Part shown: positions 1 to 64,000 of the stretch, piece after piece
How positions within the stretch are numbered: position 1 is the stretch's first letter
Layout: each line of letters opens with the position of its first letter
Origin: Deltaproteobacteria bacterium
GTDB taxonomy: Bacteria; Desulfobacterota; Syntrophia; Syntrophales; JAFGHS01
Assembly (NCBI GenBank): GCA_016928025.1
Contig: JAFGLN010000063.1
Coordinates: 716-64,715, forward strand
DNA: 64,000 bases
Reading direction: 5' to 3'
Notes under the pieces: generated by a model
What the model was told of the DNA's origin: nothing
The model's database searches: none
The model's input: the letters and a program-made list of their open reading frames with translations, nothing else
Position numbers and translations under genes: made by a program

Positions 1-102
1 TCGGGCGTCTCTACCAGGAGGCCTGGCGGAAAAAGAAGGACGTTTAATCGCCATCGGTGGCGTTGACATATAGCGGCCCTTTTTCTGATCTCAACATATC
101 AA

Positions 103-146
103 AAGCCCCTTCGGACAATGCCGTGCGCCGAAGGGGCTTCTTTATT
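103..146. terminator. bidirectional hairpin terminator candidate
   Basis: 12-bp stem aagccccttcgg / ccgaaggggctt with a 13-nt loop and T-rich tracts on both flanks. It lies downstream of the minus-strand gene ending at 341 and of a + frame that stops at 44-46. Confidence 0.55.
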
Positions 147-340
147 GACTGCCGCCTGAATTAAATTCCGGAGGGAGGGCCATATTGGGGTCAGCATATC
201 TTGATTATGTATGAGTGATCCCTGTGACCGAGCCGAAGGCGAACGTTGGAATCACTTGTAAAATCCTTGCAGTTTGTTCAAAATATGTTCGAGAACATCA
301 AAGCCCTTTGAGACAACAGTCCGTAAACTTTCCATTATAT

Positions 341-577
341 TTATTGTGGCAGCGGCGGCTTACAAATCTTACAGGGTTGATACCCCGCTTTTTTTGCCTC
401 TGCCGGAGTCTGAAATTTAACCAAGTTTTCAGCTTTTATCTTTTTTGCGATCCTGCATGTGGGATAATGATAGGTCGTTGAATTTTTCGATGCCCAGAAT
501 TCAGCGCTCAGAGCGCTGGTGGAAAAGATTAAAAGAAAAAATAACCCAGCCAAAATAACCAATGTTTTTTTCTTCAT
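341..577 (-). CDS. small secreted Cys-motif protein (Ada-Zn-like / 'sunset'-type metal-binding domain)
   Basis: 78 aa. Signal peptide MKKKTLVILAGLFFLLIFSTSALSA, then YHYPTC...PCKIC. An aaggagg RBS lies just upstream on the minus strand. Confidence 0.7.
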   Translation of the reverse strand: MKKKTLVILAGLFFLLIFSTSALSAEFWASKNSTTYHYPTCRIAKKIKAENLVKFQTPAEAKKAGYQPCKICKPPLPQ

Positions 578-1036
578 GAAATCCTCCTTTTTAAATTATT
601 AGTCAACAAGGGCCTTCGGCTTCAATAAGTGAAGGAATAACAAAACCGACTTCGGGTGAAATCACCTTTCTGCCTGATTCTGTTTATAGCGATTAATTTA
701 ACAATCAGGATTAAATAGTATACTGATAAAAATTTATATATTCTAAAATAATGTATATCAATATTAGGTCATACTCTATGAAATATATTTTAAATAATGT
801 CAATACTAATTTATGATAGATGATATCTTTTTATGTATATGACATAAAGAAGGACACGTTCAGGATTAGAGTTACCCCAACGGTTGGCCGTTTCTTTGCA
901 CGATGATGGACGGGATGTCAAAGCCGGATAGGCTTTTTCTCAGGGTATGATATTGATATTTTTCCGACCGGGTGCTGACGATTAGAGCTTCATGATAAAC
1001 CGGTCAGAGATCGATCATGGGTAGGCAATGGATTGG

Positions 1037-2722
1037 TTAAATGCCAAGTGCTGATAATTTTGTATCGATATTCCTGGCTTCATCTATGAGGGGGGCGATT
1101 TTTGCCGCTTGTTCATCAAGGCGCATCAGCGGTTCTTTCAGGCGATGTTCAAGCTCAATAAAAAGCTTGTCGAATATTTGGGTGATTTCCTGATCCAGCC
1201 GGTCATGGAATTCATTGCGGGATTGCGCCAACTTCAGGTGCAATTCTTTCATAATACCCGAGCGCTTCCATAGTAATGTGAGTGTGATAAGGCCAAGGCC
1301 TATAGCAGCGATGACGCCGCCGGTGATGTCGATGACCATAATATTGGTCGCGAAGGCGATAATGGTGCCAAGGGCGGCGATGCCACCGCCGGCGAGGGTA
1401 AGTGATCCCAGATCAGATCCCTGGATTCCTTTGTTACCCACAATATCGGAAACACGCAAATCACCAAGCTTGCTCCGCAATTGATTGAGAATGTCCGAGC
1501 GGCCTGAAGTGATGTTGAGACTGACCTGTCGCCCGTCCTTCTGATAACGGCTGACGGCATTGATCAGATCGTCCAACATGGCCTGCATTTCATCAGAAAT
1601 ATCTTTCGATACGCGAATCGATTCACTGTCGATTTCTTCTTTCGCCCTTTTTTCAAATTCAGACTGAACATCGCGAATCCAGGTGTGAAAATCGTTTTCT
1701 CTGATTAGCGGAAGGGACCTTCGCAGAATACTTCCGATCCCCAATCCCTGAACAATATCCTCCTCCAGCATGGAGGAGAGACGGTGGTAAGTCGCTGTGA
1801 GGTTGTCAACCATCAACCTTTTCAGGGAATGGGCCTTTTCCCTCCGCCTTTCAACCTGGTTGATCAGTTCGTGGTAAAAAGCCTTATCCACAGCTATTGA
1901 TGCTTCTTCCCCATGAAGGGAGGCCAGCAGTTTACTGTTCACCTTTTTAACAGTGTCCTGTGTTCCTTCGACCTTCATTTTCCAAACCTCGCCACCCTCA
2001 ACGGCTTTGCGCAGAAAATCCCTAAACTCCACAAAGCCGCTGTCCGAGGCACCTTCCATTTCTCTTTTTGCCGAGACGGTAAAGACGACGGGGTTTTGAA
2101 TATTCCGTTCGCGGGCGTATTGTCTGACGCGTTCCCGATTGGTTGCCAGTTCGTGTTGCGAGGCCGTATCGGCCTGCTGTAGAACAAAAATCGTTTTCCG
2201 ATGCCATTCCTGGCGGATAAGATCCAATAACTCCCAGGCGGTTGCGGTATGAGGATTCTTGGCGGCAAAGACAAAGATCACCAGGTCGCTTTTGGGAATG
2301 TAATTTTCGGTGATGGCTTCGTGTTTGCGGACAATAGAGTTGGTCCCGGGGGTGTCGACGATCGATATCTCTCGAAGGACAGGTGCCGGCAGTTCAATGC
2401 GTTCCCATTGGTCGCCCAAGGTCGTCTTTTTGAGTTCCTCACCGTAGATCAGTTCCTGAATGCCCGCCGTACAGGGATCAGGGGCGACTTCGCAGACATC
2501 TTCACCCAGGAGGGCATTTACAAAGCTGCTTTTCCCGGACTTGACCTCGCCGACAATAACAAAAAGAGCCGCCGATTGGAGATGGGCCAGACGGTCCCGG
2601 AGGATTTCTGAGGATTCGCTGTCGGAAAGTTTATTGGACAATGACCATGTCATCTCCAGGAGATTCCGAATGGATTCAAACTTCTCATTCAGTTTTGTGC
2701 TTAAAACTTTATTTGCCGGCAT
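1037..2722 (-). CDS. dynamin-family GTPase (bacterial dynamin-like protein) with C-terminal membrane hairpin
   Basis: 561 aa. G1 motif GEVKSGKSS, G3 motif DTPG, G4-like LQQAD. Long helical stalk and a hydrophobic paddle LAGGGIAALGTIIAFATNIMVIDITGGVIAAIGLGLITLTLLW. Confidence 0.85.
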   Translation of the reverse strand: MPANKVLSTKLNEKFESIRNLLEMTWSLSNKLSDSESSEILRDRLAHLQSAALFVIVGEVKSGKSSFVNALLGEDVCEVAPDPCTAGIQELIYGEELKKTTLGDQWERIELPAPVLREISIVDTPGTNSIVRKHEAITENYIPKSDLVIFVFAAKNPHTATAWELLDLIRQEWHRKTIFVLQQADTASQHELATNRERVRQYARERNIQNPVVFTVSAKREMEGASDSGFVEFRDFLRKAVEGGEVWKMKVEGTQDTVKKVNSKLLASLHGEEASIAVDKAFYHELINQVERRREKAHSLKRLMVDNLTATYHRLSSMLEEDIVQGLGIGSILRRSLPLIRENDFHTWIRDVQSEFEKRAKEEIDSESIRVSKDISDEMQAMLDDLINAVSRYQKDGRQVSLNITSGRSDILNQLRSKLGDLRVSDIVGNKGIQGSDLGSLTLAGGGIAALGTIIAFATNIMVIDITGGVIAAIGLGLITLTLLWKRSGIMKELHLKLAQSRNEFHDRLDQEITQIFDKLFIELEHRLKEPLMRLDEQAAKIAPLIDEARNIDTKLSALGI

Positions 2723-3149
2723 GGCATGGTTCCTTCAGCAATTTGTAACTTTTTAGTTTTAGCGCTTCTCATTAATATTAAACAGGGCGGGCAGATATTT
2801 CAGTTCATGCAGCTCTTCAATCAATTCTACCATACCAATTAATTCTGCAAACCATAAAGCCTCATTAACACGTTTCGTTTCTAAAAAGAAGCATTTCTTG
2901 TTGGTAGCAACGTTTCGATATTGGATAAATTGTCAATGAACAAACGACCGCCGCTTATGAGTAAATTCCTGTTGAGGTCTCTTTGATTTAATGATTACGA
3001 TTGGGTAAGTTTTTGCTATATTTATGAACAAATCATGATATTAGTATGTTGAGTGTCCATTGATGATCACGCGTTCATTTTATTAAAAAACGTATCGTAA
3101 ATGAGGCATTTGCACCTGAGGCCTCTGAAGAATATCGGAGCATGGTCCC

Positions 3150-3752
3150 ATGAAGCGATTAATGATTCTATGTGGATTTCTCGTTATCGGTCTTGCGGGG
3201 ATGAGTCATAATGGCTTTGCCGCCGGATTTACGAAAGAAGCCGTTGAATTCGAAGCGAGGTCGCTCGTGAACCGGATGGAGATTACCCGGGATATGGGTT
3301 ATAAACTAAAAATCAGATTGGCCCAAGCGCTGAATGATCCGAGTCTGCAGGAAATCGTTGATTCAAAGGGCGTCGGTGCCGTCTTCGCCTATGCCGCCGG
3401 TGAAGGAGGACTTGTGTTGAAGTATATGGAAGGTGATGGGTTGATCAGTTTCGCGGACGGCCTTAAAGCGGTACCGATCTCTTTGAAAAGCTGGAGCGTC
3501 GGTGCCATGATCGGTGGTTCTGCACAGTGGGGTATCGGCCTGGTTATCGGGCCAGTTGATGAAAAAGATTTCGGTGGCGGCTATAAGGGGGGGACCAGGA
3601 CAGCGACGGCATGGGAGGCGGCAACGAGGTCGATGTTATATGTCAGCCGTACGGTGGATGAACAAACACAGGAAATATACATCATCACAACGGGGCGCGG
3701 TTTTTCGGCCGGCGTTGGCGGCGTCGTCATGAGTATTACGCCGGTCTGGTAA
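3150..3752 (+). CDS. secreted hypothetical protein (Gly-rich)
   Basis: 200 aa. Signal peptide MKRLMILCGFLVIGLAGMSHNGFA. I recognise no family with confidence; there is a loose resemblance to SYLF/Ysc84-like Gly-rich folds. Confidence 0.6.
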   Translation: MKRLMILCGFLVIGLAGMSHNGFAAGFTKEAVEFEARSLVNRMEITRDMGYKLKIRLAQALNDPSLQEIVDSKGVGAVFAYAAGEGGLVLKYMEGDGLISFADGLKAVPISLKSWSVGAMIGGSAQWGIGLVIGPVDEKDFGGGYKGGTRTATAWEAATRSMLYVSRTVDEQTQEIYIITTGRGFSAGVGGVVMSITPVW

Positions 3753-3876
3753 AGGGCCTTTGGAAGCCTTTCGATCGATGAGAGACATCTTTATGAGTCC
3801 ACGTATTGATATACAAAGATTTTTTATTTGTATTTGGAATGATTTTTTAGAGAACCGAATATCCGACCGAAGACGG

Positions 3877-4815
3877 ATGATCCATTTTTTCTTGGTCATG
3901 ATCATGGCGGTTATGGTGTTGTTTATGCCTGAGAAAGCATTGGCCGAACCTTCTGTTGCCGCCGATTCGTCCGAGACAAAAAAGCCGGCTCTGTGGAACA
4001 AAGAGGTCGTCCCGGTCGAGCAGGAACCGGTAATGAGATTCTATGAGGCGTTGGAACGTCTGATGGACCATTACGGCGAAGACCATAACCACTGGCCGGA
4101 CAATGAAGATAGACGACTCATTGAGCGGTTTCTGAACCGGAAGGATGCCTTAACGCTCAATAATTGCATTTTCGGCAGGAATTTTCTGGGCTTGGGCATC
4201 GGTGAGACGGCCGAGGATGCCGCCAAGGCATTGCGTGAGGGCGCAAAAGACGCGTGGGGACGGCCCTACAGCCTGATTCTGGCGGGTAGCAAGGATGCGC
4301 CGAAACCGGTTGAAATTCTCTATGCGATCGGTGCCAACCGCGGTGTGTCCCTATTCAATAGAGACATTTGTACCAAAGTATTTGTGTTTCTGAAAGCCGA
4401 TCTGCACAGCCTGTTTGCCGATATTTTCAAGAATTTTAACGGAATGTCCATCCTGTTGATGGCGCGAGAAGTTCATATCCTGGGGGCACCCGGATCCGTA
4501 GAACCCGGATATGAAGAGAAACTCAAACCCGCTCTCTGTGCCGCCGACAGTTTATATGGAACCGTTTATATCGGGGAAAACGATCCGGTGACGGAGGTCA
4601 TTCCCATGAGCTTCAGGGAAAAGATGCATGCTTTATTTGGAATGACGATTCCCAAATTTAAAGGAACTGAACGCAAGTCAGACGAATGCAGAGATAAGGT
4701 TCCCCCGCCCGTTGAGATGTTCCGCTTAAAGGGCTGCGGTCATTTGATTCCGGAATATCAACCGTGGATCAGGAAATACGGTAAAACGATGCTTAAAAAA
4801 CGTGAGACGCAATAA
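3877..4815 (+). CDS. secreted hypothetical protein
   Basis: ORF 3760..4815. The most plausible start is the ATG at 3877, giving signal peptide MIHFFLVMIMAVMVLFMPEKALA. The start is uncertain; 3760 and 3793 are alternatives. Confidence 0.55.
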   Translation: MIHFFLVMIMAVMVLFMPEKALAEPSVAADSSETKKPALWNKEVVPVEQEPVMRFYEALERLMDHYGEDHNHWPDNEDRRLIERFLNRKDALTLNNCIFGRNFLGLGIGETAEDAAKALREGAKDAWGRPYSLILAGSKDAPKPVEILYAIGANRGVSLFNRDICTKVFVFLKADLHSLFADIFKNFNGMSILLMAREVHILGAPGSVEPGYEEKLKPALCAADSLYGTVYIGENDPVTEVIPMSFREKMHALFGMTIPKFKGTERKSDECRDKVPPPVEMFRLKGCGHLIPEYQPWIRKYGKTMLKKRETQ

Positions 4816-4937
4816 AGGATTTGCTTATTACCGGTTGGTGAACTTCAATAATTACGTCGGTTACCTTGATTTATAGGGTAGGATAATGTACAAGGGGCGA
4901 TATTCGAGATACGGGGACCCGGGGAAAGACAAACGTT

Positions 4938-5390
4938 ATGGAAAATAACGGCAGTGCAAGCGTTCAAATCAGAGTTCCGTTTTATGACGTGGATCTGCTG
5001 CAGATCGTCTGGCACGGTAACTATTTGAAGTATTTCGATCTGGCCCGTCAGGCTTTGTTCATGAAGTACGGTTTAGATGTTCTCTATCGGCAGGATAAAC
5101 AATATGTCTTTCCGGTCGTCCGAACCAGTGTTAAATACCTTTATCCCCTTAAATTTAATGACGAATTTACTTGTACGGCCAGAATCAAAACGGCGAAAGT
5201 GAAGCTCGTCATCGATTTTGAAATCAGACTGTTGGATGACGGCCGATTATGTGCAACCGGACGGTGCGAACACGCTGCCGTCAGAATGCCGGAGATGGAA
5301 ATGGAATTCCGCATACCGGAAGAGGTGGAATCGGCACTTTATTCCGTTAAAGAAGCGGATAATGAAGAAATCGAAGCTGAGGGTAGCTAA
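4938..5390 (+). CDS. 4HBT/YbgC-type acyl-CoA/acyl-ACP thioesterase (hotdog fold)
   Basis: 150 aa. N-terminal VPFYDVDLLQIVWHGNYLKYFDLAR is typical of the 4HBT thioesterase family. Confidence 0.8.
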   Translation: MENNGSASVQIRVPFYDVDLLQIVWHGNYLKYFDLARQALFMKYGLDVLYRQDKQYVFPVVRTSVKYLYPLKFNDEFTCTARIKTAKVKLVIDFEIRLLDDGRLCATGRCEHAAVRMPEMEMEFRIPEEVESALYSVKEADNEEIEAEGS

Positions 5391-5417
5391 TAGATCAAGG
5401 TAACGGGATCGTTGTTT

Positions 5418-6659
5418 ATGGCAGACAAGCTGCGGGTTGTTGTAACGGGAATGGGTATGAGAACACCCATCGGCAATACGTTGAAGGATGTGGCCGAAGC
5501 GCTGAAGGCGGGTAAGAGCGGCATCCCGTATATGCCGGATTGGGAACAGATCGATCGCATGCGCACCAAAGTTGCCGGCGTCTGCGACATTGCCGGCGAA
5601 GAAGCGTCCATTTCCAGAACCTTTCGACGAAGTATGGGGCGTGTGGCAACGTTGGCGACTCTGGCGGCAATAGATGCGGTTGATGATTCGGGCATCAATA
5701 AAGGTGAGATTGCCTCTCCCGCCTGTGGTGTTTCCTTCGGCTCGACGGCGGGCAGCACCAGCGAACAGGTTGTTCAAATGGGTCGCATGATTCAGAATCA
5801 AAGCCTTGCCGGCCTTCCCTCCTCAGCCTATTTAAAGTGCATGAGCCACACCTGCGCCGGCAATCTGGCCACTCTTTTCCATTGCCGCGGCCCCTTTATC
5901 GCGTCCTGCGTGGCCTGCGCGTCCGGTTCTCAGGGAATCGGATTCGGCTATGAAGCCATTTCCCGCGGAAAAGCCCCGATCATGGTGACCGGCGGCGCGG
6001 AAGAAATGTATTTTATGCATGCCGCTATCTTCGACGTCCTCATGGCGACTTCCAGCACCTATAATGGCCGGCCCCATGAAACGCCCCGTCCTTTTGATGC
6101 CGCAAGGGATGGTCTGGTGGTGTCCGAAGGTGCCGGATGTCTGATGTTGGAGGAATATGAACATGCCCGCCACCGCGGCGCGAACATCTATGCCGAGATT
6201 CTGGGATACTGGACGAATTCGAGCGGCATGCATTTGACGGATTCCGATCCGCAAAGTATGGAGGAATGCATGCGGGCGGCCCTAAAAGATGCGGGCGTCA
6301 ACGCAGAAGATATCGAGCATGTGAGCGCCCACGCAACGGCCACCGACAGCGGAGATACGGCAGAAGCCATAGCAACCCACAGGGTTTTCGGGCCGAAGGT
6401 GCCGGTAACAGCTCTTAAAGGGAATACAGGCCACACTTTGGGAGCCAGCGGCGCCATCGAGGCCATTGCATCCATCCTTATGGGGCGGGAAGGTTTTATG
6501 TCCCACACCCTGAACCTTGCGGAGCCGGATCCGGAACTCCCTCCGCTCAACCATATCATGAAAGGACCGCTGGACAGGGGCTTTTCCCTTGGCGTGATAA
6601 ACAACTTTGCCTTCGGCGGGGTGAACACGTCTCTGGTGATCAGAAATTTCCTGCCATGA
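5418..6659 (+). CDS. beta-ketoacyl-ACP synthase (KAS I/II-type)
   Basis: Motifs VVVTGMGMRTPIG, active-site Cys in ACASGSQ, His in HATAT and GNTGHTLGASG, C-terminal NNFAFGGVNTSLV. ATG at 5418; the track ORF begins at a TTG at 5412. Confidence 0.9.
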   Translation: MADKLRVVVTGMGMRTPIGNTLKDVAEALKAGKSGIPYMPDWEQIDRMRTKVAGVCDIAGEEASISRTFRRSMGRVATLATLAAIDAVDDSGINKGEIASPACGVSFGSTAGSTSEQVVQMGRMIQNQSLAGLPSSAYLKCMSHTCAGNLATLFHCRGPFIASCVACASGSQGIGFGYEAISRGKAPIMVTGGAEEMYFMHAAIFDVLMATSSTYNGRPHETPRPFDAARDGLVVSEGAGCLMLEEYEHARHRGANIYAEILGYWTNSSGMHLTDSDPQSMEECMRAALKDAGVNAEDIEHVSAHATATDSGDTAEAIATHRVFGPKVPVTALKGNTGHTLGASGAIEAIASILMGREGFMSHTLNLAEPDPELPPLNHIMKGPLDRGFSLGVINNFAFGGVNTSLVIRNFLP

Positions 6660-6667
6660 TGAAATGA

Positions 6668-6698
6668 ATAAAAAAGGCAGGGCTTTCGACCCTGCCTT
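6668..6698 (-). terminator. rho-independent terminator of the PEP-CTERM gene
   Basis: The minus strand reads aaggcagggtcgaaagccctgcctttttt-att: a 9-bp stem followed by a T-run, 28 nt after the stop at 6726. Confidence 0.7.
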
Positions 6699-6725
6699 CA
6701 TCGTTGGCGCAATATCCGCCCGGGT

Positions 6726-7418
6726 TTACTTCTGAAGCCTTCTTCTCATGCCCGACAAACCTGCTAAACCGAAACCAAGGAGCAGCAGGATGCCGGGTTC
6801 GGGAACATGATAACGGACGAGGTAATTCTGGAACTTCTCTGTAATTACGGTTTCACCTGCCTCAACGGTCGGACTGACGGCGAGAGCCCACTCCGTGCAG
6901 CTGTAATTAGAGAGGTCAGACGGCATTGCGGCCAGGATAGAAGAAGCTTGGGTTGTATAGGCGCTGGTTTTAAAATTACCCGAACTTAAGTTAATACTGC
7001 TATCGAAAATAACCTCCCAAACGGCGATTTGCGCGGCAGCCTTCATGGTTTCTTCGGAAAGGGTTCCTTCATAATTTGTATAGTAATACTGGGCAATCCA
7101 CGCCGCGGCGAGAAATTTATCAACATCAAGACCAAAATTCGAAAGCCCCGAGTCAATGGTCAGCAGCGTATATCGGCTTGTCGCTGTCGTACCGTCTGCG
7201 TTTTCAACACAAAAAGCTTCATCAACGGGCCCGCCGTCCAACGATACATCATAATCCAGATAAACATTAATGGTACCGGTGGGACTGGGAAAAGTCATGA
7301 CCCCTGTTGGAGACGAATAGGACATAGTGAGGTCAACATCCCCGATAATATCGGCCGTTGCCAACAACGGGCAAGCAATCCACAGAACCGTCACTAAAAG
7401 GGCAATATATTTTTTCAT
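6726..7418 (-). CDS. PEP-CTERM sorting-domain protein
   Basis: 230 aa. Signal peptide MKKYIALLVTVLWIACPLLATA. C-terminus VPEPGILLLLGFGLAGLSGMRRRLQK gives the PEP motif, a TM helix and a basic tail. Confidence 0.9.
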   Translation of the reverse strand: MKKYIALLVTVLWIACPLLATADIIGDVDLTMSYSSPTGVMTFPSPTGTINVYLDYDVSLDGGPVDEAFCVENADGTTATSRYTLLTIDSGLSNFGLDVDKFLAAAWIAQYYYTNYEGTLSEETMKAAAQIAVWEVIFDSSINLSSGNFKTSAYTTQASSILAAMPSDLSNYSCTEWALAVSPTVEAGETVITEKFQNYLVRYHVPEPGILLLLGFGLAGLSGMRRRLQK

Positions 7419-7460
7419 TGTTCGATCTCCTGAAATTAATTTTATGTCTTATACTAGGCT

Positions 7461-7478
7461 TTGCAAATAATGTGCTAA
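7461..7478 (-). promoter_or_regulatory. sigma-54 (-24/-12)-like element
   Basis: The minus strand reads TTAGCAC-ATTAT-TTGCAA, against the consensus TGGCAC-N5-TTGCW. The -12 element is perfect; the -24 GG is AG. It lies about 45 nt upstream of the ATG at 7418. Confidence 0.35.
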
Positions 7479-7584
7479 CCGCCGGGATTATGTTAAACAA
7501 TTTATAACACGCAGATTACATTAGTAATTATGGTATGTAAGAAAACGTTTGGCCTTCGTGAGTCGAAGGATTGATTAATAAATT

Positions 7585-7601
7585 TGTAAAACATCCCGAC
7601 A
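7585..7601 (-). promoter_or_regulatory. TGT-N11-ACA box (copy 7)
   Basis: The minus strand reads TGTCGGGATGTTTTACA, about 110 nt upstream of the -24-like element. Confidence 0.5.
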
Positions 7602-7675
7602 ATGTATAGATAAAACAGGGGGCGGTAAATCATTATTCTATAGATATTACAATGACTTGAATATTCATTAACTAT

Positions 7676-7692
7676 TGTAAAACATCCCGACA
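7676..7692 (-). promoter_or_regulatory. TGT-N11-ACA box (copy 8)
   Basis: The minus strand reads TGTCGGGATGTTTTACA, identical to copy 7 and 91 nt further upstream. Confidence 0.5.
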
Positions 7693-7834
7693 GCCTTTTG
7701 TCATTTCGTCTTTTAGGATGTGATTTTCCCGCTGCTGGCTGCAACTTGTCATTCCGGTGATATATGGAATCAAGGCATTGGCCGGGCGAAAGCCGGAAAA
7801 CAAGGTTTATCGATTGATGCCGGATCAGAGCCGT

Positions 7835-8584
7835 TCACTTCATTCCGGTTGCTCTGAAGCGTTTGGATGTGAAAAGTCTCAGGACTAAAAGTCGGCTAAA
7901 GGTAAGGGTATTTCGCCAGAAGTCCATGACCGGCCGGAAATGGGACACACGATGGCCGATGAAGCGATATTGGGTCGATACTTCCGCTTCTCTGACGGGG
8001 ATTCCAGTCCAGGCGGCCAGGACCAGTATCTCTACTTCAAATTGAAATCGCTTGCCGCGCGCATTCATCATCAAGGCCTCCGGCAGGGGATAGAGCCGGA
8101 AGCCGCTTTGTGTGTCTGAAAGCTTCAAGCCGCTGCAGGTCCAGACCCAGAAATTGGAAAACCGACGGCCCCAACGGCTGGTCCATGGCGCGCCCTTTTG
8201 CAGCATATGGGTGCGTTTACCTATGACAATTGATCTTTCGCAATCCTTTACGGCCTTTAGAAGATTCAGGGCATCAGCAGGATCGTGCTGGCCGTCGGCA
8301 TCGAGGGTAATCGCCCAGTCGGCGACCAGGGAGGCCGCCGCGAATCCGGTCATGAGGGCCCGGCCCTTTCCCTGATTTGAGGGATGTCGTATGTTATTTA
8401 CACCGTTTAATTGATCCAAAATTTTTGCTGTATTATCCGTTGACCCGTCGTCGATGACATAGACAGGGCGCTGAAAGGCATGTAACTTTTCTATAATGGC
8501 GCCGATTGAGCCAGCATGATTATAAACGGGAATAATAAAAACGGTGCGAGATAAAATAGCATCGCTTGAGGATGTCAAAGGCAT
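7835..8584 (-). CDS. family 2 glycosyltransferase
   Basis: 249 aa. IIPVYNHAGSIG...VYVIDDGSTDNT and DADGQHD motifs. Its start shares 1 nt with the stop of the upstream gene (TAATG). Confidence 0.85.
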   Translation of the reverse strand: MPLTSSSDAILSRTVFIIPVYNHAGSIGAIIEKLHAFQRPVYVIDDGSTDNTAKILDQLNGVNNIRHPSNQGKGRALMTGFAAASLVADWAITLDADGQHDPADALNLLKAVKDCERSIVIGKRTHMLQKGAPWTSRWGRRFSNFWVWTCSGLKLSDTQSGFRLYPLPEALMMNARGKRFQFEVEILVLAAWTGIPVREAEVSTQYRFIGHRVSHFRPVMDFWRNTLTFSRLLVLRLFTSKRFRATGMK

Positions 8585-9183
8585 TACCTCCCATAAGCCA
8601 TTTCCGATTCGGCTTTGAAGAAAGCATGCTTGAATTCATGATCGGTCAGGATTGCCTCGACCAATTTATTGGTCATATCATAGGCGCGCATTTCCATATT
8701 TGCGGGTGTCTGTTCTCCCGGAGCTAATGGTTCGGAGGTTATGGTGTATATTTTAACAAAAAAAGGATTTCCATATTTCTGCAGATTCACCTGACCCACA
8801 AATTGTTCATCCGTGAATGATTTCATCGTCATCCACATCCCCGGCGCATGGGGGTCTGGTCTGTCCACTTTGGATACCTCCATGCCCAGGTTCACCATGG
8901 CGTTTCGAAAAGCGTACCAGAAATAATTGTTAATCAGTGAATCACCGCCATACGTGAATTTTTTATCCCGGCTGTAGTAATACCAGACGCTGGTGTTTTG
9001 GGCCTGGTTATCGAAATTCATGAGATAGATTTTTTTACCGTGATAGTCGCTTAAATCTCCCGTCAAATGGGGGGAATATTTCATGAGTTCGATTTTGGTG
9101 CCATAAACACCACAAGCAAGGATTGTAATGAAGATGGATAATAAAAAAATCATAAGAAAAGCATAACGTCTAAAATATGACAT
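8584..9183 (-). CDS. lipoprotein, unknown function
   Basis: ATG at 9183 preceded by aaaaggaggc. MSYFRRYAFLMIFLLSIFITILACG looks like a lipobox. Translationally coupled to the GT2 gene. Confidence 0.65.
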   Translation of the reverse strand: MSYFRRYAFLMIFLLSIFITILACGVYGTKIELMKYSPHLTGDLSDYHGKKIYLMNFDNQAQNTSVWYYYSRDKKFTYGGDSLINNYFWYAFRNAMVNLGMEVSKVDRPDPHAPGMWMTMKSFTDEQFVGQVNLQKYGNPFFVKIYTITSEPLAPGEQTPANMEMRAYDMTNKLVEAILTDHEFKHAFFKAESEMAYGR

Positions 9184-9391
9184 AAGATCCGCCTCCTTTT
9201 CAAATGGAATACCAACAACCATGAATATACGAATATCTATAGCAATATTGAAGCTATATGTTGTATCATGCTGAAAAGTCAACAGCTATTTTCTCTTTGC
9301 GAGGATGTGCCCGTGGATGATATAAAGTTACGATTGAAATATACGCGATATTCTATCTTAAAATCGATAAATTAAGGAGAAAGAAGCCCCG

Positions 9392-10570
9392 TTGAGTCGT
9401 TTTTATTGGACATCGATTATCTTTCTTTTCCTGGCAGGAATCAGCTTTATCTTTTTCTCATCTCCCCAGCAGGAACTTATCCTCCTTTTGTTGCTCGTTA
9501 TTTATCTGGCATTATTCAGTATGGGTGTCGCGGTTCTGCGCCTGAAATTTTTCTGCAGGGCCGTCTGCCGGGGTAAAACCGGGATAAATAAAATATTCCT
9601 GACGTTTGACGACGGCCCTGACCTTCAGGTGACACCGGTCGTGCTTTCTGTCCTTGAATCATACCATATAAAGGCCGCTTTTTTTTGTATCGGCGAAAAA
9701 GTGGCGCAATATCCGCAGATGGCCCGGCGCATTGTTGATGAAGGCCATACCATTGCCAACCACAGCATGCATCATTTTTGGTGGACAAATTTCTTGACAT
9801 TTAAGGGTCTGAATCGGGAAATGGCGGAAACCCAGGCCGTCATCAAGAGCATCACCGGGGAAACCCCCGCTTTTTTCAGGCCTCCCGCCGGTTTGACCAA
9901 TCCCCACATCGAAAAGGCCCTGCGTAAAAATGACTTGACATGCATCGGCTGGGATGTGCGGCCTTTCGATACAAAGAGACCGAAAGACAGAGTTGTCAAT
10001 ACCATTGCGCGCAAAGCCAGAGAGGGATCCATCGTTTTGATGCATGATACCGGAAGAACGCCTCAGGATATGGAGGCTCTTGTTCGGGATGTCATTGCCG
10101 CCCTGCAAAGCAAAGGCTTTTCTTTTTCTACCCTGAACGATCTTGTGGGGCTTGAACCATACCAGAGAAATGATGCCGTGGAAAAAGAGAGCCTTTCGAC
10201 AGGAATTATTGCGCGGATAACCCTGTGGCTGGCACAAGCGTCGTTCATCAGAAAGGCCCTTGCCGATGATATCTCACCGGCTGATATCAAGCAGCGGCCG
10301 TCAACCCGGTTTTTTGTAGGGTTGTCCCTTGTGGCCTTCAGTTACATTATCGGCTGGCCGGCCGTGGCTTTTTTTGCTTTTCTGGGTGTTTATCTTGATG
10401 TAAAAGAAATCGTTCTTCTGGGGCCGGCCAGTTATCTTTTTTCTTATCTCGTCTTTATTGCGGGTGCGGCTCTGGCGGGGGTTGACGGCATCAAATACGG
10501 ACGTCTGTTTTATCGCTGGACGATGCATCAATTCGCCTTGAGGATAGCGGCCCGGATAAAAAATAGGTAG
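9392..10570 (+). CDS. polysaccharide deacetylase (NodB/CE4 domain) with N- and C-terminal membrane segments
   Basis: 392 aa. FLTFDDGPD and HTIANHSMHH are CE4 motifs. The C-terminal ~100 aa are hydrophobic (FFVGLSLVAFSYIIGWPAVAFFAFLGVYL...). TTG start with an aaggag RBS. Confidence 0.8.
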   Translation: MSRFYWTSIIFLFLAGISFIFFSSPQQELILLLLLVIYLALFSMGVAVLRLKFFCRAVCRGKTGINKIFLTFDDGPDLQVTPVVLSVLESYHIKAAFFCIGEKVAQYPQMARRIVDEGHTIANHSMHHFWWTNFLTFKGLNREMAETQAVIKSITGETPAFFRPPAGLTNPHIEKALRKNDLTCIGWDVRPFDTKRPKDRVVNTIARKAREGSIVLMHDTGRTPQDMEALVRDVIAALQSKGFSFSTLNDLVGLEPYQRNDAVEKESLSTGIIARITLWLAQASFIRKALADDISPADIKQRPSTRFFVGLSLVAFSYIIGWPAVAFFAFLGVYLDVKEIVLLGPASYLFSYLVFIAGAALAGVDGIKYGRLFYRWTMHQFALRIAARIKNR

Positions 10571-10577
10571 AAGGAGC

Positions 10578-10598
10578 AAGGTTCAAGGAACAAGGTGA
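10578..10598. repeat. AAGGTTC-type heptamer-like short repeat
   Basis: aaggttc aaggaac aaggtga, directly after the stop at 10570. Confidence 0.4.
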
Positions 10599-10627
10599 AA
10601 GAAATGAGGTTCGGATAGGAGCTTGTA

Positions 10628-11239
10628 TTGATAGCGGAAAAAGTTAAAATCCTTCTTTGGCTTATACCGTTTGCCTATCTGGCCGGTTCTGCGAATTTTT
10701 CCATTTTACTTTTTAAGTGTATGGGCAAGGCTGACCCGCGGAGCCGTTTCAGCGGAAATCCGGGGACGGCAAATGTGGTCAGGCAATCCGGTTATATGTG
10801 GGGCTCCTTTATCCTGATTCTGGATATCGGGCGGGCGGCCTTAATCGTGCTTCTGGCGGATGAACTTCTCAAGGACGCTTTTAGTCTCTGGGTCGGATTT
10901 GCCCTGTTGGTCGGAAACCGTTATCCCGTGTTTCACGGTTTTAAGGGGGGCAAAGGTGTGGCGACCTACCTGGGAATCACGGCGGTTATGGCGCCGTTCT
11001 TTGCCGCCGCCTCCTGTCTGACCTGGGTGCTGGTTTACGCTGTCGTACGGATAACATTCATCGGGTCGTTTTTTATGGTCGCCGTCATGGGGTTTGGAAT
11101 GATGCGGTATTTTCATTGGAATGCCGTTGCCGTGACCGGCTCCCTCCTGAGTCTTGCCTTGATTTTTCATGCCCATCGCTCAAATATCGCAAATTATCAG
11201 GCTATTCGGGAAAAAGATCCTCATGCCGGCAAGGCTTGA
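10628..11239 (+). CDS. plsY: glycerol-3-phosphate acyltransferase PlsY
   Basis: 203 aa polytopic protein. SGNPGTANVVRQSG and HGFKGGKGVATYLG are PlsY signature motifs. TTG start with an aggag RBS. Confidence 0.85.
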   Translation: MIAEKVKILLWLIPFAYLAGSANFSILLFKCMGKADPRSRFSGNPGTANVVRQSGYMWGSFILILDIGRAALIVLLADELLKDAFSLWVGFALLVGNRYPVFHGFKGGKGVATYLGITAVMAPFFAAASCLTWVLVYAVVRITFIGSFFMVAVMGFGMMRYFHWNAVAVTGSLLSLALIFHAHRSNIANYQAIREKDPHAGKA

Positions 11240-11321
11240 CAAAAAAGAATTTACCGTGTTAGATCAAACTCCTTTTTCATTATTAATCTGAAAGATGTGA
11301 GGTTTAGAGGAGGGGAACATA

Positions 11322-11585
11322 TTGTCTGTTGATACAAACGACGAAGAAATTCTGCAAGCCATCATCCAATACCTGGTTGAGGATTTCGAAATTCCGGAGG
11401 AAAAAATACACCTGGATGCCAATCTATTCACTGATCTGGAATTAGACAGTGTTGACGCTTTGGACTGGTTTGCCACCATGGAGACGGAAATTAATTTATC
11501 CATCGTGGAAAAGGATCTTAAAAAAATCCGTACAGTACGTGATGTGGTCGCCTATGTTAAAAAAAACAGATCAGCCGATTCATGA
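11322..11585 (+). CDS. acyl carrier protein
   Basis: 87 aa. DLELDSVDALD carries the phosphopantetheine-attachment Ser. TTG start after agaggagggg. Confidence 0.85.
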   Translation: MSVDTNDEEILQAIIQYLVEDFEIPEEKIHLDANLFTDLELDSVDALDWFATMETEINLSIVEKDLKKIRTVRDVVAYVKKNRSADS

Positions 11586-11955
11586 GGTCATTTCGCGAAC
11601 CCATTTGCCCCTGTTTGACCTGCAAGAAACCGACGGACAGATTAAGGCTAAAGCCCGATTCTCCGCCGATGCCATTTGGTTCCAAGGCCACTTTCCCTCG
11701 ATCCGTATTCTGCCCTGTGTGGCGGTAACGGCTCTGGCTGTGGAACCGCTGTTAAGGAATTCCCTCGCTAAAGGGCGTCCTCTGAAAATAAAGGGTTTTT
11801 CCCGGGTGCGAATCAAAATACTGACGTTCCCCGATGAACCGCTGGATATCGCTATTGAAAACATGCCGCCCGACAGAGAGGCGGAACTGGCTTTTGAGGT
11901 CTCCTGCCGGGGAGCGAAAGTCTGCCAGGGGAAAGCGCTGGTGGCGGAGCAATGA
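11554..11955 (+). CDS. hotdog-fold (3R)-hydroxyacyl-ACP dehydratase-like protein
   Basis: An ATG at 11554 within ORF 11449..11955 overlaps the ACP stop. The FQGHFP motif is typical of FabA/FabZ-like dehydratases. Confidence 0.7.
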   Translation: MLKKTDQPIHEVISRTHLPLFDLQETDGQIKAKARFSADAIWFQGHFPSIRILPCVAVTALAVEPLLRNSLAKGRPLKIKGFSRVRIKILTFPDEPLDIAIENMPPDREAELAFEVSCRGAKVCQGKALVAEQ

Positions 11956-12236
11956 ATGAAGCGGATAAGGATCTTAACATGAGAGAACTTTTGGATGAAT
12001 TGAAAAAAAAGCTGGTAACGGAACTCGAATTGACGGATATTCGGCCTGAGGATATTAAAGACGACGAAGAATTTTTCGCTAACGGATTGGGGATGGCCTC
12101 CATCGATTTGCTTTTTTTCATCGCCGTTCTGGACAATGATTACGGGGTTTTAATAGACAACAAAGAGCTGGGTGAAAAAGTGTTCGTCAATTTAACCACG
12201 CTGGCCGAATATATTACGAAAAACCGCAAGAGGTGA
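11952..12236 (+). CDS. acyl carrier protein (second copy)
   Basis: 94 aa. GLGMASIDLLFFIAVLDNDYG is an ACP-like helix II with Ser. ATGA overlap with the upstream gene. Confidence 0.75.
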   Translation: MNEADKDLNMRELLDELKKKLVTELELTDIRPEDIKDDEEFFANGLGMASIDLLFFIAVLDNDYGVLIDNKELGEKVFVNLTTLAEYITKNRKR

Positions 12237-12237
12237 T

Positions 12238-13863
12238 ATGACTGAAAAGCCCTGGCTGAAAAGCTATGAACCTCGCATCTCTCCCCAGCTTGACTATCCG
12301 CCCCTTACGATCCCCCGGTTTCTTTTCGAGACGGCCGAAAAGCATCCCGAATATATTGCGACCACATTCAACGAGACGGACATCACTTATGGGGAGCTCA
12401 ATGCCAAAGTCAACGGCATGGCCCATGCGCTCCGGTCACTCGGCGTGAAAAAAGGAGATCATTGCGCCCTGTTCCTGCCGAACACGCCCACCTATGCCAT
12501 CGCCTACTATGCCATCCTCAAGATCGGCGCCGTCGTCGTGAATATCAATGTCGGCATTCAAGGCGAAGAACTCGCCGATTCACTGAACATGTCCCGGGCC
12601 CGGGTTATCATCTCTCTGGATGTATTTATTCAAAACATATACCGGGTTCTTAAAAATACCGCCGTGGAAATCGTCATCCTCCATTCCGTTTTTGGTTTGG
12701 AGCAGAAGATGAAATATGACGGGGTACCGCGTCCCCTGATCTTCAACGATCTGGTGGCGGCCCATCCGGAGCATGAACCGGACTGGGCCTGCCTGCCCGA
12801 GGATTTGGCCGTCCTCCAGTTCACCGGCGGCACGACGGGCCGGCCCAAAGCGGCCATGTTGGCCCATCAAAGCGTCGTGGCGAATATTATGCAGACCGTC
12901 GAATGGGTCAATGCCGAAGAAGCCGGTAATGACGCTGTCTTGTGCATCATTCCCTTTTTCCACGTTTTCGGCATGAACGCCTGCCTGAATCTGGCCGTGC
13001 GTAAAGGGTACCGCATGATCCTGGTGCCGCGCTTCGACTGGCTTGATCTGATCCCGCTGATGTCCATGATTGAAAAATACCGGCCCATATCCCTGCCGGC
13101 GGTGCCGGGTCTTTGGACGGCGCTGCTCGTATCTTCCCGAACAACGAAGGAACTGCTTGCGTCCCTTCAGGTCCCGGTCAGCGGCGGAGCGCCCTTGCCC
13201 GGAAAAGTCCAAGATCAGTATGAAGCCCTGACAGGACGGAAAATCTACGTGGCCTATGGTCTTTCCGAAGCATCTTCCGCCGCCCTGTTCGCTCCCTACC
13301 CGAAAGGCGCACCCCCGGGGAGCATCGGCCTGCCGCTGTCCGACACGGATGCCCGTATTGTTGATATCGAGACGGGAACAAAAGCATTGCCGCCCGGTGA
13401 AGTCGGAGAGCTAACCGTCCGGGGGCCGCAGATGATGCTGGGCTATTACGAAAATGAGGCGCTGACGGCGAAGGTGTTGCGCGATGGTTGGCTGTACACC
13501 GGCGATCTGGCCTACATGGATGAAAGCGGTTTCTTCTATCTGGTGGACAGAAAGGATGATCTCATCATTACCAGCGGATTTAACGTTTATCCCAGTGGCG
13601 TGGAAGATGTCCTGTTGGCACATCCGGCCGTTAAAGAGACGGCGGTGGTCGGTGTGCCGGACCGCACCCGGGGACAGGCGGTAACGGCTTATGTCGTCCT
13701 GAAAGAAAACCGGCAGGCCGACCGGGATGTTATCCTGGCCTTTTGCCGGGAGCGTCTGTCCGATTTCAAGGTTCCCCGAGCGATCCATTTTGTTGAGCGA
13801 ATCCCGCGCAATCCCATCGGGAAGCCGTTAAAAGCGTCTTTGAAACCGGGGAGGGAAGGGTAG
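12238..13863 (+). CDS. AMP-dependent synthetase/ligase (acyl/aryl adenylating enzyme)
   Basis: 541 aa. FTGGTTGRPKAAML (A3), YGLSEA (A5), TGDLAYMDESGFFYLVDRKDD (A8), and PRNPIGKP at the C-terminus. Confidence 0.9.
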   Translation: MTEKPWLKSYEPRISPQLDYPPLTIPRFLFETAEKHPEYIATTFNETDITYGELNAKVNGMAHALRSLGVKKGDHCALFLPNTPTYAIAYYAILKIGAVVVNINVGIQGEELADSLNMSRARVIISLDVFIQNIYRVLKNTAVEIVILHSVFGLEQKMKYDGVPRPLIFNDLVAAHPEHEPDWACLPEDLAVLQFTGGTTGRPKAAMLAHQSVVANIMQTVEWVNAEEAGNDAVLCIIPFFHVFGMNACLNLAVRKGYRMILVPRFDWLDLIPLMSMIEKYRPISLPAVPGLWTALLVSSRTTKELLASLQVPVSGGAPLPGKVQDQYEALTGRKIYVAYGLSEASSAALFAPYPKGAPPGSIGLPLSDTDARIVDIETGTKALPPGEVGELTVRGPQMMLGYYENEALTAKVLRDGWLYTGDLAYMDESGFFYLVDRKDDLIITSGFNVYPSGVEDVLLAHPAVKETAVVGVPDRTRGQAVTAYVVLKENRQADRDVILAFCRERLSDFKVPRAIHFVERIPRNPIGKPLKASLKPGREG

Positions 13864-13869
13864 GACAAA

Positions 13870-14349
13870 ATGACCTCGAAAAACCTGCCGGCGATTGAGT
13901 CTCTGATCCCGCATCGGGCGGCTATGATGCTCATCGATCGTGTGACCGACATCGAGGATGATCGTATTGTGACCATAGCCGTTGTTAAAGAGAACTGGCC
14001 GCTTTGTGACCGCGCCGGCGCGGATGTGATTCTGACCGTGGAGATCATTGCCCAGTCCGTGGCGGCCCTGTACCACCGAAGAAAAAAACGGCCGGGAACA
14101 CCGCAAATCGATTTTCTCGTCGGCATTAAAGAGGCACGGTTTGAGACGCAGAAGCTGCCGCTTCACGCCGAGCTCACAGCAAGGGTTCAAATGGTTTCCT
14201 TCATCGGCAATTACGGGATTTTTAAAGGTGAAGTTCTGATGGTCGATGAGATCCTTTGTGAGACCACCGTCCAGGTGCTGGAACCCGATGAAGAATTGTG
14301 GGAGGCTATCCTCAGCGGGCATACGAGGGAGGTGTCGGATGATGAGTGA
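13870..14349 (+). CDS. hotdog-fold dehydratase (FabZ/ApeP-like)
   Basis: 159 aa. LIPHRAAMMLIDRV is typical of FabZ-like/APE-cluster dehydratases. Confidence 0.7.
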   Translation: MTSKNLPAIESLIPHRAAMMLIDRVTDIEDDRIVTIAVVKENWPLCDRAGADVILTVEIIAQSVAALYHRRKKRPGTPQIDFLVGIKEARFETQKLPLHAELTARVQMVSFIGNYGIFKGEVLMVDEILCETTVQVLEPDEELWEAILSGHTREVSDDE

Positions 14350-15070
14350 ACAAAAGACGGCGCTGGTGACGGGCGGCAGTCGGGGTATCGGGCGGGCCGT
14401 TTGTCTGGAATTGGCCGGAGCGGGTTATTACGTCCTGGTCAATTACCGAACCCAAGAAGCGGCGGCAAAAGAAACTCTGATCATGATTATGGATGCCGGG
14501 GGTGGAGGCGAATTGTGTCCCTTTGATGTGACGGACCAGCCAACCGTTGCCGCTTGTCTGAAAGACCTGACCGGACGCCTGGGCTTTATCGAGGTACTGG
14601 TCAATAATGCCGGTGTGGCGGCGGACGGTCTTTTTGGCCTGATGCCGCCTGAGGACTGGCACCGGGTCGTGGACACGACCCTGTCGGGCTTTTATAACGT
14701 GACGAAGCCGTTGCTGAAGCCCATGCTGGCGAAAAAACGCGGATCCATCATATCGATTTCCTCCGTCTCCGCCCTGGTGGGCAACCGGGGGCAAACGAAC
14801 TATGCCGCGGCAAAGGCCGGCCTGATCGGCGCGAGCCGGGCTTTGGCCGGCGAAACGGCCCGCGCCGGCGTGCGCGTGAATGTCGTAGCACCGGGCCTCA
14901 TCGAGACGGAAATGACCGCTGATATGCCGCGGGACCGCATCAAACAGCTCATTCCCATGGCCAGACTGGGCAGACCGGAAGAGATCGCCCGGGTGGTGGC
15001 GTTTTTATGTTCCGATGCCGCGTCTTACATTACCGGCCAGGTCCTCTCCGTGAATGGCGGCATGCTGTGA
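14339..15070 (+). CDS. 3-oxoacyl-ACP reductase (SDR, FabG-like)
   Basis: ATG at 14339 inside ORF 14246..15070. Motifs ALVTGGSRGIGRA, NNAG, S...YAAAKAG, and C-terminal ITGQVLSVNGGM. Confidence 0.9.
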   Translation: MMSEQKTALVTGGSRGIGRAVCLELAGAGYYVLVNYRTQEAAAKETLIMIMDAGGGGELCPFDVTDQPTVAACLKDLTGRLGFIEVLVNNAGVAADGLFGLMPPEDWHRVVDTTLSGFYNVTKPLLKPMLAKKRGSIISISSVSALVGNRGQTNYAAAKAGLIGASRALAGETARAGVRVNVVAPGLIETEMTADMPRDRIKQLIPMARLGRPEEIARVVAFLCSDAASYITGQVLSVNGGML

Positions 15071-15211
15071 TTGACCTCATGGTAAAAAACCTTAAGTCGT
15101 GAATGATAAATCGTAAATAGTGACGAATAAAGAGGTTCTAAATTGAAAAAAGTTATTTTCCCGTCACTTGTGAGAGATTATTTTCTTCCCTCATGGCGTT
15201 TCCGCGGCAAC

Positions 15212-15823
15212 ATGGGGATTATCAAGACCATGACCTTGTTCATTTGTTTCTGGGTTTTATTCTCCGTCGGCGTTTCAGTAGCAGACGATTTTGAGACACT
15301 ACGCCAGTCGGCGCAAAATATCAAAAGTTTAAGTGCGGATTTTGTTCAGGAAAAACACCTGAAGATCCTGGCAAACCCCATCACCTCCAAGGGCAGGCTA
15401 TATTTTAAGGCCCCCCGGTCGATCCGCTGGGAGTACCTGACGCCGATCAAAAGCCTCACTCTGATGAATGATAACGGCGTAGCGGTCTATAGCTGGTTGG
15501 AGGACAAATGGGTCCTCGATCGGGCCCAAAGCGATGCCCGTGGCATCGTCATGGACGAAATCAACAACTGGTTTTCCGGGCGCTTCGATGAAAATCCCGC
15601 TTTTTCGCATACCGTCAAGCCGGGGCCGAAGCCTTTGGTCATCCTGACGCCCAAAGAGGGCGTAAAGAACTTCATTTCCCTTATCGTTCTGACCCTTTCC
15701 GATGCCAATGGTTTGGTTACGGGGGTCGAAATCTTTGAAAGCGGCGATAACAGGACTACAATTGACTTTATCAATGAAAAGCTAAACACGGATTTTCCGG
15801 AAAGCCTCTTTGAGGAACCATGA
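15212..15823 (+). CDS. LolA-like outer-membrane lipoprotein carrier family protein
   Basis: Signal-peptide-like MTLFICFWVLFSVGVSVA. The block SLSADFVQEKHLKIL...GRLYFKAPRSIRWEY matches the LolA-fold family. The start is uncertain (TTG 15143, ATG 15212 or ATG 15230). Confidence 0.7.
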   Translation: MGIIKTMTLFICFWVLFSVGVSVADDFETLRQSAQNIKSLSADFVQEKHLKILANPITSKGRLYFKAPRSIRWEYLTPIKSLTLMNDNGVAVYSWLEDKWVLDRAQSDARGIVMDEINNWFSGRFDENPAFSHTVKPGPKPLVILTPKEGVKNFISLIVLTLSDANGLVTGVEIFESGDNRTTIDFINEKLNTDFPESLFEEP

Positions 15824-16479
15824 AAAAAACACCTCACCTGCTTTGGGGGATCGCTTTTCTCGTCTCGATCCTGACGTCTTGTGCCGCTGTTGTTACGTAT
15901 GAACCTTTAAAGCCGCCAAGCCCTGGAGCGGTTTGTCCAACAATATTTCCTGAGACGGATTTCCGCGCGGTCCATCGGATTGAAATATCGAGCGCCCGGA
16001 GCGGCAAAAGCGCTTTCATTGGTGCGGTGAAATGTGAGCCGGATAAAAGCACCCTACATGCCGTCCTCATGAGTGCAGAGGGGATGGTTATATTCGAGGC
16101 GGCGGTAAAAAAAGGCGCTTTCCGGATTATCAGTGCCTTTCCGCCTCTGGACGATTCGGTTTTTGCCCGGGGGCTTATGGCCGATGTTTCATTTCTCCTA
16201 TTGAAACCTGCCGGTATGCCGATGGAAACGGGTCTGGATCGGCAGGGTTTGATGACCTGCCGCTGGTCGGCAGCAGCCGGAGGCGTCATAGAACAGTCGA
16301 TGATGCGGGCTGGTGCCGTCCGCATCAGACGTTACAACCAAGCCGGACGGATCACCAAAGAAGCTTTGGCCCTCCCGCCTTTCGACCGGGGCTTGCCGGT
16401 GGCAATGCATCTTAAAGTATCGGGTCCGGTCAAATATTTCATTGATCTTAAGCTGCTGGAGGTGAAATGGGTTAATTAA
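15820..16479 (+). CDS. lipoprotein, LolB/DUF3261-like
   Basis: 219 aa. Lipobox in MKKTPHLLWGIAFLVSILTSCA. ATGA overlap with the LolA-like gene. The position matches the DUF3261 member of APE-type clusters; this is positional inference. Confidence 0.6.
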   Translation: MKKTPHLLWGIAFLVSILTSCAAVVTYEPLKPPSPGAVCPTIFPETDFRAVHRIEISSARSGKSAFIGAVKCEPDKSTLHAVLMSAEGMVIFEAAVKKGAFRIISAFPPLDDSVFARGLMADVSFLLLKPAGMPMETGLDRQGLMTCRWSAAAGGVIEQSMMRAGAVRIRRYNQAGRITKEALALPPFDRGLPVAMHLKVSGPVKYFIDLKLLEVKWVN

Positions 16480-17185
16480 GAAGACCTTTAACCACACTCA
16501 CCACCCGGTCCCATTCAAAAACATGGTTTGCTCTCAGTTCGCTGCTGCCGCAGGCGAAAATACTTTCTCTTTTGCCTAATTTAATAAGACGAACCGCCCG
16601 CCAGGTCTCGATGAGATGAAGGTTGAGCGCTTTGGAAGCAGCCTCTTTGGCTGTCCAGACCATTGTCGCTGCCACCGTCAAATCCAGCCCTGATCCGTCG
16701 GCGACGGCCGTTTCCTCAGGATTCATAAAGATGTGTCGCCCTTTGATCAAGCGGGGGGAGATGAGTTCGATATCCACACCGATGGGGCGTTTGTCGGCCA
16801 CAGTCATACTGAAACGTTTATCATGGGAGACGGAGGGATAAAAACGGCCTTCCGCACCGGGCAACAGAGGCCGCCCGTCTTTTGGGTCTATTGTCTCTAA
16901 TGTTCGCGCTTCACGCCGGCCGTCAATTAATCCTATCCGGTAAGACAGGAGTTTCAGAGATATTCGCGAGGCCATAAAACTGTATTTCCTGCGCTCCGGG
17001 AATCCCGCCGCGAGTGACTGTTCGAAAGGTGTAAGAGCCTCCCAGGCATGCGGTGCCGGATGATGGTATTCAAATACCATGAAGCCTGAAGACAATAGAT
17101 TAATAGTATTGGAAAACTCAGGGGAGGGAACGGCGATATGCCAGCCGTCCAAGGAAAGGCCTCGTTCAAGGGAAAGTATATCCAT
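16472..17185 (-). CDS. 4'-phosphopantetheinyl transferase (Sfp-type)
   Basis: 237 aa. PIGVDIELI and WTAKEAASKAL are PPTase signature motifs. Confidence 0.85.
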   Translation of the reverse strand: MDILSLERGLSLDGWHIAVPSPEFSNTINLLSSGFMVFEYHHPAPHAWEALTPFEQSLAAGFPERRKYSFMASRISLKLLSYRIGLIDGRREARTLETIDPKDGRPLLPGAEGRFYPSVSHDKRFSMTVADKRPIGVDIELISPRLIKGRHIFMNPEETAVADGSGLDLTVAATMVWTAKEAASKALNLHLIETWRAVRLIKLGKRESIFACGSSELRANHVFEWDRVVSVVKGLLN

Positions 17186-17199
17186 GATGACGAAACAAT

Positions 17200-19269
17200 C
17201 TATCTTTCGATGCGGACATTTTGAAAAGCGAAATTAAATTCCTCCCATGACCAGCTGAATACTTTTCGGAAATAGACAAAGGGGTGGAGCGTGAATTTAT
17301 TGATCTCTCGCATATTGGCCGGGACATTTTTAAAGACAAACTGGGCCGTCTGGGTTGATCGTCCTTCCAGAGAAGCCCCGCGGTAACCCGCTTCATACAT
17401 GGTCTGTTTCTGTTTTCCCTTCCAAAACACGACCTGAGAGACCTGATACTCCCTTCCGGAGGCGTCCGTCATTTTAGATTTTGTCCACCGGTAGTTCTCG
17501 TCGTAAAGGGCGATTTCCCGATATTCGTCCTGAGTCAAATTGGTAAGGTCGACAAATACGGACAGTTCCTTGCCGGAATATCCGGCTTTGATCAGTTCGA
17601 ACAGGACTTCTTTCCCTTCAGCGGATGCCAGGGCATTGGGATTTCGCTTTACTGCCGGGGCGGAAGGCTCATCCGCGGGCTTATCGTCTTTTTTATCGGC
17701 CTTGAAGAGGTCGGGAATATAGCTGATCAGCGGTTTTCTGTCCTTCGGTGTCTCGGAGGCCGGTTCCGCCGCCTCTGTCGGTGGCGGCTCCTGCACGGTT
17801 TTTTCATCTTCCTCTTTGAGAACGGTCCGGATACGGAAAGCCATTTTTACGCGAACGCTGTCCCCTTCATTGATAAAAGAGATCAACCGGGCCGCCGTAA
17901 TACGGGCTTCTGTAACGGCCTGCAGGGAAGATTCCGCCGTGACCTGAAAATTAGTTACTTCCGTGGTGGATGTGGAATGCTGCATTTTGGCATCATTTCT
18001 CACCTCTTCCAGTTTGTCGATAATGGCCTCCGCGGAGGCGTCGGCAGGCGTCTGAGAACCCCGCGCCGCGGCCAGGGCGGTTTTTATAATGATGGTCTCC
18101 CGGATGCGCCGGATATCATGGAGCGATTTTTGGCTTTCCTGGAAAAGACGCTCTGCTTCTTCTTTTTGTTTAAGTAAATGATCCCTGTCCTGTGACGCTT
18201 TCTTAAACGGTTCATCCTTCCTTTTTAAGAGCGCCAACTGCATCTGCTTTTCCGACTGCGCGTCGCCGATTCTATCCTGTAAAGAATTAATCCTGTCCTG
18301 AAAAGATTTTACCTGCTCCTGCAGGCTTGCTTCGGCCTGGACGTTCGCTTGTTGTGTTTCCCGTATTTTGTTTTCGATTCGTTCCAAATCATATTGGGCC
18401 GCGGAATAGCCGTTGGCCGCAAGAAAATTGCCGAGGTCCTTCGGTGACGTTATGACGGCAGCTTTTATATTTTCAGAACCGCTGTCGGCAGCCACCCGTC
18501 CTGTCCGGGGTGCCTGAAAGGGAAATAACTCATAACGTTTCACGCGCAGATAGGTTGTGCCTTTGTTTCCTTTTGCCAATTCGATGCGCAGAGGTTCTTC
18601 ATTATTCCATTTGGCGGTTCCTTCTTCAACGGCGCGGATGAAATCGCTGGATAGGACGGAATCAATGACTTTGGAATGGGACTGGATATAGGTTCCCATA
18701 TATTGGGCGATCAGCGGCCCTGACTTCTTGTCCGCCTCGCTTTCCAAAGCGTGGGCGCTGTCTCTGAAACCTCTGGTGAAGATGACGGCCACAATAGCTT
18801 CTCCCTGTTTCTCCGTCTGCAGCCATTTTTTGAGGGACGCCTGCTGGGTCTTAATATCCTGGCTGTATCGCTCGATCTGATTGTCCAGATTACCGATGCC
18901 TTCTTTGATGGTATTGATATTTTTAAGTTGGTCCTCATACTCGATGGAGGCCGCCTGAAATTGAGACGTCAAATCGTCACGCCGCCTCTTCGCCTGTTTG
19001 AATTCCCTATTCGCTTCGGCGATGGCTTTCTTGTAAGCACTGTCCTGACGGTCCTTTTCTTCTTCCACGGCCGTGAGATTTGCCCTTTCTTCCTGGTAGG
19101 TGGAGAAGCCTTCCCGTTTATTGACTTCGGAACGGATCAGTTCCTTGACGGAATGCGTGGCGTCGGACCGCAAGGATATCCAGCTGCTTAACGGTGTTTG
19201 AGCGGAACAGACGGGGCAGCTTAAAAAGAAAACGATAAAAATCAGAAGTGGAAGTCTGAGTTTTTCCAT
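17200..19269 (-). CDS. secreted coiled-coil protein, unknown function
   Basis: ATG at 19269 after an aggtgg RBS. Signal peptide MEKLRLPLLIFIVFFLSCPVCSA. About 450 aa are rich in E/K/Q heptad-like sequence, followed by a Pro/Glu linker and a ~150-aa globular C-terminal domain. Confidence 0.7.
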   Translation of the reverse strand: MEKLRLPLLIFIVFFLSCPVCSAQTPLSSWISLRSDATHSVKELIRSEVNKREGFSTYQEERANLTAVEEEKDRQDSAYKKAIAEANREFKQAKRRRDDLTSQFQAASIEYEDQLKNINTIKEGIGNLDNQIERYSQDIKTQQASLKKWLQTEKQGEAIVAVIFTRGFRDSAHALESEADKKSGPLIAQYMGTYIQSHSKVIDSVLSSDFIRAVEEGTAKWNNEEPLRIELAKGNKGTTYLRVKRYELFPFQAPRTGRVAADSGSENIKAAVITSPKDLGNFLAANGYSAAQYDLERIENKIRETQQANVQAEASLQEQVKSFQDRINSLQDRIGDAQSEKQMQLALLKRKDEPFKKASQDRDHLLKQKEEAERLFQESQKSLHDIRRIRETIIIKTALAAARGSQTPADASAEAIIDKLEEVRNDAKMQHSTSTTEVTNFQVTAESSLQAVTEARITAARLISFINEGDSVRVKMAFRIRTVLKEEDEKTVQEPPPTEAAEPASETPKDRKPLISYIPDLFKADKKDDKPADEPSAPAVKRNPNALASAEGKEVLFELIKAGYSGKELSVFVDLTNLTQDEYREIALYDENYRWTKSKMTDASGREYQVSQVVFWKGKQKQTMYEAGYRGASLEGRSTQTAQFVFKNVPANMREINKFTLHPFVYFRKVFSWSWEEFNFAFQNVRIER

Positions 19270-19477
19270 AATGCCACCTATAAAAGAAATATTTTCCCGG
19301 CAAAAAAGCGTAATAAAATGTTCCATGGTTGTCAAATCATAATTTTCGAATAAATAAGGGCAAATTTTCTTGACACGAAAAATGCCCCTCCCTATACTTC
19401 GTTGAAAGTTGCCGTCTGTTCGGCAGACGTTAATGGTGACCGGAAAAGGTCATGAGCAGAAAAAGGAGGAAGATGCT

Positions 19478-20131
19478 GTGGAATTTAAAGAACTCGAAGA
19501 CCTGATCAAGACCAGAAAATCTATCCGGCGCTGGCAGCAAAAGCCCGTGCCGGAAAATATGCTCCTGAAGGCCGTTGAGTTGGCGACGTGGGCGCCCAGC
19601 GGGGGTAATCTGCAGAACTGGCATTTCTACATCATTATCGCCAGGGATACCATAAACGCTATTGCCGATGCCGTGCAGTCGACTGTTGATCTCATGGCCT
19701 CCTGGCCGGAAGCTGGAGAATTTGGGGATACCTTCAAAAACTACAGTCAGTTCAGTACGTTTTTCCGAAGCGCGCCGGCGGCCATTGCCGTGGCATCCTC
19801 CCGTTACCAGTCCATCGCCGACCGTCTGCTGGAAATGAGGGAAAGCGTCGATTTCCAGGCGAAGGAAATGCGTGAATGGCGAAAAACGGCGGACAGCAGA
19901 ATCCAGTCGACATCGGCGGCGGTTGCCTATCTTTTGCTCATCCTGCATCAGATGGGACTGGGCGCGACCTGGATGACAGGGCCGATCCAGGCGGCCGGTG
20001 CCATACAGAAAATCCTCCGTGTCCCTCCGGGATGGGAAATCGTTACCTTTATTCCCGTGGGTTATCCCGATGAGCAGCCCCGGCCCGGACGCCGCAAATC
20101 CGTTAGTGAAGTAGCGGAAGTCATCAAATAA
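19478..20131 (+). CDS. nitroreductase-family protein
   Basis: TRKSIRRWQQKPVPENML...APSGGNLQNWHF is a nitroreductase N-terminus. A GTG at 19478 lies 8 nt after AAGGAGG; the track ORF begins at a TTG at 19409. Confidence 0.75.
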   Translation: MEFKELEDLIKTRKSIRRWQQKPVPENMLLKAVELATWAPSGGNLQNWHFYIIIARDTINAIADAVQSTVDLMASWPEAGEFGDTFKNYSQFSTFFRSAPAAIAVASSRYQSIADRLLEMRESVDFQAKEMREWRKTADSRIQSTSAAVAYLLLILHQMGLGATWMTGPIQAAGAIQKILRVPPGWEIVTFIPVGYPDEQPRPGRRKSVSEVAEVIK

Positions 20132-20280
20132 ATATTTTTTATTGAATAAAAATTTTTGCATTCGCCCTGAGGAAGCCAACTGGATGGACCCGCCCATTCA
20201 ATACGTCCTGATCAATTCCATATTCTTTTCATATGATGGGGAGAAAAAATTCAAGATCTATAGAACTTGCCTAAGCCGGG

Positions 20281-20793
20281 TCAATCGACGCCCGCCACTC
20301 TGCTTCGCCGCTCAAGCAACGTGACGTCCCGCCACTTTCCGGCATGGTCGCCGTTCAGCATTTTGCCGACCTTTTCTCTTCGACCGATTTCCCGGAACCC
20401 GTTTTTCTTGAAAAGCCCAAGACTGGCCGTATTTTCCGGGAAGATACCGGCCTGCAGGGACCAGATTCCCGCCTTTTCGGAGTTTTGGATCAGTGCTTCC
20501 AGCAGGGACGATCCAATCCCCCGTCCTCGATAAGCTGCGGCGATGTAAAGACTGACTTCCGCAACCCCGGAATACACCCGGCGGTTGGAAACAGGAATCA
20601 GGGCCGTCCATCCGACAACGGTGTCATCAATCCTTGCCACTAAACGGTGTTCGGGCAAGTGATTGGCGTCCCATTTCTTCCAATCCGGGGCCTGGGTTTC
20701 GAATGTCGAGTTGCCGGTCCGGATGCCCTGCAGATAAATCGATCGAACCTGATCCCAGCATGTCCGCTTCATATTATCAATGATGTATTTCAT
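20281..20793 (-). CDS. GNAT N-acetyltransferase (phosphinothricin-acetyltransferase-like)
   Basis: 170 aa. NSTFETQAPDWKKW...ARIDDTVVGWTAL...YRGRGIGSSLLEALI is typical of the PAT/MddA-type GNAT family. Confidence 0.8.
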   Translation of the reverse strand: MKYIIDNMKRTCWDQVRSIYLQGIRTGNSTFETQAPDWKKWDANHLPEHRLVARIDDTVVGWTALIPVSNRRVYSGVAEVSLYIAAAYRGRGIGSSLLEALIQNSEKAGIWSLQAGIFPENTASLGLFKKNGFREIGRREKVGKMLNGDHAGKWRDVTLLERRSRVAGVD

Positions 20794-20804
20794 ATTTTTT
20801 TCAT

Positions 20805-22637
20805 TTATTCTTTGGACGTATTATGGGGTATCTCAACCACGGCCAAAGGCTTAAATTCGATTTGTTTGGGATGATTATGGGTCGGTCCGTTCCGCTGATG
20901 ATTCAGACCGGAAAGCAATCCGGAAAAAAAGCTTCGGGCGTTGCTACCGATGGACCGGTTGTTATAGCCTCCCTCCTGAACGACGAGGCAGGGCTTTTCC
21001 AGCCGGCCGATTTCCCGGCCGATTTCAATGAAATCCCGGCTTTCGAGGTTCCAGGTGCCGGTGGGGTCTCCTTTTGCCGTGTCCAGCCCCAGGCACACAA
21101 CCAAGTAATTGGGGCCGAAATGGCGAATGCGGGCCAAAGCGGTCCGCAGCGCTTGCAGGTAATCTGCGGCGTTGATCGTCTCCGGCAGGGGGTAGTTCAC
21201 GTTGTATCCCCTGCCGTTTCCCTCGCCGCGCTCGTCGGCAAATCCGCTGAAATACGGATAGGCGAAGCTCGGATGGCCGTGGATCGAAATGGTCAGCACG
21301 TCGCGCCGTTGGTAAAAAATGTCCTGCTGCCCATTGCCGTGATGATAGTCGATATCCAGCATGGCGACCTTTCCAAACCGGCTGAGGTAATGAGCGGCGA
21401 TGGCGGCGTTATTGAAGTAGCAGAAACCGCCGAAAAACCCCCGCTCGGCATGGTGTCCCGGCGGCCGGACCAGCGCGTAGGCCGTTCGGCGCCCGGACAG
21501 AAGCTCCCTCGCACCCGTGAGCGCGCAGTCTACGGCCCGGCGTGCCGCGCTGTAGGCGTGGCTGCTGATGGGTGTGAAGGTGTCCATACAGTAATATCCG
21601 GCGCGAATGGGCAATTCAACCGGCGGCCTGGCCCGGTTCCGGAGGGGAAAGACATAGGGATACAGAGGGGTCTCCGGTTCGATCTGCTTGCTGATTTTTT
21701 TGACGTATCTCACATACTCGGGATTGTGCACGGCCGTAATCCAGGAATCGCCGAATGTCGTCGGCACAACGGGATCAAAGATCCCGGTGGCGTCCAAAAC
21801 ATTGCGGATGGACCGGATTCTTACCGGCGCCTCGACGTAACCCCGGGATTTAACGTGGTGGATTTCATGCTGATCCGTTACCACCAGGGCAATCTTGGCG
21901 AGATTGGCGGCCACGGCGGCGCGCCTTTTTTCTACGGCCTGAGGCACGGCATAGCGGGACGGTCGGAGCCGGACCGGGTCGTCGACAACGGAGTCCAACA
22001 CCATTTTGACATAATCCGGCCCACAGATGTCCTTGTATTTCCGATCGAGAATCAGGGCAATCACCTGCTTTACATAGTCCCTGTGCAGGAGGCCGCCCTG
22101 TCCCAAGTCATCAAACACGAGATAGGGCGGATTGTCTCCGCCGGGCGTAACCGGCGTTTCGTAGGCCGTGTTCGCGATGGGGCGGGCGCCGTAGGATTCA
22201 TAGAACCTCAACCGCTCGCGATTTTGCTTCAGGATGTCCGGGTTGCGGCTCAAATTCGGGTCATCCGGCAGGCATTCGAAGAAGATGCCGATGACGCCCA
22301 GCGATAAGGCCTCGCTCCGAATCCGGTCATAGAGGGCCCCGCCCACGCCGCGTCCGGCGAGGCGCCGGTCGCTGACCAGATAATCCAGGTAACAGAAGTT
22401 TAGGCCCGCGTCGTGGTCCAGCAGGGCCAGGCCGTGAACCGTGTTCCGATGGTCTTCGGCGATATAGACGATGGAACGGGCACCGTATTTCAGCGGATAT
22501 CTCAGCAATTCAGGGATACGGTCGATCTTCTGACGGTCCAATAGCTGGAATTGCGAATGAAGAATGGCCTTGACCTGTTCAAGCGCGCGTTGATCCAGTG
22601 GTAGAACATCATCAAATATGCGGCGAATAAGAAACAT
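20805..22637 (-). CDS. fusion protein: N-terminal GNAT acetyltransferase + C-terminal histone-deacetylase-family (HDAC/AcuC/APAH) domain
   Basis: 610 aa. The GNAT core is LVSDRRLAGRGVGGALYDRI. HDAC motifs are RPPGHHAERG (catalytic His pair), DIDYHHGNGQQDIF (Zn ligands), GLDTAKGDP and EGGY. Confidence 0.85.
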   Translation of the reverse strand: MFLIRRIFDDVLPLDQRALEQVKAILHSQFQLLDRQKIDRIPELLRYPLKYGARSIVYIAEDHRNTVHGLALLDHDAGLNFCYLDYLVSDRRLAGRGVGGALYDRIRSEALSLGVIGIFFECLPDDPNLSRNPDILKQNRERLRFYESYGARPIANTAYETPVTPGGDNPPYLVFDDLGQGGLLHRDYVKQVIALILDRKYKDICGPDYVKMVLDSVVDDPVRLRPSRYAVPQAVEKRRAAVAANLAKIALVVTDQHEIHHVKSRGYVEAPVRIRSIRNVLDATGIFDPVVPTTFGDSWITAVHNPEYVRYVKKISKQIEPETPLYPYVFPLRNRARPPVELPIRAGYYCMDTFTPISSHAYSAARRAVDCALTGARELLSGRRTAYALVRPPGHHAERGFFGGFCYFNNAAIAAHYLSRFGKVAMLDIDYHHGNGQQDIFYQRRDVLTISIHGHPSFAYPYFSGFADERGEGNGRGYNVNYPLPETINAADYLQALRTALARIRHFGPNYLVVCLGLDTAKGDPTGTWNLESRDFIEIGREIGRLEKPCLVVQEGGYNNRSIGSNARSFFSGLLSGLNHQRNGPTHNHPKQIEFKPLAVVEIPHNTSKE

Positions 22638-22731
22638 ACAATACTCCTTCTAATAAGCGAAAGCCGGTGTTCCTCATCCGCAAGACCTTGTCGGCCAGGT
22701 TGTGCGTTTGTTGGGATCGGCGGTTGACATT

Positions 22732-23412
22732 CTATTTTGTTCGCGTTTTTAAACCTGTCAAGAGAAAAAAAGCCATCCCGGCCAGGGCAAGGGAAAAAAG
22801 CGGCCAGTTGAAGACGGTCGGCTTCACCTGGGTAACAGCGTCCACCCCTTCCGGTAAGGCATGAAGGGCGTCCCGCATGAAAACATAAAGCGCCAGCAGG
22901 GTGCCGCTAACCGCTGCAATCCATCCGCTTGGGGGAAACCTTAAAGGCCGGCCGTTCTGTTTTCGATAGACGGCCAGAACACCACCGGCAACGAGCAGCA
23001 GGGCGATGAGCACGGGTGCCAGCACGGGTCCCCACCAGGGGAGGGGGATCAGAAACAGCAGGTCCCAGTCGAGGAGGGTTTCGGGCCAACCGGTCATGAC
23101 AAAGAGCCATCCGTAATAAAAAATGTCCCACACACCGAAGGCGAAAACGGCATAGCCGATCCTGTCCTGCGGACGGCGCCCGGCGATCCAGCCGATCAGG
23201 GCCAGCATGACCAGGGTACTCGCTTCCCGGCCGAGCTCGATGAAGGTGAATCGATCCGGGGGCATCCTGATGTCCCGCAGCAGGTCTTCAATGCCGTAAA
23301 CGGCGCGCAGATAGACGACGACGGCCGATTCCAGGTAGGCCATGGCAACAGCCAAGCACCCCACTGTGACCCAATGGGTTTCTTGGCGTTTCATCTTTGC
23401 ATTGTCAATCAT
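22732..23412 (-). CDS. polytopic membrane protein, unknown function
   Basis: 226 aa with about 6 hydrophobic helices. It starts 2 nt after the upstream LapA-like gene. Confidence 0.6.
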   Translation of the reverse strand: MIDNAKMKRQETHWVTVGCLAVAMAYLESAVVVYLRAVYGIEDLLRDIRMPPDRFTFIELGREASTLVMLALIGWIAGRRPQDRIGYAVFAFGVWDIFYYGWLFVMTGWPETLLDWDLLFLIPLPWWGPVLAPVLIALLLVAGGVLAVYRKQNGRPLRFPPSGWIAAVSGTLLALYVFMRDALHALPEGVDAVTQVKPTVFNWPLFSLALAGMAFFLLTGLKTRTK

Positions 23413-23414
23413 GT

Positions 23415-23639
23415 TTATCTCATGGAATCGTCGAGCGTTTTACCTTTACGGTATTTTAGATAACTGTGGAGGAACCATCCGATAATGATCCCCATGGCGA
23501 TCAACAGAAAGATGAGGAGAGACCGGGATATTTGGATCGACCATAGCAGAAATTGGATTTCTACAATAGCGACGTTTTGAATAATGAAAAGTACGGCAAG
23601 ACCGGCAAGAATAACAACGAGGATCAGTTTATAATTCAT
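23415..23639 (-). CDS. LapA-domain (DUF1049) small inner-membrane protein
   Basis: MNYKLILVVILAGLAVLFIIQNV...SRSLLIFLLIAMGIIIGWFLH has the two-TM LapA-like layout. Confidence 0.7.
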   Translation of the reverse strand: MNYKLILVVILAGLAVLFIIQNVAIVEIQFLLWSIQISRSLLIFLLIAMGIIIGWFLHSYLKYRKGKTLDDSMR

Positions 23640-24001
23640 GGGCCCCCCCTGCAATACAAAATAATAGAGTAAAAAATTATGTTTGGATGATAGCAGTTTT
23701 AACTTTACAGAACCAGTTTAAAATTATTGAAAAATCAAGATAAATTTGGCTAAGTAGCAGCGCGTGCTTCCCGATATTCTTTGACCGGTATCCGTGGCCG
23801 GTCATCGGGTCCTTTCATAGCATAATGATAACGACAGGGAAAAATAACGGAACTTTATTTAATTTGCAAAAAAAGATTGTTAACCTTTCTCCTTGAATAT
23901 TTATGTTGTTCTTTGTATCTTGCTCAGACATTTGAAATGGTTTTCTTAATTAATGCTCTTCTTCACGCAACCGCAATTAAAAACATATTGAGGCTTTCAG
24001 C

Positions 24002-26089
24002 ATGTCAGTTTTAAAAAGACGAATTTTTCTTTTGTCCATAACAGGTATCTTGTTGGCGGGACTCGTTTTTTCTTTATTCGCGTCCAGTCCGCAGGTGAAA
24101 TCCCTCGAACCCGGTGATACGGAACAACAAATTGCGATTAGCGTTGCATCCCTTCTGAAAAGCGAACATCTTACCCGCCATTCCCTGAATCGGGAAATTT
24201 CGGAACGCTGCTTCAATAATTTTATCAGTTCCCTCGACCCGCAAAAAATCTTCTTTAAACAATCGGATATCGATGCTTTCCAGCGGATGAAGGATAAACT
24301 GGCCCGATTGATTGAACAGGGCGATGTCAACTTTGCCTATAAGATCTTTAAAGTTTATCTGTCCCGTATCGATGAGAGCGTCGGGATCATAGAAAGCCTA
24401 TTGAAAGAACCTCAGGATTTCAGCATTGATGAAGAAATGGTTATCGACAAGGACCGGATTCGTTATCCCCAGACAACGGCCGAAGCCCGTGAGCGCTGGC
24501 GGAAAAGGCTTAAGAATGAAATCCTGGTGCTGAAAGCCGATAAAGCCGACCGGGCAGGAGAATCGAAAGACCCAATGCAACCGGAGAAGCGACTGCTCAG
24601 GCGTTACCGGAGCTTTGTCAAGCAGATGCATCAGACGGACACGGAGGATCTGCTGGGCATTTATCTGACGGCCCTGACAACGGCTTTTGACCCGCACTCC
24701 ACCTATATGACGCCGCGGACGATGGAAAACTTTGAAATTACCATGCGCCTTCAATTGGAAGGGATCGGTGCCGCGCTGAGTTCCGTGGACGGCTATACGG
24801 TGGTTAAAGAGATTATTTCCGGCGGGGCGGCGGACCGTGACGGCAGATTAAAGGCCGGGGAAAAGATTGTCGGTGTCGGAGAAGGAGCAGACGGTGAAAT
24901 CATTGACGTGGTTGATATGAAACTCAATAATGTCGTCAAGATGATCAGGGGAAAAAAGGGAACGATTGTTCGACTCGAAGTGCTCTCTGTTGAGGGGGAA
25001 AGAAAGATCATCGACATCACAAGAGCGAAAATAGAGCTGAAGGATAGAGATGCCGAGGGAGAGATCTTTGAATTTGGTCAAACGGAAAAGGGATCAACCT
25101 ACAAAATAGGCGTCATCGATATTCCGAGTTTTTACATGGATACGATCAGCGCCGGCAAGGGTGTGCCGGATTATAAAAGTACGACCCGCGATGTCCGCGG
25201 AATTCTCGAGGAATTCAACCGAACAGGTGTGAATGCTGTTGTTTTGGACCTGCGGAAAAACGGCGGTGGCGCCCTTTCGGAAGCCATCAATCTGACCGGC
25301 CTGTTCATTAAAGAGGGTCCTGTCCTCCAGGTCAAGAATGCGGAAGGCTACATATACTCCCACAAGGATGAGGATTCCACGATGGTCTGGTCGGGTCCTC
25401 TGGTTTTGATGATCAGCAAGTTCAGCGCCAGTGCCAGCGAGATCCTGGCCGGGGCCATTCAGGATTACGGACGGGGGCTGGTGGTTGGAGATCATGCGAC
25501 GCACGGCAAAGGGACCGTCCAGAACCTGATTGAACTGGATCGTCTGAGGTTCCGGCTGTTTCCTGCAACGAAGAAGATGGGATCGCTAAAAATTACCACG
25601 CAGCAATTTTTCCGACCCAGCGGTGCGAGTGTCCAAAAGCGCGGTGTTCTGGCGGACATTGAACTGCCGTCTATTACCACCCATCTCGATATCGGTGAAT
25701 CCGATCTCGAATATGCCATTCCTTATGACAAAGTGCCGCCTCTTCACTTTAAGAGGTTTGATTATGTGGAAAAGGATTTGGTGGATCAGCTTCGCCGCAG
25801 CTCGGAAGTACGCATAAAAATGTCCGAAAAATTCCGCAAAATCGTTCGGGATATTGAACGTTATCATGTGCAAAAAAACAGGGTATCCATTAATCTGAAT
25901 GAAGCCCAATTCCTTAAAGAGCGGAAGGCCTTCAAGGCAGACCAGGAAGATGAAACCGTGTCGGAAAATATGAATCAGTCGGGAGAACGAGGTATTAAGC
26001 GCGACTACTATCTCGAAGAAGTGATGGCGATTGTTGCGGACTACCTGGAACTTCGGTATTTCAATGTCGATGAACGGGAGGCGGCCTGA
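24002..26089 (+). CDS. prc: tail-specific (C-terminal processing) protease, S41 family
   Basis: 695 aa. Signal anchor, a PDZ-like segment (GIGAALSSVDGYTVVKEIISGGAADRDGRLKAGEKIV) and an S41 core (DLRKNGGG...SASASEILAGAIQDYGR). Confidence 0.85.
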   Translation: MSVLKRRIFLLSITGILLAGLVFSLFASSPQVKSLEPGDTEQQIAISVASLLKSEHLTRHSLNREISERCFNNFISSLDPQKIFFKQSDIDAFQRMKDKLARLIEQGDVNFAYKIFKVYLSRIDESVGIIESLLKEPQDFSIDEEMVIDKDRIRYPQTTAEARERWRKRLKNEILVLKADKADRAGESKDPMQPEKRLLRRYRSFVKQMHQTDTEDLLGIYLTALTTAFDPHSTYMTPRTMENFEITMRLQLEGIGAALSSVDGYTVVKEIISGGAADRDGRLKAGEKIVGVGEGADGEIIDVVDMKLNNVVKMIRGKKGTIVRLEVLSVEGERKIIDITRAKIELKDRDAEGEIFEFGQTEKGSTYKIGVIDIPSFYMDTISAGKGVPDYKSTTRDVRGILEEFNRTGVNAVVLDLRKNGGGALSEAINLTGLFIKEGPVLQVKNAEGYIYSHKDEDSTMVWSGPLVLMISKFSASASEILAGAIQDYGRGLVVGDHATHGKGTVQNLIELDRLRFRLFPATKKMGSLKITTQQFFRPSGASVQKRGVLADIELPSITTHLDIGESDLEYAIPYDKVPPLHFKRFDYVEKDLVDQLRRSSEVRIKMSEKFRKIVRDIERYHVQKNRVSINLNEAQFLKERKAFKADQEDETVSENMNQSGERGIKRDYYLEEVMAIVADYLELRYFNVDEREAA

Positions 26090-26152
26090 ACATCTTCTTT
26101 CTGTTCGACGGCGTTTTCAGTGGTTGAAAAAAAGCGTAAGGGGGACCATACA

Positions 26153-27121
26153 ATGCGCTATATCATTTATGGTGCGGGTGCCATCGGCGGTGTGATCGGT
26201 GCCCGGTTGTATAAGGCGGGAAAAGAGGCCGTTCTCATTGCGCGCGGGGCACATTTTGAAGCAATTCAGAATAAGGGCCTCACATTGGAAACACCGGAAA
26301 GTATAGAGACCCTGAAAATCCGTGTGGTGTCCAATCCAGCGCAAATCAGCTTTCGGGATGATGATGCGGTCATTTTGGCCATGAAATCCCAGGACACGGA
26401 AGGGGCTCTTAAAGAACTCCTGAACACCGCGGGTGATGCCGTTTCGGTTGTATGTACCCAGAACGGTGTGGCCAATGAACGGATGGCATTGCGTCGGTTT
26501 CAGCATGTCTATGCTATGGTTGTCATGCTGCCGGCCATGCACATGGTACCGGGTGTCGTGGAGCAGAATTCATTGCCGGTACCGGGAATTCTGGATGCCG
26601 GGCGCTATCCCGAAGGTATTGACGCTACCGTCGAAACGATTTGTGCCGATCTTCGCGATGCCGGTTTCAGCGCCAAACCCGACGCTGCGGCGATGCGTTT
26701 GAAATATACAAAACTACTCATGAATCTGGGGAATGCCTTTCAGGTCATCTGTGGGAATGATGCGGATGGACGAGAGATTCTGACAGAGGCAAGAAAAGAA
26801 GCCGTGATGTGTTATCGGGCCGCGGATATTCAGTTTGCCACAGATGAAGAGTTCCGTGCCCGGCGCGGTCATTTAATCACGGTAAAGCCGGTTGCCGAAG
26901 GACGGCCCAGAGGCAGCTCTTCATGGCAAAGTGCGATACGTGGTACCGGCACTGTTGAAGCGGACTGGCTCAATGGGGAAATTTGTCTTCTGGGCCGTCT
27001 GTATGGAATACCAACGCCTGTCAACCAATTATTACAGGTAACGGCAAATCACATGATACGGGATAAGTTGCCTCCCGGAACGATAACCCCCGAAGAATTG
27101 AGGAAACAGTTGAAGCTATAG
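26153..27121 (+). CDS. 2-dehydropantoate 2-reductase family (ApbA/PanE-like) oxidoreductase
   Basis: MRYIIYGAGAIGGVIGARL is a Rossmann N-terminus, and the family-typical C-terminal SSWQS...E..WLNGEI region is present. ATG at 26153 after aaggggga. Confidence 0.75.
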   Translation: MRYIIYGAGAIGGVIGARLYKAGKEAVLIARGAHFEAIQNKGLTLETPESIETLKIRVVSNPAQISFRDDDAVILAMKSQDTEGALKELLNTAGDAVSVVCTQNGVANERMALRRFQHVYAMVVMLPAMHMVPGVVEQNSLPVPGILDAGRYPEGIDATVETICADLRDAGFSAKPDAAAMRLKYTKLLMNLGNAFQVICGNDADGREILTEARKEAVMCYRAADIQFATDEEFRARRGHLITVKPVAEGRPRGSSSWQSAIRGTGTVEADWLNGEICLLGRLYGIPTPVNQLLQVTANHMIRDKLPPGTITPEELRKQLKL

Positions 27122-27127
27122 ACACAG

Positions 27128-27146
27128 GGTTCAAGGGGCATGGTTC
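27128..27146. repeat. GGTTCAAGGRGCATGGTTC motif, copy 1
   Basis: ggttcaaggggcatggttc, 7 nt after the stop at 27121. Confidence 0.5.
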
Positions 27147-27201
27147 GAAGACCGGAAAAGCAAAAGTTCTATTTCAAGAATCAATAAAGGAGAACCATAG
27201 T

Positions 27202-27606
27202 ATGACACAAGCAATCAGCAACTATATGGGTGCCACGGGCATTGGTGTGAGCGACCTGAAACGGTCGATGGATTTCTATATGAATGTCTTTGGACTGAAG
27301 AAAATTTGGAAATTGAAGTTGCCACAAATGCATGAGATAATTTTAAATTTTGAAGGCGAGCAGAAGGCATCGGTTGTGCTGATGCACTATGTTGATGGGT
27401 CCAATCCCAATTATAAGAATAATCCGGTGAAACTGGTGTTTTATGTTACGGACCCGAAGGCATGCATTGAAAAAATTCGTGGGGAAGGCTTGGAAATTGT
27501 CCGCGAGGCGACTCCAGTGCCGGAATTGCGAAATGCTGTCGTTGGTTTGGCGAAAGACCCGGATGGATATTTACTGGAGATTTTGCAATCGGCGGCGCCG
27601 TTATAA
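27202..27606 (+). CDS. VOC/glyoxalase-family protein
   Basis: 134 aa. GIGVSDLKRSMDFYMNVFGL is a VOC N-terminal motif, and the C-terminus has DPDGYLLEI. Confidence 0.8.
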   Translation: MTQAISNYMGATGIGVSDLKRSMDFYMNVFGLKKIWKLKLPQMHEIILNFEGEQKASVVLMHYVDGSNPNYKNNPVKLVFYVTDPKACIEKIRGEGLEIVREATPVPELRNAVVGLAKDPDGYLLEILQSAAPL

Positions 27607-27612
27607 AACTGA

Positions 27613-27631
27613 GGTTCAAGGAGCATGGTTC
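27613..27631. repeat. GGTTCAAGGRGCATGGTTC motif, copy 2
   Basis: ggttcaaggagcatggttc, 7 nt after the stop at 27606. It matches copy 1 at 18 of 19 positions. Confidence 0.5.
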
Positions 27632-27758
27632 AGGATCATATTAACAGCTGTTACGGCAGGAATTCGGAATTTTATATCGGTTCATTGTTACCTGATGCGA
27701 AATTGAGCTTATGGGAAAAATATTTTGTTGTCAAACCCAGCGAGGAGGTAGTTCGAGC

Positions 27759-28796
27759 ATGAAAGCAGCGATATTGGAAGGCGGTAAACTTGATATTAGA
27801 GATATTCCGAAGCCCAAAGCAAATTTTGAAGAGGCCGTTGTGAAGTTGTTGACAGCAGGGGTCTGCCATTCCGACGTGCATCTGGTAAAAGGCGACTGGC
27901 CCCGTTTTGTTCAACCGTTCCCCATCCCCTTAGGGCACGAGGGCATCGGCATTGTCGAGGAACTGGGCCCCGGAGCGGAGAAATTTGTCCAGGTCGGTGA
28001 TCGCGTCATTCTGGGCCTCGGCGGTTCGGGCGGCGGTTACTGGTGCGGCGCCTGCGAATACTGTCTGAGCGGCCGGCCCCGACTTTGCAGGCAGGCAAAG
28101 CCAATCCTCGGTGCTTACGCCGAGTATATTTCCCTCTGGGCAAAATCATTGGTGAAACTGCCGGATTCCGTCAGCAATGATGAAGTATCCCTGGCGTGCG
28201 GCGGTTTGACCAGCTATAGTGCCGTCAAAAAGTTTCTCAGGTTTGGCGTTCTACCCGGCAAGCCGGTCGCTATCATCGGAGCGGCGGGCGGTCTCGGACA
28301 CTATGGCGTACAGGTGGCCAAGGCGTTCGGTTTCAAGGTGGTGGGCGTCGATGTCGGCCGGGATAAGATCGATTTCATCAAGAGCCTGGGTGTCGACTAT
28401 GCCGTCGATGCCGGAGAAGCCATACCGTTCGTCAAGAAACAACTGGGCGGCGGGGTTTACGGCAGCGTTGTTTTTGCGCCGAAAATCTCCGGTTTTGAAC
28501 TGGGGTTGAAGATCATGCGTCCGGGCGGAATATTTATCGGCGTCGGTATGCCGGCGGCCAGCGAAGGCGGTATGGAAATTAACCCCTTGGAGCTGCTCGG
28601 CAGGGATCCGATTATCATGTCGTCAGCCGTCGGCACGGTGGAGGAAATGCGTGAAGTGGTGCAGCTTTGCGCCGACGGAAAGGTGAAAAGTCATGTCAGC
28701 AGGCGCGCGCCACTGTCTCAGGTCATGACTGTCCTTGAAGAGTTGGAGAAAGCCGCCTATCCCGGACGGGCGATCCTGAACGATATGGCCAACTAA
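27759..28796 (+). CDS. zinc-dependent alcohol dehydrogenase (MDR family), paralogue 1
   Basis: ATG at 27759 after gaggagg. Motifs GVCHSDVH, GHEGIG, the structural-Zn CGACEYCLSGRPRLC, and the NAD fold IIGAAGGLGH. Confidence 0.9.
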   Translation: MKAAILEGGKLDIRDIPKPKANFEEAVVKLLTAGVCHSDVHLVKGDWPRFVQPFPIPLGHEGIGIVEELGPGAEKFVQVGDRVILGLGGSGGGYWCGACEYCLSGRPRLCRQAKPILGAYAEYISLWAKSLVKLPDSVSNDEVSLACGGLTSYSAVKKFLRFGVLPGKPVAIIGAAGGLGHYGVQVAKAFGFKVVGVDVGRDKIDFIKSLGVDYAVDAGEAIPFVKKQLGGGVYGSVVFAPKISGFELGLKIMRPGGIFIGVGMPAASEGGMEINPLELLGRDPIIMSSAVGTVEEMREVVQLCADGKVKSHVSRRAPLSQVMTVLEELEKAAYPGRAILNDMAN

Positions 28797-28815
28797 TATC
28801 CCAGAAAGATAAAGC

Positions 28816-28856
28816 AAAAAAGGTCCGGAGAAATTATTCTCCGGACCTTTTTTTGT
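28816..28856 (+). terminator. rho-independent terminator
   Basis: aaaaaggtccggag-aaattatt-ctccggaccttttttt. Confidence 0.85.
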
Positions 28857-29019
28857 GCCGTTTTTCAGGAGGATAAGGGCGCGATCTCAAGCCAGTCATA
28901 TCTTCAGGAATCAGAAAAGATGGCAGGGAAAAGAAGGAATTCTTGCATTTTTTTCTTGCCTGGTGGTAGAGAATGAGGGGTAACAATTCAGGGTTCATGA
29001 CAAGGAGGTAATATACGAC

Positions 29020-30060
29020 ATGAAAGCTGCTATGATTGTGGAAGGCAACAGACTGGAGATCCAAGAAGTTCCGAAACCCGTGCCGGCGTTTGAAGAGGCG
29101 TTGGTGAAGATTATCACGGCAGGCGTCTGCCATTCTGATGTGCATTTGGTGAAGGGAGACTGGCCGCGGTTCATTCAGTCTTTTCCCTCTCCCGTGGGAC
29201 ATGAGGGTATCGGGATCGTCGAAGAGTTGGGCCCTGGGGCGGATAAAATTGTCCGGATCGGCGATCGGGTTATTTTGGGCCTTGGCGGTGCCGGCGGTGC
29301 CTACTGGTGCGGCGCTTGCGAGTACTGCCTGAGCGGTAGACCCCGGCTCTGCCGGCAGGCCAAAGGCGTCCGAGGCGTCTATGCCGAATACATATCGCTC
29401 TGGGCGAAAGCCTTGGTCAAACTGCCCGCTGCCGTCAGTAATGATGAGGTGTCCCTGGCCTGCGGCGGTTTAACCAGTTACAGCGCCGTCAAAAAGTTTC
29501 TCCGGTTCGACATCCTTCCCGGAAAGACGGTTGCGATCATTGGGGCCGCGGGTGGTCTCGGCCACTATGCCGTCCAGTCGGCCAAGGCATTCGGTTTTAA
29601 AGTCCTCGGTATCGATGTGGGGCCGGATAAAATAGATTTTATTAAAGGTCTGGGTGCGGATTATGCTGTGGATGCCGCGGACGCCCGCCGCTTCGTCAAA
29701 GAGGAACTGGGTGGCGGGGTTTATGGCAGCGTCGTTTTTGCAACGAAGATTCCCGCCTTCGAATTGGGATTAAAACTCCTGCGTCCGGGCGGCATTTTTA
29801 TCAGTGTCGGGATGCCGGCGGCCAGTGAAGGCGGCATCGAAATCAGTCCGCTGGAGCTGCTGGGCAGGGATCCGATCATTATGTCATCGGCCGTCGGCAC
29901 GGTGGAGGAAATGCGTGAGCTGGTGCAACTGTGCGCCGATGGTAAAGTGAAAAGCCATATCAGCCGGCGGGCGCCGTTGTCTCAGCTCGCGGATGTGCTG
30001 GATGAACTGGACAGGGCCGCCTACCCCGGCCGGGCCATCCTGACGGATATGGCCCATTAA
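29020..30060 (+). CDS. zinc-dependent alcohol dehydrogenase (MDR family), paralogue 2
   Basis: 346 aa. It has the same motifs as paralogue 1 and is roughly four-fifths identical to it by eye along the whole length. Confidence 0.9.
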   Translation: MKAAMIVEGNRLEIQEVPKPVPAFEEALVKIITAGVCHSDVHLVKGDWPRFIQSFPSPVGHEGIGIVEELGPGADKIVRIGDRVILGLGGAGGAYWCGACEYCLSGRPRLCRQAKGVRGVYAEYISLWAKALVKLPAAVSNDEVSLACGGLTSYSAVKKFLRFDILPGKTVAIIGAAGGLGHYAVQSAKAFGFKVLGIDVGPDKIDFIKGLGADYAVDAADARRFVKEELGGGVYGSVVFATKIPAFELGLKLLRPGGIFISVGMPAASEGGIEISPLELLGRDPIIMSSAVGTVEEMRELVQLCADGKVKSHISRRAPLSQLADVLDELDRAAYPGRAILTDMAH

Positions 30061-30082
30061 CGCTTTGAAGAAAATCAATTTG

Positions 30083-30114
30083 AGTCCGGAGTATTCATTC
30101 TCCGGACTTTTTTG
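30083..30114 (+). terminator. rho-independent terminator
   Basis: agtccggag-tattcatt-ctccggactttttt has the same stem core as the terminator at 28816. Confidence 0.85.
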
Positions 30115-30204
30115 AATATCATTTTTCGGGCAAAAAGGGGCGGCGTTCAATGGCCGGTCATGTGAGGACATTTTTAATCAATATAGATAAAGGGGGAAAG
30201 GATT

Positions 30205-31920
30205 ATGACGGAAAAGTTTAGCTATCCTGAGTACACCAAGCATTACCCGTTACTGGTCAGAAATGTTATGAGGCGACCGCTGTACAATTACCCGGACGAT
30301 ATTGCCATGGTCTACCGGAACGATGCCGGACAGTATTACCGCCTGACCTGGCGGCAGTGGCATGAACGCACCTGTCAATTGGCGCATGCCCTGAAGGTGC
30401 TGGATGTCAAGGAGGGCGACCGGATCGCCACCATGGCGCTCAATCACCACTGGCATATGGAAAACATCTATGCGACCATTTGTTCGGGGGCTATTTCTCA
30501 TCCGATCAATATCCGCTTGTCTCTGGAGCACATGATTTACACCATCAATCACGCGGAGGATAAGATCATCTTTTTCGACAATGATATCAAACCGCTGGTG
30601 GAAGCGCTCTATGACCGGATCAAGGATACCGTCAAGGCCTTCGTCTATATGTCGGAAAAGCCGGGACTGCCGGAAACGAAGATCGCGCCCTTGTATGAAT
30701 ATGAAGAACTGATCAAAGATCAGCCCAAACAGTATGACTGGCCGGATCTGGACGAGGATACGCATGCCGTCCTCTATTACACGACCGGCACGACGGGATT
30801 ACCGAAGGGTGCCCTGTACACGAACCGGCAGGTTTACCTGCACTGTATCCACGGCGTAGCGACATCGGGTCTGATGGCAAGGCTGCCTGACGATCCGCCG
30901 AAGCCCAATCAGAACATTCCCATGATGAATGTTCCCCTGTTTCACATCCATGCCTGGGGGACACCTTTTCAGTATGTCTATTCCGCATCCAAAATTATAT
31001 TTCCCGGGAAATTTACCCCCGAGAGTTTCTGCGAACTGGTGCAGAACGAGAAGGTCAACATGACGGCCATGGTACCGACCATGCTGGCCATGATCGTCGA
31101 ATACGGGGATATCGATAAATGGGACTTGAGCAGCCTGACCAATATCTCCATCGGCGGTGGCGCTCTGCCTCTCGGTTTGAAGCGAAAAGCGGAAAAGCTC
31201 TTTCCTCAGATGCGGGCAGGGTCCGGCTACGGCATGACGGAGACTTTGGCGGGTGTCATCGGGGCTTCCATTAGACGGGAAATGGTGGACTGGCCGAAGG
31301 AAAAGATTGACCAGACCCTGGTCAAGACCGGCTTGGCCGGCGTGCCGGCCATTGAGGCAAGAGTGATCGATGAAAAGGCTAACGATGTGCCCCATGATAA
31401 CGAGACAATGGGTGAAATTGTTCTTCGGGGGCATTGGATTATGGAACAGTATTTTAAGGACCCCGAAAGAACGGCGCAAATGTGGCGCGATGGCTGGTTC
31501 CACACGGGAGATATGGCCAAGATTGATGAAGAAGGTTATATCATCATTGCCGACCGGATTACCGACGTCATCCGGAGCGGATCGGAGATGGTGCCGACGG
31601 TTCTTCTGGAAAACCTGACGGGCAATGCGGAATTTGTTTTAGAGGCCACTTACGTTGGTGTGCCTGATGAAAAATGGGGAGAAATTCCCATGGCCCTGGT
31701 TAAAAAGCTGCCCGATGCCCGGGAGACGGAAGAGGATATTCTGAAATTCCTGCAGGTCCATGGGGTGGATGCGGGGAAAATCACCAAGTGGATGCTTCCT
31801 GTATATGTTGCTTTTGTAGACGAGATTCCGAAGACCAGTGTGGGCAAGTTCGACAAGATTGCCGTCCGTAAAAGGATTGATGAGTTCAAGGCCAAAGCCA
31901 AGCGGGTGCGTCTGACGTGA
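30205..31920 (+). CDS. AMP-dependent acyl-CoA synthetase (fatty-acid--CoA ligase family)
   Basis: 571 aa. Motifs YTTGTTGLPKGA, GYGMTE, WFHTGDMAKIDEEGYIIIADR, and PKTSVGKFDK. Confidence 0.9.
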   Translation: MTEKFSYPEYTKHYPLLVRNVMRRPLYNYPDDIAMVYRNDAGQYYRLTWRQWHERTCQLAHALKVLDVKEGDRIATMALNHHWHMENIYATICSGAISHPINIRLSLEHMIYTINHAEDKIIFFDNDIKPLVEALYDRIKDTVKAFVYMSEKPGLPETKIAPLYEYEELIKDQPKQYDWPDLDEDTHAVLYYTTGTTGLPKGALYTNRQVYLHCIHGVATSGLMARLPDDPPKPNQNIPMMNVPLFHIHAWGTPFQYVYSASKIIFPGKFTPESFCELVQNEKVNMTAMVPTMLAMIVEYGDIDKWDLSSLTNISIGGGALPLGLKRKAEKLFPQMRAGSGYGMTETLAGVIGASIRREMVDWPKEKIDQTLVKTGLAGVPAIEARVIDEKANDVPHDNETMGEIVLRGHWIMEQYFKDPERTAQMWRDGWFHTGDMAKIDEEGYIIIADRITDVIRSGSEMVPTVLLENLTGNAEFVLEATYVGVPDEKWGEIPMALVKKLPDARETEEDILKFLQVHGVDAGKITKWMLPVYVAFVDEIPKTSVGKFDKIAVRKRIDEFKAKAKRVRLT

Positions 31921-31946
31921 CGTAACGTTCGGATGATAAGAATAAT

Positions 31947-31979
31947 AATGCCGGATGTCGGTATAGGCTATCCGGCATT
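31947..31979. terminator. bidirectional hairpin between convergent genes
   Basis: 10-bp stem aatgccggat...atccggcatt with T-rich flanks in both orientations. Confidence 0.5.
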
Positions 31980-32099
31980 TCCTCATTTCTTTTCTACTTC
32001 CCGTGTCGCTCCCCCGACTATTACGCACCATTCGATAAGGATTCGATAAAAAATAAACCCTTGGCCCTTCGAAGCCCGGAATCATTGAATTCCGTTGAA

Positions 32100-33764
32100 T
32101 TAATAAGATCGTGCCGATAAGATATCTTTGAAATAGTGATTAAAGATTTCTTCCTGTTCGTCCAGAATATCGTTCAGGATTTTTGTATCCGTCATAGGGT
32201 TCATCAGGACGCACCGGAAGACGACAATGTCGCGGTTAAAGAGGCGCTTCAAGTGCAGTGTCGTTCTGGAAACGAAGCTGTGCCCCGCTTCGCGCTGGCA
32301 TCGCTGGATATGCTGATTGATGTAGTTCAGCGTTTCATTGATTTCATGTCTTTCCTGCTGACTGGCCGTCAGGAATTTCTCCTGAATATACAAGGGGCAG
32401 ATTCGATAGGTCAGGATATTGAGTTCCGGAGGTGAAATCAGCTGGAAGAGGGGGCGTTTTTTGATTTCTTTGGCGAATGCCTTGGCCGTTTCGATACCGT
32501 GGTCGATCAGCAATTCGAAACCTTTGCTGCCCATGATCTTCAAGGTGCTGTCCAGTATGAGGGAATTGGCTTCCCGGGAGCCGGACAATGATCTAATGCC
32601 CAGATCCACGGATCCCGGCCGGTTGACATAACGGGCATGATAGGCGATATAATCCATCTTATGGGGATCCTTAAAATAGACCATCCCGCAGGTCATGGGC
32701 ATGTAAAATTGTTTGTGGCCGTCAATGGTGACGGAATCGGCTTTTTCGATGCCCTTCAATAAACATCCGTATTTTTCCGACATCAGGGTCGGGCCTCCCC
32801 ATGCCGCATCGATGTGGTAATGGATACCCTTTTCCGCGCAAATGTCCGCGATCTGGTCGAGGGGATCGATATTGCCCGTTTCCGTTGTACCCGCGATGCC
32901 GATGACGGCAATGATCTTGTTCCGGCCTTTTTCGTTTTCTATTGTCCTGATGGCCTGCTTAAGCTCTTTGATGTTGAGTTTATTTCGGCTGTCCACGTCA
33001 ACGGGAATCAGATTTTGATTGCCGATGCCCAGCAGGCCGCAGGCCTTGGACAACGAATAATGCCCCAGGCGGGAGACCAGAATCACACCTCTGTCGATGC
33101 CGTATCGGCGATAGGCCGCCATGAGACCTTCGGCTTCGATCCCTTGAAAGCCGTCCGTCGGCGGCATGGCGGCGTTGCGGGCGACCCACAGGGCCGTTGT
33201 ATTGGCAAGGGTCCCGCCGTCCGTGAAGCAGCCCAGGGTTGTATCGGGATTTTGAATGTGTTCGTCGTAAAATGCATCGTCTTTTTGAAAAATAAGCCGG
33301 TGGATTTTGGCCAAGACCTGCTTTTCCACGACGGAAACAACTTTAGAGGTTTCCAGTTTGACGACATTCTGGTTCAGCGCTGCCGTAATGGTTTTCAGGT
33401 GAACCATAAAAAATGGAATGGCCGACGTCATATGGCCGATAAAATAAGGTGAAGCAATGTTCACCGCGTAAGGGGCGATGTTTTCGATCAGGTCCGTGAT
33501 CACGTCGGCAAGCTTTTTTTCGGGGTAGGGATTGATCCGGCTGTTTTTATATTGCTCGGCCAGATCCTTGATGCTGACTTCCTCGGTGATGCCGACGTGC
33601 TTGTTCAAAAAGCTGTGCAGACCGAAAAGGATCGGCTCCATGTACTTCAGCAAAATCGTTTTGGTTGCCTCGTTTTCCGGCTTGATGAACGTGCGAAGAA
33701 GCGTCTGCCAGTCGGCAACCAGTTGTTGTTGACTTGCCGTCATATTTTTATCCGCTGTGATCAT
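32100..33764 (-). CDS. group II pyridoxal-phosphate-dependent decarboxylase (possibly PanP-like aspartate 1-decarboxylase)
   Basis: 554 aa. SVTIDGHKQFYMP contains the PLP-Lys. GGTLANTTALWVARN and HIDAAWGG are group II decarboxylase motifs. The substrate is not determinable from sequence alone. Confidence 0.8.
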   Translation of the reverse strand: MITADKNMTASQQQLVADWQTLLRTFIKPENEATKTILLKYMEPILFGLHSFLNKHVGITEEVSIKDLAEQYKNSRINPYPEKKLADVITDLIENIAPYAVNIASPYFIGHMTSAIPFFMVHLKTITAALNQNVVKLETSKVVSVVEKQVLAKIHRLIFQKDDAFYDEHIQNPDTTLGCFTDGGTLANTTALWVARNAAMPPTDGFQGIEAEGLMAAYRRYGIDRGVILVSRLGHYSLSKACGLLGIGNQNLIPVDVDSRNKLNIKELKQAIRTIENEKGRNKIIAVIGIAGTTETGNIDPLDQIADICAEKGIHYHIDAAWGGPTLMSEKYGCLLKGIEKADSVTIDGHKQFYMPMTCGMVYFKDPHKMDYIAYHARYVNRPGSVDLGIRSLSGSREANSLILDSTLKIMGSKGFELLIDHGIETAKAFAKEIKKRPLFQLISPPELNILTYRICPLYIQEKFLTASQQERHEINETLNYINQHIQRCQREAGHSFVSRTTLHLKRLFNRDIVVFRCVLMNPMTDTKILNDILDEQEEIFNHYFKDILSARSY

Positions 33765-34006
33765 AGTAGCCCCTGTCCACTTTATATTTAAACGATACGA
33801 TATTTATTGCTTCAACTATTGCTATCAGTCCGTAAAGTCAACTAAAAAGGGAACAAAATGAATAAAATGTCATCATTTTTTTTACATTATACGCTCTTTG
33901 ATCAAAAATTCAAATTGTCTCGGGACTGTTGTTTTAACTCAATTTTTATTGTATATGATCTTCCACTTAACCAAGAAAGATTTTCTGTAACCTGGATCGT
34001 AATGAT

Positions 34007-34714
34007 ATGCATCTGAAAAGCGTAACCCTTCAAACAACGAAATACCCGTCAAAGGACTTCTATCCTTTCAATTTAGCCGTTTTGCAAAAAACGAAACACC
34101 TTGCCTTTAAAACGCCGGTCACCCTGTTTGTCGGCGAAAATGGTTCCGGAAAGTCAACATTGTTGCAGGCGATATCGTATGCTTGCGGAATTCATATCTG
34201 GCAGGAAGCGGATCGGGTCAGATTCAATGCCAATTACTACGAGGATAGACTTTGTGATTATTTATCCGTGGAGTGGAGCGATGGAAGGATCCTCGGGTCT
34301 TTTTTCGGCTCCGACGTCTTTCGTCATTTTCGCCAGCTTGTCGATGAGTGGGCCGCGGCCGATCCCGGCCAACTGGATTTTTTTGGCGGCAAGTCCTTAA
34401 TGACCCAGTCCCACGGCGAATCATTGATGTCTTTTTTCCGATCCCGTTACCGAATTAAAGGCCTTTATCTTTTGGATGAACCGGAAACAGCCCTTTCGCC
34501 CGGAAATCAATTAAAGCTTCTGGAATTTATGACGGAGGTAAGCGATGGCGGCGGTGCCCAGTTCATTATAGCTACCCACTCGCCCATCATTATGGCCTGT
34601 CCCCATGCCCTGATCTACGACTTCGATCAACATCCCGTCCGTCCGGTTGAATATGAGGAAACGGAACACTACCGCATTTACAAGAAATTCTTTCAAGATC
34701 GCCGTAAATCATGA
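34007..34714 (+). CDS. stand-alone AAA/ABC-like ATPase
   Basis: 235 aa. Walker A GENGSGKSTLLQAIS, a signature-like SHGES, Walker B LYLLDEPETALSP and an H-loop ATHSP. Confidence 0.75.
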   Translation: MHLKSVTLQTTKYPSKDFYPFNLAVLQKTKHLAFKTPVTLFVGENGSGKSTLLQAISYACGIHIWQEADRVRFNANYYEDRLCDYLSVEWSDGRILGSFFGSDVFRHFRQLVDEWAAADPGQLDFFGGKSLMTQSHGESLMSFFRSRYRIKGLYLLDEPETALSPGNQLKLLEFMTEVSDGGGAQFIIATHSPIIMACPHALIYDFDQHPVRPVEYEETEHYRIYKKFFQDRRKS

Positions 34715-34781
34715 GAAAGGATTCAAAGACTCCCCGGTTTCAACGGCAGATATTTCATCCGGCAAGTTTCGATCTTTTTGT

Positions 34782-36422
34782 TTACCAGGGATCGACATAG
34801 TTATGGGCGGTCTCACGATGACTTGCTGGAGGAGCCGACCTCAAACCCTGCATAATCCATTTTCTGGTATCCGCCGGATCGATGACCGCATCGATTTCCA
34901 GATGGGCCGCCGCATTGATGGCCTTTCCCCTTTCATAGGACCGGGCCACCAGTTCGTTGAAGAGAGTTTCACGTTCCTGCGGGTCTTTGACGGCTTCCAA
35001 CTCCTTCCGATATCCGGCCCGCACGGCCCCTTCGAGCCCCATGCCACCGAATTCACCTGTCGGCCAGGCGGTGGTAAAGAGAGATTCGTGGAAACCGCCC
35101 TTCGCCATGGCCATGACGCCGAGGCCGTATGCCCGCCGCAAAATAATCGTGAAGTAAGGAACCGTCACATGGGCTCCGACGACAAACATCCGGCAAACAT
35201 GCCGTACCTGCGCCTGTTTTTCGATGTCCGGTCCGACCATGAATCCCGGCGTGTCGCAAAGGGACAGAATCGGCAGGCCGTGCGCGTTGCAAAGCTGCAT
35301 AAAGCGGGCTATTTTGTCCGCGTCGTCCGCTTCGATGGCACCGCCCGTGTGCTTGCAGTTGGTGGCGATAACCCCGAAGGGACGCCCCTCGATTCTTAAC
35401 AGGCCTGTGACCGCACCCTGGCCGAACTTTGCCCTTATTTCCAGAAACGAGTCCGTATCGGCGATGGTTTTGATGATGGTCCTTACCTCATAGACGCGGC
35501 GGCGGTTCTCCGGAACCAGCTGGCGCAGAGTCGTCTGATCGACAGCTTCCCATTGGGAGATCGGTCCTTGAAAGTAGGAGAGATATTTTTTCCCGACGGC
35601 CACCATCTCTTCGTCATCTTCGACTTCGATGTCCACCACGCCGCTTTTTGTCTGGACATCCATCGGTCCCACGTCTTCCGGTTTGAAAACGCCCAGGCCG
35701 CCGCCTTCGATCATCACCGGTCCGCCCATGCCGATGCTGGAATTTTTAGCGGCGATGATGACGTCACAACATCCGAGCAGGGCCGCGTTTCCGGCAAAGC
35801 AGTAACCCGACACCAGACCGACCATGGGAACCCGGCCGCTTAGACTGGCAAATGAGGCGAAGGTGGACAGATCGAGCCCCGCAACCTGGACCCCGCCGGC
35901 ATCCACGTCGCCCGGTCTGCCGCCGCCGCCCTCGGCGAAAAAAACCAGCGGCAGTCTTTCATCATAGGCCAGTTTCAGCATGCGATCGATCTTCTTGTGG
36001 TTGAAAAATCCCTGGGTGCCGGCCAGGACCGTATAGTCATAAGCAATAATCATGCTGCGGGCTTTGTCTTCTTCGAAGAGCGAACCGTTTACGGAGCCGA
36101 GGCCGGCGATCATCCCATCCCCCGGCGTTCTCTCGATCAGATCATCCAGGGCCCGGCGTCCCCGCTGGGCGGCAATAGTCAGAGCGCCGTATTCAATAAA
36201 ACGGTCTTGATCGCAGAGGTCTTCTATATTGGCGCGTGCCGTGCGCTGCTTCTTTGCCTGTCGCTTTGCCACGGCATCGGGGCGATTTTCATCCAGACCG
36301 AATGAATGCCGATAGACGACCTCGGCCAGTTCGGGGCGAATCGGATTCTTGTCGGTTTGGCTGTCAACGGCCGGGGTGCTTTTCCCCGCCGCCGCTTCTT
36401 CTTGACTCTTAGATTTTGTCAT
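34782..36422 (-). CDS. acyl-CoA carboxylase/decarboxylase carboxyltransferase subunit
   Basis: 546 aa with two crotonase-like CT halves: FFAEGGGGRPGD, GPVMIEGGGLG and LCDTPGFMVG. Confidence 0.85.
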   Translation of the reverse strand: MTKSKSQEEAAAGKSTPAVDSQTDKNPIRPELAEVVYRHSFGLDENRPDAVAKRQAKKQRTARANIEDLCDQDRFIEYGALTIAAQRGRRALDDLIERTPGDGMIAGLGSVNGSLFEEDKARSMIIAYDYTVLAGTQGFFNHKKIDRMLKLAYDERLPLVFFAEGGGGRPGDVDAGGVQVAGLDLSTFASFASLSGRVPMVGLVSGYCFAGNAALLGCCDVIIAAKNSSIGMGGPVMIEGGGLGVFKPEDVGPMDVQTKSGVVDIEVEDDEEMVAVGKKYLSYFQGPISQWEAVDQTTLRQLVPENRRRVYEVRTIIKTIADTDSFLEIRAKFGQGAVTGLLRIEGRPFGVIATNCKHTGGAIEADDADKIARFMQLCNAHGLPILSLCDTPGFMVGPDIEKQAQVRHVCRMFVVGAHVTVPYFTIILRRAYGLGVMAMAKGGFHESLFTTAWPTGEFGGMGLEGAVRAGYRKELEAVKDPQERETLFNELVARSYERGKAINAAAHLEIDAVIDPADTRKWIMQGLRSAPPASHRETAHNYVDPW

Positions 36423-36684
36423 GCCTCATCCCTTTCCCTTGATTGATAATGTAAATTAATGGAAAATTTTATACAACAAACCTATACACAGATCAAGAAA
36501 ACCATGATTGGTGTGATTTGGACTTACGTTTTCAAAAGAAATGATAGACATATCAACATCGTTGATGTAAATTTTATAAGAAAATCAACACTCAAAAGGA
36601 CATTTCAGTTAAATAAAAATAGTTCCGAATGTCGCATTTTTGTGTGATATGGATAATTTTTGAATGAACAAAAGGGGATGGGTT

Positions 36685-37182
36685 ATGAAACGTTTCGTTG
36701 CATTTTTACTGATCTTGATTGTTTCATCATTGACGGGTATCGTGTCCGGCGCATCGGCAAAGGATATGACCGTTCAGGTCAATGAAACACAACTGCGGGC
36801 CATGCCGGCCTATTATGGTGCCGTCGTGTCCACCGTCAATTACGCGGACCGGCTGAGAGTCATTGAGCAGAAAGGTTCCTGGGTGAAAGCGGTCAGTCTG
36901 AGAACTAATGCCCAGGGTTGGGTTCATATATCCGCCCTGACCAGCAAGCGGCTGGCACCGAAGGCCGGCGCCGGAAGCGCGCCGACATCCGTCTCAACCG
37001 GGGAACTGAGTGCCGCGGAAAAGGGATTCACCGAACAGATTGAACGGGACTATCGGCGGAAGAACAGAAGTATCGATTTTACCTGGGTGGACAGGATGGA
37101 GCAGATTACCGTTACGCCTCAACAGAGTATGTCCTTTCTTTCGGAGGGAGGTCTCCGGCCTGCGGAAGGAGGTGTGCAATGA
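36685..37182 (+). CDS. secreted SH3b-domain protein
   Basis: Signal peptide MKRFVAFLLILIVSSLTGIVSGASA. VNETQLRAMP...DRLRVIEQKGSWVKAVS...GWVHISAL is a bacterial SH3-like pattern. Confidence 0.65.
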   Translation: MKRFVAFLLILIVSSLTGIVSGASAKDMTVQVNETQLRAMPAYYGAVVSTVNYADRLRVIEQKGSWVKAVSLRTNAQGWVHISALTSKRLAPKAGAGSAPTSVSTGELSAAEKGFTEQIERDYRRKNRSIDFTWVDRMEQITVTPQQSMSFLSEGGLRPAEGGVQ

Positions 37183-38090
37183 GAAATCTATTGACGGCCT
37201 TCTTTATTTTGTGCCTTCTGATGGTTGCCCAGGGATGTCAAACGGTCGGTTCCGTGGCCAGCATTGGCGCCGATATCGCGGCGGCAACCGGACAAATTTC
37301 GCTGAAGCAGGCTGAATCCATTAAGCGAAGCGCCCAGGCCGCCGGCCAGGCCTTTGAGGAATTCACCCCGGAAAATGAATATTACATCGGCAGAACCATC
37401 ACGGCCAATATCTTGAATCGATACAAGGTCTATGAAAACAGAGACGCCACGGTGTATGTGAATCTGATCGGCCAGACGCTGGCCAGGGCTTCGGACAAGC
37501 CGGAAACGTTCAACGGTTATCATTTTCTCATCCTTGATACGGATGAGATCAATGCGTTTGCCGCGCCGGGTGGATTTATTCTGGTATCGCGCGGTCTGAT
37601 TCGCTGCTGTCGGTACGAGGATGCTCTGGCCGCCGTTCTGGCCCATGAAGTCGGCCACGTTCAGCTCGGCCACGGCATGGGTGCCATACAGGCCGGCCGA
37701 TATACATCCCTGGGCAGGATTGTGGGGGTTGAACTGGCCAAAAATCTCGGGGACAAGCAGCTGGCCCAGGCGGCGGAAGTCTTTGACGGGACCGTGGGGG
37801 ATATCATGAAGACGCTGGTTGATACCGGCTATCAGAGCAGCCAGGAGTATGCCGCCGACAAAGCCGCTGTGACGATCATGCAGCGCGTCGGTTATAATCC
37901 GATGGCGCTCAAGGACATGCTGGAGCAGATGGCCGGAAGACTCGGCCCGAACTCGGGCGGGTTCGGCAAGACCCATCCGTCACCGCAAAAAAGGCTGCAG
38001 AATATTGCGCCTGTCTTACAGGAAACCGGGACGCCAACCATACCGGCTGTGAGAAAGACCCGTTTTGACAGGATGATGGCCAATATTTAG
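37179..38090 (+). CDS. M48-family Zn metalloprotease lipoprotein
   Basis: 303 aa. Lipobox LLMVAQGC. INAFAAPGG and HEVGH are M48 motifs. ATGA overlap with the SH3b gene. Confidence 0.85.
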   Translation: MRNLLTAFFILCLLMVAQGCQTVGSVASIGADIAAATGQISLKQAESIKRSAQAAGQAFEEFTPENEYYIGRTITANILNRYKVYENRDATVYVNLIGQTLARASDKPETFNGYHFLILDTDEINAFAAPGGFILVSRGLIRCCRYEDALAAVLAHEVGHVQLGHGMGAIQAGRYTSLGRIVGVELAKNLGDKQLAQAAEVFDGTVGDIMKTLVDTGYQSSQEYAADKAAVTIMQRVGYNPMALKDMLEQMAGRLGPNSGGFGKTHPSPQKRLQNIAPVLQETGTPTIPAVRKTRFDRMMANI

Positions 38091-38135
38091 GACCACAAAC
38101 CGATAACACTCAAAAGTACCGCGTAAAGGCTGATC

Positions 38136-40268
38136 ATGAAAAAGCTGATTCACGGTGTCATCATAGGTCTGGTCTCGTCCGCCCTCGCTTTTTTACTTTT
38201 TTTTTCGGGCCATCTCAACTGGCTGGAAAACCTCACCTGGGATTGGCGGGCCAGACTCTTTGCCGCTCCCGGCAAGGCCACAGATCAGATTCAGGTGGTC
38301 ATGATTGATCAGACGAGCCTCGACTGGGCCAAGGAAACTCTGAAGGTCCCCCTATCGTGGCCGTGGCCGCGGCAGCTCTATAATCCCATTTTAGTTGCTT
38401 TGAAACAGGGAGGCGCCAGGGCCGTTGTGATTGATCTCATCTTTACGGAAGCCTCTTTTGCCGGTGTGGATGACGATGAAGCGTTCGGCCAGGCCATTGC
38501 CGACGCCGGGGATGTCGTCGGATCACTGAATCTGAGCAATGAGCAGGGGCTGGAACTCGTCTGGAACCCCCTTGCCCGAGACAATCTTATGAAGGTTGAT
38601 GGGCTGCGGAATTATCTGGGAACCGCCGGGGGAAAAACGGCGGTTAAAACAAGGGCCTCGTTTCCCGTTCAGCCGATGGCGGAAAATGCGGCCATCCTCG
38701 GCAGCGTCATGATCACCCGGCAGGGCGCGGATGCCATTATCCGCCGCGCCATCCCTTTTCATGTTTTTGATGACCACTTTGTTCCCTCCATGGGATTGGC
38801 CGCCTTTGTCAGCACCCACCCGGATGAGCCTATCTCCGTTTCAAAAGATAATCTCCAAATCGGTCCGTACCGTGTCCCCCTGGATAAAAATGGAAACGTC
38901 ATTGTCCACTACCGGGGGAAAAGTCAGACCCATAAGGCTATAAACGCCGCTGCCGTCCTGCAGGCCGGGCTGCAAATCATGGAAGGCAAAAAGCCCGGTT
39001 TGGATTTGTCCGTGTTCCAGGGAACTTATGTTTTTATCGGTGTGACGGCGCCGGGATTCAAGGACCTTCGCCCGACGCCTCTGCAACGTGATTTCCCGGG
39101 AGTCGAACTGCATGCGACCATGCTGGATAACCTGATGTCCGGAGACTTCATGGAAGAAATGCCGATGTTTTTTGTTATTTTATATGCCATCCTGTTTTCC
39201 GTGATCGCCGGCATTGTGATCCGGATGTTGAATAAGGGCTTTCCTGATGCCGTTGCCGCTTTGGTTTTGCTGTCGCTTCCTTTTATTTTGGGCTGCGTGT
39301 ATTACCGGGCCAATACCTGGATGTCCATTGCCGCTCCATCGACGGCTGTTTTTTTAAGCCTTTCTATGTCCATTATTATGAATTACACCTTGGAAGGACG
39401 GCAAAAACGCTATATCAAAAACGCCTTTAAGCAGTATCTCAGCCCGGCGGTCATTGAACGGCTGGTCGCCAATCCGGATAAACTGACGCTGGGCGGCGAA
39501 TTACGGGAGCTGAGCATCTTCTTTTCTGATATTCAAGGCTTTACGTCTATTTCCGAACAATTGACCCCTGCGGAGCTGACCGCCCTGCTCAATGATTATC
39601 TCACGGCCATGACCGACATCATCCTCGCCGAGGGCGGCACGATCGACAAATACGAAGGGGATGCCGTTATCGCGTTCTGGAACGCACCGCTCGATGTTCC
39701 CGACCATGCGAAGCGGGCCGTCAGATCCGCCCTGCAATGCGGCCGGAAGCTGGCGGAGCTCAGACCGGCGTTCAAGGAGCGCATCGGCAGGGATGTCTAT
39801 GCCCGGATCGGTATCAATACAGGGCAGGTTGTGGTGGGGAACATGGGTTCGCATCAGCGCTTTGATTATACCTTCCTCGGCGATGCCGGCAATCTGGCTT
39901 CCCGTCTGGAGGGCATCAACAAACAGTTCGGCACGTACCTGATGATATCGGAATATACCCTGGCACAGCTCGATGGTGAATTTGCGGCTCGTGAACTATC
40001 AAGGGTCCGCGTTGTCGGACGGGCTGAACCCATTCGCGTTTATGAGCCCATGTTCAAAGATGACTATGATGCCCAGGTTGATGTATTGAAGATTTTTGAT
40101 GAGGGGTTGCAGAAATTTTATGCCGGTTCTTTTGAGGATGCCCTGGCCGTCTTCAATCTGATCCGTGAGGAAGATCCGGCCGCCCGGGCTTATGCGGCCA
40201 AATGCCTGACACTGATGGGCCATCCGCCCGAACAGTGGGAGGGTGTCTGGGTCATGACGGAAAAATAA
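38136..40268 (+). CDS. CHASE2-sensor class III adenylate/guanylate cyclase
   Basis: 710 aa. An N-terminal TM helix and a ~300-aa periplasmic CHASE2-like region, then about 3 TM helices, then the cyclase domain (LSIFFSDIQGFTSISE, YEGDAVIAFWNAP, GINTGQVVVGNMGS, YTFLGDAGNLASRLEG). Confidence 0.85.
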   Translation: MKKLIHGVIIGLVSSALAFLLFFSGHLNWLENLTWDWRARLFAAPGKATDQIQVVMIDQTSLDWAKETLKVPLSWPWPRQLYNPILVALKQGGARAVVIDLIFTEASFAGVDDDEAFGQAIADAGDVVGSLNLSNEQGLELVWNPLARDNLMKVDGLRNYLGTAGGKTAVKTRASFPVQPMAENAAILGSVMITRQGADAIIRRAIPFHVFDDHFVPSMGLAAFVSTHPDEPISVSKDNLQIGPYRVPLDKNGNVIVHYRGKSQTHKAINAAAVLQAGLQIMEGKKPGLDLSVFQGTYVFIGVTAPGFKDLRPTPLQRDFPGVELHATMLDNLMSGDFMEEMPMFFVILYAILFSVIAGIVIRMLNKGFPDAVAALVLLSLPFILGCVYYRANTWMSIAAPSTAVFLSLSMSIIMNYTLEGRQKRYIKNAFKQYLSPAVIERLVANPDKLTLGGELRELSIFFSDIQGFTSISEQLTPAELTALLNDYLTAMTDIILAEGGTIDKYEGDAVIAFWNAPLDVPDHAKRAVRSALQCGRKLAELRPAFKERIGRDVYARIGINTGQVVVGNMGSHQRFDYTFLGDAGNLASRLEGINKQFGTYLMISEYTLAQLDGEFAARELSRVRVVGRAEPIRVYEPMFKDDYDAQVDVLKIFDEGLQKFYAGSFEDALAVFNLIREEDPAARAYAAKCLTLMGHPPEQWEGVWVMTEK

Positions 40269-40311
40269 TGTGGGGTCCACAACACCCCTGAATGCAGAAA
40301 AGGTGCACGAA

Positions 40312-41265
40312 ATGAGCAAGATGATCAAAATCGTTTTTCTGGATGCCGCTACAGTCGGCACGGTGAGTAATCTTGCGAAAATCTCATCGTTGGGGGAATA
40401 CACCGCCTATGATCTGACGGAACCGGCCGAGCGCATCGAGCGCATACGGGGGCACAATGTTGTTTTGACCAATAAAGTGGTTATCGATCGGGAGGTTATG
40501 GACAGCTGCCCGGAACTGGAGCTGATCTGCGTCGTCGCTACGGGGATGAACAATGTGGATCTGGATTATGCCGCCCAGCGAGGAATTCAGGTAAAAAATG
40601 TCGCCGGATATTCCACAGAATCGGTCGCCCAATGCACAATTTCGATGTTATTGTATCTCCTTCACAGCAGCGCCTATTATGACCATTATGTGAAGTCGGG
40701 GCGATATGCCGCAAGCCGGATGTTTACCCATTATGGACGGGAATTTTGGGAACTAAAGGACAAGATATTCGGGATTATCGGGCTGGGCGCTATCGGCAAA
40801 CAGGTGGCAAAGCTGGCCGATGCCTTCGGGGCGCGGGTCGTCTATTACTCGACATCAGGCAAAAATCTGGAGGGGATGGGCTATCAACACCTCTCCCTGG
40901 AAGATCTGCTGCGGACGGCGGATGTCGTTTCCATTCACTGCCCGTTGAACGAGCGGACACGTAATCTGCTGGATGACGCCCGCCTGCGGCTGATGAAGCC
41001 GACGGCTTATCTGCTCAATACGGGCAGGGGCGGCATCGTCAATGAAGAAGCACTGGCCGGGGCCATCGAGGAAGACCGGATCGCCGGGGCGGCGTTGGAT
41101 GTCCTGGCGACGGAACCCATTGCGGCGGACAATCCCCTGTTAAAAGTCAGCAAGACCCATAAGCTCCTCATCACGCCGCACATCGCCTGGGCCAGCCGTG
41201 AAGCCCGTGAGCGCCTGATTGATTTAACGGTGAAGAATATCAAATCGTATGCCATGAGCAATTAA
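40312..41265 (+). CDS. D-isomer-specific 2-hydroxyacid dehydrogenase (glycerate/hydroxypyruvate reductase-like)
   Basis: The NAD fold GIIGLGAIGKQVAKLA, plus HCPLNERTRNL, NTGRGGIV and TPHIAWAS. ATG at 40312; the track ORF begins at a GTG at 40270. Confidence 0.85.
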   Translation: MSKMIKIVFLDAATVGTVSNLAKISSLGEYTAYDLTEPAERIERIRGHNVVLTNKVVIDREVMDSCPELELICVVATGMNNVDLDYAAQRGIQVKNVAGYSTESVAQCTISMLLYLLHSSAYYDHYVKSGRYAASRMFTHYGREFWELKDKIFGIIGLGAIGKQVAKLADAFGARVVYYSTSGKNLEGMGYQHLSLEDLLRTADVVSIHCPLNERTRNLLDDARLRLMKPTAYLLNTGRGGIVNEEALAGAIEEDRIAGAALDVLATEPIAADNPLLKVSKTHKLLITPHIAWASREARERLIDLTVKNIKSYAMSN

Positions 41266-41440
41266 CCGTCCAGAAGGAGGACTTGTCTGTATAAACATTC
41301 TTCTTCCACAGATTATTACTTCGGCAATTAAACATGGCAATTGAATCGTCGGAGACCTTGAATATACTGAATACTGTTGTAGATCGTGGTCATATTTTGT
41401 TGCCGAAATAATAATAATGATGGTCCTGTACCAGTCATAT

Positions 41441-41463
41441 TCCCCTCCCTTGGTGGGAGGGGA
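41441..41463. repeat. short GC hairpin (tcccctccc-ttggt-gggagggga)
   Basis: A perfect 9-bp stem in the convergent intergenic region. Confidence 0.5.
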
Positions 41464-41507
41464 TGAAGGGTAGGGGGATCTATAATCACTTGTAATAATG
41501 TTACTTC

Positions 41508-41549
41508 TCACCCTCACCCCAACTCTCTCCCTGTCAAGGGCGAGGGTGA
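41508..41549. repeat. TCACCC...GGGTGA palindromic (REP-like) element, copy 1
   Basis: tcaccctcacccc-aactctctccctgtc-aagggcgagggtga. Its reverse complement aligns with the element at 62500..62537 (shared CGCCCTTGAyrGGGAG core). Confidence 0.55.
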
Positions 41550-41556
41550 TTTTCGG

Positions 41557-42354
41557 CTAACCGACCCGGGCGCTCTGAGCACCGTCCACGGGCAGACACA
41601 CACCGGAAATAAATTTCGCTTCGTCGGAGGCAAGGAACAGGGCGGCGTAAGCCACGTCCCAGGCGCTTCCCATGCCGCCTTTCAGCGGGACCCGTTCGTT
41701 CCGTTTCCGGATCAATGCCTCTCTATCCACACCGGTGGCGCCGGAAATACCGTCGACAGCCATGGGGGTATTCATCAATCCCGGCATAATGACGTTGGCC
41801 CGAATGCCGTATTGAGCGTAGTTGACGGCGATGGATTGGGTGAACGCGTTCATGCCCGCCTTGGAGGCCCGGTAGGCCAGCATGGGGGTGGAGGATATGG
41901 CGGCAATGGAAGACGTATTGACCAAGGATCCGTAGCCCTGTTTTTTCATGACGGGAATGACGAAACGATACATATAATACAGCCCCCGGAGGTTGATATT
42001 GAAGACGGTGTCCCAGCTTTTTGCCGGCATCTCCAGGGAGTTGTTGGCGTCGCCTGTACCGATGTTGTAGACGAATATATCGATGCGTCCGAAAAGTTCC
42101 AGACACTTTTCAACCACTTTCTGACATTCTTCGATCTTCGTGGCGTCGGCCTGAAACGGAACCGCTTCGCCGCCTTCTTTCTCAATCTGGACCCTGGTTT
42201 CCTCGGCAGCCTCAAGGATTCTGTCCACCAGCATTACTTTGGCCCCCTCACGCGCAAAAAGCACGGATATGGCCCTGCCGTTCCCAATGGTTTCACCGGG
42301 CCTTTGTCCGGCTCCGATTACCACAGCTATCTTTCCTTCCAGTCGTTTTGCCAC
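41557..42354 (-). CDS. SDR-family oxidoreductase
   Basis: 265 aa. Motifs AVVIGAGQRPGETIGNG, YRASKAG, and ISGVCLPVDGAQS. Confidence 0.85.
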   Translation of the reverse strand: MAKRLEGKIAVVIGAGQRPGETIGNGRAISVLFAREGAKVMLVDRILEAAEETRVQIEKEGGEAVPFQADATKIEECQKVVEKCLELFGRIDIFVYNIGTGDANNSLEMPAKSWDTVFNINLRGLYYMYRFVIPVMKKQGYGSLVNTSSIAAISSTPMLAYRASKAGMNAFTQSIAVNYAQYGIRANVIMPGLMNTPMAVDGISGATGVDREALIRKRNERVPLKGGMGSAWDVAYAALFLASDEAKFISGVCLPVDGAQSARVG

Positions 42355-42664
42355 TTTTTCCCTCCTCTTAAACTATGAAATTTATGATTTCGTTAAAAAA
42401 CAGCATGTATGGAGGGAGACTATTAAAAGCTCCCTTTACATGTCAATAAAAAAACTTGCCATAAAATATGAAATCTAATCGCGCGTCATACCTGTGATTA
42501 TGCGATAGATCATTGATAGGCTGCGGTTTATGCCATACATTAATCGAAATACTCGGGGGGTATGTCCGACAACACAATTTTTTACTACACAGATTAAGCT
42601 TTCCCAGTTGAATGCCATATTTTCTACTGACTATCTGTTGAAAATAAAAAATATACTTTTTGTC

Positions 42665-42681
42665 CGTCGGAATGTTTTACA
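42665..42681 (+). promoter_or_regulatory. TGT-N11-ACA-type box (copy 1, degenerate first base)
   Basis: CGTCGGAATGTTTTACA. Confidence 0.4.
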
Positions 42682-42775
42682 GTTCAATGAGGAGCCGCAT
42701 TTTCTGATAACCATTAGATTTTATTAAACAATATAGAATAAGCCATTTCCCGGACTAATGAGATGCCGGTCTTTT

Positions 42776-42792
42776 TGTCGAAATGCTTTACA
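42776..42792 (+). promoter_or_regulatory. TGT-N11-ACA box (copy 2)
   Basis: TGTCGAAATGCTTTACA, followed by AATCC as in copy 5. Confidence 0.5.
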
Positions 42793-43199
42793 AATCCATA
42801 ATTTTTAACCTGTTTCCAGGCCCAGTTTGTTTTTTATTAAGAAGGGAGGGTGTTATATTTAAGTAGTTAATATTATGATGATAATATGAATAAACAGGAT
42901 TAAAAAACAATGAAGTGAGAAAGCCGGCAGACCATAAAAAATACATTATTGCTATGTTGTAACATTAAGAATGTATTTACGTTTTACCTAATCTGATGCG
43001 TTGATCGTTTATTTTAAAGTAAACTTTAAATTTGGCGTTTGTTTTGAACTTGGGAGCTTCACTGCCTTTGGGTATTTCTTATTCTCTGAAAAAGACATAG
43101 AGTTCTGTTATTACTATGAAAAAAGGTAGCTTTAAGCTATTTAAGAATATCTAAATAAATTATCGAAAAACTGTTGTTGTTTTTTTATAGAGATGGAAT

Positions 43200-43216
43200 T
43201 GTCGGATTATTTTACA
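43200..43216 (+). promoter_or_regulatory. TGT-N11-ACA box (copy 3)
   Basis: TGTCGGATTATTTTACA, about 140 nt upstream of the -24-like element. Confidence 0.5.
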
Positions 43217-43353
43217 AGTTTTTTATGAAAATATTTTGCCCGCCTTATAAATTACATTGATGACGGAAGTCTGAAAAATAATTCGCGTGAAATATATATA
43301 AATATTAAATGATTATAAAATATTTGAGCCGTTGCGCGTGTAATTTAAAACGA

Positions 43354-43369
43354 TGGTATGGTTTTTGGA
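43354..43369 (+). promoter_or_regulatory. sigma-54 (-24/-12)-like element
   Basis: TGGTAT-GGTTT-TTGGA against TGGCAC-N5-TTGCW. The -24 GG is present; the -12 GC is GG. The same sequence occurs at 45180. It lies about 62 nt upstream of the ATG. Confidence 0.35.
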
Positions 43370-43430
43370 GAAAAATAGTCAAAGGAAAAGTTTTTATTTT
43401 TATAAATTAAGTTATTAGGGAGGTAAAAAA

Positions 43431-44012
43431 ATGAGAAAATTTCGCATGGTTTTGGTCGTTTTAAGCGTTCTGTTGGCTTTCGGCACGATGGCTTATGCGG
43501 CGCCCGTCACGGATGTTGTGCAGTATCCGACGGGTTATTTTGTTCCTGATGATGCATCGAAGTATAACTCTCCATATTACCGATGGTATGGTGAGGATTG
43601 GGGATGGCAACATAATGCTATTGCCGGCACCTTTACATCTGCTACGTTGAGTATCAGCGCATATGATGTGGACTGGGACAATGCCAATTATCCAGAAGTC
43701 GATGAAATTTACGCTTACGATAATGGAACAATGACCCTTCTGGGTACTTTAATCGGAGAAGATGATACCTGGTCATACACGACATTCACTTTGGGATCAA
43801 ATTTCTACGACGATATCAATGCCGGGCTTCAGGTTTACATGAAAATTGATGTGGACAGCCAATGGAGATGGGCTGTAACGCTGGCCAAATCGGTCATATC
43901 GGTCGATGGTGGAACCATTCCCGATCCTGATCCGAATGTTCCCGAGCCGGCAACATTGCTTCTGCTGGGTTTCGGCCTGGCCGGATTGGCAACGCTGAGG
44001 AAAAAGTTCTAA
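43431..44012 (+). CDS. PEP-CTERM sorting-domain protein (paralogue A)
   Basis: 193 aa. Signal peptide MRKFRMVLVVLSVLLAFGTMAYA. C-terminus VPEPATLLLLGFGLAGLATLRKKF. RBS gggagg. Confidence 0.9.
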   Translation: MRKFRMVLVVLSVLLAFGTMAYAAPVTDVVQYPTGYFVPDDASKYNSPYYRWYGEDWGWQHNAIAGTFTSATLSISAYDVDWDNANYPEVDEIYAYDNGTMTLLGTLIGEDDTWSYTTFTLGSNFYDDINAGLQVYMKIDVDSQWRWAVTLAKSVISVDGGTIPDPDPNVPEPATLLLLGFGLAGLATLRKKF

Positions 44013-44044
44013 TGACGGATTAACAAGTCAGCATAGACATTTGA

Positions 44045-44083
44045 AAAGCCCGCCTGCCTGAACGGTAAGCGGGCTTTTTTTTT
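44045..44083. terminator. bidirectional rho-independent terminator
   Basis: aaaagcccgc-ctgcctgaacggta-agcgggcttttttttt. Confidence 0.85.
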
Positions 44084-44116
44084 GCATTGTGCAGCAAATA
44101 TTGAATTTGCTGTGTC

Positions 44117-44378
44117 CTAAATGACCTTTCCCTGGAATTTTTTTGTCCTGCCGTGTTTCAGGTTGATGGAGATTTCTTTGGTCACGCCCTCTTCAATAAT
44201 TACGGTGTTATCCGTGAAGAGGACCCGGTCGGCCACCATCACGGGCGTATCCCATCTCATGGGTGACGACGACCATGATGGACATGCCCTCTTTGCCAAT
44301 TTGTTTCATGATTTCGAGTACCTCCCCCACCAATTCCGGATCCAGGGCGCTGGTCGGCTCGTCGAACAACAACACCTC
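44117..44378 (-). pseudogene. 5'-truncated, frameshifted fragment of an amino-acid-type ABC transporter ATP-binding gene
   Basis: The minus strand reads [47 protein letters not shown], then one extra base near 44224, then [39 protein letters not shown]. No Walker A or N-terminal half is present. Confidence 0.8.
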
Positions 44379-44476
44379 TTATTTCGAGGAGTGTCGTTCA
44401 TTCGAAAAAAGGATCAATGTTAAACATTAAAGAGCGCTAATAAAATCAATTAACAGCATACCGATGTCTTCGACAT

Positions 44477-44493
44477 TGTCGGAATATCTTACG
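44477..44493 (+). promoter_or_regulatory. TGT-N11-ACA-type box (copy 4, degenerate last base)
   Basis: TGTCGGAATATCTTACG. Confidence 0.4.
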
Positions 44494-44588
44494 GTTTCGT
44501 AAGGCGCCTTTATTTTATTCTAAAATATTAATTATATGAATTAATTTAGATGATGCCGTTCACGCGATCTGTCGGGTGGCAGATCTTT

Positions 44589-44605
44589 TGTCGAATTGTT
44601 TTACA
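44589..44605 (+). promoter_or_regulatory. TGT-N11-ACA box (copy 5)
   Basis: TGTCGAATTGTTTTACA. Confidence 0.5.
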
Positions 44606-45022
44606 AATCCAAATTTCGGAACCTGTTCGATAGCCATGTTTGCCTTAGCGTACGACGGGAGGTGTATTTATTCAAGTTATCAATTTTATGTTCATAATCT
44701 GAAAAAAAGCAGCGTTAATAGAATCATTGAAGTGAGAAAGCCGGCAGACCATAAAAGCCAGTACCATTATGCCGGTAACATATTAATATATTTATGGTAT
44801 TGAAGAATTTAATTTCCACCGCACCATGTGTTGTATATTTTATGCTGTAACCCCAATTTACAGACTACTTTACATTGGAGGTAATCATTGCATCTTGATG
44901 TTTTTTAAGCCATGAATTGCATAATGCCTGGTAATTAATAAAAAAAATGATATTTTAAATAGTTGAAAATATATTAATGAACTATCGAAAAAATCATTAT
45001 TACTTTTTACAATGAATTGGAT

Positions 45023-45039
45023 TGTCGGATTAGTTTACA
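45023..45039 (+). promoter_or_regulatory. TGT-N11-ACA box (copy 6)
   Basis: TGTCGGATTAGTTTACA. Confidence 0.5.
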
Positions 45040-45179
45040 GATTGTTATGAAAAAAAATTGTCATCCGCCTTATAAATTAAATTAATGATAATGGCCTAAA
45101 AAATCACTATAGCGAAACATATCATATAATTATATAGTTATAAAACTTTTGGGCGGGGAGGGGGTAAAATTAAAATTAA

Positions 45180-45195
45180 TGGTATGGTTTTTGGA
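45180..45195 (+). promoter_or_regulatory. sigma-54 (-24/-12)-like element
   Basis: TGGTATGGTTTTTGGA, identical to 43354..43369. Confidence 0.35.
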
Positions 45196-45255
45196 AAATA
45201 ACATTTCAAACAGAATGTTTTTATTTCAAAAATTTAGCGATTAGGGAGGTAGTAA

Positions 45256-45834
45256 ATGAAAAAATTTCAGATGGTTTTAGTGATATTGGGTGTTTTATTG
45301 GCTTTCGGAACATTTACGATGGCTATTGCTGATGTGGATACCCAGGCAGCGCCAACGGGTTATTTTGTGCCAACGGATGCCCAGAAGTGGGATGATGGCT
45401 ACTGGCGTTGGTATGATGAAGACTGGGGATGGACGCATAATGCACTTACTGTAAACACATCGGCTACGTTAATGATCGCTTCATTTGATATCGACTACTC
45501 TTCCGGGGAAGTTGATAACATTTACGTCAAAGATGAAGGCTCTTGGGTGTATATAGGATGCTTAACAGGCTCGAGCAGTAGTTGGTCATACAACACATTC
45601 ACGTTGGGGGCCCAGTTCTTTAATGAAATCGTTGCGGGCCTTGAGGTTTGGATGGACATAGACTCCACCCATACGTCAGATCACTGGGCCGTAACATTGT
45701 CAAAGTCAGTCCTTCAGACAGATGGCACCGGGACTATTCCTGATCCCGATCCGGGTCAGGTCCCCGAGCCGGCGACGATGCTTCTACTTGGTTTCGGCCT
45801 GGCCGGCTTGGCAACGCTGAGAAAAAAGTTCTAA
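45256..45834 (+). CDS. PEP-CTERM sorting-domain protein (paralogue B)
   Basis: 192 aa. Signal peptide MKKFQMVLVILGVLLAFGTFTMA. C-terminus VPEPATMLLLGFGLAGLATLRKKF. It shares PTGYFVP, RWY.EDWGW.HNA, WSY.TFTLG and TIPDPDP blocks with paralogue A. Confidence 0.9.
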   Translation: MKKFQMVLVILGVLLAFGTFTMAIADVDTQAAPTGYFVPTDAQKWDDGYWRWYDEDWGWTHNALTVNTSATLMIASFDIDYSSGEVDNIYVKDEGSWVYIGCLTGSSSSWSYNTFTLGAQFFNEIVAGLEVWMDIDSTHTSDHWAVTLSKSVLQTDGTGTIPDPDPGQVPEPATMLLLGFGLAGLATLRKKF

Positions 45835-45866
45835 CGACGGATTAACAACCCAAGCATAGAGATTCA

Positions 45867-45905
45867 AAAAGCCCGCCTGCCTGAACGGTAAGCGGGCTTT
45901 TTTTG
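45867..45905. terminator. bidirectional rho-independent terminator (copy of 44045..44083)
   Basis: aaaagcccgc-ctgcctgaacggta-agcgggcttttttt. Confidence 0.85.
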
Positions 45906-45937
45906 CTTTGTATAGCAAATTTTGAATTTGCTGTGTC

Positions 45938-46018
45938 CTAAATGACCTTTCCCAGAATGCTTTTCTTACGGTCGTGTTTCGGGTTGGTGAAGATTTCTTC
46001 GGGCGTGCCTTCTTCAAT
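45938..46018 (-). pseudogene. 26-codon 3' remnant of an ABC ATP-binding gene
   Basis: The minus strand reads IEEGTPEEIFTNPKHDRKKSILGKVI*, the canonical C-terminus of a polar-amino-acid ABC ATPase. Nothing upstream of it is ABC-like. Confidence 0.7.
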
Positions 46019-46066
46019 AGAAAATGGCTATTGATCCTCTTTTCAATTATTGATATGGTGCGTTTC

Positions 46067-47503
46067 ATGTCAAGCGAGCCCAAAATCACCCTGGACAATG
46101 TCTTTCATCCGAAAAGCGTGGCGATTATCGGGGTCTCCCCCGAAAAACCCGGTTTTGCCTCTCAGATCATGGGCTCTCTGATGAAGGCGAACTTTCCGGT
46201 TATCTATCCGGTCAATCCGAATTATCAGGAAGCCTTCGGTTTTCCCTGTTATCCGTCCGTTTCATCCATTCCCGGTCCGGTAGACCACGTGGTCGTTGCC
46301 GTTCCGGCGGCGAAGACGCTCGAACTTCTGGATGATTGCGCCCGCAAGGGCGTTGTGTCCGTCCATTTCTTTTCCGCGGGCTTTCGTGAAACCGGCGAAG
46401 CACAAGGGGAGGTTATGGAAGAGGTCATGCTGCAAAAGGCGAGAGCTGGCGGATTTCGCATCATCGGACCCAACTGCACGGGGCTTTTCGTTCCCGGTGC
46501 CCGCTTTATCCCGACCAACCGACTGCCGGCGACTCCCGGCCCCGTTTCGTTCATTTCCCAAAGCGGCGGTCATGCCATGGATATGCCTTTTCATGCCGGC
46601 CCCCGGGGCATGACCTTCAGCAAGGTCATGAGCTACGGAAACGCACTGGATATCAATGAATGCGAACTCCTGGAATACCTGACGGATGATGACGATTCGG
46701 AAATCATCGCTGTTTACATCGAAGGCGTACGAGACGGCCGCCGTTTTTATCATGTCTTGGAGGAGATATGTCGGAAGAAACCTGTGGTCATTTATAAAGG
46801 TGGAACAACCGATGCCGGCTTTCGGGCCACACAAAGTCACACGGCCAGTATGACCTCATCCGCGGCTGTTTTTGATGCCGCCTGCCGTCAGGTCAACGCG
46901 ATACGGGTGGATGATATCGACGAAATGATCGATGTCCTGGTCGCCCTCCGTTTCGCGCGGCCCTGTCCGGCCGGCCGCAACATGGCCGTTGCCGGTTTGG
47001 GGGGCGGTCCCAGCGTTCTGGCGAGCGATCAGATGGAGCGGATCGGCCTGCATCTTCCACCATTGTCGCCGGAATTAAGAGCCGAGTTGAACAAAATTCT
47101 GCCGACTGCGGGCGCCATCTTCTCCAATCCCCTGGATGCGACCAATATCGTTCAGCCGGATGTGATGTACGGGGCCATGAAAATACTGGGTGGGTCACCG
47201 TCCATCCATATGATGCTCTATCATATGGGATTTCACCCCGTAACCCAATGGGGCAACGGTCGTTTCGCGAATGCCGCTTTTTTGAATCCGGCAGCGGAGG
47301 CCCTCCGGAAGGTGCATGAGGAAACAAACAAACCGGTCCTTCTGGCGCTCGGCCCGCCGTCCGATCCCACAGGTGCTGAAGAGATGTTCAAAGTGCAGGA
47401 AGCCTTTGTGGGTGCCGGGCTCCCCTGCTTTCACTCCCTGGAAAAAGCCGCCCTGGCCATGCTCCGCGTGGAGAATTGGTATAGACGGTTCAATATTTCA
47501 TAA
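46067..47503 (+). CDS. CoA-binding / ADP-forming acetyl-CoA synthetase alpha-like protein
   Basis: ATG at 46067. PKSVAIIGVSPEKPGF...PVNPNY...GFRIIGPNCTGL...ISQSGG matches CoA_binding plus succinyl-CoA-ligase-like domains. No ATP-grasp domain is seen in this ORF. Confidence 0.8.
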   Translation: MSSEPKITLDNVFHPKSVAIIGVSPEKPGFASQIMGSLMKANFPVIYPVNPNYQEAFGFPCYPSVSSIPGPVDHVVVAVPAAKTLELLDDCARKGVVSVHFFSAGFRETGEAQGEVMEEVMLQKARAGGFRIIGPNCTGLFVPGARFIPTNRLPATPGPVSFISQSGGHAMDMPFHAGPRGMTFSKVMSYGNALDINECELLEYLTDDDDSEIIAVYIEGVRDGRRFYHVLEEICRKKPVVIYKGGTTDAGFRATQSHTASMTSSAAVFDAACRQVNAIRVDDIDEMIDVLVALRFARPCPAGRNMAVAGLGGGPSVLASDQMERIGLHLPPLSPELRAELNKILPTAGAIFSNPLDATNIVQPDVMYGAMKILGGSPSIHMMLYHMGFHPVTQWGNGRFANAAFLNPAAEALRKVHEETNKPVLLALGPPSDPTGAEEMFKVQEAFVGAGLPCFHSLEKAALAMLRVENWYRRFNIS

Positions 47504-47698
47504 TACTTAGAATATTTATCTGTCACGTTCACTGCCCCCATCATGTAATCAAAAGATCTTCTGATTAAAATCGGCGTAATTATTTGACTATGCTCAACTA
47601 AAACCATTCTTGAAAAATTTTGGGAACTTTTTTTGCGCCTCCTTTGTCTAAAGATCAAAAGCCGCATTGGCGAGTCTATTTAGTCAAGGAGGTTCATC

Positions 47699-50050
47699 AT
47701 GAAAAGAGTTCGATTTTGGTTCAGATTTGTTTTAGCACTGGTTCTGGGATTTGTATTCTTTGGGTCGCAGGCGTTCGGCAATCCAGAGATCGCGGAAGAT
47801 CGGACATTATCCCCCTATTTTTTTGTCAATACTGAAAATCCGGATGAAGATCAACTGCCCCTGAAATCTACGTCGGCGGATGTCCATATCTCCGGTGTCA
47901 TTGCAGATGTCCTGGTCACGCAAATCTATAAAAACGCGGGGAAAAATCCGCTGGAGGCCATTTATGTTTTTCCCGCCTCCACCCGTGCTGCCGTGTACGG
48001 TATGAAAATGACCATCGGCGAGAGGATGATTGAGGCAAAGATCAAGAAACGCGATGAGGCACGCCGCGATTATGAGCGGGCGAGGGACGAGGGAAAGAAC
48101 GCCTCGCTGCTCGAGCAGCAGCGTCCCAATGTCTTTCAGATGAATGTGGCCAACATCATGCCGGGCGACGAAATCAAGGTGGAGCTCAGATATACGGAAC
48201 TCCTTGTCCCGACGGACCGCGTCTATGAATTTGTCTATCCCACGGTGGTGGGGCCGCGTTATTCCAATCAAAAAGCCTCGGATGCATCTCCTGCTGAAAA
48301 CTGGGTGGAGAATCCCTACCTGCATCAGGGTGAATTGTCCGCAACGACATTCGATATTGCCGTGTCCATCAATGCCGGGATGCCGATTGCCGGTCTGAGT
48401 TGTTCGTCGCATCAGATCAAGGCGGATTATAAGAATCCCTCTCAGGTCAAAGTATCGCTCGATTCGTCTGACTCCAACGGCGGAAACCGGGATTATATCC
48501 TCCGCTACCGCCTGGATGGCGATAAAATTCAGACAGGTCTTTTACTCTCGCAGGGGGAAAAGGAAAATTTCTTTGTTCTCATGATGCAGCCGCCGAAAAG
48601 AATTACCGGCGGTGAGATACCGGGCCGGGAATATATCTTTATCGTCGATGTGTCCGGTTCCATGCACGGTTTTCCCCTCGATATCTCGAAGAAATTGCTG
48701 GCCGATCTCATCGGGAATCTCCGGCCGACGGACAAATTCAATGTCCTCCTTTTTGCCGGCAGCTCGTCATTGATGGCGGAAAAATCCCTGCCGGCCACCG
48801 CCGCCAATATTCAAAGGGCAATTGAGACTATCGAAAGACAGCGGGTAGGCGGCGGCACGGAATTGCTGCCCGCCCTCAAACGGGCCCTTGACCTTAATAA
48901 AGAAGACGGCTTTTCCCGGACGGTAGTGATTGTGACGGACGGTTATGTGTCCGTGGAAGAAGAAGCCTTCGATCTGATCCGCCATCATCTGGGTGAGGCC
49001 AACATGTTCGCCTTCGGCATCGGCTCCAGCGTCAACCGCCACCTGATTGAAGGCATAGCCCATGTGGGTATGGGGGAGCCCTTCATCCTGACCAAGCCGG
49101 AGACGGCGCCGGCACAGGCGAAACGTTTCCGCGACATGATTCAGTCCCCTGTGCTGACACAGGTAAAAGTTCGTTTTAATGGATTTGATGTCTATGATGT
49201 GGAACCGGTAAGCATACCCGATGTCTTGGCCGAGCGGCCGGTCCTGATTTTCGGCAAGTGGCGCGGCAGGCCCCAAGGGACGATTACATTGACCGGCATG
49301 ACGGGTAAAGGGAAATACAAAGAAACCATTGACGTGGAAAATGATCAAGCGGCCGAAGATAATGCGGCCCTGAAATATCTGTGGGCGCGCCATCGGATCA
49401 CGTTATTGTCCGACTATAACCGGCTGCGCAGCGACGCCAAACGTATCGACGAAATTACCCAACTGGGTCTGAATTATAACCTGCTGACCGCCTATACATC
49501 GTTTGTTGCCGTGGATAGCATCGTGCGCAATGTGGACGGCCAATGGACCACCGTCAAACAGCCCCTGCCTTTGCCCCAGGGTGTTTCGGATTACGCTGTC
49601 GGCGGCCGCCCACGGGTAGCTTCCGCCCCGGCCATGCAAAAGGGGTTGTTTATGACCGGTACGAGTAAAAAGATGGAGAGCTGTCTGGACGAGGATAAAG
49701 CGGTTGTCGAGGAATTGAAAGCTCCGAAGTCGAATAACTACGTGCAAAAAATCCGTATTATCAAAGTGAATGCGGAAAAAGGGTTGGGCAAAGACGATGT
49801 CCGCAAGGCCGTTCAGCTCCATTTGAGTGCTATTGAAAAATGTTTTGCCGGATACAACTTTGCGGGAACCGTTCACGTCGAACTCACAATCAACCCGGAC
49901 GGTACGGTAAAGCATATAAACATTGATTCCGACGATATTAGTGATAAGAAATTGCGGCAGTGTATAACGGCTGAGATGAAAAAGTGGCGGTTCCCGGTGC
50001 CGGCAAATTATCTGGCCGTAAAGGTCAATGTGGTACTCAAGATTTTCTAA
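47699..50050 (+). CDS. secreted VIT + von Willebrand factor A domain protein with TonB_C/AgmX-like C-terminal domain
   Basis: 783 aa. Signal peptide; a VIT-like N-terminus (LPLKSTSADVHISGVIADVLVTQIYKN); a VWA MIDAS motif (FIVDVSGSM...TDG); C-terminus VHVELTINPDGTV...KKWRFP. Confidence 0.8.
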   Translation: MKRVRFWFRFVLALVLGFVFFGSQAFGNPEIAEDRTLSPYFFVNTENPDEDQLPLKSTSADVHISGVIADVLVTQIYKNAGKNPLEAIYVFPASTRAAVYGMKMTIGERMIEAKIKKRDEARRDYERARDEGKNASLLEQQRPNVFQMNVANIMPGDEIKVELRYTELLVPTDRVYEFVYPTVVGPRYSNQKASDASPAENWVENPYLHQGELSATTFDIAVSINAGMPIAGLSCSSHQIKADYKNPSQVKVSLDSSDSNGGNRDYILRYRLDGDKIQTGLLLSQGEKENFFVLMMQPPKRITGGEIPGREYIFIVDVSGSMHGFPLDISKKLLADLIGNLRPTDKFNVLLFAGSSSLMAEKSLPATAANIQRAIETIERQRVGGGTELLPALKRALDLNKEDGFSRTVVIVTDGYVSVEEEAFDLIRHHLGEANMFAFGIGSSVNRHLIEGIAHVGMGEPFILTKPETAPAQAKRFRDMIQSPVLTQVKVRFNGFDVYDVEPVSIPDVLAERPVLIFGKWRGRPQGTITLTGMTGKGKYKETIDVENDQAAEDNAALKYLWARHRITLLSDYNRLRSDAKRIDEITQLGLNYNLLTAYTSFVAVDSIVRNVDGQWTTVKQPLPLPQGVSDYAVGGRPRVASAPAMQKGLFMTGTSKKMESCLDEDKAVVEELKAPKSNNYVQKIRIIKVNAEKGLGKDDVRKAVQLHLSAIEKCFAGYNFAGTVHVELTINPDGTVKHINIDSDDISDKKLRQCITAEMKKWRFPVPANYLAVKVNVVLKIF

Positions 50051-50159
50051 AAAATATTACCGGGTAAGTTCCTTTGGCTTTATCAGGGCGAATGGAAGAT
50101 TTTTCCGGGATTACCATGCCATCGAAGCGGATCGGCAGCCGGGGTCGATGTTTGAGGCG

Positions 50160-50200
50160 TTTTTTATGGGGACAGTTTTCAAAACTGTTCCCATAAAAAA
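50160..50200. repeat. 41-nt near-perfect palindrome
   Basis: ttttttatggggacagtttt-c-aaaactgttcccataaaaaa, with one G:T wobble. The A/T runs form part of the stem. Confidence 0.7.
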
Positions 50201-50515
50201 CAGCAGCGAAGCGAGATGCTGCATGGCCGGAAAAAGATTTTGAGCCCCATGAAGTCAAAGGCGCCAACCCCACCTTTTCTGTTTTTTTGATGCATTGAAC
50301 CCCACTCATTGTCCTCTCTTTTCTCCATCATTTTGAATTGACGGTATAAAACAATACACGGTCAATCCAAACCACCAAGAGAACCAGCTTCCGTTATCCA
50401 TAAATTACCTTGACATCAAACAACCGGCCCTCTTATACTCAGCGGCGCAAACGGCAGTTCTGCCGGATCAAAAGCAGCAATTCCAATAAAAAAATCGAGT
50501 CACAAGGAGGATTTA

Positions 50516-52255
50516 ATGGCAACATCTGTTCGTGTCGATTTCAACATTCCCATGAAAATGCGCGACGGGGTCACCTTGCGCGCCGATATCTTCCGTCCGG
50601 ATGACAATGAAAAGCATCCGGCCATCGTCGTCCGCACCCCCTACGGCAAGACTTACAGCCATCACAGCGACTACCTGTCGGCCCACCACGCGGCGGCCAA
50701 CGGTTACGTTTTCGTTGTTCAGGATGTTCGCGGACGTTTTATGTCGGAGGGGGAGTTCATCGTAACGGCTGAAGAAGGTCCGGACGGATACGACACGGTA
50801 GAGAATGTTGCTGCCGAGTCATGGTGCGACGGCAATGTCGGCATGGTGGGCTGCTCCTATCTCGGCCGCAACCAGTGGGTTGCCGCTGTCGAAAACCCGC
50901 CGCACCTGAAGGCCATTTCCCCCTCCGTCATCGGTGCGGGTCCCTTATCGGAAAAGCGCCGATCCGGCGTTAAGGAACTGGAGCAATCCTTGATCTGGTT
51001 TGCCGACATGGCGGTGGACCGGCTGGATAAGCTCGGCAAAGCCGGCCATGACGTGTCCGAAGCCATGGCCATGCTCATGCGGGCCCGCTTCGATATGCGG
51101 GAGATGTTTTACCATCTGCCGTTGAAGGACCTGCCGGTCTTTAAGTTCGCCGACATGGCGGCCAGTTTCTGGGAGCGTCTGGCCCGGCCGATTCCGGAGA
51201 CTATCAAGACGGAAGAAGACCTGTTCTGGCCGTATCACAAGGTGCAGGTTCCCTGCTTCCTGACAGGAGGCTGGTATGACCTCGATGTCGGCGACCTGTT
51301 CACGAACTTTTTCAATATGCAGCAGAAGGGCGGCTCGGCCCTGGCGCGGGAAAACCAGTATGTCCTGTGCGGCCCCTGGATTCACGGGGCGCGGCTGCCC
51401 AACTATGTGGCGGGCATCAATTTCGGCACCTTCTCCTCCGGCGCGGCGGGCATGACGATGGAGCGGCATATCACCTTTTTCAACAAGTATCTCCGGGGCA
51501 TCGAACCGCCCCGTCCCATGGCGCCGGTGCGCTATTTCCTCATGGGTCTGAACCGCTGGCGGAACGCCTCCGCGTGGCCCCTCCCGCAGACGGACTGGCA
51601 GCGCTTTTATCTTCGCAGCAAGGGGAAGGCCCATACCCTCAACGGGGACGGTACCCTGTCCCGCGATCTCCCTGCGGCATCGGAGCCGGCGGACATCTAC
51701 GTATACGATCCCCGCTTCCCCGTCTCCTCTCTGGGCGGCCGCAATCTGGACATGGGGTCTCTGGCGGCGGGTCCTTTGGATCAGCGGCCGGTGGAGCAGC
51801 GCAACGACGTCCTTTGCTACACGACGCCGGCGTTCAAGGAAGACGTCGAGGTGACGGGCCCCGTCGTTCTTCATCTGTTCGCCGCCACGACGGTGCGCGA
51901 TACGGATTTCGTCGCCAAACTGATCGACGTCCATCCCGACGGCGCCGCCTACAATCTTGCCGAGGGATGTATCCGGGCCAGATTCCGCAAGGGTCTGTTT
52001 CATGAGGAATTCATCACACCCGGAGAGGTGTATGAGTATGTCATCGATATGGCGGCGACGAGCAACTGCTTCCGCCGGGGACACTGCCTCCGCATCGACA
52101 TCACGAGCAGCAACTTCCCCCGCATCGACCGCAACATGAACACGGGCAATCCCTTCGGCGAGGACGCGGAAGGCATCCCGGCGATCCAGACGATCTTCCA
52201 TCAGGCGGACTGCGCATCGTACATTGATCTGCCCGTGATTCCGGCGCAAGGGTGA
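50516..52255 (+). CDS. CocE/NonD-family hydrolase (S15 X-Pro dipeptidyl-peptidase fold)
   Basis: 579 aa. RTPYGK, the nucleophile elbow VGCSYLG, and a C-terminal beta-sandwich (PLDQRPVEQRNDVLCYTT). Confidence 0.85.
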   Translation: MATSVRVDFNIPMKMRDGVTLRADIFRPDDNEKHPAIVVRTPYGKTYSHHSDYLSAHHAAANGYVFVVQDVRGRFMSEGEFIVTAEEGPDGYDTVENVAAESWCDGNVGMVGCSYLGRNQWVAAVENPPHLKAISPSVIGAGPLSEKRRSGVKELEQSLIWFADMAVDRLDKLGKAGHDVSEAMAMLMRARFDMREMFYHLPLKDLPVFKFADMAASFWERLARPIPETIKTEEDLFWPYHKVQVPCFLTGGWYDLDVGDLFTNFFNMQQKGGSALARENQYVLCGPWIHGARLPNYVAGINFGTFSSGAAGMTMERHITFFNKYLRGIEPPRPMAPVRYFLMGLNRWRNASAWPLPQTDWQRFYLRSKGKAHTLNGDGTLSRDLPAASEPADIYVYDPRFPVSSLGGRNLDMGSLAAGPLDQRPVEQRNDVLCYTTPAFKEDVEVTGPVVLHLFAATTVRDTDFVAKLIDVHPDGAAYNLAEGCIRARFRKGLFHEEFITPGEVYEYVIDMAATSNCFRRGHCLRIDITSSNFPRIDRNMNTGNPFGEDAEGIPAIQTIFHQADCASYIDLPVIPAQG

Positions 52256-52262
52256 GATTTGT

Positions 52263-53027
52263 TCACATTTGTTTAAAGAGGTGCAGGTAACTTCTACTGA
52301 CAACCAACGATTCCGGCCGGTCTTTGATCGTAATGACCCCTCTGCCGGTCAGAGACCGGCTGACGTTTTCGATCCGGAATACATTCACAATCGTTGCCCG
52401 ATGGATTTGCCAGAATTGCTGCGGATCAAGCTCGCCGGCCAGTTCCTTGATGCTTTTTTTGATGAGGGATTCGCCGGCCGCCGTCATGACCAGGGTATAT
52501 TTATCCTCCGCCTGGAAATAATCGACCTCTTCCACCGGAATCAGACGGACGGATTCCTTGTGCTGCGCCCTGATCCATCGTAAATATGGGGTGCCGGCAG
52601 TATTCTGCAAATTGGCCAGCGCCCGGTTGATGACATCCGCAATGCCGGCCGCCGGTTCCAGCGAGGTTTGGAGTTGTTTTTTTAGACGTTCGATCGTTTG
52701 CGTCAGTCGCTTCTTTGAAACGGGTTTGACCAGATAATCAACAGCTTCCCGCTCAAAGGCCTCAACGGCATAGTCGTCATAAGCCGTCACAAATACGATG
52801 CGGCACTTATCGGCGATTTTTTTGGCCACATCCAGGCCGGAAAACCCCGGCATCCTGATATCCAGAAAAGCGATCTGCGGCCGGGAGGCGTCGATCATTT
52901 CCAGGGCTTCACGACCGTTGGCCGCTTCGCCGCAAATGACGAGTTCCGGCCATGATTCGGCCAGCATGGCTTTGAGGTAGGTCCTCAGTTCTTTTTCGTC
53001 GTCGGCGATAACGGCTTTATAGGTCAT
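52263..53027 (-). CDS. LytR/AlgR-family response regulator (REC + LytTR)
   Basis: 254 aa. REC domain (VIADDE...FLDIRMPGFSG) and a LytTR C-terminus (YFQAEDKYTLV...IHRATIVN). Confidence 0.9.
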   Translation of the reverse strand: MTYKAVIADDEKELRTYLKAMLAESWPELVICGEAANGREALEMIDASRPQIAFLDIRMPGFSGLDVAKKIADKCRIVFVTAYDDYAVEAFEREAVDYLVKPVSKKRLTQTIERLKKQLQTSLEPAAGIADVINRALANLQNTAGTPYLRWIRAQHKESVRLIPVEEVDYFQAEDKYTLVMTAAGESLIKKSIKELAGELDPQQFWQIHRATIVNVFRIENVSRSLTGRGVITIKDRPESLVVSRSYLHLFKQM

Positions 53028-54123
53028 GCAGCGGCACCTCGATGAATACGCGAACGCCGTGAGGTATGTTTTCTTCGATGATTAAACGGCCGTCATCGCC
53101 GTAAAGCATAGCCAGTCGTTCCCTCACATTGGCGATACCGACGCCCGATGGATTGAAATCGGAAAAACCCGGCCCCGTATCGGCCACCTCGATTCTTATG
53201 AATCCGTTTTCTTCGGAGGCGCTAATCCTGATTTCTCCCCCTTCCACGGTGGGTTCCAGTCCATGCTTTACGGCATTTTCCACCAGGGGTTGCAGCAGCA
53301 TCGGCGGGAAAGATTGTTGCCTGAAAGTCTCGGGAACATCAATCTTAAAATGTAACCGCTCGTCCATCCTGATTTTTTGAATGTTGAGATAGGCTTTGAT
53401 CATCTCTATTTCCTGACCTAGGCTGTTTTTTTCCGGAAAGGTCCGGGAAAGAGACGTGCGCAAGTATTTGGTCAAGTCCAGCAGCATGGCCTTGCCTTTG
53501 GCCGGCTGCGTGTCAATGAGGCTCAGGATATTGGAGAGTGTGTTAAACAGGAAATGCGGTTCGATCTGGGCCTGCAGCAATTTAAGCTTTGCTTCCAATG
53601 CTTCTTTTTCCTTGGCGATGCGGATGATCCTTTCTTCCTCGATCATCTCCTGGCCGGCTCTGATTCGCGTCAGAGAATAAAAGAAATACGTGCCTACAGA
53701 ACCTGCGATAAGGCAGATCGTAATAAACTGGGGATAATGATTGGGCCAGATCATGCCGGTGGCGGGGAGAGACCGCAAAATCCATGGACCTGTTTGGATT
53801 CCCAGCAGCACGCCGACACAGAGGGCGAATAAAAATATGAATGCCGAATGTAAGACTTGCCTGGGTTTCAGCATGGCGTGGAGCGAAGTTGCGATCAGGA
53901 AGATGCTTAGTCCGATGATATAGGAGATGACAAAGTTGAACGCGAGGTATGCGGTTGACGTGAACAGAGTGATCAAGAGAGCAATAACGGTGCACAGGAT
54001 GAGGGTGTGAAGGAAATGTAAGAAAAATTCTTTGGCTGATACCCGGCCGAAATCGGTATAATCCTTCCGTGATGCAAAGGGGGATTTTGTTGGATTAATC
54101 CATCTTCTCATCGTTTTCATCAT
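53017..54123 (-). CDS. LytS/YehU-type sensor histidine kinase
   Basis: 368 aa with about 5 TM helices. The His_kinase box is IEPHFLFNTLSNI, followed by HATPase_c (ENAVKHG...DTGPG). It overlaps the RR gene by 11 nt. Confidence 0.85.
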   Translation of the reverse strand: MMKTMRRWINPTKSPFASRKDYTDFGRVSAKEFFLHFLHTLILCTVIALLITLFTSTAYLAFNFVISYIIGLSIFLIATSLHAMLKPRQVLHSAFIFLFALCVGVLLGIQTGPWILRSLPATGMIWPNHYPQFITICLIAGSVGTYFFYSLTRIRAGQEMIEEERIIRIAKEKEALEAKLKLLQAQIEPHFLFNTLSNILSLIDTQPAKGKAMLLDLTKYLRTSLSRTFPEKNSLGQEIEMIKAYLNIQKIRMDERLHFKIDVPETFRQQSFPPMLLQPLVENAVKHGLEPTVEGGEIRISASEENGFIRIEVADTGPGFSDFNPSGVGIANVRERLAMLYGDDGRLIIEENIPHGVRVFIEVPLHDL

Positions 54124-54354
54124 GGCGTTCCGTTTATATTCAGGTATTTTCGAATCCAGCTTGCCGTTGCATCAGGGATGAGTGTATCAATCTTTGGATG
54201 CGATGCAAGCTTATTCTGTATTTCATTTTCCCGCTTCCGACCGTTTGTTGCCTGGAAATGCCGAAGGCAGGGCAAAAGCAAAACACAGAGTTCCCTTTGA
54301 TAAAAATTCCCCCATATGTTTTTTTATCTCCGCTATGGGGCAAGCACATCGGGG

Positions 54355-54810
54355 TTATCTTTTCAGCATGACCCGGACTGCCCAGCCGTTCCTCAAACGG
54401 TATGATTTTTCATGATCGAGCACGGCAGGGTGGCGTTTGGTCAGGGCGGTTTCTCCTGTCGCCGTATTCAAAGTAACCATAAAGTCGTCCCGGCTGTCCC
54501 CGTCGTAGTCGAAGCCCTCCGTGATGACCTGGGGAAGGGCGGCAGCCGGCTCCCATTTTATTTGAATGAAGCCCTCATGTGTCCGGCCGAACAAGGCATC
54601 AAAAACGGGACGGTGCATCGACGTAATGTAACCGCCGTGGTCGATGGTTTTTATGACCCCGCCGCCCGAAAACCGTGGATGGACCGTAACGCCGGTTGCT
54701 GTGGCAATAGCATGGCTGAAGTACGTGTGCCCCAAAAATGTGGCCGGGGCAATAATGATGGCGGCAGCCGCCCATGTATACCCCAGGAATGATTTTAGCT
54801 TCTTCATCAT
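54355..54810 (-). CDS. membrane-anchored hypothetical protein
   Basis: ATG at 54810 after ggaggaagg. N-terminal anchor MMKKLKSFLGYTWAAAAIIIAPATFLG. It is the last gene of the redox membrane operon. Confidence 0.55.
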   Translation of the reverse strand: MMKKLKSFLGYTWAAAAIIIAPATFLGHTYFSHAIATATGVTVHPRFSGGGVIKTIDHGGYITSMHRPVFDALFGRTHEGFIQIKWEPAAALPQVITEGFDYDGDSRDDFMVTLNTATGETALTKRHPAVLDHEKSYRLRNGWAVRVMLKR

Positions 54811-54823
54811 CTTGCCTTCCTCC

Positions 54824-56002
54824 TTAAAAAATGTTTCCCGTTGTGAAAAGTTTGATCGTCTTGGCGATGGCGTCCTGGACATATCCCCCGGACATCGTTG
54901 CCAGAAAAATGAAGGCCGGGTAGATGAAAAGGCGACGGTAAATTTCTTCCTTTCCGCCCGTCAAAGGGGTTCCTTTGATGTGATAGGAAATGGCGTTCTG
55001 CCGGCAGGCATCAATGCATTTGCCGCATTTTACACAGGTCATGCCCGTTTTTCCTTCCGCCAGGGTGTCCTCCGTCATGGAAAACGTCGGACAGGTTGCT
55101 ATACACTGTTTGCACTGGATGCATTTTCCCGGATCGATGCGGATTTCAAAAACATTGATTTTGTTGGTAAAGGATTGAAACGCGCCCATCGGGCAAAACA
55201 AACCGCACTGCATCCGCCGCTTGGTCAGAGCGGGCAAAACCATCACCAGGGCGATAAAAAGGGATATGAAGATGACGGCCTGAAGGGCTGTTTTTACGGA
55301 CGTAATTTCCGGATATTCCGTGACGGTCTTGAACGGACAGAGCCACTGGCAATAGAAAGGCGCCAGGCTGACGGCGGATACCAGAACAATCAGCAGAAGA
55401 ACGGCATAGGGGAGATAGGTCCACCGAAGATCTATTTTTTTGATGCGGGCTTTTTTGAACAGCCGGGAAAATCCTTCATCGAGGCCGCCGAAAAAACAGA
55501 ACCAACTGCAAAATCCCCGGCCCAGGGCGAGGGACGATCCGATCCACAGGACAAACATGCTGGCGATGGCCGTTTTCGTTCCCACGATCGTACCGGGGAA
55601 GATGATAGTCTTGGTCAGGGCCGCCGGGACCAGCGTCATGGGGATTACGATGTGGCAAAACGGCGTAAGCCCCTCGATCATATTGGCCTGGCTGATGGCC
55701 ATCGATCCCCGTGATTCGATAAGATGTGTAATAAATGAGATCACAAAACAGACGGCGTACGTCACAAAAAGAATAGCGCGCCATCGGTCCGTTTCTCCCG
55801 TGCGGATCATGAGAAAAAATATGGCATTGATGAAGATAAAGGCGGCGAGGAAGGCGGTTACACGCGACGGATCGGACGGTAATTGCCCCTGGGACAGCAT
55901 TATGGCCGTTATCAGGATCATCGGTAGGCAAAGAAGCAGCGTCTTTCCTATGCCCGGTTGTTGTGTCGCAGGCATGATGCCTGCCCTGTCTTTTTTCACC
56001 AT
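54824..56002 (-). CDS. NapH/MauN/YccM-type membrane polyferredoxin (4Fe-4S)
   Basis: ATG at 56002 after gacaggagg. CxxxCP-type motifs CSWFCFFGG, CQWLCPFK and CGLFCPMG, plus CIQCKQCIATCP and CVKCGKCIDAC. The ORF-track N-terminal extension to 56326 is rejected. Confidence 0.8.
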   Translation of the reverse strand: MVKKDRAGIMPATQQPGIGKTLLLCLPMILITAIMLSQGQLPSDPSRVTAFLAAFIFINAIFFLMIRTGETDRWRAILFVTYAVCFVISFITHLIESRGSMAISQANMIEGLTPFCHIVIPMTLVPAALTKTIIFPGTIVGTKTAIASMFVLWIGSSLALGRGFCSWFCFFGGLDEGFSRLFKKARIKKIDLRWTYLPYAVLLLIVLVSAVSLAPFYCQWLCPFKTVTEYPEITSVKTALQAVIFISLFIALVMVLPALTKRRMQCGLFCPMGAFQSFTNKINVFEIRIDPGKCIQCKQCIATCPTFSMTEDTLAEGKTGMTCVKCGKCIDACRQNAISYHIKGTPLTGGKEEIYRRLFIYPAFIFLATMSGGYVQDAIAKTIKLFTTGNIF

Positions 56003-56640
56003 AGTTTTAAACCTCCTGTCAGTAGCAAACTGCCTGTATACAGATAATAGATCCCCATGCTGCCGGCGGCCATTTTGCCGACGGTCTGGAGAACCGCAAA
56101 CCGCCTGAAAGCGCCGATAAAGGGCACCAAAATTAACCATAAGGACGTTCCGAGGAAAAAAGAAAAGAAGAAGAGCAGGCTCATTGCCAGGCCGGCTTGG
56201 TCGGCGGCACCTGTAAATGCCAGCAAAAAGGGCGGGCAGAAACTCAAAGCCGTGGCAAATCCGGCGGCAACCGGCAGCCAGGACGGCCGGATGGCCGATA
56301 ACCGGCGAAATCTGACTTGATCGCAATCGCCTTTACAGGAAGCGCCTGCCTTCTTGAAGAAACCGTAGACGATCAGCAGACCGGAAAAAAGGATATATGC
56401 CATGCCGATGATCAGACTCCGCCGGACCGGCTCCTGAAGGATGGCGCTGCCGACCGTCCAGGCCAAAACCGCGAACAATAGATAGCCGAAGAGCCTGCCC
56501 AGCAAAAACCGCCCGAGTGTGCCATAATTGCCGAGGATCCCTTTCCCTTCGCCCAGCAGATAGGGAATCAGGATGGGGGCGCAGGTGGCAATACAGGCTG
56601 TACCGGTGCTCAACCCCAGAATAAATCCGTCCGGTTTCAT
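55996..56640 (-). CDS. Cys-rich polytopic membrane protein (DsbD_2 / TauE-SafE-like)
   Basis: MKPDGFILGLSTGTACIATCAPILIPYL with about 6 TM helices, plus further Cys motifs CKGDCD and SFCPP. ATGA overlap with the upstream hydrolase gene. Confidence 0.6.
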   Translation of the reverse strand: MKPDGFILGLSTGTACIATCAPILIPYLLGEGKGILGNYGTLGRFLLGRLFGYLLFAVLAWTVGSAILQEPVRRSLIIGMAYILFSGLLIVYGFFKKAGASCKGDCDQVRFRRLSAIRPSWLPVAAGFATALSFCPPFLLAFTGAADQAGLAMSLLFFFSFFLGTSLWLILVPFIGAFRRFAVLQTVGKMAAGSMGIYYLYTGSLLLTGGLKLW

Positions 56641-57635
56641 TTGTCCGTCCTGTTTGTTTTTTGCCACGCTATAATGGTTTGCCCGATCAGATCATCCGCC
56701 GCCGATAGGATGGATAGGTGGCTTTCGTTCTCTATAATTCTGTTCACCGAGTTCGTCTGAATGGTCTTTTGGGCGTAACCGGCGTATTGAATCACCTGTT
56801 GCGGTACGAACAGCTCATCCTTCGCGCCGATATACAGGGCGAATCGTTTATCGATTTTTCCGAATTGTTCCTGTGGATGGTCCGGGGTTATCGCTACCGA
56901 CATATGGCGGGTGATGTATTTCAGCATCAGGGGCTTGGCTGTCAGAACGTCTTGTGGATAGTTGAAAGAGACAGCCCTGGTATGGCCCAAACAGCGGCCA
57001 CCGGACAGAGCGGACACCACAAAGACCCATAGGCGCGGCTTGGCGAAGCTTGTTTGTGACTGTGGGCGGGCAGTTTCGGACTTGTAACCGAATTGGGGCG
57101 AAATAAAGAAATAGCCATCGACATCCGCTTTTCCGCTCCAGGTGTAATAATTTAAGATCAAACCGCCGCCGGATGAATGGCCGCCCAGATATAAAGGGAG
57201 GTTCGGATGGTTTTTTCTTACCGTCTCGACCATGAGTCTCAGATCTTTCCAGATCTGCTCCACCGAAGGCGTATCTCCGCGAGGGCCGCCGGAATGACCG
57301 TGCCCGCGCAAATCAACGAGATAGACGGCCGCATGGTATTTCTCGGCTAATCCTCCGGCGAGATGTTGATACCCGGCCCCGCTGTAGGCGCCTCCACCGT
57401 GGAGGAAGATGAGTGCCGCTTCCGGCGTTGATTCAGGCATTTTGGGATAGTAGGCCAGCGCCACGCCGTCGGAAGCCTTAATAAATTGCGGCGTCTCCGG
57501 CAGAATACCTTCTGCCGTTTGCATGGTCTCAAAGGAGAGGGGTCGGGATTGATCTTTTGATTCACAGCCTGCCATGGATATGACGATCATCCATGCCGTC
57601 AGAACGATCAAAACAGGACGTGTTGTTATATTCAT
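56637..57635 (-). CDS. alpha/beta-hydrolase lipoprotein (lysophospholipase/monoacylglycerol-lipase-like)
   Basis: 332 aa. Lipobox ISMAGC. HGGGAYSG, DLRGHGHS and the nucleophile elbow GGHSSGGG. Confidence 0.8.
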   Translation of the reverse strand: MNITTRPVLIVLTAWMIVISMAGCESKDQSRPLSFETMQTAEGILPETPQFIKASDGVALAYYPKMPESTPEAALIFLHGGGAYSGAGYQHLAGGLAEKYHAAVYLVDLRGHGHSGGPRGDTPSVEQIWKDLRLMVETVRKNHPNLPLYLGGHSSGGGLILNYYTWSGKADVDGYFFISPQFGYKSETARPQSQTSFAKPRLWVFVVSALSGGRCLGHTRAVSFNYPQDVLTAKPLMLKYITRHMSVAITPDHPQEQFGKIDKRFALYIGAKDELFVPQQVIQYAGYAQKTIQTNSVNRIIENESHLSILSAADDLIGQTIIAWQKTNRTDK

Positions 57636-58000
57636 CGATCATTCCTCCTTCTTTAAGATGGGTGATTATGCATAGAAAGACAGTAGCTTGTAAATACTGT
57701 AGCGACGAGAAGGTCCATGTGACGACGAAAAGGTGTCGGCATGGGTAGAGGGGAAAAATTGTTCAACGCCGAACTGAAAAAAAGGGTTTTGTAACGAAAT
57801 TTCGAAACCGGTTGATGGGAAAAGAAAAAGAGACTTTTGAAAAGCCCCGATTTCTCTCATTAATGAATGATTAAGTCAGCCTGCCCCCGGCATGCGCGGG
57901 GACAGGCTTGAATGGTATTCATCGAGTTGCTTCTTGTGTCAGCTGCTGTAATGGCATGATCCATCCGCAGACCTTGGGTTTATGCTTTTCATCCGGTTCG

Positions 58001-59200
58001 TCAATCGTCAATCGCCTGGGTTGCGAGGGTCTGCATGTCCGCCCGGATATTGAGGTGGTCGTACGGGCGCACCTGAGTGAGGACCATGCCGAAGAGCTGT
58101 TCCGTCGGATCGTTCCACCAGTACGTACAGAAGGCACCGCCCCAGGTATAGGTCCCTTCGGTGACCATGTTGTGGGTCTGTCCCCGGTCCAGGGTGGTGC
58201 CGAATCCGAGGCCGAATCCATGCCCCGGGCCGGTCAGCCAGACCGGCAGATCGCCGATATGGTTCATGGTCATCAGTTCGACCGTCTTCCGGCTCAAAAG
58301 TCTTTTGTCTCCGCTTTTCCCGCCGTTCATGAGCATATTGGTAAAGCGGAAGTAATCCGCCGCCGTAGAAACCAGTCCACCGGAACCCATATAGTAGATG
58401 CCGGGCTTGCTCAGCCAGAAGCTCTCTTTCGTGTCGGGATCGACAGGGGTGATCTTTTTATCGTCTCCCGGTGTATAGGCCACGGCAAAACGGGGCAGTT
58501 TTTCTTCCGGCAGGAAGAAATGGGTGTCCGTCATCCCCAGGGGGTCAAAGATATGTTCCTGGAAATAGTCCGCCAGGGTCTGACCCGACAATACCTCCAC
58601 CAGGCGGCCCACGACGCAGGTGGCCCGCGAATAATCCCACATGACACCGGGATGGTTGTTCAGGGGCACCGCTGCCAGACGATCCACGAAATCGCCGATA
58701 ACCTCTTTGCGGCTGCGGAATTTGGCGGCCTGATGGTAGAGCGCCTGATTATGGGGATTGTATTCCGTGGCAAAACCGGCCGTATGGGTCAGAATATGCA
58801 GGACGTTGATAGGCGGATCGGCCGGCACCAGATCGACCCCCCGGCCGCTTTTGTATACGGAGACCTGTGCCTCTTTGAAAGCGGGCAGCCACTTCAAGAT
58901 GGGATCGCCGAGTTGGAACAGACCCTTTTCATAAAGCATCATCAGTGCGACGGAAGTGATCGGTTTGGTCATGGAGGCGATGCGGAAAATCGTCTCTTTG
59001 GTCATGGGGATTTGTTTTTCGCAATTCTGATATCCCTGCACATCGAAATGGACGATCTTACCCTGACGGGCGACCATGGTCACGGCGCCGGGGATCAACT
59101 GCTTGTCGATATAGCTGTTGATCATCGGCCGGATCAGGTTTAAGCGTTCAGCGGATATTCCGACGTCTTCGGGTGCGGCATAAGGCAGGTTTGTTGCCAT
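58001..59200 (-). CDS. beta-lactamase-fold serine hydrolase (class C / esterase family)
   Basis: ATG at 59200 after ggaggtacacc. SxxK motif IASMTKP, plus a YS. motif (YSRA) and HGFGLGF. Confidence 0.85.
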   Translation of the reverse strand: MATNLPYAAPEDVGISAERLNLIRPMINSYIDKQLIPGAVTMVARQGKIVHFDVQGYQNCEKQIPMTKETIFRIASMTKPITSVALMMLYEKGLFQLGDPILKWLPAFKEAQVSVYKSGRGVDLVPADPPINVLHILTHTAGFATEYNPHNQALYHQAAKFRSRKEVIGDFVDRLAAVPLNNHPGVMWDYSRATCVVGRLVEVLSGQTLADYFQEHIFDPLGMTDTHFFLPEEKLPRFAVAYTPGDDKKITPVDPDTKESFWLSKPGIYYMGSGGLVSTAADYFRFTNMLMNGGKSGDKRLLSRKTVELMTMNHIGDLPVWLTGPGHGFGLGFGTTLDRGQTHNMVTEGTYTWGGAFCTYWWNDPTEQLFGMVLTQVRPYDHLNIRADMQTLATQAIDD

Positions 59201-59472
59201 GGTGTACCTCCAGTTCATATTTGTGGGGATTGAATGGATCTTCAATGAATGGACCGCTAAACTGTATATCTTCCGTAACCTAATTAGTCAACCGAAAATC
59301 CGGTAAGAAACAAACCTTGCGGTATCATCCGATTGTCTTGAAAATATGGAAGGTTGCTGGGAAGGTCAAAAGAGTGTTGTGATAGTTTCTCTTCATTCAG
59401 ATGGGATATGTACCGATGATATAGGGAGAACAAGCAGGCAATATTGATTAACCTTTTAGAGGAGGAAAAACT

Positions 59473-59688
59473 GTGACTCAATGGATATTGAAACTATTCA
59501 GGATTGTTTTGCTTTTTGTTGTAGTTGTCTGCCTGCTGAACGGCTGCGACAGTGCCGATCAGGCAATCGACGAGGCCACCGGCCACCGCGCCGTGAAACA
59601 ATATGAAAAATCCAAAGAGATGTTGAACGCCATAGACAAAAAACATCAAGATAAACTGAAATCCGTTATGGGCGATGAAGACCCATAA
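59473..59688 (+). CDS. small lipoprotein
   Basis: 71 aa. Lipobox CLLNGC. RBS gaggagg. GTG start. Confidence 0.55.
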   Translation: MTQWILKLFRIVLLFVVVVCLLNGCDSADQAIDEATGHRAVKQYEKSKEMLNAIDKKHQDKLKSVMGDEDP

Positions 59689-59753
59689 AATTAAGGAAGA
59701 AGGAAATCGGAACGCCCTGGACTATTCCTTGCGCGTTTTTTATTTGTGCACAG

Positions 59754-60734
59754 TCAAACCTTTTCCTCTTTTTTTAAGCGGATAAAGTCGGAAAACATTT
59801 CAGGCAGGGGCGACCGGATGATCATCTCCTTTTGGGTTTGCGGATGGAGAAAGGCGACTCCGGCGGCATGCAGGGCGGACCGCGGGAGTATCAGGCTCTC
59901 CGCGAGGCCGGGTGTGAACCCCAGTTTGACGAATGTGAGAAATGCCGTCTCGTCCCTGCCGTAGTGTTTGTCTCCCACAATGGGGTAGCCCGCGGCCAGC
60001 AGATGGGCGCGGATCTGATGAAGCCTTCCCGTTTCGGGAAGGCAACGCACCAGAGAAACGTCGCCGGCCTGAAGGATTTTACGAAAACGCGTTAAAGCCG
60101 CCTCCGATCCGCCCGGCCACGCCCTGCGTTTCTTTTTCACCGCCGCTTCCCTGTCATATCCCATAGGCAAATCAACGACCAACTCTGTGTCGGGAAAGCG
60201 GCCGTGCACAACGGCCTGATATTCCTTCGAACCTCGGGACAGAGCTGCCGATAACTGCCCCGCCGTTTTCCCGTCGAAGGCCATGAGGATGACGCCCGAT
60301 GTTTCGCGGTCGAGGCGGTGCGCCGCATAAACCTTCCGCCCATAGCGGCTCTCGAGGATCGCAACGAGTGTGTGATTGAAATACCGTCCGGCGGGGTGGA
60401 CCGGCAGATTCCCCGATTTGTCGACGGCAACGAACCATTCGTCCTCATAGAGGATGGTGATGTGTTCATCCACGGGAGGCTCCACGATTCCGCTGCCGTC
60501 CCAGGAAAGCGTTTCGCCGCCCCGCAATATAGTTGCCGGATCGGCGACCGTTTTGCCGTCGAGCGATACCTTGCCGTCCAATATCTCCTGTTTCCAATGC
60601 TCCAGGGTCAGGTAGGTGAACCGGTTCGCGCAGTAGTTCGCCAGCCGTTCCATCGCCGCCGCGGCGGGAATCCGGGATTGGATGATGCGTGTTCGTGTCG
60701 ACGGATCTTTTGCCATTTCGGATAAAAACCACAC
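59754..60734 (-). CDS. RluA-family pseudouridine synthase
   Basis: 326 aa. HRLDRETSGVILMA contains the catalytic Asp. An S4-like N-terminus is present. The start could be 60734 or 60716. Confidence 0.85.
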   Translation of the reverse strand: MWFLSEMAKDPSTRTRIIQSRIPAAAAMERLANYCANRFTYLTLEHWKQEILDGKVSLDGKTVADPATILRGGETLSWDGSGIVEPPVDEHITILYEDEWFVAVDKSGNLPVHPAGRYFNHTLVAILESRYGRKVYAAHRLDRETSGVILMAFDGKTAGQLSAALSRGSKEYQAVVHGRFPDTELVVDLPMGYDREAAVKKKRRAWPGGSEAALTRFRKILQAGDVSLVRCLPETGRLHQIRAHLLAAGYPIVGDKHYGRDETAFLTFVKLGFTPGLAESLILPRSALHAAGVAFLHPQTQKEMIIRSPLPEMFSDFIRLKKEEKV

Positions 60735-60824
60735 TTTCCTTATTCAATCAAGAACTTCAGAGCCATTAAAACGTTGACAAGACATTTTTAATGGTATTTA
60801 AAAATGATGAACTCGTAAAAAAGT

Positions 60825-60927
60825 CGTCACCCCGGCGAAAGCCGGGGTCCAGTAGCTTTGTAACCTATTGATATTTCCGGATACCGGCGCTTGTCCCAGA
60901 CCCGATCCGGGATACGCCGGTATGACG
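60825..60927. repeat. ~100-nt MITE/REP-like element with terminal inverted repeats
   Basis: Ends are CGTCAcCCCGGCG ... CGCCGGTAtGACG, with an internal hairpin ccccggc-gaaa-gccgggg. Frames read VTPAKAGVQ / ...GYAGMT, which resembles a widespread spurious-ORF repeat. Confidence 0.55.
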
Positions 60928-60989
60928 TTGTTGGTGATTCATTTCTTTTCCAGTCCTTCATGCTTGGACCGCTGTGAGGAGGCCGAAGG

Positions 60990-61748
60990 ATGTATATCGA
61001 TCAGGATCTTTGTGAAAGGTGTATGGATTGCATTCCCGTGTGCCCGGTTGGCGCCATCGGAATAGAGGAGACCAAATGCGCCCGCCACTTCTCATTCCGG
61101 GTGGTCATCGACTATGAAACATGCGTCGAATGCGGTGTATGCCGGCGGCTGAAGAAATGCCCGCAAAAGGCGATAAAGCAGGTGGAGGATATACCGTATC
61201 CGCGTATTCTCCGGGCGGCCTTCTCCGATCCCACGTTCCGGCATGCCAGTACGGCCGTGTTGGGCCGGGGAACGGAAGAAATGAAAACCAATGATGTGAA
61301 AAACGAGTTTACCCGGGATAATGTCGGCTTCTCCGTTGAGGTCGGGCGGCCCGGCGTCGGCGCCTATTTTCGCGACCTTCAAAAAGTGACGATGAAAGTC
61401 GTTGCCCTCGGCGGCGATTTCGCCTCTTACAATCCCGTTGTGGCTCTTATGGACAAGAGCACCGGCGCACTGCAAGAGGAGGTGCTTGATGAAAAGGTGC
61501 TCTCCGCCATTGCCGAATTCGTCGTGCCCAGGGACAAGGCCCTGAAGGTTCTTGCGGATCTCGTTGCCTTTATAAACGCGGAGCTCGAATCCGTGGCCAC
61601 CATCAGTGTCATAGCGAGAAACGAGGTTGACGGCGGTCATGCATTCCTGCGCAAGCTGAAGGTGCACGGAAAAGTCCATGGCTACGTTCCATACCCCAAC
61701 GGAAAAGTCAATCTCGGCATCGCCGCGCTCAAAGGAGGTAAACCATGA
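60990..61748 (+). CDS. 4Fe-4S dicluster-domain protein with ~180-aa uncharacterised C-terminal domain
   Basis: 252 aa. Cluster motifs CERCMDCIPVCP and CVECGVCRRLKKCP. RBS gaggagg. Confidence 0.75.
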   Translation: MYIDQDLCERCMDCIPVCPVGAIGIEETKCARHFSFRVVIDYETCVECGVCRRLKKCPQKAIKQVEDIPYPRILRAAFSDPTFRHASTAVLGRGTEEMKTNDVKNEFTRDNVGFSVEVGRPGVGAYFRDLQKVTMKVVALGGDFASYNPVVALMDKSTGALQEEVLDEKVLSAIAEFVVPRDKALKVLADLVAFINAELESVATISVIARNEVDGGHAFLRKLKVHGKVHGYVPYPNGKVNLGIAALKGGKP

Positions 61749-62419
61749 CGCATACGCTCAATAGAAGAGGGCTGGACAATGGCAGGCCGGGCGAAGAGAT
61801 CTGCGTCCTGTCCATGATCCATTATCAGGATCGGAATGAGGAAACCGCCGAGGCGATGAGGGAACTCGCCAGGACCATTATTGCCTACGGGCCCAACAAC
61901 ATCATGGGATCTTCCGTCGGGGCCACGCCCGAGCAAATCATTGAATCAGCGGCGGCGTCCGGCGTCATTACCGCCGTCTTTACCGATAAAGATACCGTCG
62001 GCAGGCTCGTGCGGGAGATTAAAACAAAAGATCCCGGCATATCGGTTGTCCTGTCCGGCCTCTTTTCGGATATTCACGACATCTGCGAATATGCGGGCCT
62101 GACGGAGCATACGAGCAACTACGCCGTCGGCATATCCGGCAACGCAGCTCTTCTGCCGGACCATATCACCCTCGAAATAGCCACGCAATGCGGCCATGGC
62201 CTGGTTTCCCGCCACTACATCCAACACGTGGCCTGCCGGATCGCGGAAGGTAAAATGACGGCGCGGGAAGGTGCCGAACTGCTATCCAAACCCTGTGTCT
62301 GCGGCATTGTTAATAAAAAGCGAACGGAAGAAATATTGCTGAAAATGGCCGAACTGACTTCCTTTACGGAAGGGCATGAAATCAATTACGCTGTGCGGCA
62401 AAAACGGAAATTTTCCTGA
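61745..62419 (+). CDS. conserved-looking hypothetical protein
   Basis: 224 aa. ATGA overlap with the ferredoxin-like gene. No motif recognised. Confidence 0.6.
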   Translation: MTHTLNRRGLDNGRPGEEICVLSMIHYQDRNEETAEAMRELARTIIAYGPNNIMGSSVGATPEQIIESAAASGVITAVFTDKDTVGRLVREIKTKDPGISVVLSGLFSDIHDICEYAGLTEHTSNYAVGISGNAALLPDHITLEIATQCGHGLVSRHYIQHVACRIAEGKMTAREGAELLSKPCVCGIVNKKRTEEILLKMAELTSFTEGHEINYAVRQKRKFS

Positions 62420-62465
62420 GGAAATAGGGTCTTTTATATACCCCCGTGCGCTGGTGTGAGAGGTG

Positions 62466-62495
62466 CCTTGAACCTTGCACCTTGATCCTTGAACC
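62466..62495. repeat. heptamer-like repeat CCTTGAA/CCTTGCA/CCTTGAT/CCTTGAA
   Basis: The reverse complement reads ggttcaagg-atcaagg-tgcaagg-ttcaagg. It belongs to the same GGTTCAAGG family as 10578, 27128 and 27613. Confidence 0.5.
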
Positions 62496-62499
62496 TATA

Positions 62500-62537
62500 T
62501 CACCCCGCCCTTGATGGGAGTGGCCGGGGGAGGGTGA
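62500..62537. repeat. TCACCC...GGGTGA palindromic (REP-like) element, copy 2
   Basis: tcaccccgcccttgatgggagtggccgggggagggtga. Confidence 0.5.
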
Positions 62538-62584
62538 TTCCCATGGTACACCGGCAAACATTTCAATTGTAGGGGAGCGTCGGA

Positions 62585-64000
62585 ATGGAAAGGATAATGA
62601 AGGGGCAACGCGCACTTCTCGAAGAAGTGGGACAATCCCCGTTCTGCACGGGGTGCGGCGCCTGTGTCAATCTGTGCGCCTATCATGCCGTTCATGAGGA
62701 CCATGTCATAACGCTTCATGAATGCGATATCGAACAAGGGCGGTGTTATGCCTACTGCCCGCGGACCCCGACGGACAGGGACGCGCTGCGGAAGCTGCTG
62801 TTTGCCGCGGAGGATATCACGCCGGAACTGGGCGCCGTCAGGGGCTATTATATCGCACGGGCCGCCGACGAAGCAAAAAGAGCCGGAGCGCAGCATGGCG
62901 GGACGGTAACCGCCCTCATGACCCTGGCCATGAAGGAAGGCATCATCGAGTCGGCGATTGTCGCCGATGACGGCCCCGATCTGCTGCCGAGAGGGGTCAC
63001 GATTAATTTTCCCGAGGAGATCGCGAGGCAGGGGAAAAGCCGATTCGTCGTTTCCCCCAACGTGGCCGAGTTTAACGCCCTCGCCTGGGCGGGAGGCAGG
63101 AAGATCGGAATCGTCGCCACACCCTGTCAGACTTTGGCCCTGGCCAAGATGCGCGCCAGGCCGGTTGCCGCCCATGCGGCACGAATCGACCAGCTAAAGC
63201 TCGTTGTCGGCCTGTTTTGCGGCTGGGCCCTCTCGTGGGAGAAGCTCCGCACCCTGGTTCTCGGCAAAGGCATCGACCCGAAACATATCGAAGGCATGGA
63301 CATTCTCCCCAGCCAATATCAGATGCTGCAGGTCTATACGAAGCAGGGGACCGTCGATATTCCTCTGGACGAGGTCGATCCCGCTTGTGTTCGCGAAGCC
63401 TGTCATTACTGCCCGGACATGACCGCGGAGTTTGCCGACATTTCCGTAGGTTCCACCAGATTGCCGGAAGGGTGGGATGTGGCCAGGGGATGGAACCAGG
63501 TGATCGTCCGGACCCCTCTGGGAGAGGAACTGTTGGCGCTGGCCCGCACAAAGGGAATTCTTGAATTCCGCGGTGTGCCGGAGGGCAACCTGGATCGTCT
63601 GAAGAAGGCCTCCCTGAGCAAACGGAAGACGGCATCGGAGAACCTGGCCGTCCTGGCTGAAAAGGGCGCGGCCGGTCTTTTCGGAAAGCCGGACAGCCCG
63701 GGTCAGCCCGTTGTTTCCGTGTATGGAGGCGAGGCGTTCTTTCAGGAGGTTTTGCCGTCATTGGCCAACGCCGTGCGCGACCGGGCCAATATGACCGTGG
63801 TCGTCTCCAATGCCGGCGGCCGAAATATGATGGGATTCACGCCCAATCCGGCTTCAGGCGTCAATGCCGTGGATGACCGGGATCCCCATGCGGATATGAC
63901 CGCGCGGTGCGAGGCCGTCGGTGCAAAGGTGCGGATCCGGGACCCCTTTGATCTTGAAGAAACCCGCGCTGCCCTCAGTCGCATGATGAAGGAAGACGGT
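62585..64000 (+). CDS. FrhB-family (coenzyme F420 hydrogenase/dehydrogenase beta-like) FeS flavoprotein fused to an IorA-like TPP-domain segment; 3'-partial
   Basis: This ORF is not in the supplied track because it runs off the window. I translated it by hand and found no stop from 62585 to 64000 (472 codons). RBS aggggag; in-frame stop upstream at 62570. Motifs: CTGCGACVNLC...CYAYCP, GGTVTALMTLAMKEG, VATPCQ, CHYCPDMTAEFADISVG, then GGEAFFQEVLPSLANAVRDRANMTVVVSNAGG. Confidence 0.8.
   Translation, partial: MERIMKGQRALLEEVGQSPFCTGCGACVNLCAYHAVHEDHVITLHECDIEQGRCYAYCPRTPTDRDALRKLLFAAEDITPELGAVRGYYIARAADEAKRAGAQHGGTVTALMTLAMKEGIIESAIVADDGPDLLPRGVTINFPEEIARQGKSRFVVSPNVAEFNALAWAGGRKIGIVATPCQTLALAKMRARPVAAHAARIDQLKLVVGLFCGWALSWEKLRTLVLGKGIDPKHIEGMDILPSQYQMLQVYTKQGTVDIPLDEVDPACVREACHYCPDMTAEFADISVGSTRLPEGWDVARGWNQVIVRTPLGEELLALARTKGILEFRGVPEGNLDRLKKASLSKRKTASENLAVLAEKGAAGLFGKPDSPGQPVVSVYGGEAFFQEVLPSLANAVRDRANMTVVVSNAGGRNMMGFTPNPASGVNAVDDRDPHADMTARCEAVGAKVRIRDPFDLEETRAALSRMMKEDG

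Follow-up and report, generated by a model that had tools for sequence, protein, structure and literature searches.

Results

Gene content of the locus

The window, a stretch of 64,000 nucleotides in the Syntrophales genome G000, carries between positions 4938 and 17185 a chain-building set consisting of a ligase, two ACPs, a beta-ketoacyl-ACP synthase (KS) of the ApeR type, a ketoreductase (KR) of the ApeQ type, two dehydratases (DH1 and DH2), and a phosphopantetheinyl transferase (PPTase), with no enoyl reductase in this set. Also encoded are an ApeK-type thioesterase (TE), a GT2 glycosyltransferase, a CE4 deacetylase, PlsY, a LolA-like protein, and a LolB-fold lipoprotein. When compared by blastp with the Ape proteins of E. 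coli CFT073, nine window proteins were matched. Profile searches and a base-by-base check of the junctions confirmed the positions of the genes and the translational overlaps listed in the original prediction.

At the left end, the plus strand encodes a 4HBT-fold, ApeK-like TE (4938..5390; PF13279/PF03061; 35% identity to ApeK, E 5e-24) and the KS (5412..6659; PF00109/PF02801), which is of the initiating type. The Cys-His-His triad of the KS is intact in the alignment, and the protein is 43% identical to ApeR (E 1e-110) versus 29% to ApeO and 33% to the FabF-like KS encoded on contig C86 of the same genome; its score with NF006587 (447.7 bits) lies below the cutoff of 470. The KS gene converges with a minus-strand gene for a PEP-CTERM protein (6726..7418; PF07589, with a match to the thioester domain PF08341), and a bidirectional terminator hairpin (6673..6699; 11-bp stem, six GC pairs, T-run) separates the two. 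Two perfect 18-nt direct repeats are located upstream of the PEP-CTERM gene at 7584 and 7675, and the regulatory boxes and terminator ascribed to this gene are both real. In the related genome G082, the KS orthologue (82% identical) directly adjoins GT2, and no PEP-CTERM gene was found between them; the gene is a lineage-specific insertion outside the lipid system.

The GT2 glycosyltransferase (7835..8584, minus strand; PF00535) is the counterpart of the N-terminal ApeJ half (34% identity to residues 10–231, E 1e-31), and its best NCBIfam matches are of the PpgS, AglJ, and ArnC types, namely polyprenyl-phosphate sugar synthases; by sequence, it appears to resemble lipid-phosphate sugar transferases. 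The preceding lipoprotein gene (8584..9183, minus strand; lipobox ILAC after Met34), the true start of which is at ~9183, shares a TAATG overlap with GT2 at its stop codon. The proposed coupling of the two genes was thus borne out. The lipoprotein is LptE-like and not LolA-like: the Pfam search gave no match, and the AF2 model (pLDDT 80) has an LptE/DUF330-like predicted fold, with LptE (E 2e-4) and DUF330 (TM 0.50) as the top Foldseek matches. This lipoprotein is present in some relatives only.

Transcribed divergently from GT2 is the gene of a membrane-embedded CE4 (NodB-type) deacetylase (9392..10570, plus strand; PF01522, E 6.5e-32), which has the motifs TFDDGPD and HSMHH, resembles deacetylases of the NodB/PgdA type, and is equipped with transmembrane segments at 3–55 and 307–367 that flank the catalytic core on both sides. 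PlsY (10628..11239, plus strand; PF02660) follows after 57 nt, and the first ACP after a further 82 nt.

From 11322 to 16479, the plus strand then encodes, in order, an ACP, a hotdog dehydratase, a second ACP, an AMP-ligase, a second hotdog dehydratase, a KR, a LolA-like protein, and a lipoprotein, with ATGA overlaps at 11952 and 15820, TGATATG at 12234–12240, and an overlap between the DH2 and KR genes. ACP1 (11322..11585) is ApeF-like (PF00550; NF003757 69.9 vs cutoff 65; 38% identity to ApeF), and ACP2 (11952..12236) is ApeE-like (NF006617 55 bits; 33% identity to ApeE, E 7e-13). DH1 (11554..11955, with the start at either 11542 or 11554) contains a GHFP motif and is ApeI-like; the window copy is matched weakly to both FabA (E 0.0085) and ApeI (E 0.034), and its orthologues in relatives match PF22818 (ApeI-like). 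DH2 (13870..14349; PF07977) is ApeP-like (24% identity, E 1e-7) and matches 6QSR_B (E 7.8e-5), with orthologues in relatives matching PF22817. The KR (14339..15070; SDR families), which is 45% identical to ApeQ, most likely starts at 14339 rather than 14246, as judged from the start codon and ribosome-binding site; it scores 305 bits with FlxB_rubin_SDR and 302 bits with the FabG model NF004200 (cutoff 273).

The adenylate-forming ligase (12238..13863; PF00501, PF13193) is of the FadD/4CL type. Among NCBIfam models, those of the FadD type (long-chain fatty-acid ligases) are nearest, with every score below cutoff, and the closest relative in the PDB is 4-coumarate-CoA ligase (3A9U, E 3.5e-78), followed by feruloyl-CoA synthetase. 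An orthologous relationship to ApeH was rejected, as the match reached only E 6e-4. About 30 paralogous acyl/aryl-CoA ligases are present in the genome.

At the position of ApeL, the LolA-like periplasmic carrier (15143..15823, probably starting at 15212) matches PF03548 (E 4.8e-16) and LolA2_flexi (104.5 bits), and more distantly ApeL (E 1e-3). This part of the prediction held; for the LolB/DUF3261-like call on the following 219-residue lipoprotein (15820..16479), sequence models did not suffice. The latter gave no match in Pfam, and only 9 of 28 members of its family match DUF3261, all weakly (best E 4e-4), two of them with ~19 bits against the cutoff of 22.3. The family has a lipobox with an invariant cysteine (C21), and the AlphaFold (AF2) model (pLDDT 90) finds LolB structures (8CM1, 1IWM, and 9TPM) as its top Foldseek matches; as modelled, therefore, the protein is LolB-like and a divergent counterpart of ApeN/DUF3261. 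Convergent with the operon is the gene of an Sfp-type PPTase (16472..17185, minus strand; PF01648), the placement of which is kept in the related loci L006, L007, and L028.

Further Ape-type genes at a second locus

The original prediction held that an MMPL exporter, a methyltransferase, and an LPLAT were missing; all three are, however, encoded in an operon on another contig of the same genome (C70:167–6827), and their apparent lack was due to the limits of the window. This operon encodes an LpxL/PatA-type acyltransferase, a fused fatty-acid kinase (Fak), a PlsC-type LPLAT (vs ApeD, E 5e-14), and an MMPL protein (vs ApeM, 580 residues aligned, E 2e-8) fused with an O-methyltransferase-like domain that is 66–68% identical in G082 and G022. 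Fak combines Dak2 (FakA-N), FakA_M, and DegV in a single chain, with DegV above the cutoff. The LpxL-like protein is nearest to the PIM acyltransferase PatA and matches residues 362–545 of ApeJ (26%, E 2e-9), i.e., its C-terminal half, the N-terminal half being represented by GT2 in the window.

A second KS of the KS-CLF type was, on the other hand, found nowhere in the genome, and a single KS with no CLF partner thus holds genome-wide. ApeO/ApeC, ApeH, and aromatic ammonia-lyase are all absent from G000, absences that are somewhat risky because this genome is 89% complete, but they match those in G082 (100% complete) and recur in G022. Indeed, these genes were jointly lost in every example of the subtype seen. 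A housekeeping yceD-(rpmF)-fabG-acpP-fabF set is present on contig C86, and the window cluster is therefore accessory; together with the nine Ape matches, this upholds its original description as an accessory Ape-type type-II FAS/PKS cluster.

PlsY and the fused kinase co-occur with the cluster

While the two loci lie on separate contigs in G000, window-type and C70-type genes are joined on one contig as a supercluster in G082; genes for LpxL, Fak, and LPLAT lie within the window-type operon in L062–L064 and adjoin the PPTase gene in L053. We therefore regard the two loci as one system. In L004, L006, and L028, CE4 also sits upstream of PlsY, with protein identities of 55–80% across the CE4–PlsY–ACP cluster, and the same order is kept in L062–L064. 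The embedding of plsY and a deacetylase was thus predicted correctly, and both are conserved cluster members in relatives.

Among 201 genomes of the order, the family of the 219-residue lipoprotein was found in 79, and PlsY and the fused kinase track the cluster almost perfectly: the counts against the lipoprotein family were 76/3/11/111 for PlsY (Fisher 4e-39) and 77/2/5/117 for Fak (Fisher 1e-46), kinship being ignored in both. Concordant switches occur within genera (e.g., G014 vs G082 and G017 vs G037), and PlsY and lipoprotein genes are 3.5–40 kb apart in 22 genomes. Of 80 related loci, 66 have TE next to Fak, 51 have GT2 there, and 50 the LpxL-like gene.

PlsY is the sole PF02660 match in G000. 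It is nonetheless accessory there: PlsY is missing in 114 of the 201 genomes, PlsX was found in none of them, and a PlsB-like enzyme is present in 28 of 31 relatives and also in G000. The protein belongs to a cluster-associated subfamily of glycerol-3-phosphate acyltransferases, scoring 98.9 with TIGR00023 (cutoff 137), and alignment with 5XJ5 reveals substitutions of His92 to Asn, Thr41 to Ala, and GSGN to FSGN. In Aquifex PlsY, the side chains at positions 92 and 41 are the only two that bind acyl-phosphate, and the H92N mutant retains about 7% of the activity (PMC5700162). Given Asn at 92 and Ala at 41, therefore, the donor of this PlsY may differ from ordinary acyl-phosphate.

Discussion

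Clusters for aryl-polyene outer-membrane lipids are widespread, and the system described here is related to them but lacks the aryl-specific genes. We consider it likely that the window genes (4938–17185) and the C70 operon together constitute an Ape-type outer-membrane lipid system of a sediment Syntrophales, to which PlsY and the fused kinase both belong. With these two enzymes, the product appears to be joined to glycerol phosphate; it is possibly a glycosylated or deacetylated envelope lipid and not a classical pigment. The single metatranscriptome from the same study as the genome contained no reads on the cluster.

In such a pathway, the ligase would activate a carboxylic-acid starter, either fatty or aryl, and the ApeR-type KS, the KR, and the pair of dehydratases would extend it without enoyl reduction to leave ACP loaded with a chain of the 3-hydroxy or conjugated enoyl type. 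Any repeated elongation would here fall to a single ApeR-type KS without CLF. The acid would then be freed by the thioesterase and converted by the fused kinase to an acyl-phosphate; Fak to PlsY is the established acyl-phosphate route. PlsY would load the acyl group onto glycerol-3-phosphate, and LPLAT would fill sn-2. GT2 could subsequently put HexNAc on the lipid phosphate, by analogy with the core of APEL, the backbone of which is glycerol-phosphate-GalNAc, with ApeD as a G3P-lipid acyltransferase and ApeJ as a glycosyl/acyltransferase (bioRxiv 10.1101/2020.12.19.423268). The sugar would be deacetylated by CE4 and acylated by the PatA/LpxL-type enzyme, and MMPL, the LolA-like protein, and the LolB-fold lipoprotein would bring the lipid to the outer membrane.

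An aromatic starter is conceivable, as the nearest solved relative of the ligase is a 4-coumarate-CoA ligase and an O-methyltransferase-like domain is fused to MMPL. The cluster might then produce a functional aryl-polyene pigment: an aromatic acid such as 4-coumarate, benzoate, or a hydroxybenzoate, supplied by aromatic metabolism of the organism or by the environment, would be activated by the ligase, the polyene would be built by the ApeR-type KS alone or with the housekeeping FabF, and the ring would be methylated by the fused domain. Conservation of this domain in G082 and G022, the many ligase paralogues, and the sister clusters in the order, whose aromatic ammonia-lyase and ApeH-like ligase mark them clearly as aryl-type, would fit such a pigment. 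The joint loss of the aryl genes from the subtype, G000, G022, and G082 included, and the closeness of the ligase to long-chain fatty-acid ligases in NCBIfam nevertheless make us consider it unlikely.

It is quite improbable that the locus merely juxtaposes unrelated operons, with GT2, CE4, the lipoprotein, and PlsY acting on a different envelope lipid through an aminosugar bound to a lipid, in the manner of ArnC/ArnD or FlmF2/NaxD, and with the operon from ACP to LolB making an acyl product that has nothing to do with it. The profile matches of GT2 and CE4 and their divergent transcription are compatible with this idea, and transcription signals were uninformative, since general scans of the promoter and terminator type gave site numbers no higher than in shuffled sequence. 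GT2 is, however, homologous to ApeJ and in 51 of the 80 related clusters has TE, Fak, and MMPL as neighbours, the CE4–PlsY–ACP order is conserved, the gaps between these genes are short, and the cluster showed no transferase of the ArnT type. That these are the housekeeping fab/pls genes, as the sole PF02660 match and the KR score above the cutoff of one FabG model could suggest, is hardly credible and already contradicted by the canonical set on C86, the PlsB-like GPAT, the distribution of PlsY and PlsX in the order, and a KS that is nearer to ApeR than to the FabF-like KS of its own genome.

An Ape-type lipid system over two loci

The cluster at positions 4938-17185 of the window is one part of an aryl-polyene (Ape)-type lipid system, which is spread over two loci and has no aryl-specific genes. 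When the genes of the window were called by ORF listing and Pfam/NCBIfam scans, every gene named in the original prediction was recovered: namely, a 4HBT thioesterase (4938-5390, plus strand; Pfam/NCBIfam), a ketosynthase (KS; 5412-6659, plus) with an intact Cys-His-His triad and 448 bits against NF006587 (below the cutoff of 470), a PEP-CTERM protein (6726-7418, minus; Pfam), a GT2 (7835-8584, minus; Pfam), a lipobox lipoprotein (about 8584-9183, minus) whose stop codon overlaps the GT2 start in TAATG, a CE4 deacetylase (9392-10570, plus) whose catalytic core is flanked by transmembrane segments on either side, PlsY (10628-11239, plus; Pfam), the run of ACP1, DH1, ACP2, ligase, DH2, KR, LolA-like protein and lipoprotein (11322-16479, plus; Pfam/NCBIfam), and a convergent Sfp-type PPTase (16472-17185, minus; Pfam). 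The overlapping junctions described for this run were also seen, i.e., ATGA at 11952 and 15820, TGATATG between ACP2 and the ligase, and an overlap of DH2 and KR; KR most likely starts at 14339, preceded by GGAGG, and the LolA-like protein probably at 15212. Between CE4 and PlsY, the spacer (10571-10627) consists of repeated AAGG-type units (AAGGAGCAAGGTTCAAGGAACAAGGTGAAAG).

General promoter and terminator scans of the window gave no sites above shuffled sequence, except for an 11-bp hairpin at 6673-6699 between the stop codons of the KS and PEP-CTERM genes. This hairpin and two perfect 18-nt direct repeats (TTGTAAAACATCCCGACA), 91 nt apart in the upstream region of the PEP-CTERM gene (7584-7692), agree with the terminator and regulatory boxes that had been assigned to this gene; its membership in the cluster was not upheld, since the gene is missing from the same position in the related, 100% complete genome G082. 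The PEP-CTERM gene is hence an insertion and not a member of the system. Its product has a further match (E 2.5e-6) to TED (PF08341), a thioester domain family more familiar from adhesins of Gram-positive bacteria. The sole metatranscriptome of the source study yielded one 32-nt foreign fragment.

The source genome (G000) is a MAG from a sediment metagenome (89% complete; 3.68 Mb in 126 contigs), and its second locus, on contig C70, was first noticed by a DegV match during the search for a source of the PlsY substrate. This locus is a four-gene operon. It encodes an LpxL/PatA-family acyltransferase, nearest to the PIM acyltransferase PatA and matching residues 362-545 of ApeJ (E 2e-9); a 571-aa fused kinase composed of Dak2, FakA-M and DegV (the last above cutoff), with no Ape counterpart; a PlsC-type LPLAT of the AGP acyltransferase type, which matches ApeD (E 5e-14); and a 1,041-aa MMPL protein with a C-terminal methyltransferase (MMPL_MT; C70:3702-6827), which is of the MMPL/HAE3 RND type (PF03176, E 4.7e-6) and 22% identical to ApeM over 580 aa (E 2e-8). 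A first-look scan of the genome with PF03176 had returned weak AcrB-like matches only, and the MMPL protein was found by hmmscan of the ORFs on C70.

In relatives, the two loci behave as one system. A single contig of G082 carries the PPTase, a ten-gene operon, GT2, KS-thioesterase, a 2-kb spacer and LpxL-Fak-LPLAT-MMPL_MT; furthermore, in loci L062-L064 the window-type operon has LpxL-Fak-LPLAT between its ligase and DH2 genes, and in locus L053 LpxL-Fak-LPLAT adjoin the PPTase. The MMPL exporter, the methyltransferase and the LPLAT, all of which had been listed as absent, are thus present on C70, and the list of absences therefore fits the window but not the organism. The original prediction was sound as an observation, and its interpretation was borne out in part, i.e., for an accessory Ape-type cluster but not for these absences. 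For genome mining, it follows that a cluster may look atypical only through its splitting across loci, and that absences need to be checked genome-wide. In G022, a genome of the same genus, the satellite operon (L052; G022:C69:2595-8342) has no LPLAT, and the gap between MMPL_MT and the kinase is 30 nt. The contig of L053 (CAYRSQ010000009.1), which bears the cluster with a kinase identity of 78%, is labelled "uncultured archaeon", and this label is probably wrong.

Relation to aryl-polyene and housekeeping genes

An alternative, namely that these are the housekeeping fab/pls genes of a genome with no other set, had been put forward with the prediction as its own refutation. When the cluster proteins were searched against the genome by tblastn, a canonical yceD-(rpmF)-fabG-acpP-fabF locus was found on contig C86 and a third, accessory FAS set on contig C21, so that the window does not hold the sole fabF/fabG/acpP set; the window cluster is therefore accessory. 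At the canonical locus, yceD is directly followed by fabG-acpP-fabF, with no plsX, fabH or fabD between. The operon on C21 (C21:7700-17300; L001:1727-11322) is a second, unrelated accessory FAS-like operon, which encodes a family III CoA-transferase, a malonyl-CoA:ACP transacylase-type acyltransferase, an acyl-CoA dehydrogenase, KAS III, a FabA-like DH and a KR, and also a FabZ-like DH, a KS, an ACP, an LPLAT and its own PPTase.

The proteins were then compared directly (blastp) with those of the ape cluster of E. coli CFT073, taking the gene table from PMC8253772. KS is 43% identical to ApeR over 407 aa (E 1e-110) and 29% to ApeO, KR is 45% identical to ApeQ (E 4e-70), the thioesterase 35% to ApeK, and GT2 34% to residues 10-231 of the 558 residues of ApeJ. 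ACP1 matches ApeF (38%, E 7e-14) and ACP2 matches ApeE (33%, E 7e-13), with support from NF003757 and NF006617, respectively. Matches of DH2 to ApeP (24%, E 1e-7) and of the LolA-like protein to ApeL (E 1e-3) were weaker; DH2 also hit the ApeP chain of 6QSR (6QSR_B, E 8e-5). While window DH1 itself gave weak scores only, orthologues of DH1 and DH2 carry the ApeI-like PF22818 and the ApeP-like PF22817 domains. The ligase reached E 6e-4 with ApeH and is not orthologous to it, and the 219-aa lipoprotein gave no match to ApeN.

In terms of the canonical core set (apeO/R, apeE/F, apeC, apeI/P, apeQ and apeM, as in Grammbitter et al. 2020), therefore, the system comprises an ApeR-type initiating KS, two dedicated ACPs, the ApeI/ApeP DH pair, the ApeQ KR and the ApeM transporter, and includes neither the ApeO-ApeC pair nor the supply and activation of an aryl starter (ApeH, with or without an aromatic ammonia-lyase). 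The original prediction had noted a single KS with no KS/CLF partner, and indeed no ApeO/ApeC pair was found genome-wide by tblastn: ApeO hit only FabF and the ApeR-like KS in the whole, 89% complete genome, and ApeC and ApeH had no counterpart there. Of the MMPL and the second KS that the original prediction proposed to search for in the rest of the genome, the former is thus on C70, but an ApeO-type KS was not among the matches.

Compared with the ape clusters of E. coli CFT073 and Xenorhabdus doucetiae (apeA-R), counterparts of ApeD, E, F, I, J, K, L, M, N, P, Q and R are recognizable here; the two share the two ACPs, the DH pair, KR, the ApeR-type KS, the thioesterase, GT2, LPLAT, MMPL, a LolA-like protein and a LolB-like lipoprotein, and the product is likewise expected to be a lipid of the glycerol-phosphate-aminosugar class, destined for export to the outer membrane. 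Unlike the ape cluster, the system in G000 is divided between two loci and has no ApeO/ApeC elongation pair, ApeH, ApeG, ApeA or stand-alone ApeB; ApeJ corresponds to two separate genes, the methyltransferase is fused to MMPL, the ligase is FadD/4CL-like, and CE4, PlsY, the fused fatty-acid kinase, an LptE-like lipoprotein and an in-cluster PPTase are extra. The flexirubin (flx/dar) clusters of Bacteroidota are also polyene-type type-II systems with Lol-like export, and FlxB_rubin_SDR and LolA2_flexi are the top-scoring models for the window KR and LolA-like protein, respectively, both below the curated cutoffs; the resorcinol genes DarA/DarB and tyrosine ammonia-lyase of the flexirubin clusters are not present here.

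Absence of the aryl branch

Sister clusters of other genera contain genes for an aromatic ammonia-lyase and a B12 radical-SAM enzyme. The former had no match in G000, G022 and G082 but was present in 12 of the 16 genomes tested, and the latter gave weak matches (about 20-24% identity) in G000, on other contigs only. ApeO and ApeC were also not found in the loci L053, L055 and L062-L064 of the window subtype, and, among the matches listed, the aryl genes are missing together in every example of this subtype. Aryl-type Ape-like clusters are found in other Syntrophales, in Desulfobacterales and in Spirochaetota (e.g., L037, L044, L066 and L070), and share with the window the DH2-KR-LolA-lipoprotein block, the TE-Fak-GT2-MMPL_MT-LpxL module (TE, the thioesterase; Fak, the fused kinase) and the link to PlsY. 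They have the aromatic ammonia-lyase, the B12 radical-SAM enzyme, an ApeH-like ligase and an ApeO-like KS, whereas these have all been lost from the window subtype, which uses a different ligase and is headed in its operon by CE4 and PlsY.

As to the specificity of this ligase, structural and family-model evidence point different ways: its nearest relative of known structure is a 4-coumarate-CoA ligase, while the curated NCBIfam models point to a long-chain fatty-acid ligase of the FadD type with scores below cutoffs. The genome has about 30 paralogues of acyl/aryl-CoA ligases with 24-36% identity to the cluster ligase, a number that fits a lifestyle of fatty- or aromatic-acid degradation.

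Lipoproteins of the cluster

The 219-aa lipoprotein (15820-16479) had been called LolB/DUF3261-like, and the first half of this call is retained on the basis of predicted fold and gene position. The protein had no Pfam match even at E<=1 and hence does not reach the gathering score of DUF3261 (PF11659), against which the control ApeN scored 132 bits. Close relatives numbered only 19 among 5.8 billion proteins, and both of those with a source name are from Syntrophales MAGs; distant members with 25-32% identity are found in 79 of the 201 genomes of the order. A lipobox with an invariant cysteine is present in all aligned members, and 9 of 28 members matched PF11659 weakly (best E 4e-4; about 19 bits, against a cutoff of 22.3, in the two members with scores given). 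In the AlphaFold model (pLDDT 90, pTM 0.81), the top Foldseek matches were LolB of V. cholerae, E. coli and P. gingivalis (E 4e-6 to 6e-5, TM 0.43-0.54), and proteins of the LolA superfamily were also among the best. The lipobox and the predicted unclosed beta-barrel of the LolA/LolB fold would thus make this protein a LolB-like lipoprotein, and the fold and gene position suggest that it is equivalent to ApeN. A direct link to ApeN was also sought, with nothing by blastp and 18% probability by hhalign.

The other lipoprotein, coupled to GT2, occurs in some relatives only and has a predicted LptE/DUF330-like fold (pLDDT 80). For this reason, a LolA identity of the 232-aa ORF, raised by a weak NCBIfam LolA match (E 0.0055), was discarded.

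PlsY and the fused fatty-acid kinase

PlsY (PF02660) is encoded once in the source genome and is present in 87 of the 201 genomes of the order; PlsX (PF02504) was found in none of the 201, with working positive controls. A protein resembling PlsB, about 880 aa long and scoring under the TIGR03703 cutoff, was identified in 28 of the 31 relatives examined. Bulk-lipid synthesis in this order is therefore not the task of PlsY, whose distribution instead follows that of the cluster lipoprotein (both in 76 genomes, lipoprotein only in 3, PlsY only in 11, neither in 111; Fisher 4e-39, uncorrected for phylogeny), as does that of the fused kinase (77/2/5/117 genomes in the same order; Fisher 1e-46, also uncorrected for phylogeny). 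Presence and absence switch concordantly within genera (e.g., G014 versus G082, and G017 versus G037), and the PlsY and lipoprotein genes lie 3.5-40 kb apart on the same contig in 22 genomes.

We then compared eight cluster-linked PlsY sequences with Aquifex PlsY (5XJ5; Aquifex numbering), for which the roles of the residues are described, as is the conservation of His92 in 97.8% of 7,288 homologues (PMC5700162). The residues of the glycerol 3-phosphate (G3P) clamp, Ser35, Arg45, Lys104 and Asn180, as well as His177, are all conserved. In contrast, Thr41 and His92, the sole side chains binding the acyl-phosphate, are both altered: His92 is replaced by Asn in all eight sequences, and Thr41 by Ala in the window subtype. 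The window PlsY also falls below the TIGR00023 cutoff. Given these replacements and the absence of PlsX, a non-canonical donor, for example acyl-AMP from the adjacent ligase, was considered; nonetheless, a partner supplying acyl-phosphate (PlsX or FakAB) does exist in the form of the fused FakA-N/DegV kinase on C70, which co-occurs with the cluster and makes acyl-phosphate the simpler donor. This PlsY subfamily, in which the G3P site is kept and both acyl-phosphate-binding side chains are changed, could reveal how the donor pocket of PlsY may be retuned.

In Firmicutes, a Dak2-type kinase with a DegV fatty-acid-binding module and PlsY convert exogenous free fatty acids to acyl-phosphate and then to lysophosphatidic acid (FakAB-PlsY). 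The same kinase, DegV module and PlsY are found here, but FakA-N/M and FakB form a single polypeptide, PlsX is missing from the whole order (0/201 genomes), the genes reside within a secondary-lipid cluster beside a thioesterase, and the acyl-phosphate-binding side chains of PlsY are changed. When species-representative genomes were scanned with the kinase alignment as the query, at least 425 relatives were obtained, including those in Syntrophales (Syntrophus and Smithella), Desulfobacterales and Spirochaetota. Among the 80 loci listed of these at least 425, the kinase gene had the thioesterase as a neighbour in 66, GT2 in 51, LpxL-like in 50, MMPL_MT in 35 and the lyase in 32. A TE-Fak-GT2 module is hence a general trait of a large Ape-like clade. 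The parent clade with a fatty-acid kinase and PlsY in its pathway is apparently broader and undescribed, and none of the papers searched links aryl polyenes with PlsY, DegV or Fak.

Proposed route to the lipid

Few bacterial biosynthetic gene clusters are as widespread as those for aryl polyenes. To our knowledge, the transfer of Ape acyl products from ACP to the membrane anchor and the role of the ApeK thioesterase are both postulated only. The thioesterase, fused fatty-acid kinase and PlsY brought together in these clusters suggest a testable route, i.e., release of the acid, phosphorylation and transfer to glycerol phosphate. The aryl polyene lipid (APEL) has a glycerol-phosphate-GalNAc backbone bearing a conjugated C26:5 fatty acyl, a saturated acyl and a sugar-bound aryl polyene, and ApeD was proposed as a glycerolipid acyltransferase and ApeJ as a glycosyltransferase plus acyltransferase (bioRxiv 10.1101/2020.12.19.423268). 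When the genes of the window and C70 are mapped onto this scheme, the ligase, the ACPs, the ApeR-type KS, KR and the DH pair would build a non-reduced chain; indeed, no enoyl reductase is present in this chain-building gene set. The thioesterase would release the chain, the kinase would convert it to acyl-phosphate, and PlsY and LPLAT would form a phosphatidic-acid-like core, onto the phosphate of which GT2 may add HexNAc. CE4 would then deacetylate the sugar, the PatA/LpxL-type enzyme may acylate it, and MMPL, the LolA-like protein and the LolB-fold lipoprotein would export the lipid.

The pairing of GT2 with CE4 is reminiscent, also from NCBIfam matches, of ArnC/ArnD, FlmF2/NaxD and LgmA/LgmC, in which GT2 loads a sugar onto a lipid phosphate and CE4 then strips the N-acyl group. 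In contrast to these pairs, no GT-C (ArnT-type) transferase is present here and GT2 is an ApeJ homologue, and the acceptor of GT2 is likely a glycerolipid phosphate rather than undecaprenyl phosphate.

One idea is that the window subtype no longer has the pigment branch but still has the one for the anchor lipid. Two observations fit it: ApeF-, ApeR- and ApeD-like genes neighbour each other in fuller Syntrophales clusters, and an E. coli apeR mutant keeps its pigment and accumulates late intermediates, which the authors read as impaired attachment to the lipid anchor (PMC8253772). It is conceivable, albeit on balance doubtful, that a large undescribed Ape-like clade in anaerobic Desulfobacterota and Spirochaetota co-opted the Fak-PlsY entry route as a dedicated bridge from a type-II polyketide line to a glycerolipid anchor (the thioesterase freeing the acid, the single-chain kinase making acyl-phosphate and PlsY, its donor pocket remodelled, passing it to glycerol phosphate, in an order without PlsX and with PlsB-like protein for bulk lipids), and that the window subtype, without the aryl branch, makes an aryl-free, fatty-acid-primed conjugated acyl aminosugar-phosphoglycerolipid, i.e., the APEL anchor lipid minus the pigment. 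The aryl-free subtype is a natural minimal version for dissecting the anchor-lipid branch.

Other features of the window

A 711-aa secreted coiled-coil protein (17200-19335, minus) is encoded directly upstream of the PPTase on the same strand; in relatives, the position adjacent to the PPTase is instead occupied by a sigma-54 activator (locus L006) or the LpxL-Fak operon (L053). At 42000-46000, about 4 kb with 40% GC, against about 52% around it, contains short ORFs only; this DNA is possibly foreign or non-coding. On the minus strand, positions 1037-2722 encode a solitary 561-aa GTPase of the dynamin family (PF00350, E 4e-22).

What the first reader, a model, noticed from the sequence alone, without database searches (positions are those of the whole stretch)
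60990..64000. Unlisted 3'-open ORF: FrhB-like FeS-flavoprotein fused to a degenerate IorA-like TPP segment, in an operon with a ferredoxin-like protein and an unknown protein
**What the sequence shows.** The ORF track offers only GC-shadow ORFs on the minus strand for 62.5-63.8 kb. Hand translation of the + frame from the ATG at 62585 (RBS aggggag; in-frame stop at 62570) gives an uninterrupted 472-codon reading frame to the window edge.

The first ~350 aa carry FrhB-family hallmarks:
- an N-terminal 4Fe-4S motif, CTGCGACVNLC...CYAYCP;
- GGTVTALMTLAMKEGIIESAIV;
- IGIVATPCQ;
- CHYCPDMTAEFADISVG.

From about aa 380 the sequence VSVYGGEAFFQEVLPSLANAVRDRANMTVVVSNAGGRNMMGFTPNP follows.

**Alignment from memory, not a computed result.** That later segment aligns with the TPP/Mg-binding stretch of indolepyruvate:ferredoxin oxidoreductase alpha subunits (approximately [40 protein letters not shown]). 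Here the GD(S) and DN metal/TPP-binding positions read GG(E) and SN.

**Inference.** The TPP site is probably inactive and the segment has been recruited as a structural or partner-binding module. The two upstream genes, a 2x[4Fe-4S] protein with an unknown 180-aa domain and a 224-aa unknown, are ATGA-coupled to each other and lie 165 nt upstream of this ORF. This suggests an uncharacterised oxidoreductase complex.
Basis: partly seen in the sequence, partly recalled or inferred. Interest (0 to 1): 0.62.

Follow-up and report, generated by a model that had tools for sequence, protein, structure and literature searches.

The report
FrhB-like flavoprotein fused to IorA remnant
A rare gene made when a deletion welded an FrhB-type iron-sulfur flavoprotein to the last third of its neighbouring 2-oxoacid oxidoreductase gene; the thiamine site was lost, the ferredoxin domain was kept, and the gene sits in an operon with a widespread, uncharacterised pair of iron-sulfur proteins.

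Summary
The ORF is real. The contig runs past the window, so the ORF completes at 562 aa, with its stop at window-equivalent 64273.

**Domain order**
- N-terminal ferredoxin-like Cys motif
- FrhB_FdhB_N and FrhB_FdhB_C
- the last two thirds of a TPP_enzyme_C domain

**Origin of the tail.** The tail is colinear with the last ~200 residues of IorA-like proteins. In unfused relatives, frhB-like, iorA and iorB are adjacent genes; this holds in 32 of 60 relatives in the order and on another contig of this genome. Against the nearest unfused locus, about 1.43 kb is replaced by five codons, and iorB is gone.

**State of the tail**
- No fused protein keeps the Gly-Asp of the IorA G-D-S motif, and five of seven lack the next loop.
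- The ferredoxin domain is as constrained as the FrhB head (dN/dS 0.08-0.12).
- The TPP remnant is relaxed (0.18-0.51).

**Other results**
- No F420 ligase gene was found in any of the 61 genomes searched.
- The two upstream genes form an obligate pair in about 80 genomes of many phyla. The pair has no Pfam family and no PDB fold match.

**Reading.** The fused protein is an orphaned electron-transfer module that now serves that pair. This is a new variant of a known kind, of moderate interest.

The parts
60990..61748 (+). Fer252: a 252-aa protein with an N-terminal 2x[4Fe-4S] ferredoxin domain (8 invariant Cys) and a ~180-aa alpha/beta domain. Invariant residues in that domain are G92-R93-G94-T95, K99, G119-R120-P121, E176 and K239.
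   Evidence: ORF. Fer4 families. AF2 pLDDT 90.5. No PDB fold hit below E 1e-3 beyond generic ferredoxin and PII-like folds. The gene is always directly upstream of the Hyp224 gene.
61745..62419 (+). Hyp224: a 224-aa protein of an unnamed family, ATGA-coupled to Fer252. The N-terminus MTHTLNRxGL is conserved. C149-G-H151 and C186 are invariant; C114, H122 and C184 are nearly invariant.
   Evidence: No Pfam or NCBIfam hit. 109 clusters, all named 'hypothetical'. Alignment A1. 633 representative clusters in 1.84 billion proteins. AF2 pLDDT 89.7. No Foldseek PDB hit below E 0.1.
62420..62584 (.). 165-nt spacer enlarged by two dispersed repeats of this genome: a CCTTGAx heptamer run (62466-62496) and a 43-nt palindromic element (62497-62539). 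The RBS GGGGAG lies at 62572-62577.
   Evidence: blastn-short against the genome. High word depth in run X1. The same spacer is 13 nt in L007, 63 nt in L005 and 138 nt in L006.
62585..64000 (+). Fused ORF. 472 of its 562 codons lie in the window; it continues to window-equivalent 64273 on the same contig.
62624..62824 (+). N-terminal ferredoxin-like domain (aa ~14-80). Cys 21, 24, 27, 31, 47, 54 and 58 are conserved in all seven fused proteins.
   Evidence: Aligns with residues 15-83 of PDB 8RIU chain B. That region is a 2x[4Fe-4S] ferredoxin domain according to PMC11493965. Cys positions.
62849..63574 (+). FrhB-type flavin/[4Fe-4S] core (FrhB_FdhB_N aa 89-160, FrhB_FdhB_C aa 172-330), with Cys 181, 212, 273 and 276.
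   Evidence: Pfam. PDB 3ZFS chain C, E 1.1e-34, with PCQ, the second Cys and CxxC aligned.
63653..63667 (+). Fusion junction. Five codons (LAEKG) stand where the nearest unfused locus has 1429 nt: the last ~26 codons of frhB-like, the intergenic gap and iorA codons 1-443.
   Evidence: (L009 coordinates), alignment.
63668..64000 (+). IorA-derived remnant of the TPP (PP) domain (aa 362 to ~480; the window ends at aa 472). The degenerate motif positions are G381-G382-E383 (63725-63733, where IorA has G-D-S) and S408-N409-A410 (63806-63814, where IorA has L-D-N). The 2x[4Fe-4S] domain follows beyond the window at aa ~498-554, with Cys 503, 508, 510, 514, 520, 539, 542, 545 and 549.
   Evidence: Pfam TPP_enzyme_C on profile positions 44-149 of 151. 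TIGR03336 on model positions 421-595. Alignment with five full IorA-like proteins. dN/dS. Cys positions.

Best explanation
**What it is (shown).** The 562-aa protein is a deletion-born fusion. In the ancestral arrangement an frhB-like gene (FAD, [4Fe-4S] and an N-terminal ferredoxin domain) lies directly upstream of iorA and iorB. Those two genes encode an indolepyruvate-type 2-oxoacid:ferredoxin oxidoreductase.

- An in-frame loss of about 1.4 kb removed the FrhB-like C-terminal tail, the intergenic gap and IorA residues 1 to ~443.
- The lost IorA part covers the Pyr domain, the middle domain and the first third of the TPP-binding domain.
- iorB was lost as well.
- What remains of IorA is two thirds of the PP domain, with no conserved Gly-Asp of the G-D-S motif, plus its C-terminal 2x[4Fe-4S] ferredoxin domain.
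- The protein therefore cannot decarboxylate 2-oxoacids.

**How it most likely works (inferred).** It acts as a soluble electron-transfer module. A two-electron carrier that is not F420 (NAD(P)H or an unknown substrate) reacts at the FAD. Single electrons then travel along the FrhB [4Fe-4S] cluster(s) and the inherited ferredoxin domain. In the ancestor that domain was the natural docking partner of the FrhB-like subunit; it is now tethered by the degenerate PP remnant. The electrons pass to or from the 2x[4Fe-4S] domain of Fer252. Fer252 and Hyp224 together form the catalytic unit of an uncharacterised metalloenzyme. That enzyme most likely acts on a carboxylic acid or aldehyde.
For: **Architecture.**

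**Adjacent frhB-like, iorA and iorB in unfused relatives.**
- L010, L008 and L009.
- This genome's own contig C81.
- 32 of 60 relatives in the order have the head and tail matches about 1.4 kb apart on one contig; none of them is fused.

**Colinearity and deletion.**
- The tail is colinear with the IorA C-terminus (phmmer E 1e-60 to 1e-67).
- The deletion is mapped to 1429 nt against 5 codons.
- No iorB lies downstream in any of the four fused loci with context.

**Phylogeny.**
- Six fused proteins form a clade (SH-aLRT 96).
- All seven lie in a 99-supported clade whose other members are the unfused L009 type.
- One change of state is enough to explain the distribution.
- The sister operon is tetR, fer254, hyp227, MFS, frhB-like, iorA, iorB.

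**Selection.**
- FrhB head: dN/dS 0.11-0.15.
- Ferredoxin domain: 0.08-0.12, and all 9 Cys are kept in all seven proteins.
- PP remnant: 0.18-0.51, with a loop deletion in five of seven.

**No F420.** No CofH or CofE in this genome. CofE is absent from 61 of 61 genomes of the order.

**The upstream pair.**
- The Fer252/Hyp224 pair is directly upstream in every fused locus with context.
- It is an obligate pair in about 80 genomes.
- Its neighbours are TctC (10 of 43), EamA (7 of 43), GntR+FCD (9 of 43), aldehyde dehydrogenases, AFOR and 2-hydroxyacid dehydrogenases.

**Precedent.** FrhB-type modules dock on ferredoxin-type enzymes in PDB 8RIU and 8RJA (PMC11493965).
Against: - Contact between the tail ferredoxin domain, the FrhB core and Fer252 is therefore inferred.
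- A PP domain that lacks its first beta-alpha units may not fold as in IorA.
- The substrate of Fer252/Hyp224 and the partner of the FAD site are unknown.
- The pair also occurs without any FrhB-like gene in most genomes, so it does not strictly need this module.
- The genome keeps an intact FrhB-IorA-IorB set on C81, so a role in trans with that enzyme is not excluded.
Confidence: 0.72

Rival explanations
1. The tail is a decaying relic. The deletion was recent and neutral, only the FrhB-like head works, and the IorA-derived part is on its way to loss.
For: The PP remnant is poorly conserved (31-58% identity, dN/dS up to 0.51) and has suffered further deletions. The fused form is rare: 7 clusters against hundreds of unfused ones.
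Against: - The frame is open in seven lineages that have diverged to 58-76% identity.
- dS is saturated in most pairs, yet the ferredoxin domain keeps 62-74% identity, dN/dS 0.08-0.12 and all nine Cys.
- No member has lost the tail.
Confidence: 0.07
2. The fused protein works in trans with the intact IorA/IorB encoded elsewhere in the genome (C81 or C47). It would serve as an alternative or competing electron outlet, with its IorA-like tail mimicking the native docking surface.
For: This genome has a complete frhB-like-iorA-iorB set on C81 and a second iorAB on C47. The tail keeps the fold elements that adjoin the ferredoxin domain in IorA.
Against: - The tail is only 47% identical to the C81 IorA C-terminus.
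- The fused gene is always coupled to the Fer252/Hyp224 pair, not to iorAB.
- The operon looks like an acquired island. Its GC is 0.54-0.60 against 0.497 for the genome, and it is absent from the same-genus genome.
Confidence: 0.12
3. The tail still binds TPP or another diphosphate nucleotide and contributes catalysis or regulation.
For: TPP_enzyme_C scores above Pfam's cut-off (39.4 against 21.9 bits). N409 stands where IorA has the second Mg-ligand Asp, and Asn is the usual residue at that position in other TPP enzymes (established knowledge of the GDG-X(24-27)-NN motif). P0005 and P0007 keep an Asp at the first position.
Against: - No Pyr domain, without which TPP cannot be activated.
- Profile positions 1-43 of the PP domain are missing.
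- No fused protein keeps the G-D dipeptide.
- Five of seven lack the whole L-D-N-S-G-T-A-M-T-G loop.
- No IorB.
Confidence: 0.04
4. Assembly chimera or frameshift artefact that joins two separate genes.
For: The source is a metagenome-assembled genome. The gene lies 1.4 kb from a contig end, beside a region of GC 0.40.
Against: - The same architecture is seen in six other assemblies from ENA, JGI, NCBI and Logan.
- Independent marine-sediment contigs span 63169-63999 with substitutions only.
- The missing 1.4 kb is not a frameshift but an absence.
Confidence: 0.02

Closest known systems
FrhB-like / IorA / IorB three-gene unit of anaerobes. It is unpublished as far as the literature search shows, but earlier notes of this scan record it repeatedly (e1-1212537, e1-3516265).
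   Same: The head is 55-77% identical to the FrhB-like subunits of these units. The tail is 47-54% identical to the C-terminus of their IorA. The nearest sister operon also carries the Fer252/Hyp224 pair.
   Different: IorA residues 1 to ~443 and all of IorB are missing. The two genes are one reading frame. The TPP motif is degenerate. No 2-oxoacid chemistry is possible.
F420-reductase modules that dock on ferredoxin-type enzymes: the zeta subunit of the F420-reducing CO dehydrogenase (PDB 8RIU chain B) and FwdI of formylmethanofuran dehydrogenase (PDB 8RJA chain E), from Lemaire et al. 2024, PMC11493965.
   Same: The same order of an N-terminal ferredoxin domain followed by an FrhB-type FAD/[4Fe-4S] domain. 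phmmer gives E 3.7e-32 over aa 14-357. The logic is also the same: a flavoprotein plugged into an FeS wire.
   Different: Bacterial rather than archaeal. No F420 ligase gene in the genome or its order. An extra C-terminal ferredoxin domain is covalently attached. The partner enzyme is unknown.
FrhB, the beta subunit of F420-reducing [NiFe] hydrogenase (PDB 3ZFS/4OMF; TIGR03289).
   Same: FrhB_FdhB_N and FrhB_FdhB_C domains are present, and the cluster Cys are aligned.
   Different: Scores 142 bits against the equivalog cut-off of 331.5. No FrhA or FrhG genes lie next to it. No F420 biosynthesis genes were found.
IorA, the alpha subunit of indolepyruvate:ferredoxin oxidoreductase (TIGR03336).
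   Same: The last 175 model positions match (E 3.9e-29), including the unusual C-x4-C-x-C-x3-C-x5-CP ... C-x2-C-x2-C-x3-C ferredoxin domain.
   Different: Only 101 of the 651 bits required. The Pyr domain, the middle domain, the first third of the PP domain and the partner IorB are absent.

Membership tests
FrhB (F420-reducing hydrogenase beta subunit, TIGR03289 / NF006807) | FrhB_FdhB_N and FrhB_FdhB_C domains with the [4Fe-4S] Cys ligands | tested here: met
   Pfam E 1.4e-12 and 4e-35. C181 (PCQ), C212 and C273-x2-C276 align with FrhB of PDB 3ZFS.
FrhB (F420-reducing hydrogenase beta subunit, TIGR03289 / NF006807) | Score above the curated family cut-off | tested here: not met
   TIGR03289: 141.7 bits against 331.5. 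NF006807: 161.7 against 269.
FrhB (F420-reducing hydrogenase beta subunit, TIGR03289 / NF006807) | Organism makes coenzyme F420 | tested here: not met
   No CofH (TIGR03551) and no CofE (PF01996) in the genome, which is 89% complete. CofE is absent from all 61 genomes of the order, while controls ring in the methanogens and Haloferax.
FrhB (F420-reducing hydrogenase beta subunit, TIGR03289 / NF006807) | Encoded with hydrogenase subunits FrhA and FrhG | tested here: not met
   The neighbours are Fer252, Hyp224, an RluA-like gene and a beta-lactamase-family gene.
IorA (indolepyruvate:ferredoxin oxidoreductase alpha, TIGR03336) | N-terminal Pyr domain (POR_N) | tested here: not met
   No POR_N hit in P0001. 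It is present in the unfused neighbours.
IorA (indolepyruvate:ferredoxin oxidoreductase alpha, TIGR03336) | Complete PP domain with the G-D-S ... L-D-N Mg/TPP motif | tested here: not met
   Only profile positions 44-149 of 151 are present. The motif reads G-G-E ... S-N-A here and is not conserved in any of the seven fused proteins. All five full IorA-like proteins keep it.
IorA (indolepyruvate:ferredoxin oxidoreductase alpha, TIGR03336) | C-terminal 2x[4Fe-4S] ferredoxin domain | tested here: met
   Nine Cys are colinear with IorA and conserved in all fused proteins. Fer4 hits at aa 531-554.
IorA (indolepyruvate:ferredoxin oxidoreductase alpha, TIGR03336) | Partner IorB (POR domain) encoded downstream | tested here: not met
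   No IorB-like ORF follows the gene in the window's contig or in L005, L006 and L007.
FrhB-type reductase module docked on an FeS enzyme (zeta of ACDS, FwdI; PDB 8RIU, 8RJA) | N-terminal ferredoxin domain plus an FrhB-type FAD/[4Fe-4S] domain in one chain | tested here: met
   aa 14-357 align with 8RIU_B residues 15-349, E 3.7e-32. Domain description from PMC11493965.
FrhB-type reductase module docked on an FeS enzyme (zeta of ACDS, FwdI; PDB 8RIU, 8RJA) | Physical docking onto a partner enzyme's cluster chain | not testable with these tools
   Only gene linkage with Fer252/Hyp224 is available. No complex model was run.
Fer252/Hyp224 pair (unnamed) | Fer4-plus-180-aa gene directly upstream of a ~205-225-aa MTHTL...QCGHG...PCVCG gene | tested here: met
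   True in the window and in almost every one of the 80 genome loci whose contig reaches upstream of the Hyp224 gene. Alignments A1 and A2.

The most novel reading that the evidence does not exclude
Fer252/Hyp224 is the catalytic core of a new, widespread family of iron-sulfur metalloenzymes of anaerobic carboxylate/aldehyde metabolism. It has 633 representative clusters across Thermodesulfobacteriota, Chloroflexota, Bacillota, Bathyarchaeia and other phyla, no Pfam family and no PDB fold match. The fused FrhB-like::delta-IorA protein would be its dedicated, F420-independent reductase. On this reading the natural truncation shows that the FrhB-like subunit of FrhB-IorAB enzymes binds the IorA ferredoxin domain. 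It also shows that this two-part module can be reused apart from TPP chemistry.
Probability: 0.35. Interest if true: 0.7.

Novelty: new variant of a known kind. Interest (0 to 1): 0.45.

Why it matters
**A natural dissection of an unstudied enzyme.** FrhB-like-IorAB enzymes are common in anaerobes but have not been studied biochemically. Here evolution removed all of the TPP machinery and kept the FrhB-like subunit covalently joined to the IorA ferredoxin domain. That marks this domain as the interface and as a portable electron module.

**A warning for annotation.**
- These genes are labelled 'F420 hydrogenase beta', yet no genome of the order carries an F420 ligase gene.
- A TPP_enzyme_C hit above Pfam's threshold here marks a dead, truncated site.

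**A lead to an unknown enzyme.** The operon points to a two-gene iron-sulfur enzyme of unknown function. It is conserved across bacterial and archaeal phyla and has no family name and no structural relative. It is now linked by gene context to carboxylate transporters, GntR/TetR regulators and aldehyde-oxidising enzymes, which makes it testable.

Tried and rejected
**The two upstream proteins.**
- Pfam, NCBIfam and PDB sequence searches found nothing beyond the ferredoxin domain, both with single sequences and with profiles A1 and A2.
- Foldseek against the PDB with two confident AF2 models gave only generic ferredoxin-like and PII-like matches, none below E 1e-3.
- I looked for Hyp224 fused to informative domains. 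Only rare C-terminal Fer4 extensions turned up.

**Literature.** FrhB with indolepyruvate, IorA or Syntrophus gave no paper on the association.

**F420 as the FAD-site partner.** Rejected for lack of CofH and CofE.

**Synteny of beta-lactamase-family genes.** The gene upstream in the window and the one downstream of iorB in the sister operon are only 22% identical, so they are not orthologous.

**Promoter and terminator scan.** Nothing above the shuffled expectation.

**Earlier scan notes.** Nothing was found on the fused form or on the pair.

Full report
**1. Observation.**

The frame from the ATG at 62585 is open to the window edge at 472 codons. An in-frame TAG at 62570 and a GGGGAG box precede it. 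The window is positions 716-64715 of a 66359-nt contig. On that contig the ORF ends after 562 codons, at window-equivalent 64273.

Pfam finds four domains on the full protein:
- FrhB_FdhB_N at aa 89-160
- FrhB_FdhB_C at aa 172-330
- TPP_enzyme_C at aa 371-476, but only profile positions 44-149 of 151
- Fer4 at aa 531-554

NCBIfam places aa 373-554 on the last 175 positions of IOR_alpha TIGR03336, with E 3.9e-29. IorA G-D-S aligns with G381-G382-E383, and IorA L-D-N aligns with S408-N409-A410.

**2. Where the tail comes from.**

A search of 5.8 billion proteins found only six other fused proteins (543-562 aa, 58-76% identical). It found hundreds of unfused FrhB-like proteins of about 379 aa at 57-77% identity.

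In unfused loci the next two genes are a full IorA-like gene and an IorB-like gene:
- The IorA-like gene carries POR_N, TPP_enzyme_C and a ferredoxin domain, about 645 aa. It scores 591 bits on TIGR03336.
- This order is seen in L010, L008 and L009.
- This genome's own contig C81 has the same order.
- In 32 of 60 relatives of the same order, the head and the tail of the query match two places about 1.4 kb apart on one contig. None of these relatives is fused.

The tail of the fused proteins aligns colinearly with the last ~200 residues of five such IorA proteins. Against the closest unfused locus, 1429 nt are replaced by five codons at 63653-63667. Those 1429 nt comprise the last ~26 codons of frhB-like, the intergenic gap and iorA codons 1-443.

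No iorB follows the gene in the window's contig or in L005, L006 and L007.

A tree of the FrhB part gives this picture:
- Six fused proteins form one clade (SH-aLRT 96).
- All seven sit in a 99-supported clade together with the unfused L009 type.
- A single fusion event is sufficient.

The sister operon, seen on 21 contigs, reads tetR, fer254, hyp227, MFS, frhB-like, iorA, iorB.

**3. What is kept and what is lost.**

All full IorA-like proteins keep C-G-D-S ... L-D-N-S-G-T-A-M-T-G. At G-D-S the seven fused proteins read GGE, EGA, AGG, AGG, ADK, AND and EDN. Five of them lack the following loop altogether.

Codon analysis on four fused genes gives:

| Region | dN/dS | Amino-acid identity |
|---|---|---|
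| FrhB head | 0.11-0.15 | 63-82% |
| Ferredoxin domain | 0.08-0.12 | 62-74% |
| PP remnant | 0.18-0.51 | 31-58% |

All nine Cys of the ferredoxin domain, the seven N-terminal Cys and the FrhB core Cys are present in all seven proteins.

So the tail is not a decaying relic. The ferredoxin domain is under selection as strong as that on the head, and the PP remnant behaves like a tolerant linker or scaffold.

**4. Not F420.**

RpoB places the genome among the Syntrophales: 89% to a 'Deltaproteobacteria' MAG, 82% to Smithellaceae, 80-81% to Syntrophaceae/Syntrophales. The genome has no CofH and no CofE. CofE is absent from all 61 genomes of the order searched, although 33 of them carry the FrhB-like gene. 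The head also scores far below the FrhB and FpoF cut-offs.

The closest solved relatives are FrhB itself (3ZFS) and two FrhB-type reductase modules: the zeta subunit of the F420-reducing CO dehydrogenase (8RIU) and FwdI (8RJA). In those modules an N-terminal 2x[4Fe-4S] domain and a FAD/[4Fe-4S] domain plug into the cluster chain of a partner enzyme (PMC11493965). The design is the same here, but the cofactor that reacts at the flavin must be different.

**5. The two upstream genes.**

- **Fer252** has an N-terminal 2x[4Fe-4S] domain and a ~180-aa domain with invariant GRGT..K, GRP, E and K residues.
- **Hyp224** has no Pfam or NCBIfam family and is 'hypothetical' in every source. Its N-terminus MTHTLNRxGL is conserved and C149-G-H151 and C186 are invariant, while C114, H122 and C184 are nearly so. 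It has 633 representative clusters among 1.84 billion proteins.
- **Linkage.** In 80 genome loci the Fer252-type gene is directly upstream of the Hyp224-type gene in almost every locus whose contig reaches that far upstream. The loci span Thermodesulfobacteriota, Chloroflexota, Bacillota, Spirochaetota, Bathyarchaeia, Heimdallarchaeota and others.
- **Fold.** Confident AF2 models (pLDDT 89.7 and 90.5) have no PDB fold match below E 1e-3.
- **Neighbours**: TctC (10 of 43), EamA (7 of 43), GntR+FCD (9 of 43), TRAP DctP, aldehyde dehydrogenases, AFOR and 2-hydroxyacid dehydrogenases. This is a carboxylate/aldehyde context.
- **Link to FrhB-IorAB.** The pair lies next to FrhB-IorAB only in a subset of loci: L009/L105, L017 and L033. 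It lies directly upstream of the fused gene in every fused locus with context.

**6. Mechanism (inferred).**

The fused protein cannot decarboxylate 2-oxoacids. It keeps every redox centre of the ancestral electron path except TPP:
- FAD
- the FrhB cluster(s)
- the N-terminal ferredoxin domain
- the IorA ferredoxin domain

I read it as an orphaned electron-transfer module. It would connect an unknown two-electron partner at the FAD with the clusters of Fer252. Fer252/Hyp224 would be the enzyme proper. The fusion implies that in FrhB-IorAB enzymes the FrhB-like subunit sits on the IorA ferredoxin domain.

Confidence by layer:
- High for the origin, the dead TPP site and the conserved ferredoxin domain.
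- About even for the partner assignment.
- Low for any substrate.

**7. Context in this genome.**

- The operon has GC 0.54-0.60 against 0.497 for the genome, and is followed by 1.37 kb of GC 0.40 up to the contig end.
- The same-genus genome lacks both the fused gene and the pair. Only 5 of 60 relatives have even distant Hyp224 homologs.
- The closest fused homolog sits in a MAG labelled Sedimentisphaerales.
- The operon therefore looks like an accessory, probably transferred, island.

Independent metagenomes (hot spring, marine sediment) hold near-identical pieces, including the junction.

**8. Limits.**

Earlier notes of this scan describe the unfused FrhB-IorAB unit. They reached the same view of it as I did independently, and one of them also doubted F420. 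None describes the fused form or the pair.

**9. Verdict.**

It is incomplete about origin and about which part is functional. This is a rare new variant of a known kind of module, of moderate interest. Most of its value lies in what it says about FrhB-IorAB enzymes and in pointing to the unnamed Fer252/Hyp224 enzyme family.

Noticed in passing
window 62466-62539: The spacer before the fused gene holds two dispersed repeats of this genome. One is a CCTTGAx heptamer run with copies on at least eight other contigs. The other is a 43-nt palindromic element with copies on C3, C119 and C32. In the source run this stretch has a word depth of 120-340, against about 10 elsewhere.
   Followed up: partly
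window-equivalent 64274-65644 (L003 6990-8360): The 1.37 kb from the end of the fused gene to the contig end has GC 0.40, against 0.497 for the genome. It holds only one 197-aa ORF of unknown kind. Together with the high GC of the operon (0.54-0.60), this suggests a mosaic accessory region.
   Followed up: partly
L004 5475-11066 (genome contig C81): The genome's own unfused frhB-like-iorA-iorB unit is followed by a flavodiiron-type gene (ODP beta-lactamase fold plus Flavodoxin_1).
   Followed up: no
L007 / L014 (JAFGGE010000244.1): The closest fused operon (76-87% identical proteins) lies on a 10-kb contig of a MAG labelled Sedimentisphaerales (Planctomycetota), next to a 1332-aa TPS/MBG_2 gene. 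The cause is either horizontal transfer or mis-binning.
   Followed up: no
L043, L044, L068, L088: Two to four copies of the Fer252/Hyp224 pair lie within a few kb of each other in Syntrophaceae, Chloroflexi, Dehalococcoidia and Bathyarchaeia contigs. This suggests paralogous expansion of the unknown enzyme.
   Followed up: no
L011 8098-12297: In one metagenome contig the pair is followed by a 989-aa HdrA-like flavoprotein, a polyferredoxin and a CCG-domain protein. This is a different electron module next to the same pair.
   Followed up: no
L005 6504-7270; L008 9164-11923: The Fer252 homolog in L005 is split into two ORFs (135 and 120 aa). iorA and iorB in L008 are in pieces. These are probably frameshift errors of those assemblies rather than biology.
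   Followed up: no
L005 578-6351: In the 232-kb contig with fused protein P0007, the operon continues a same-strand row of genes: GntR, B12-dependent acyl-CoA mutase, family III CoA-transferase, MmgE/PrpD and enoyl-CoA hydratase. This is a branched or dicarboxylic acid catabolic context.
   Followed up: no
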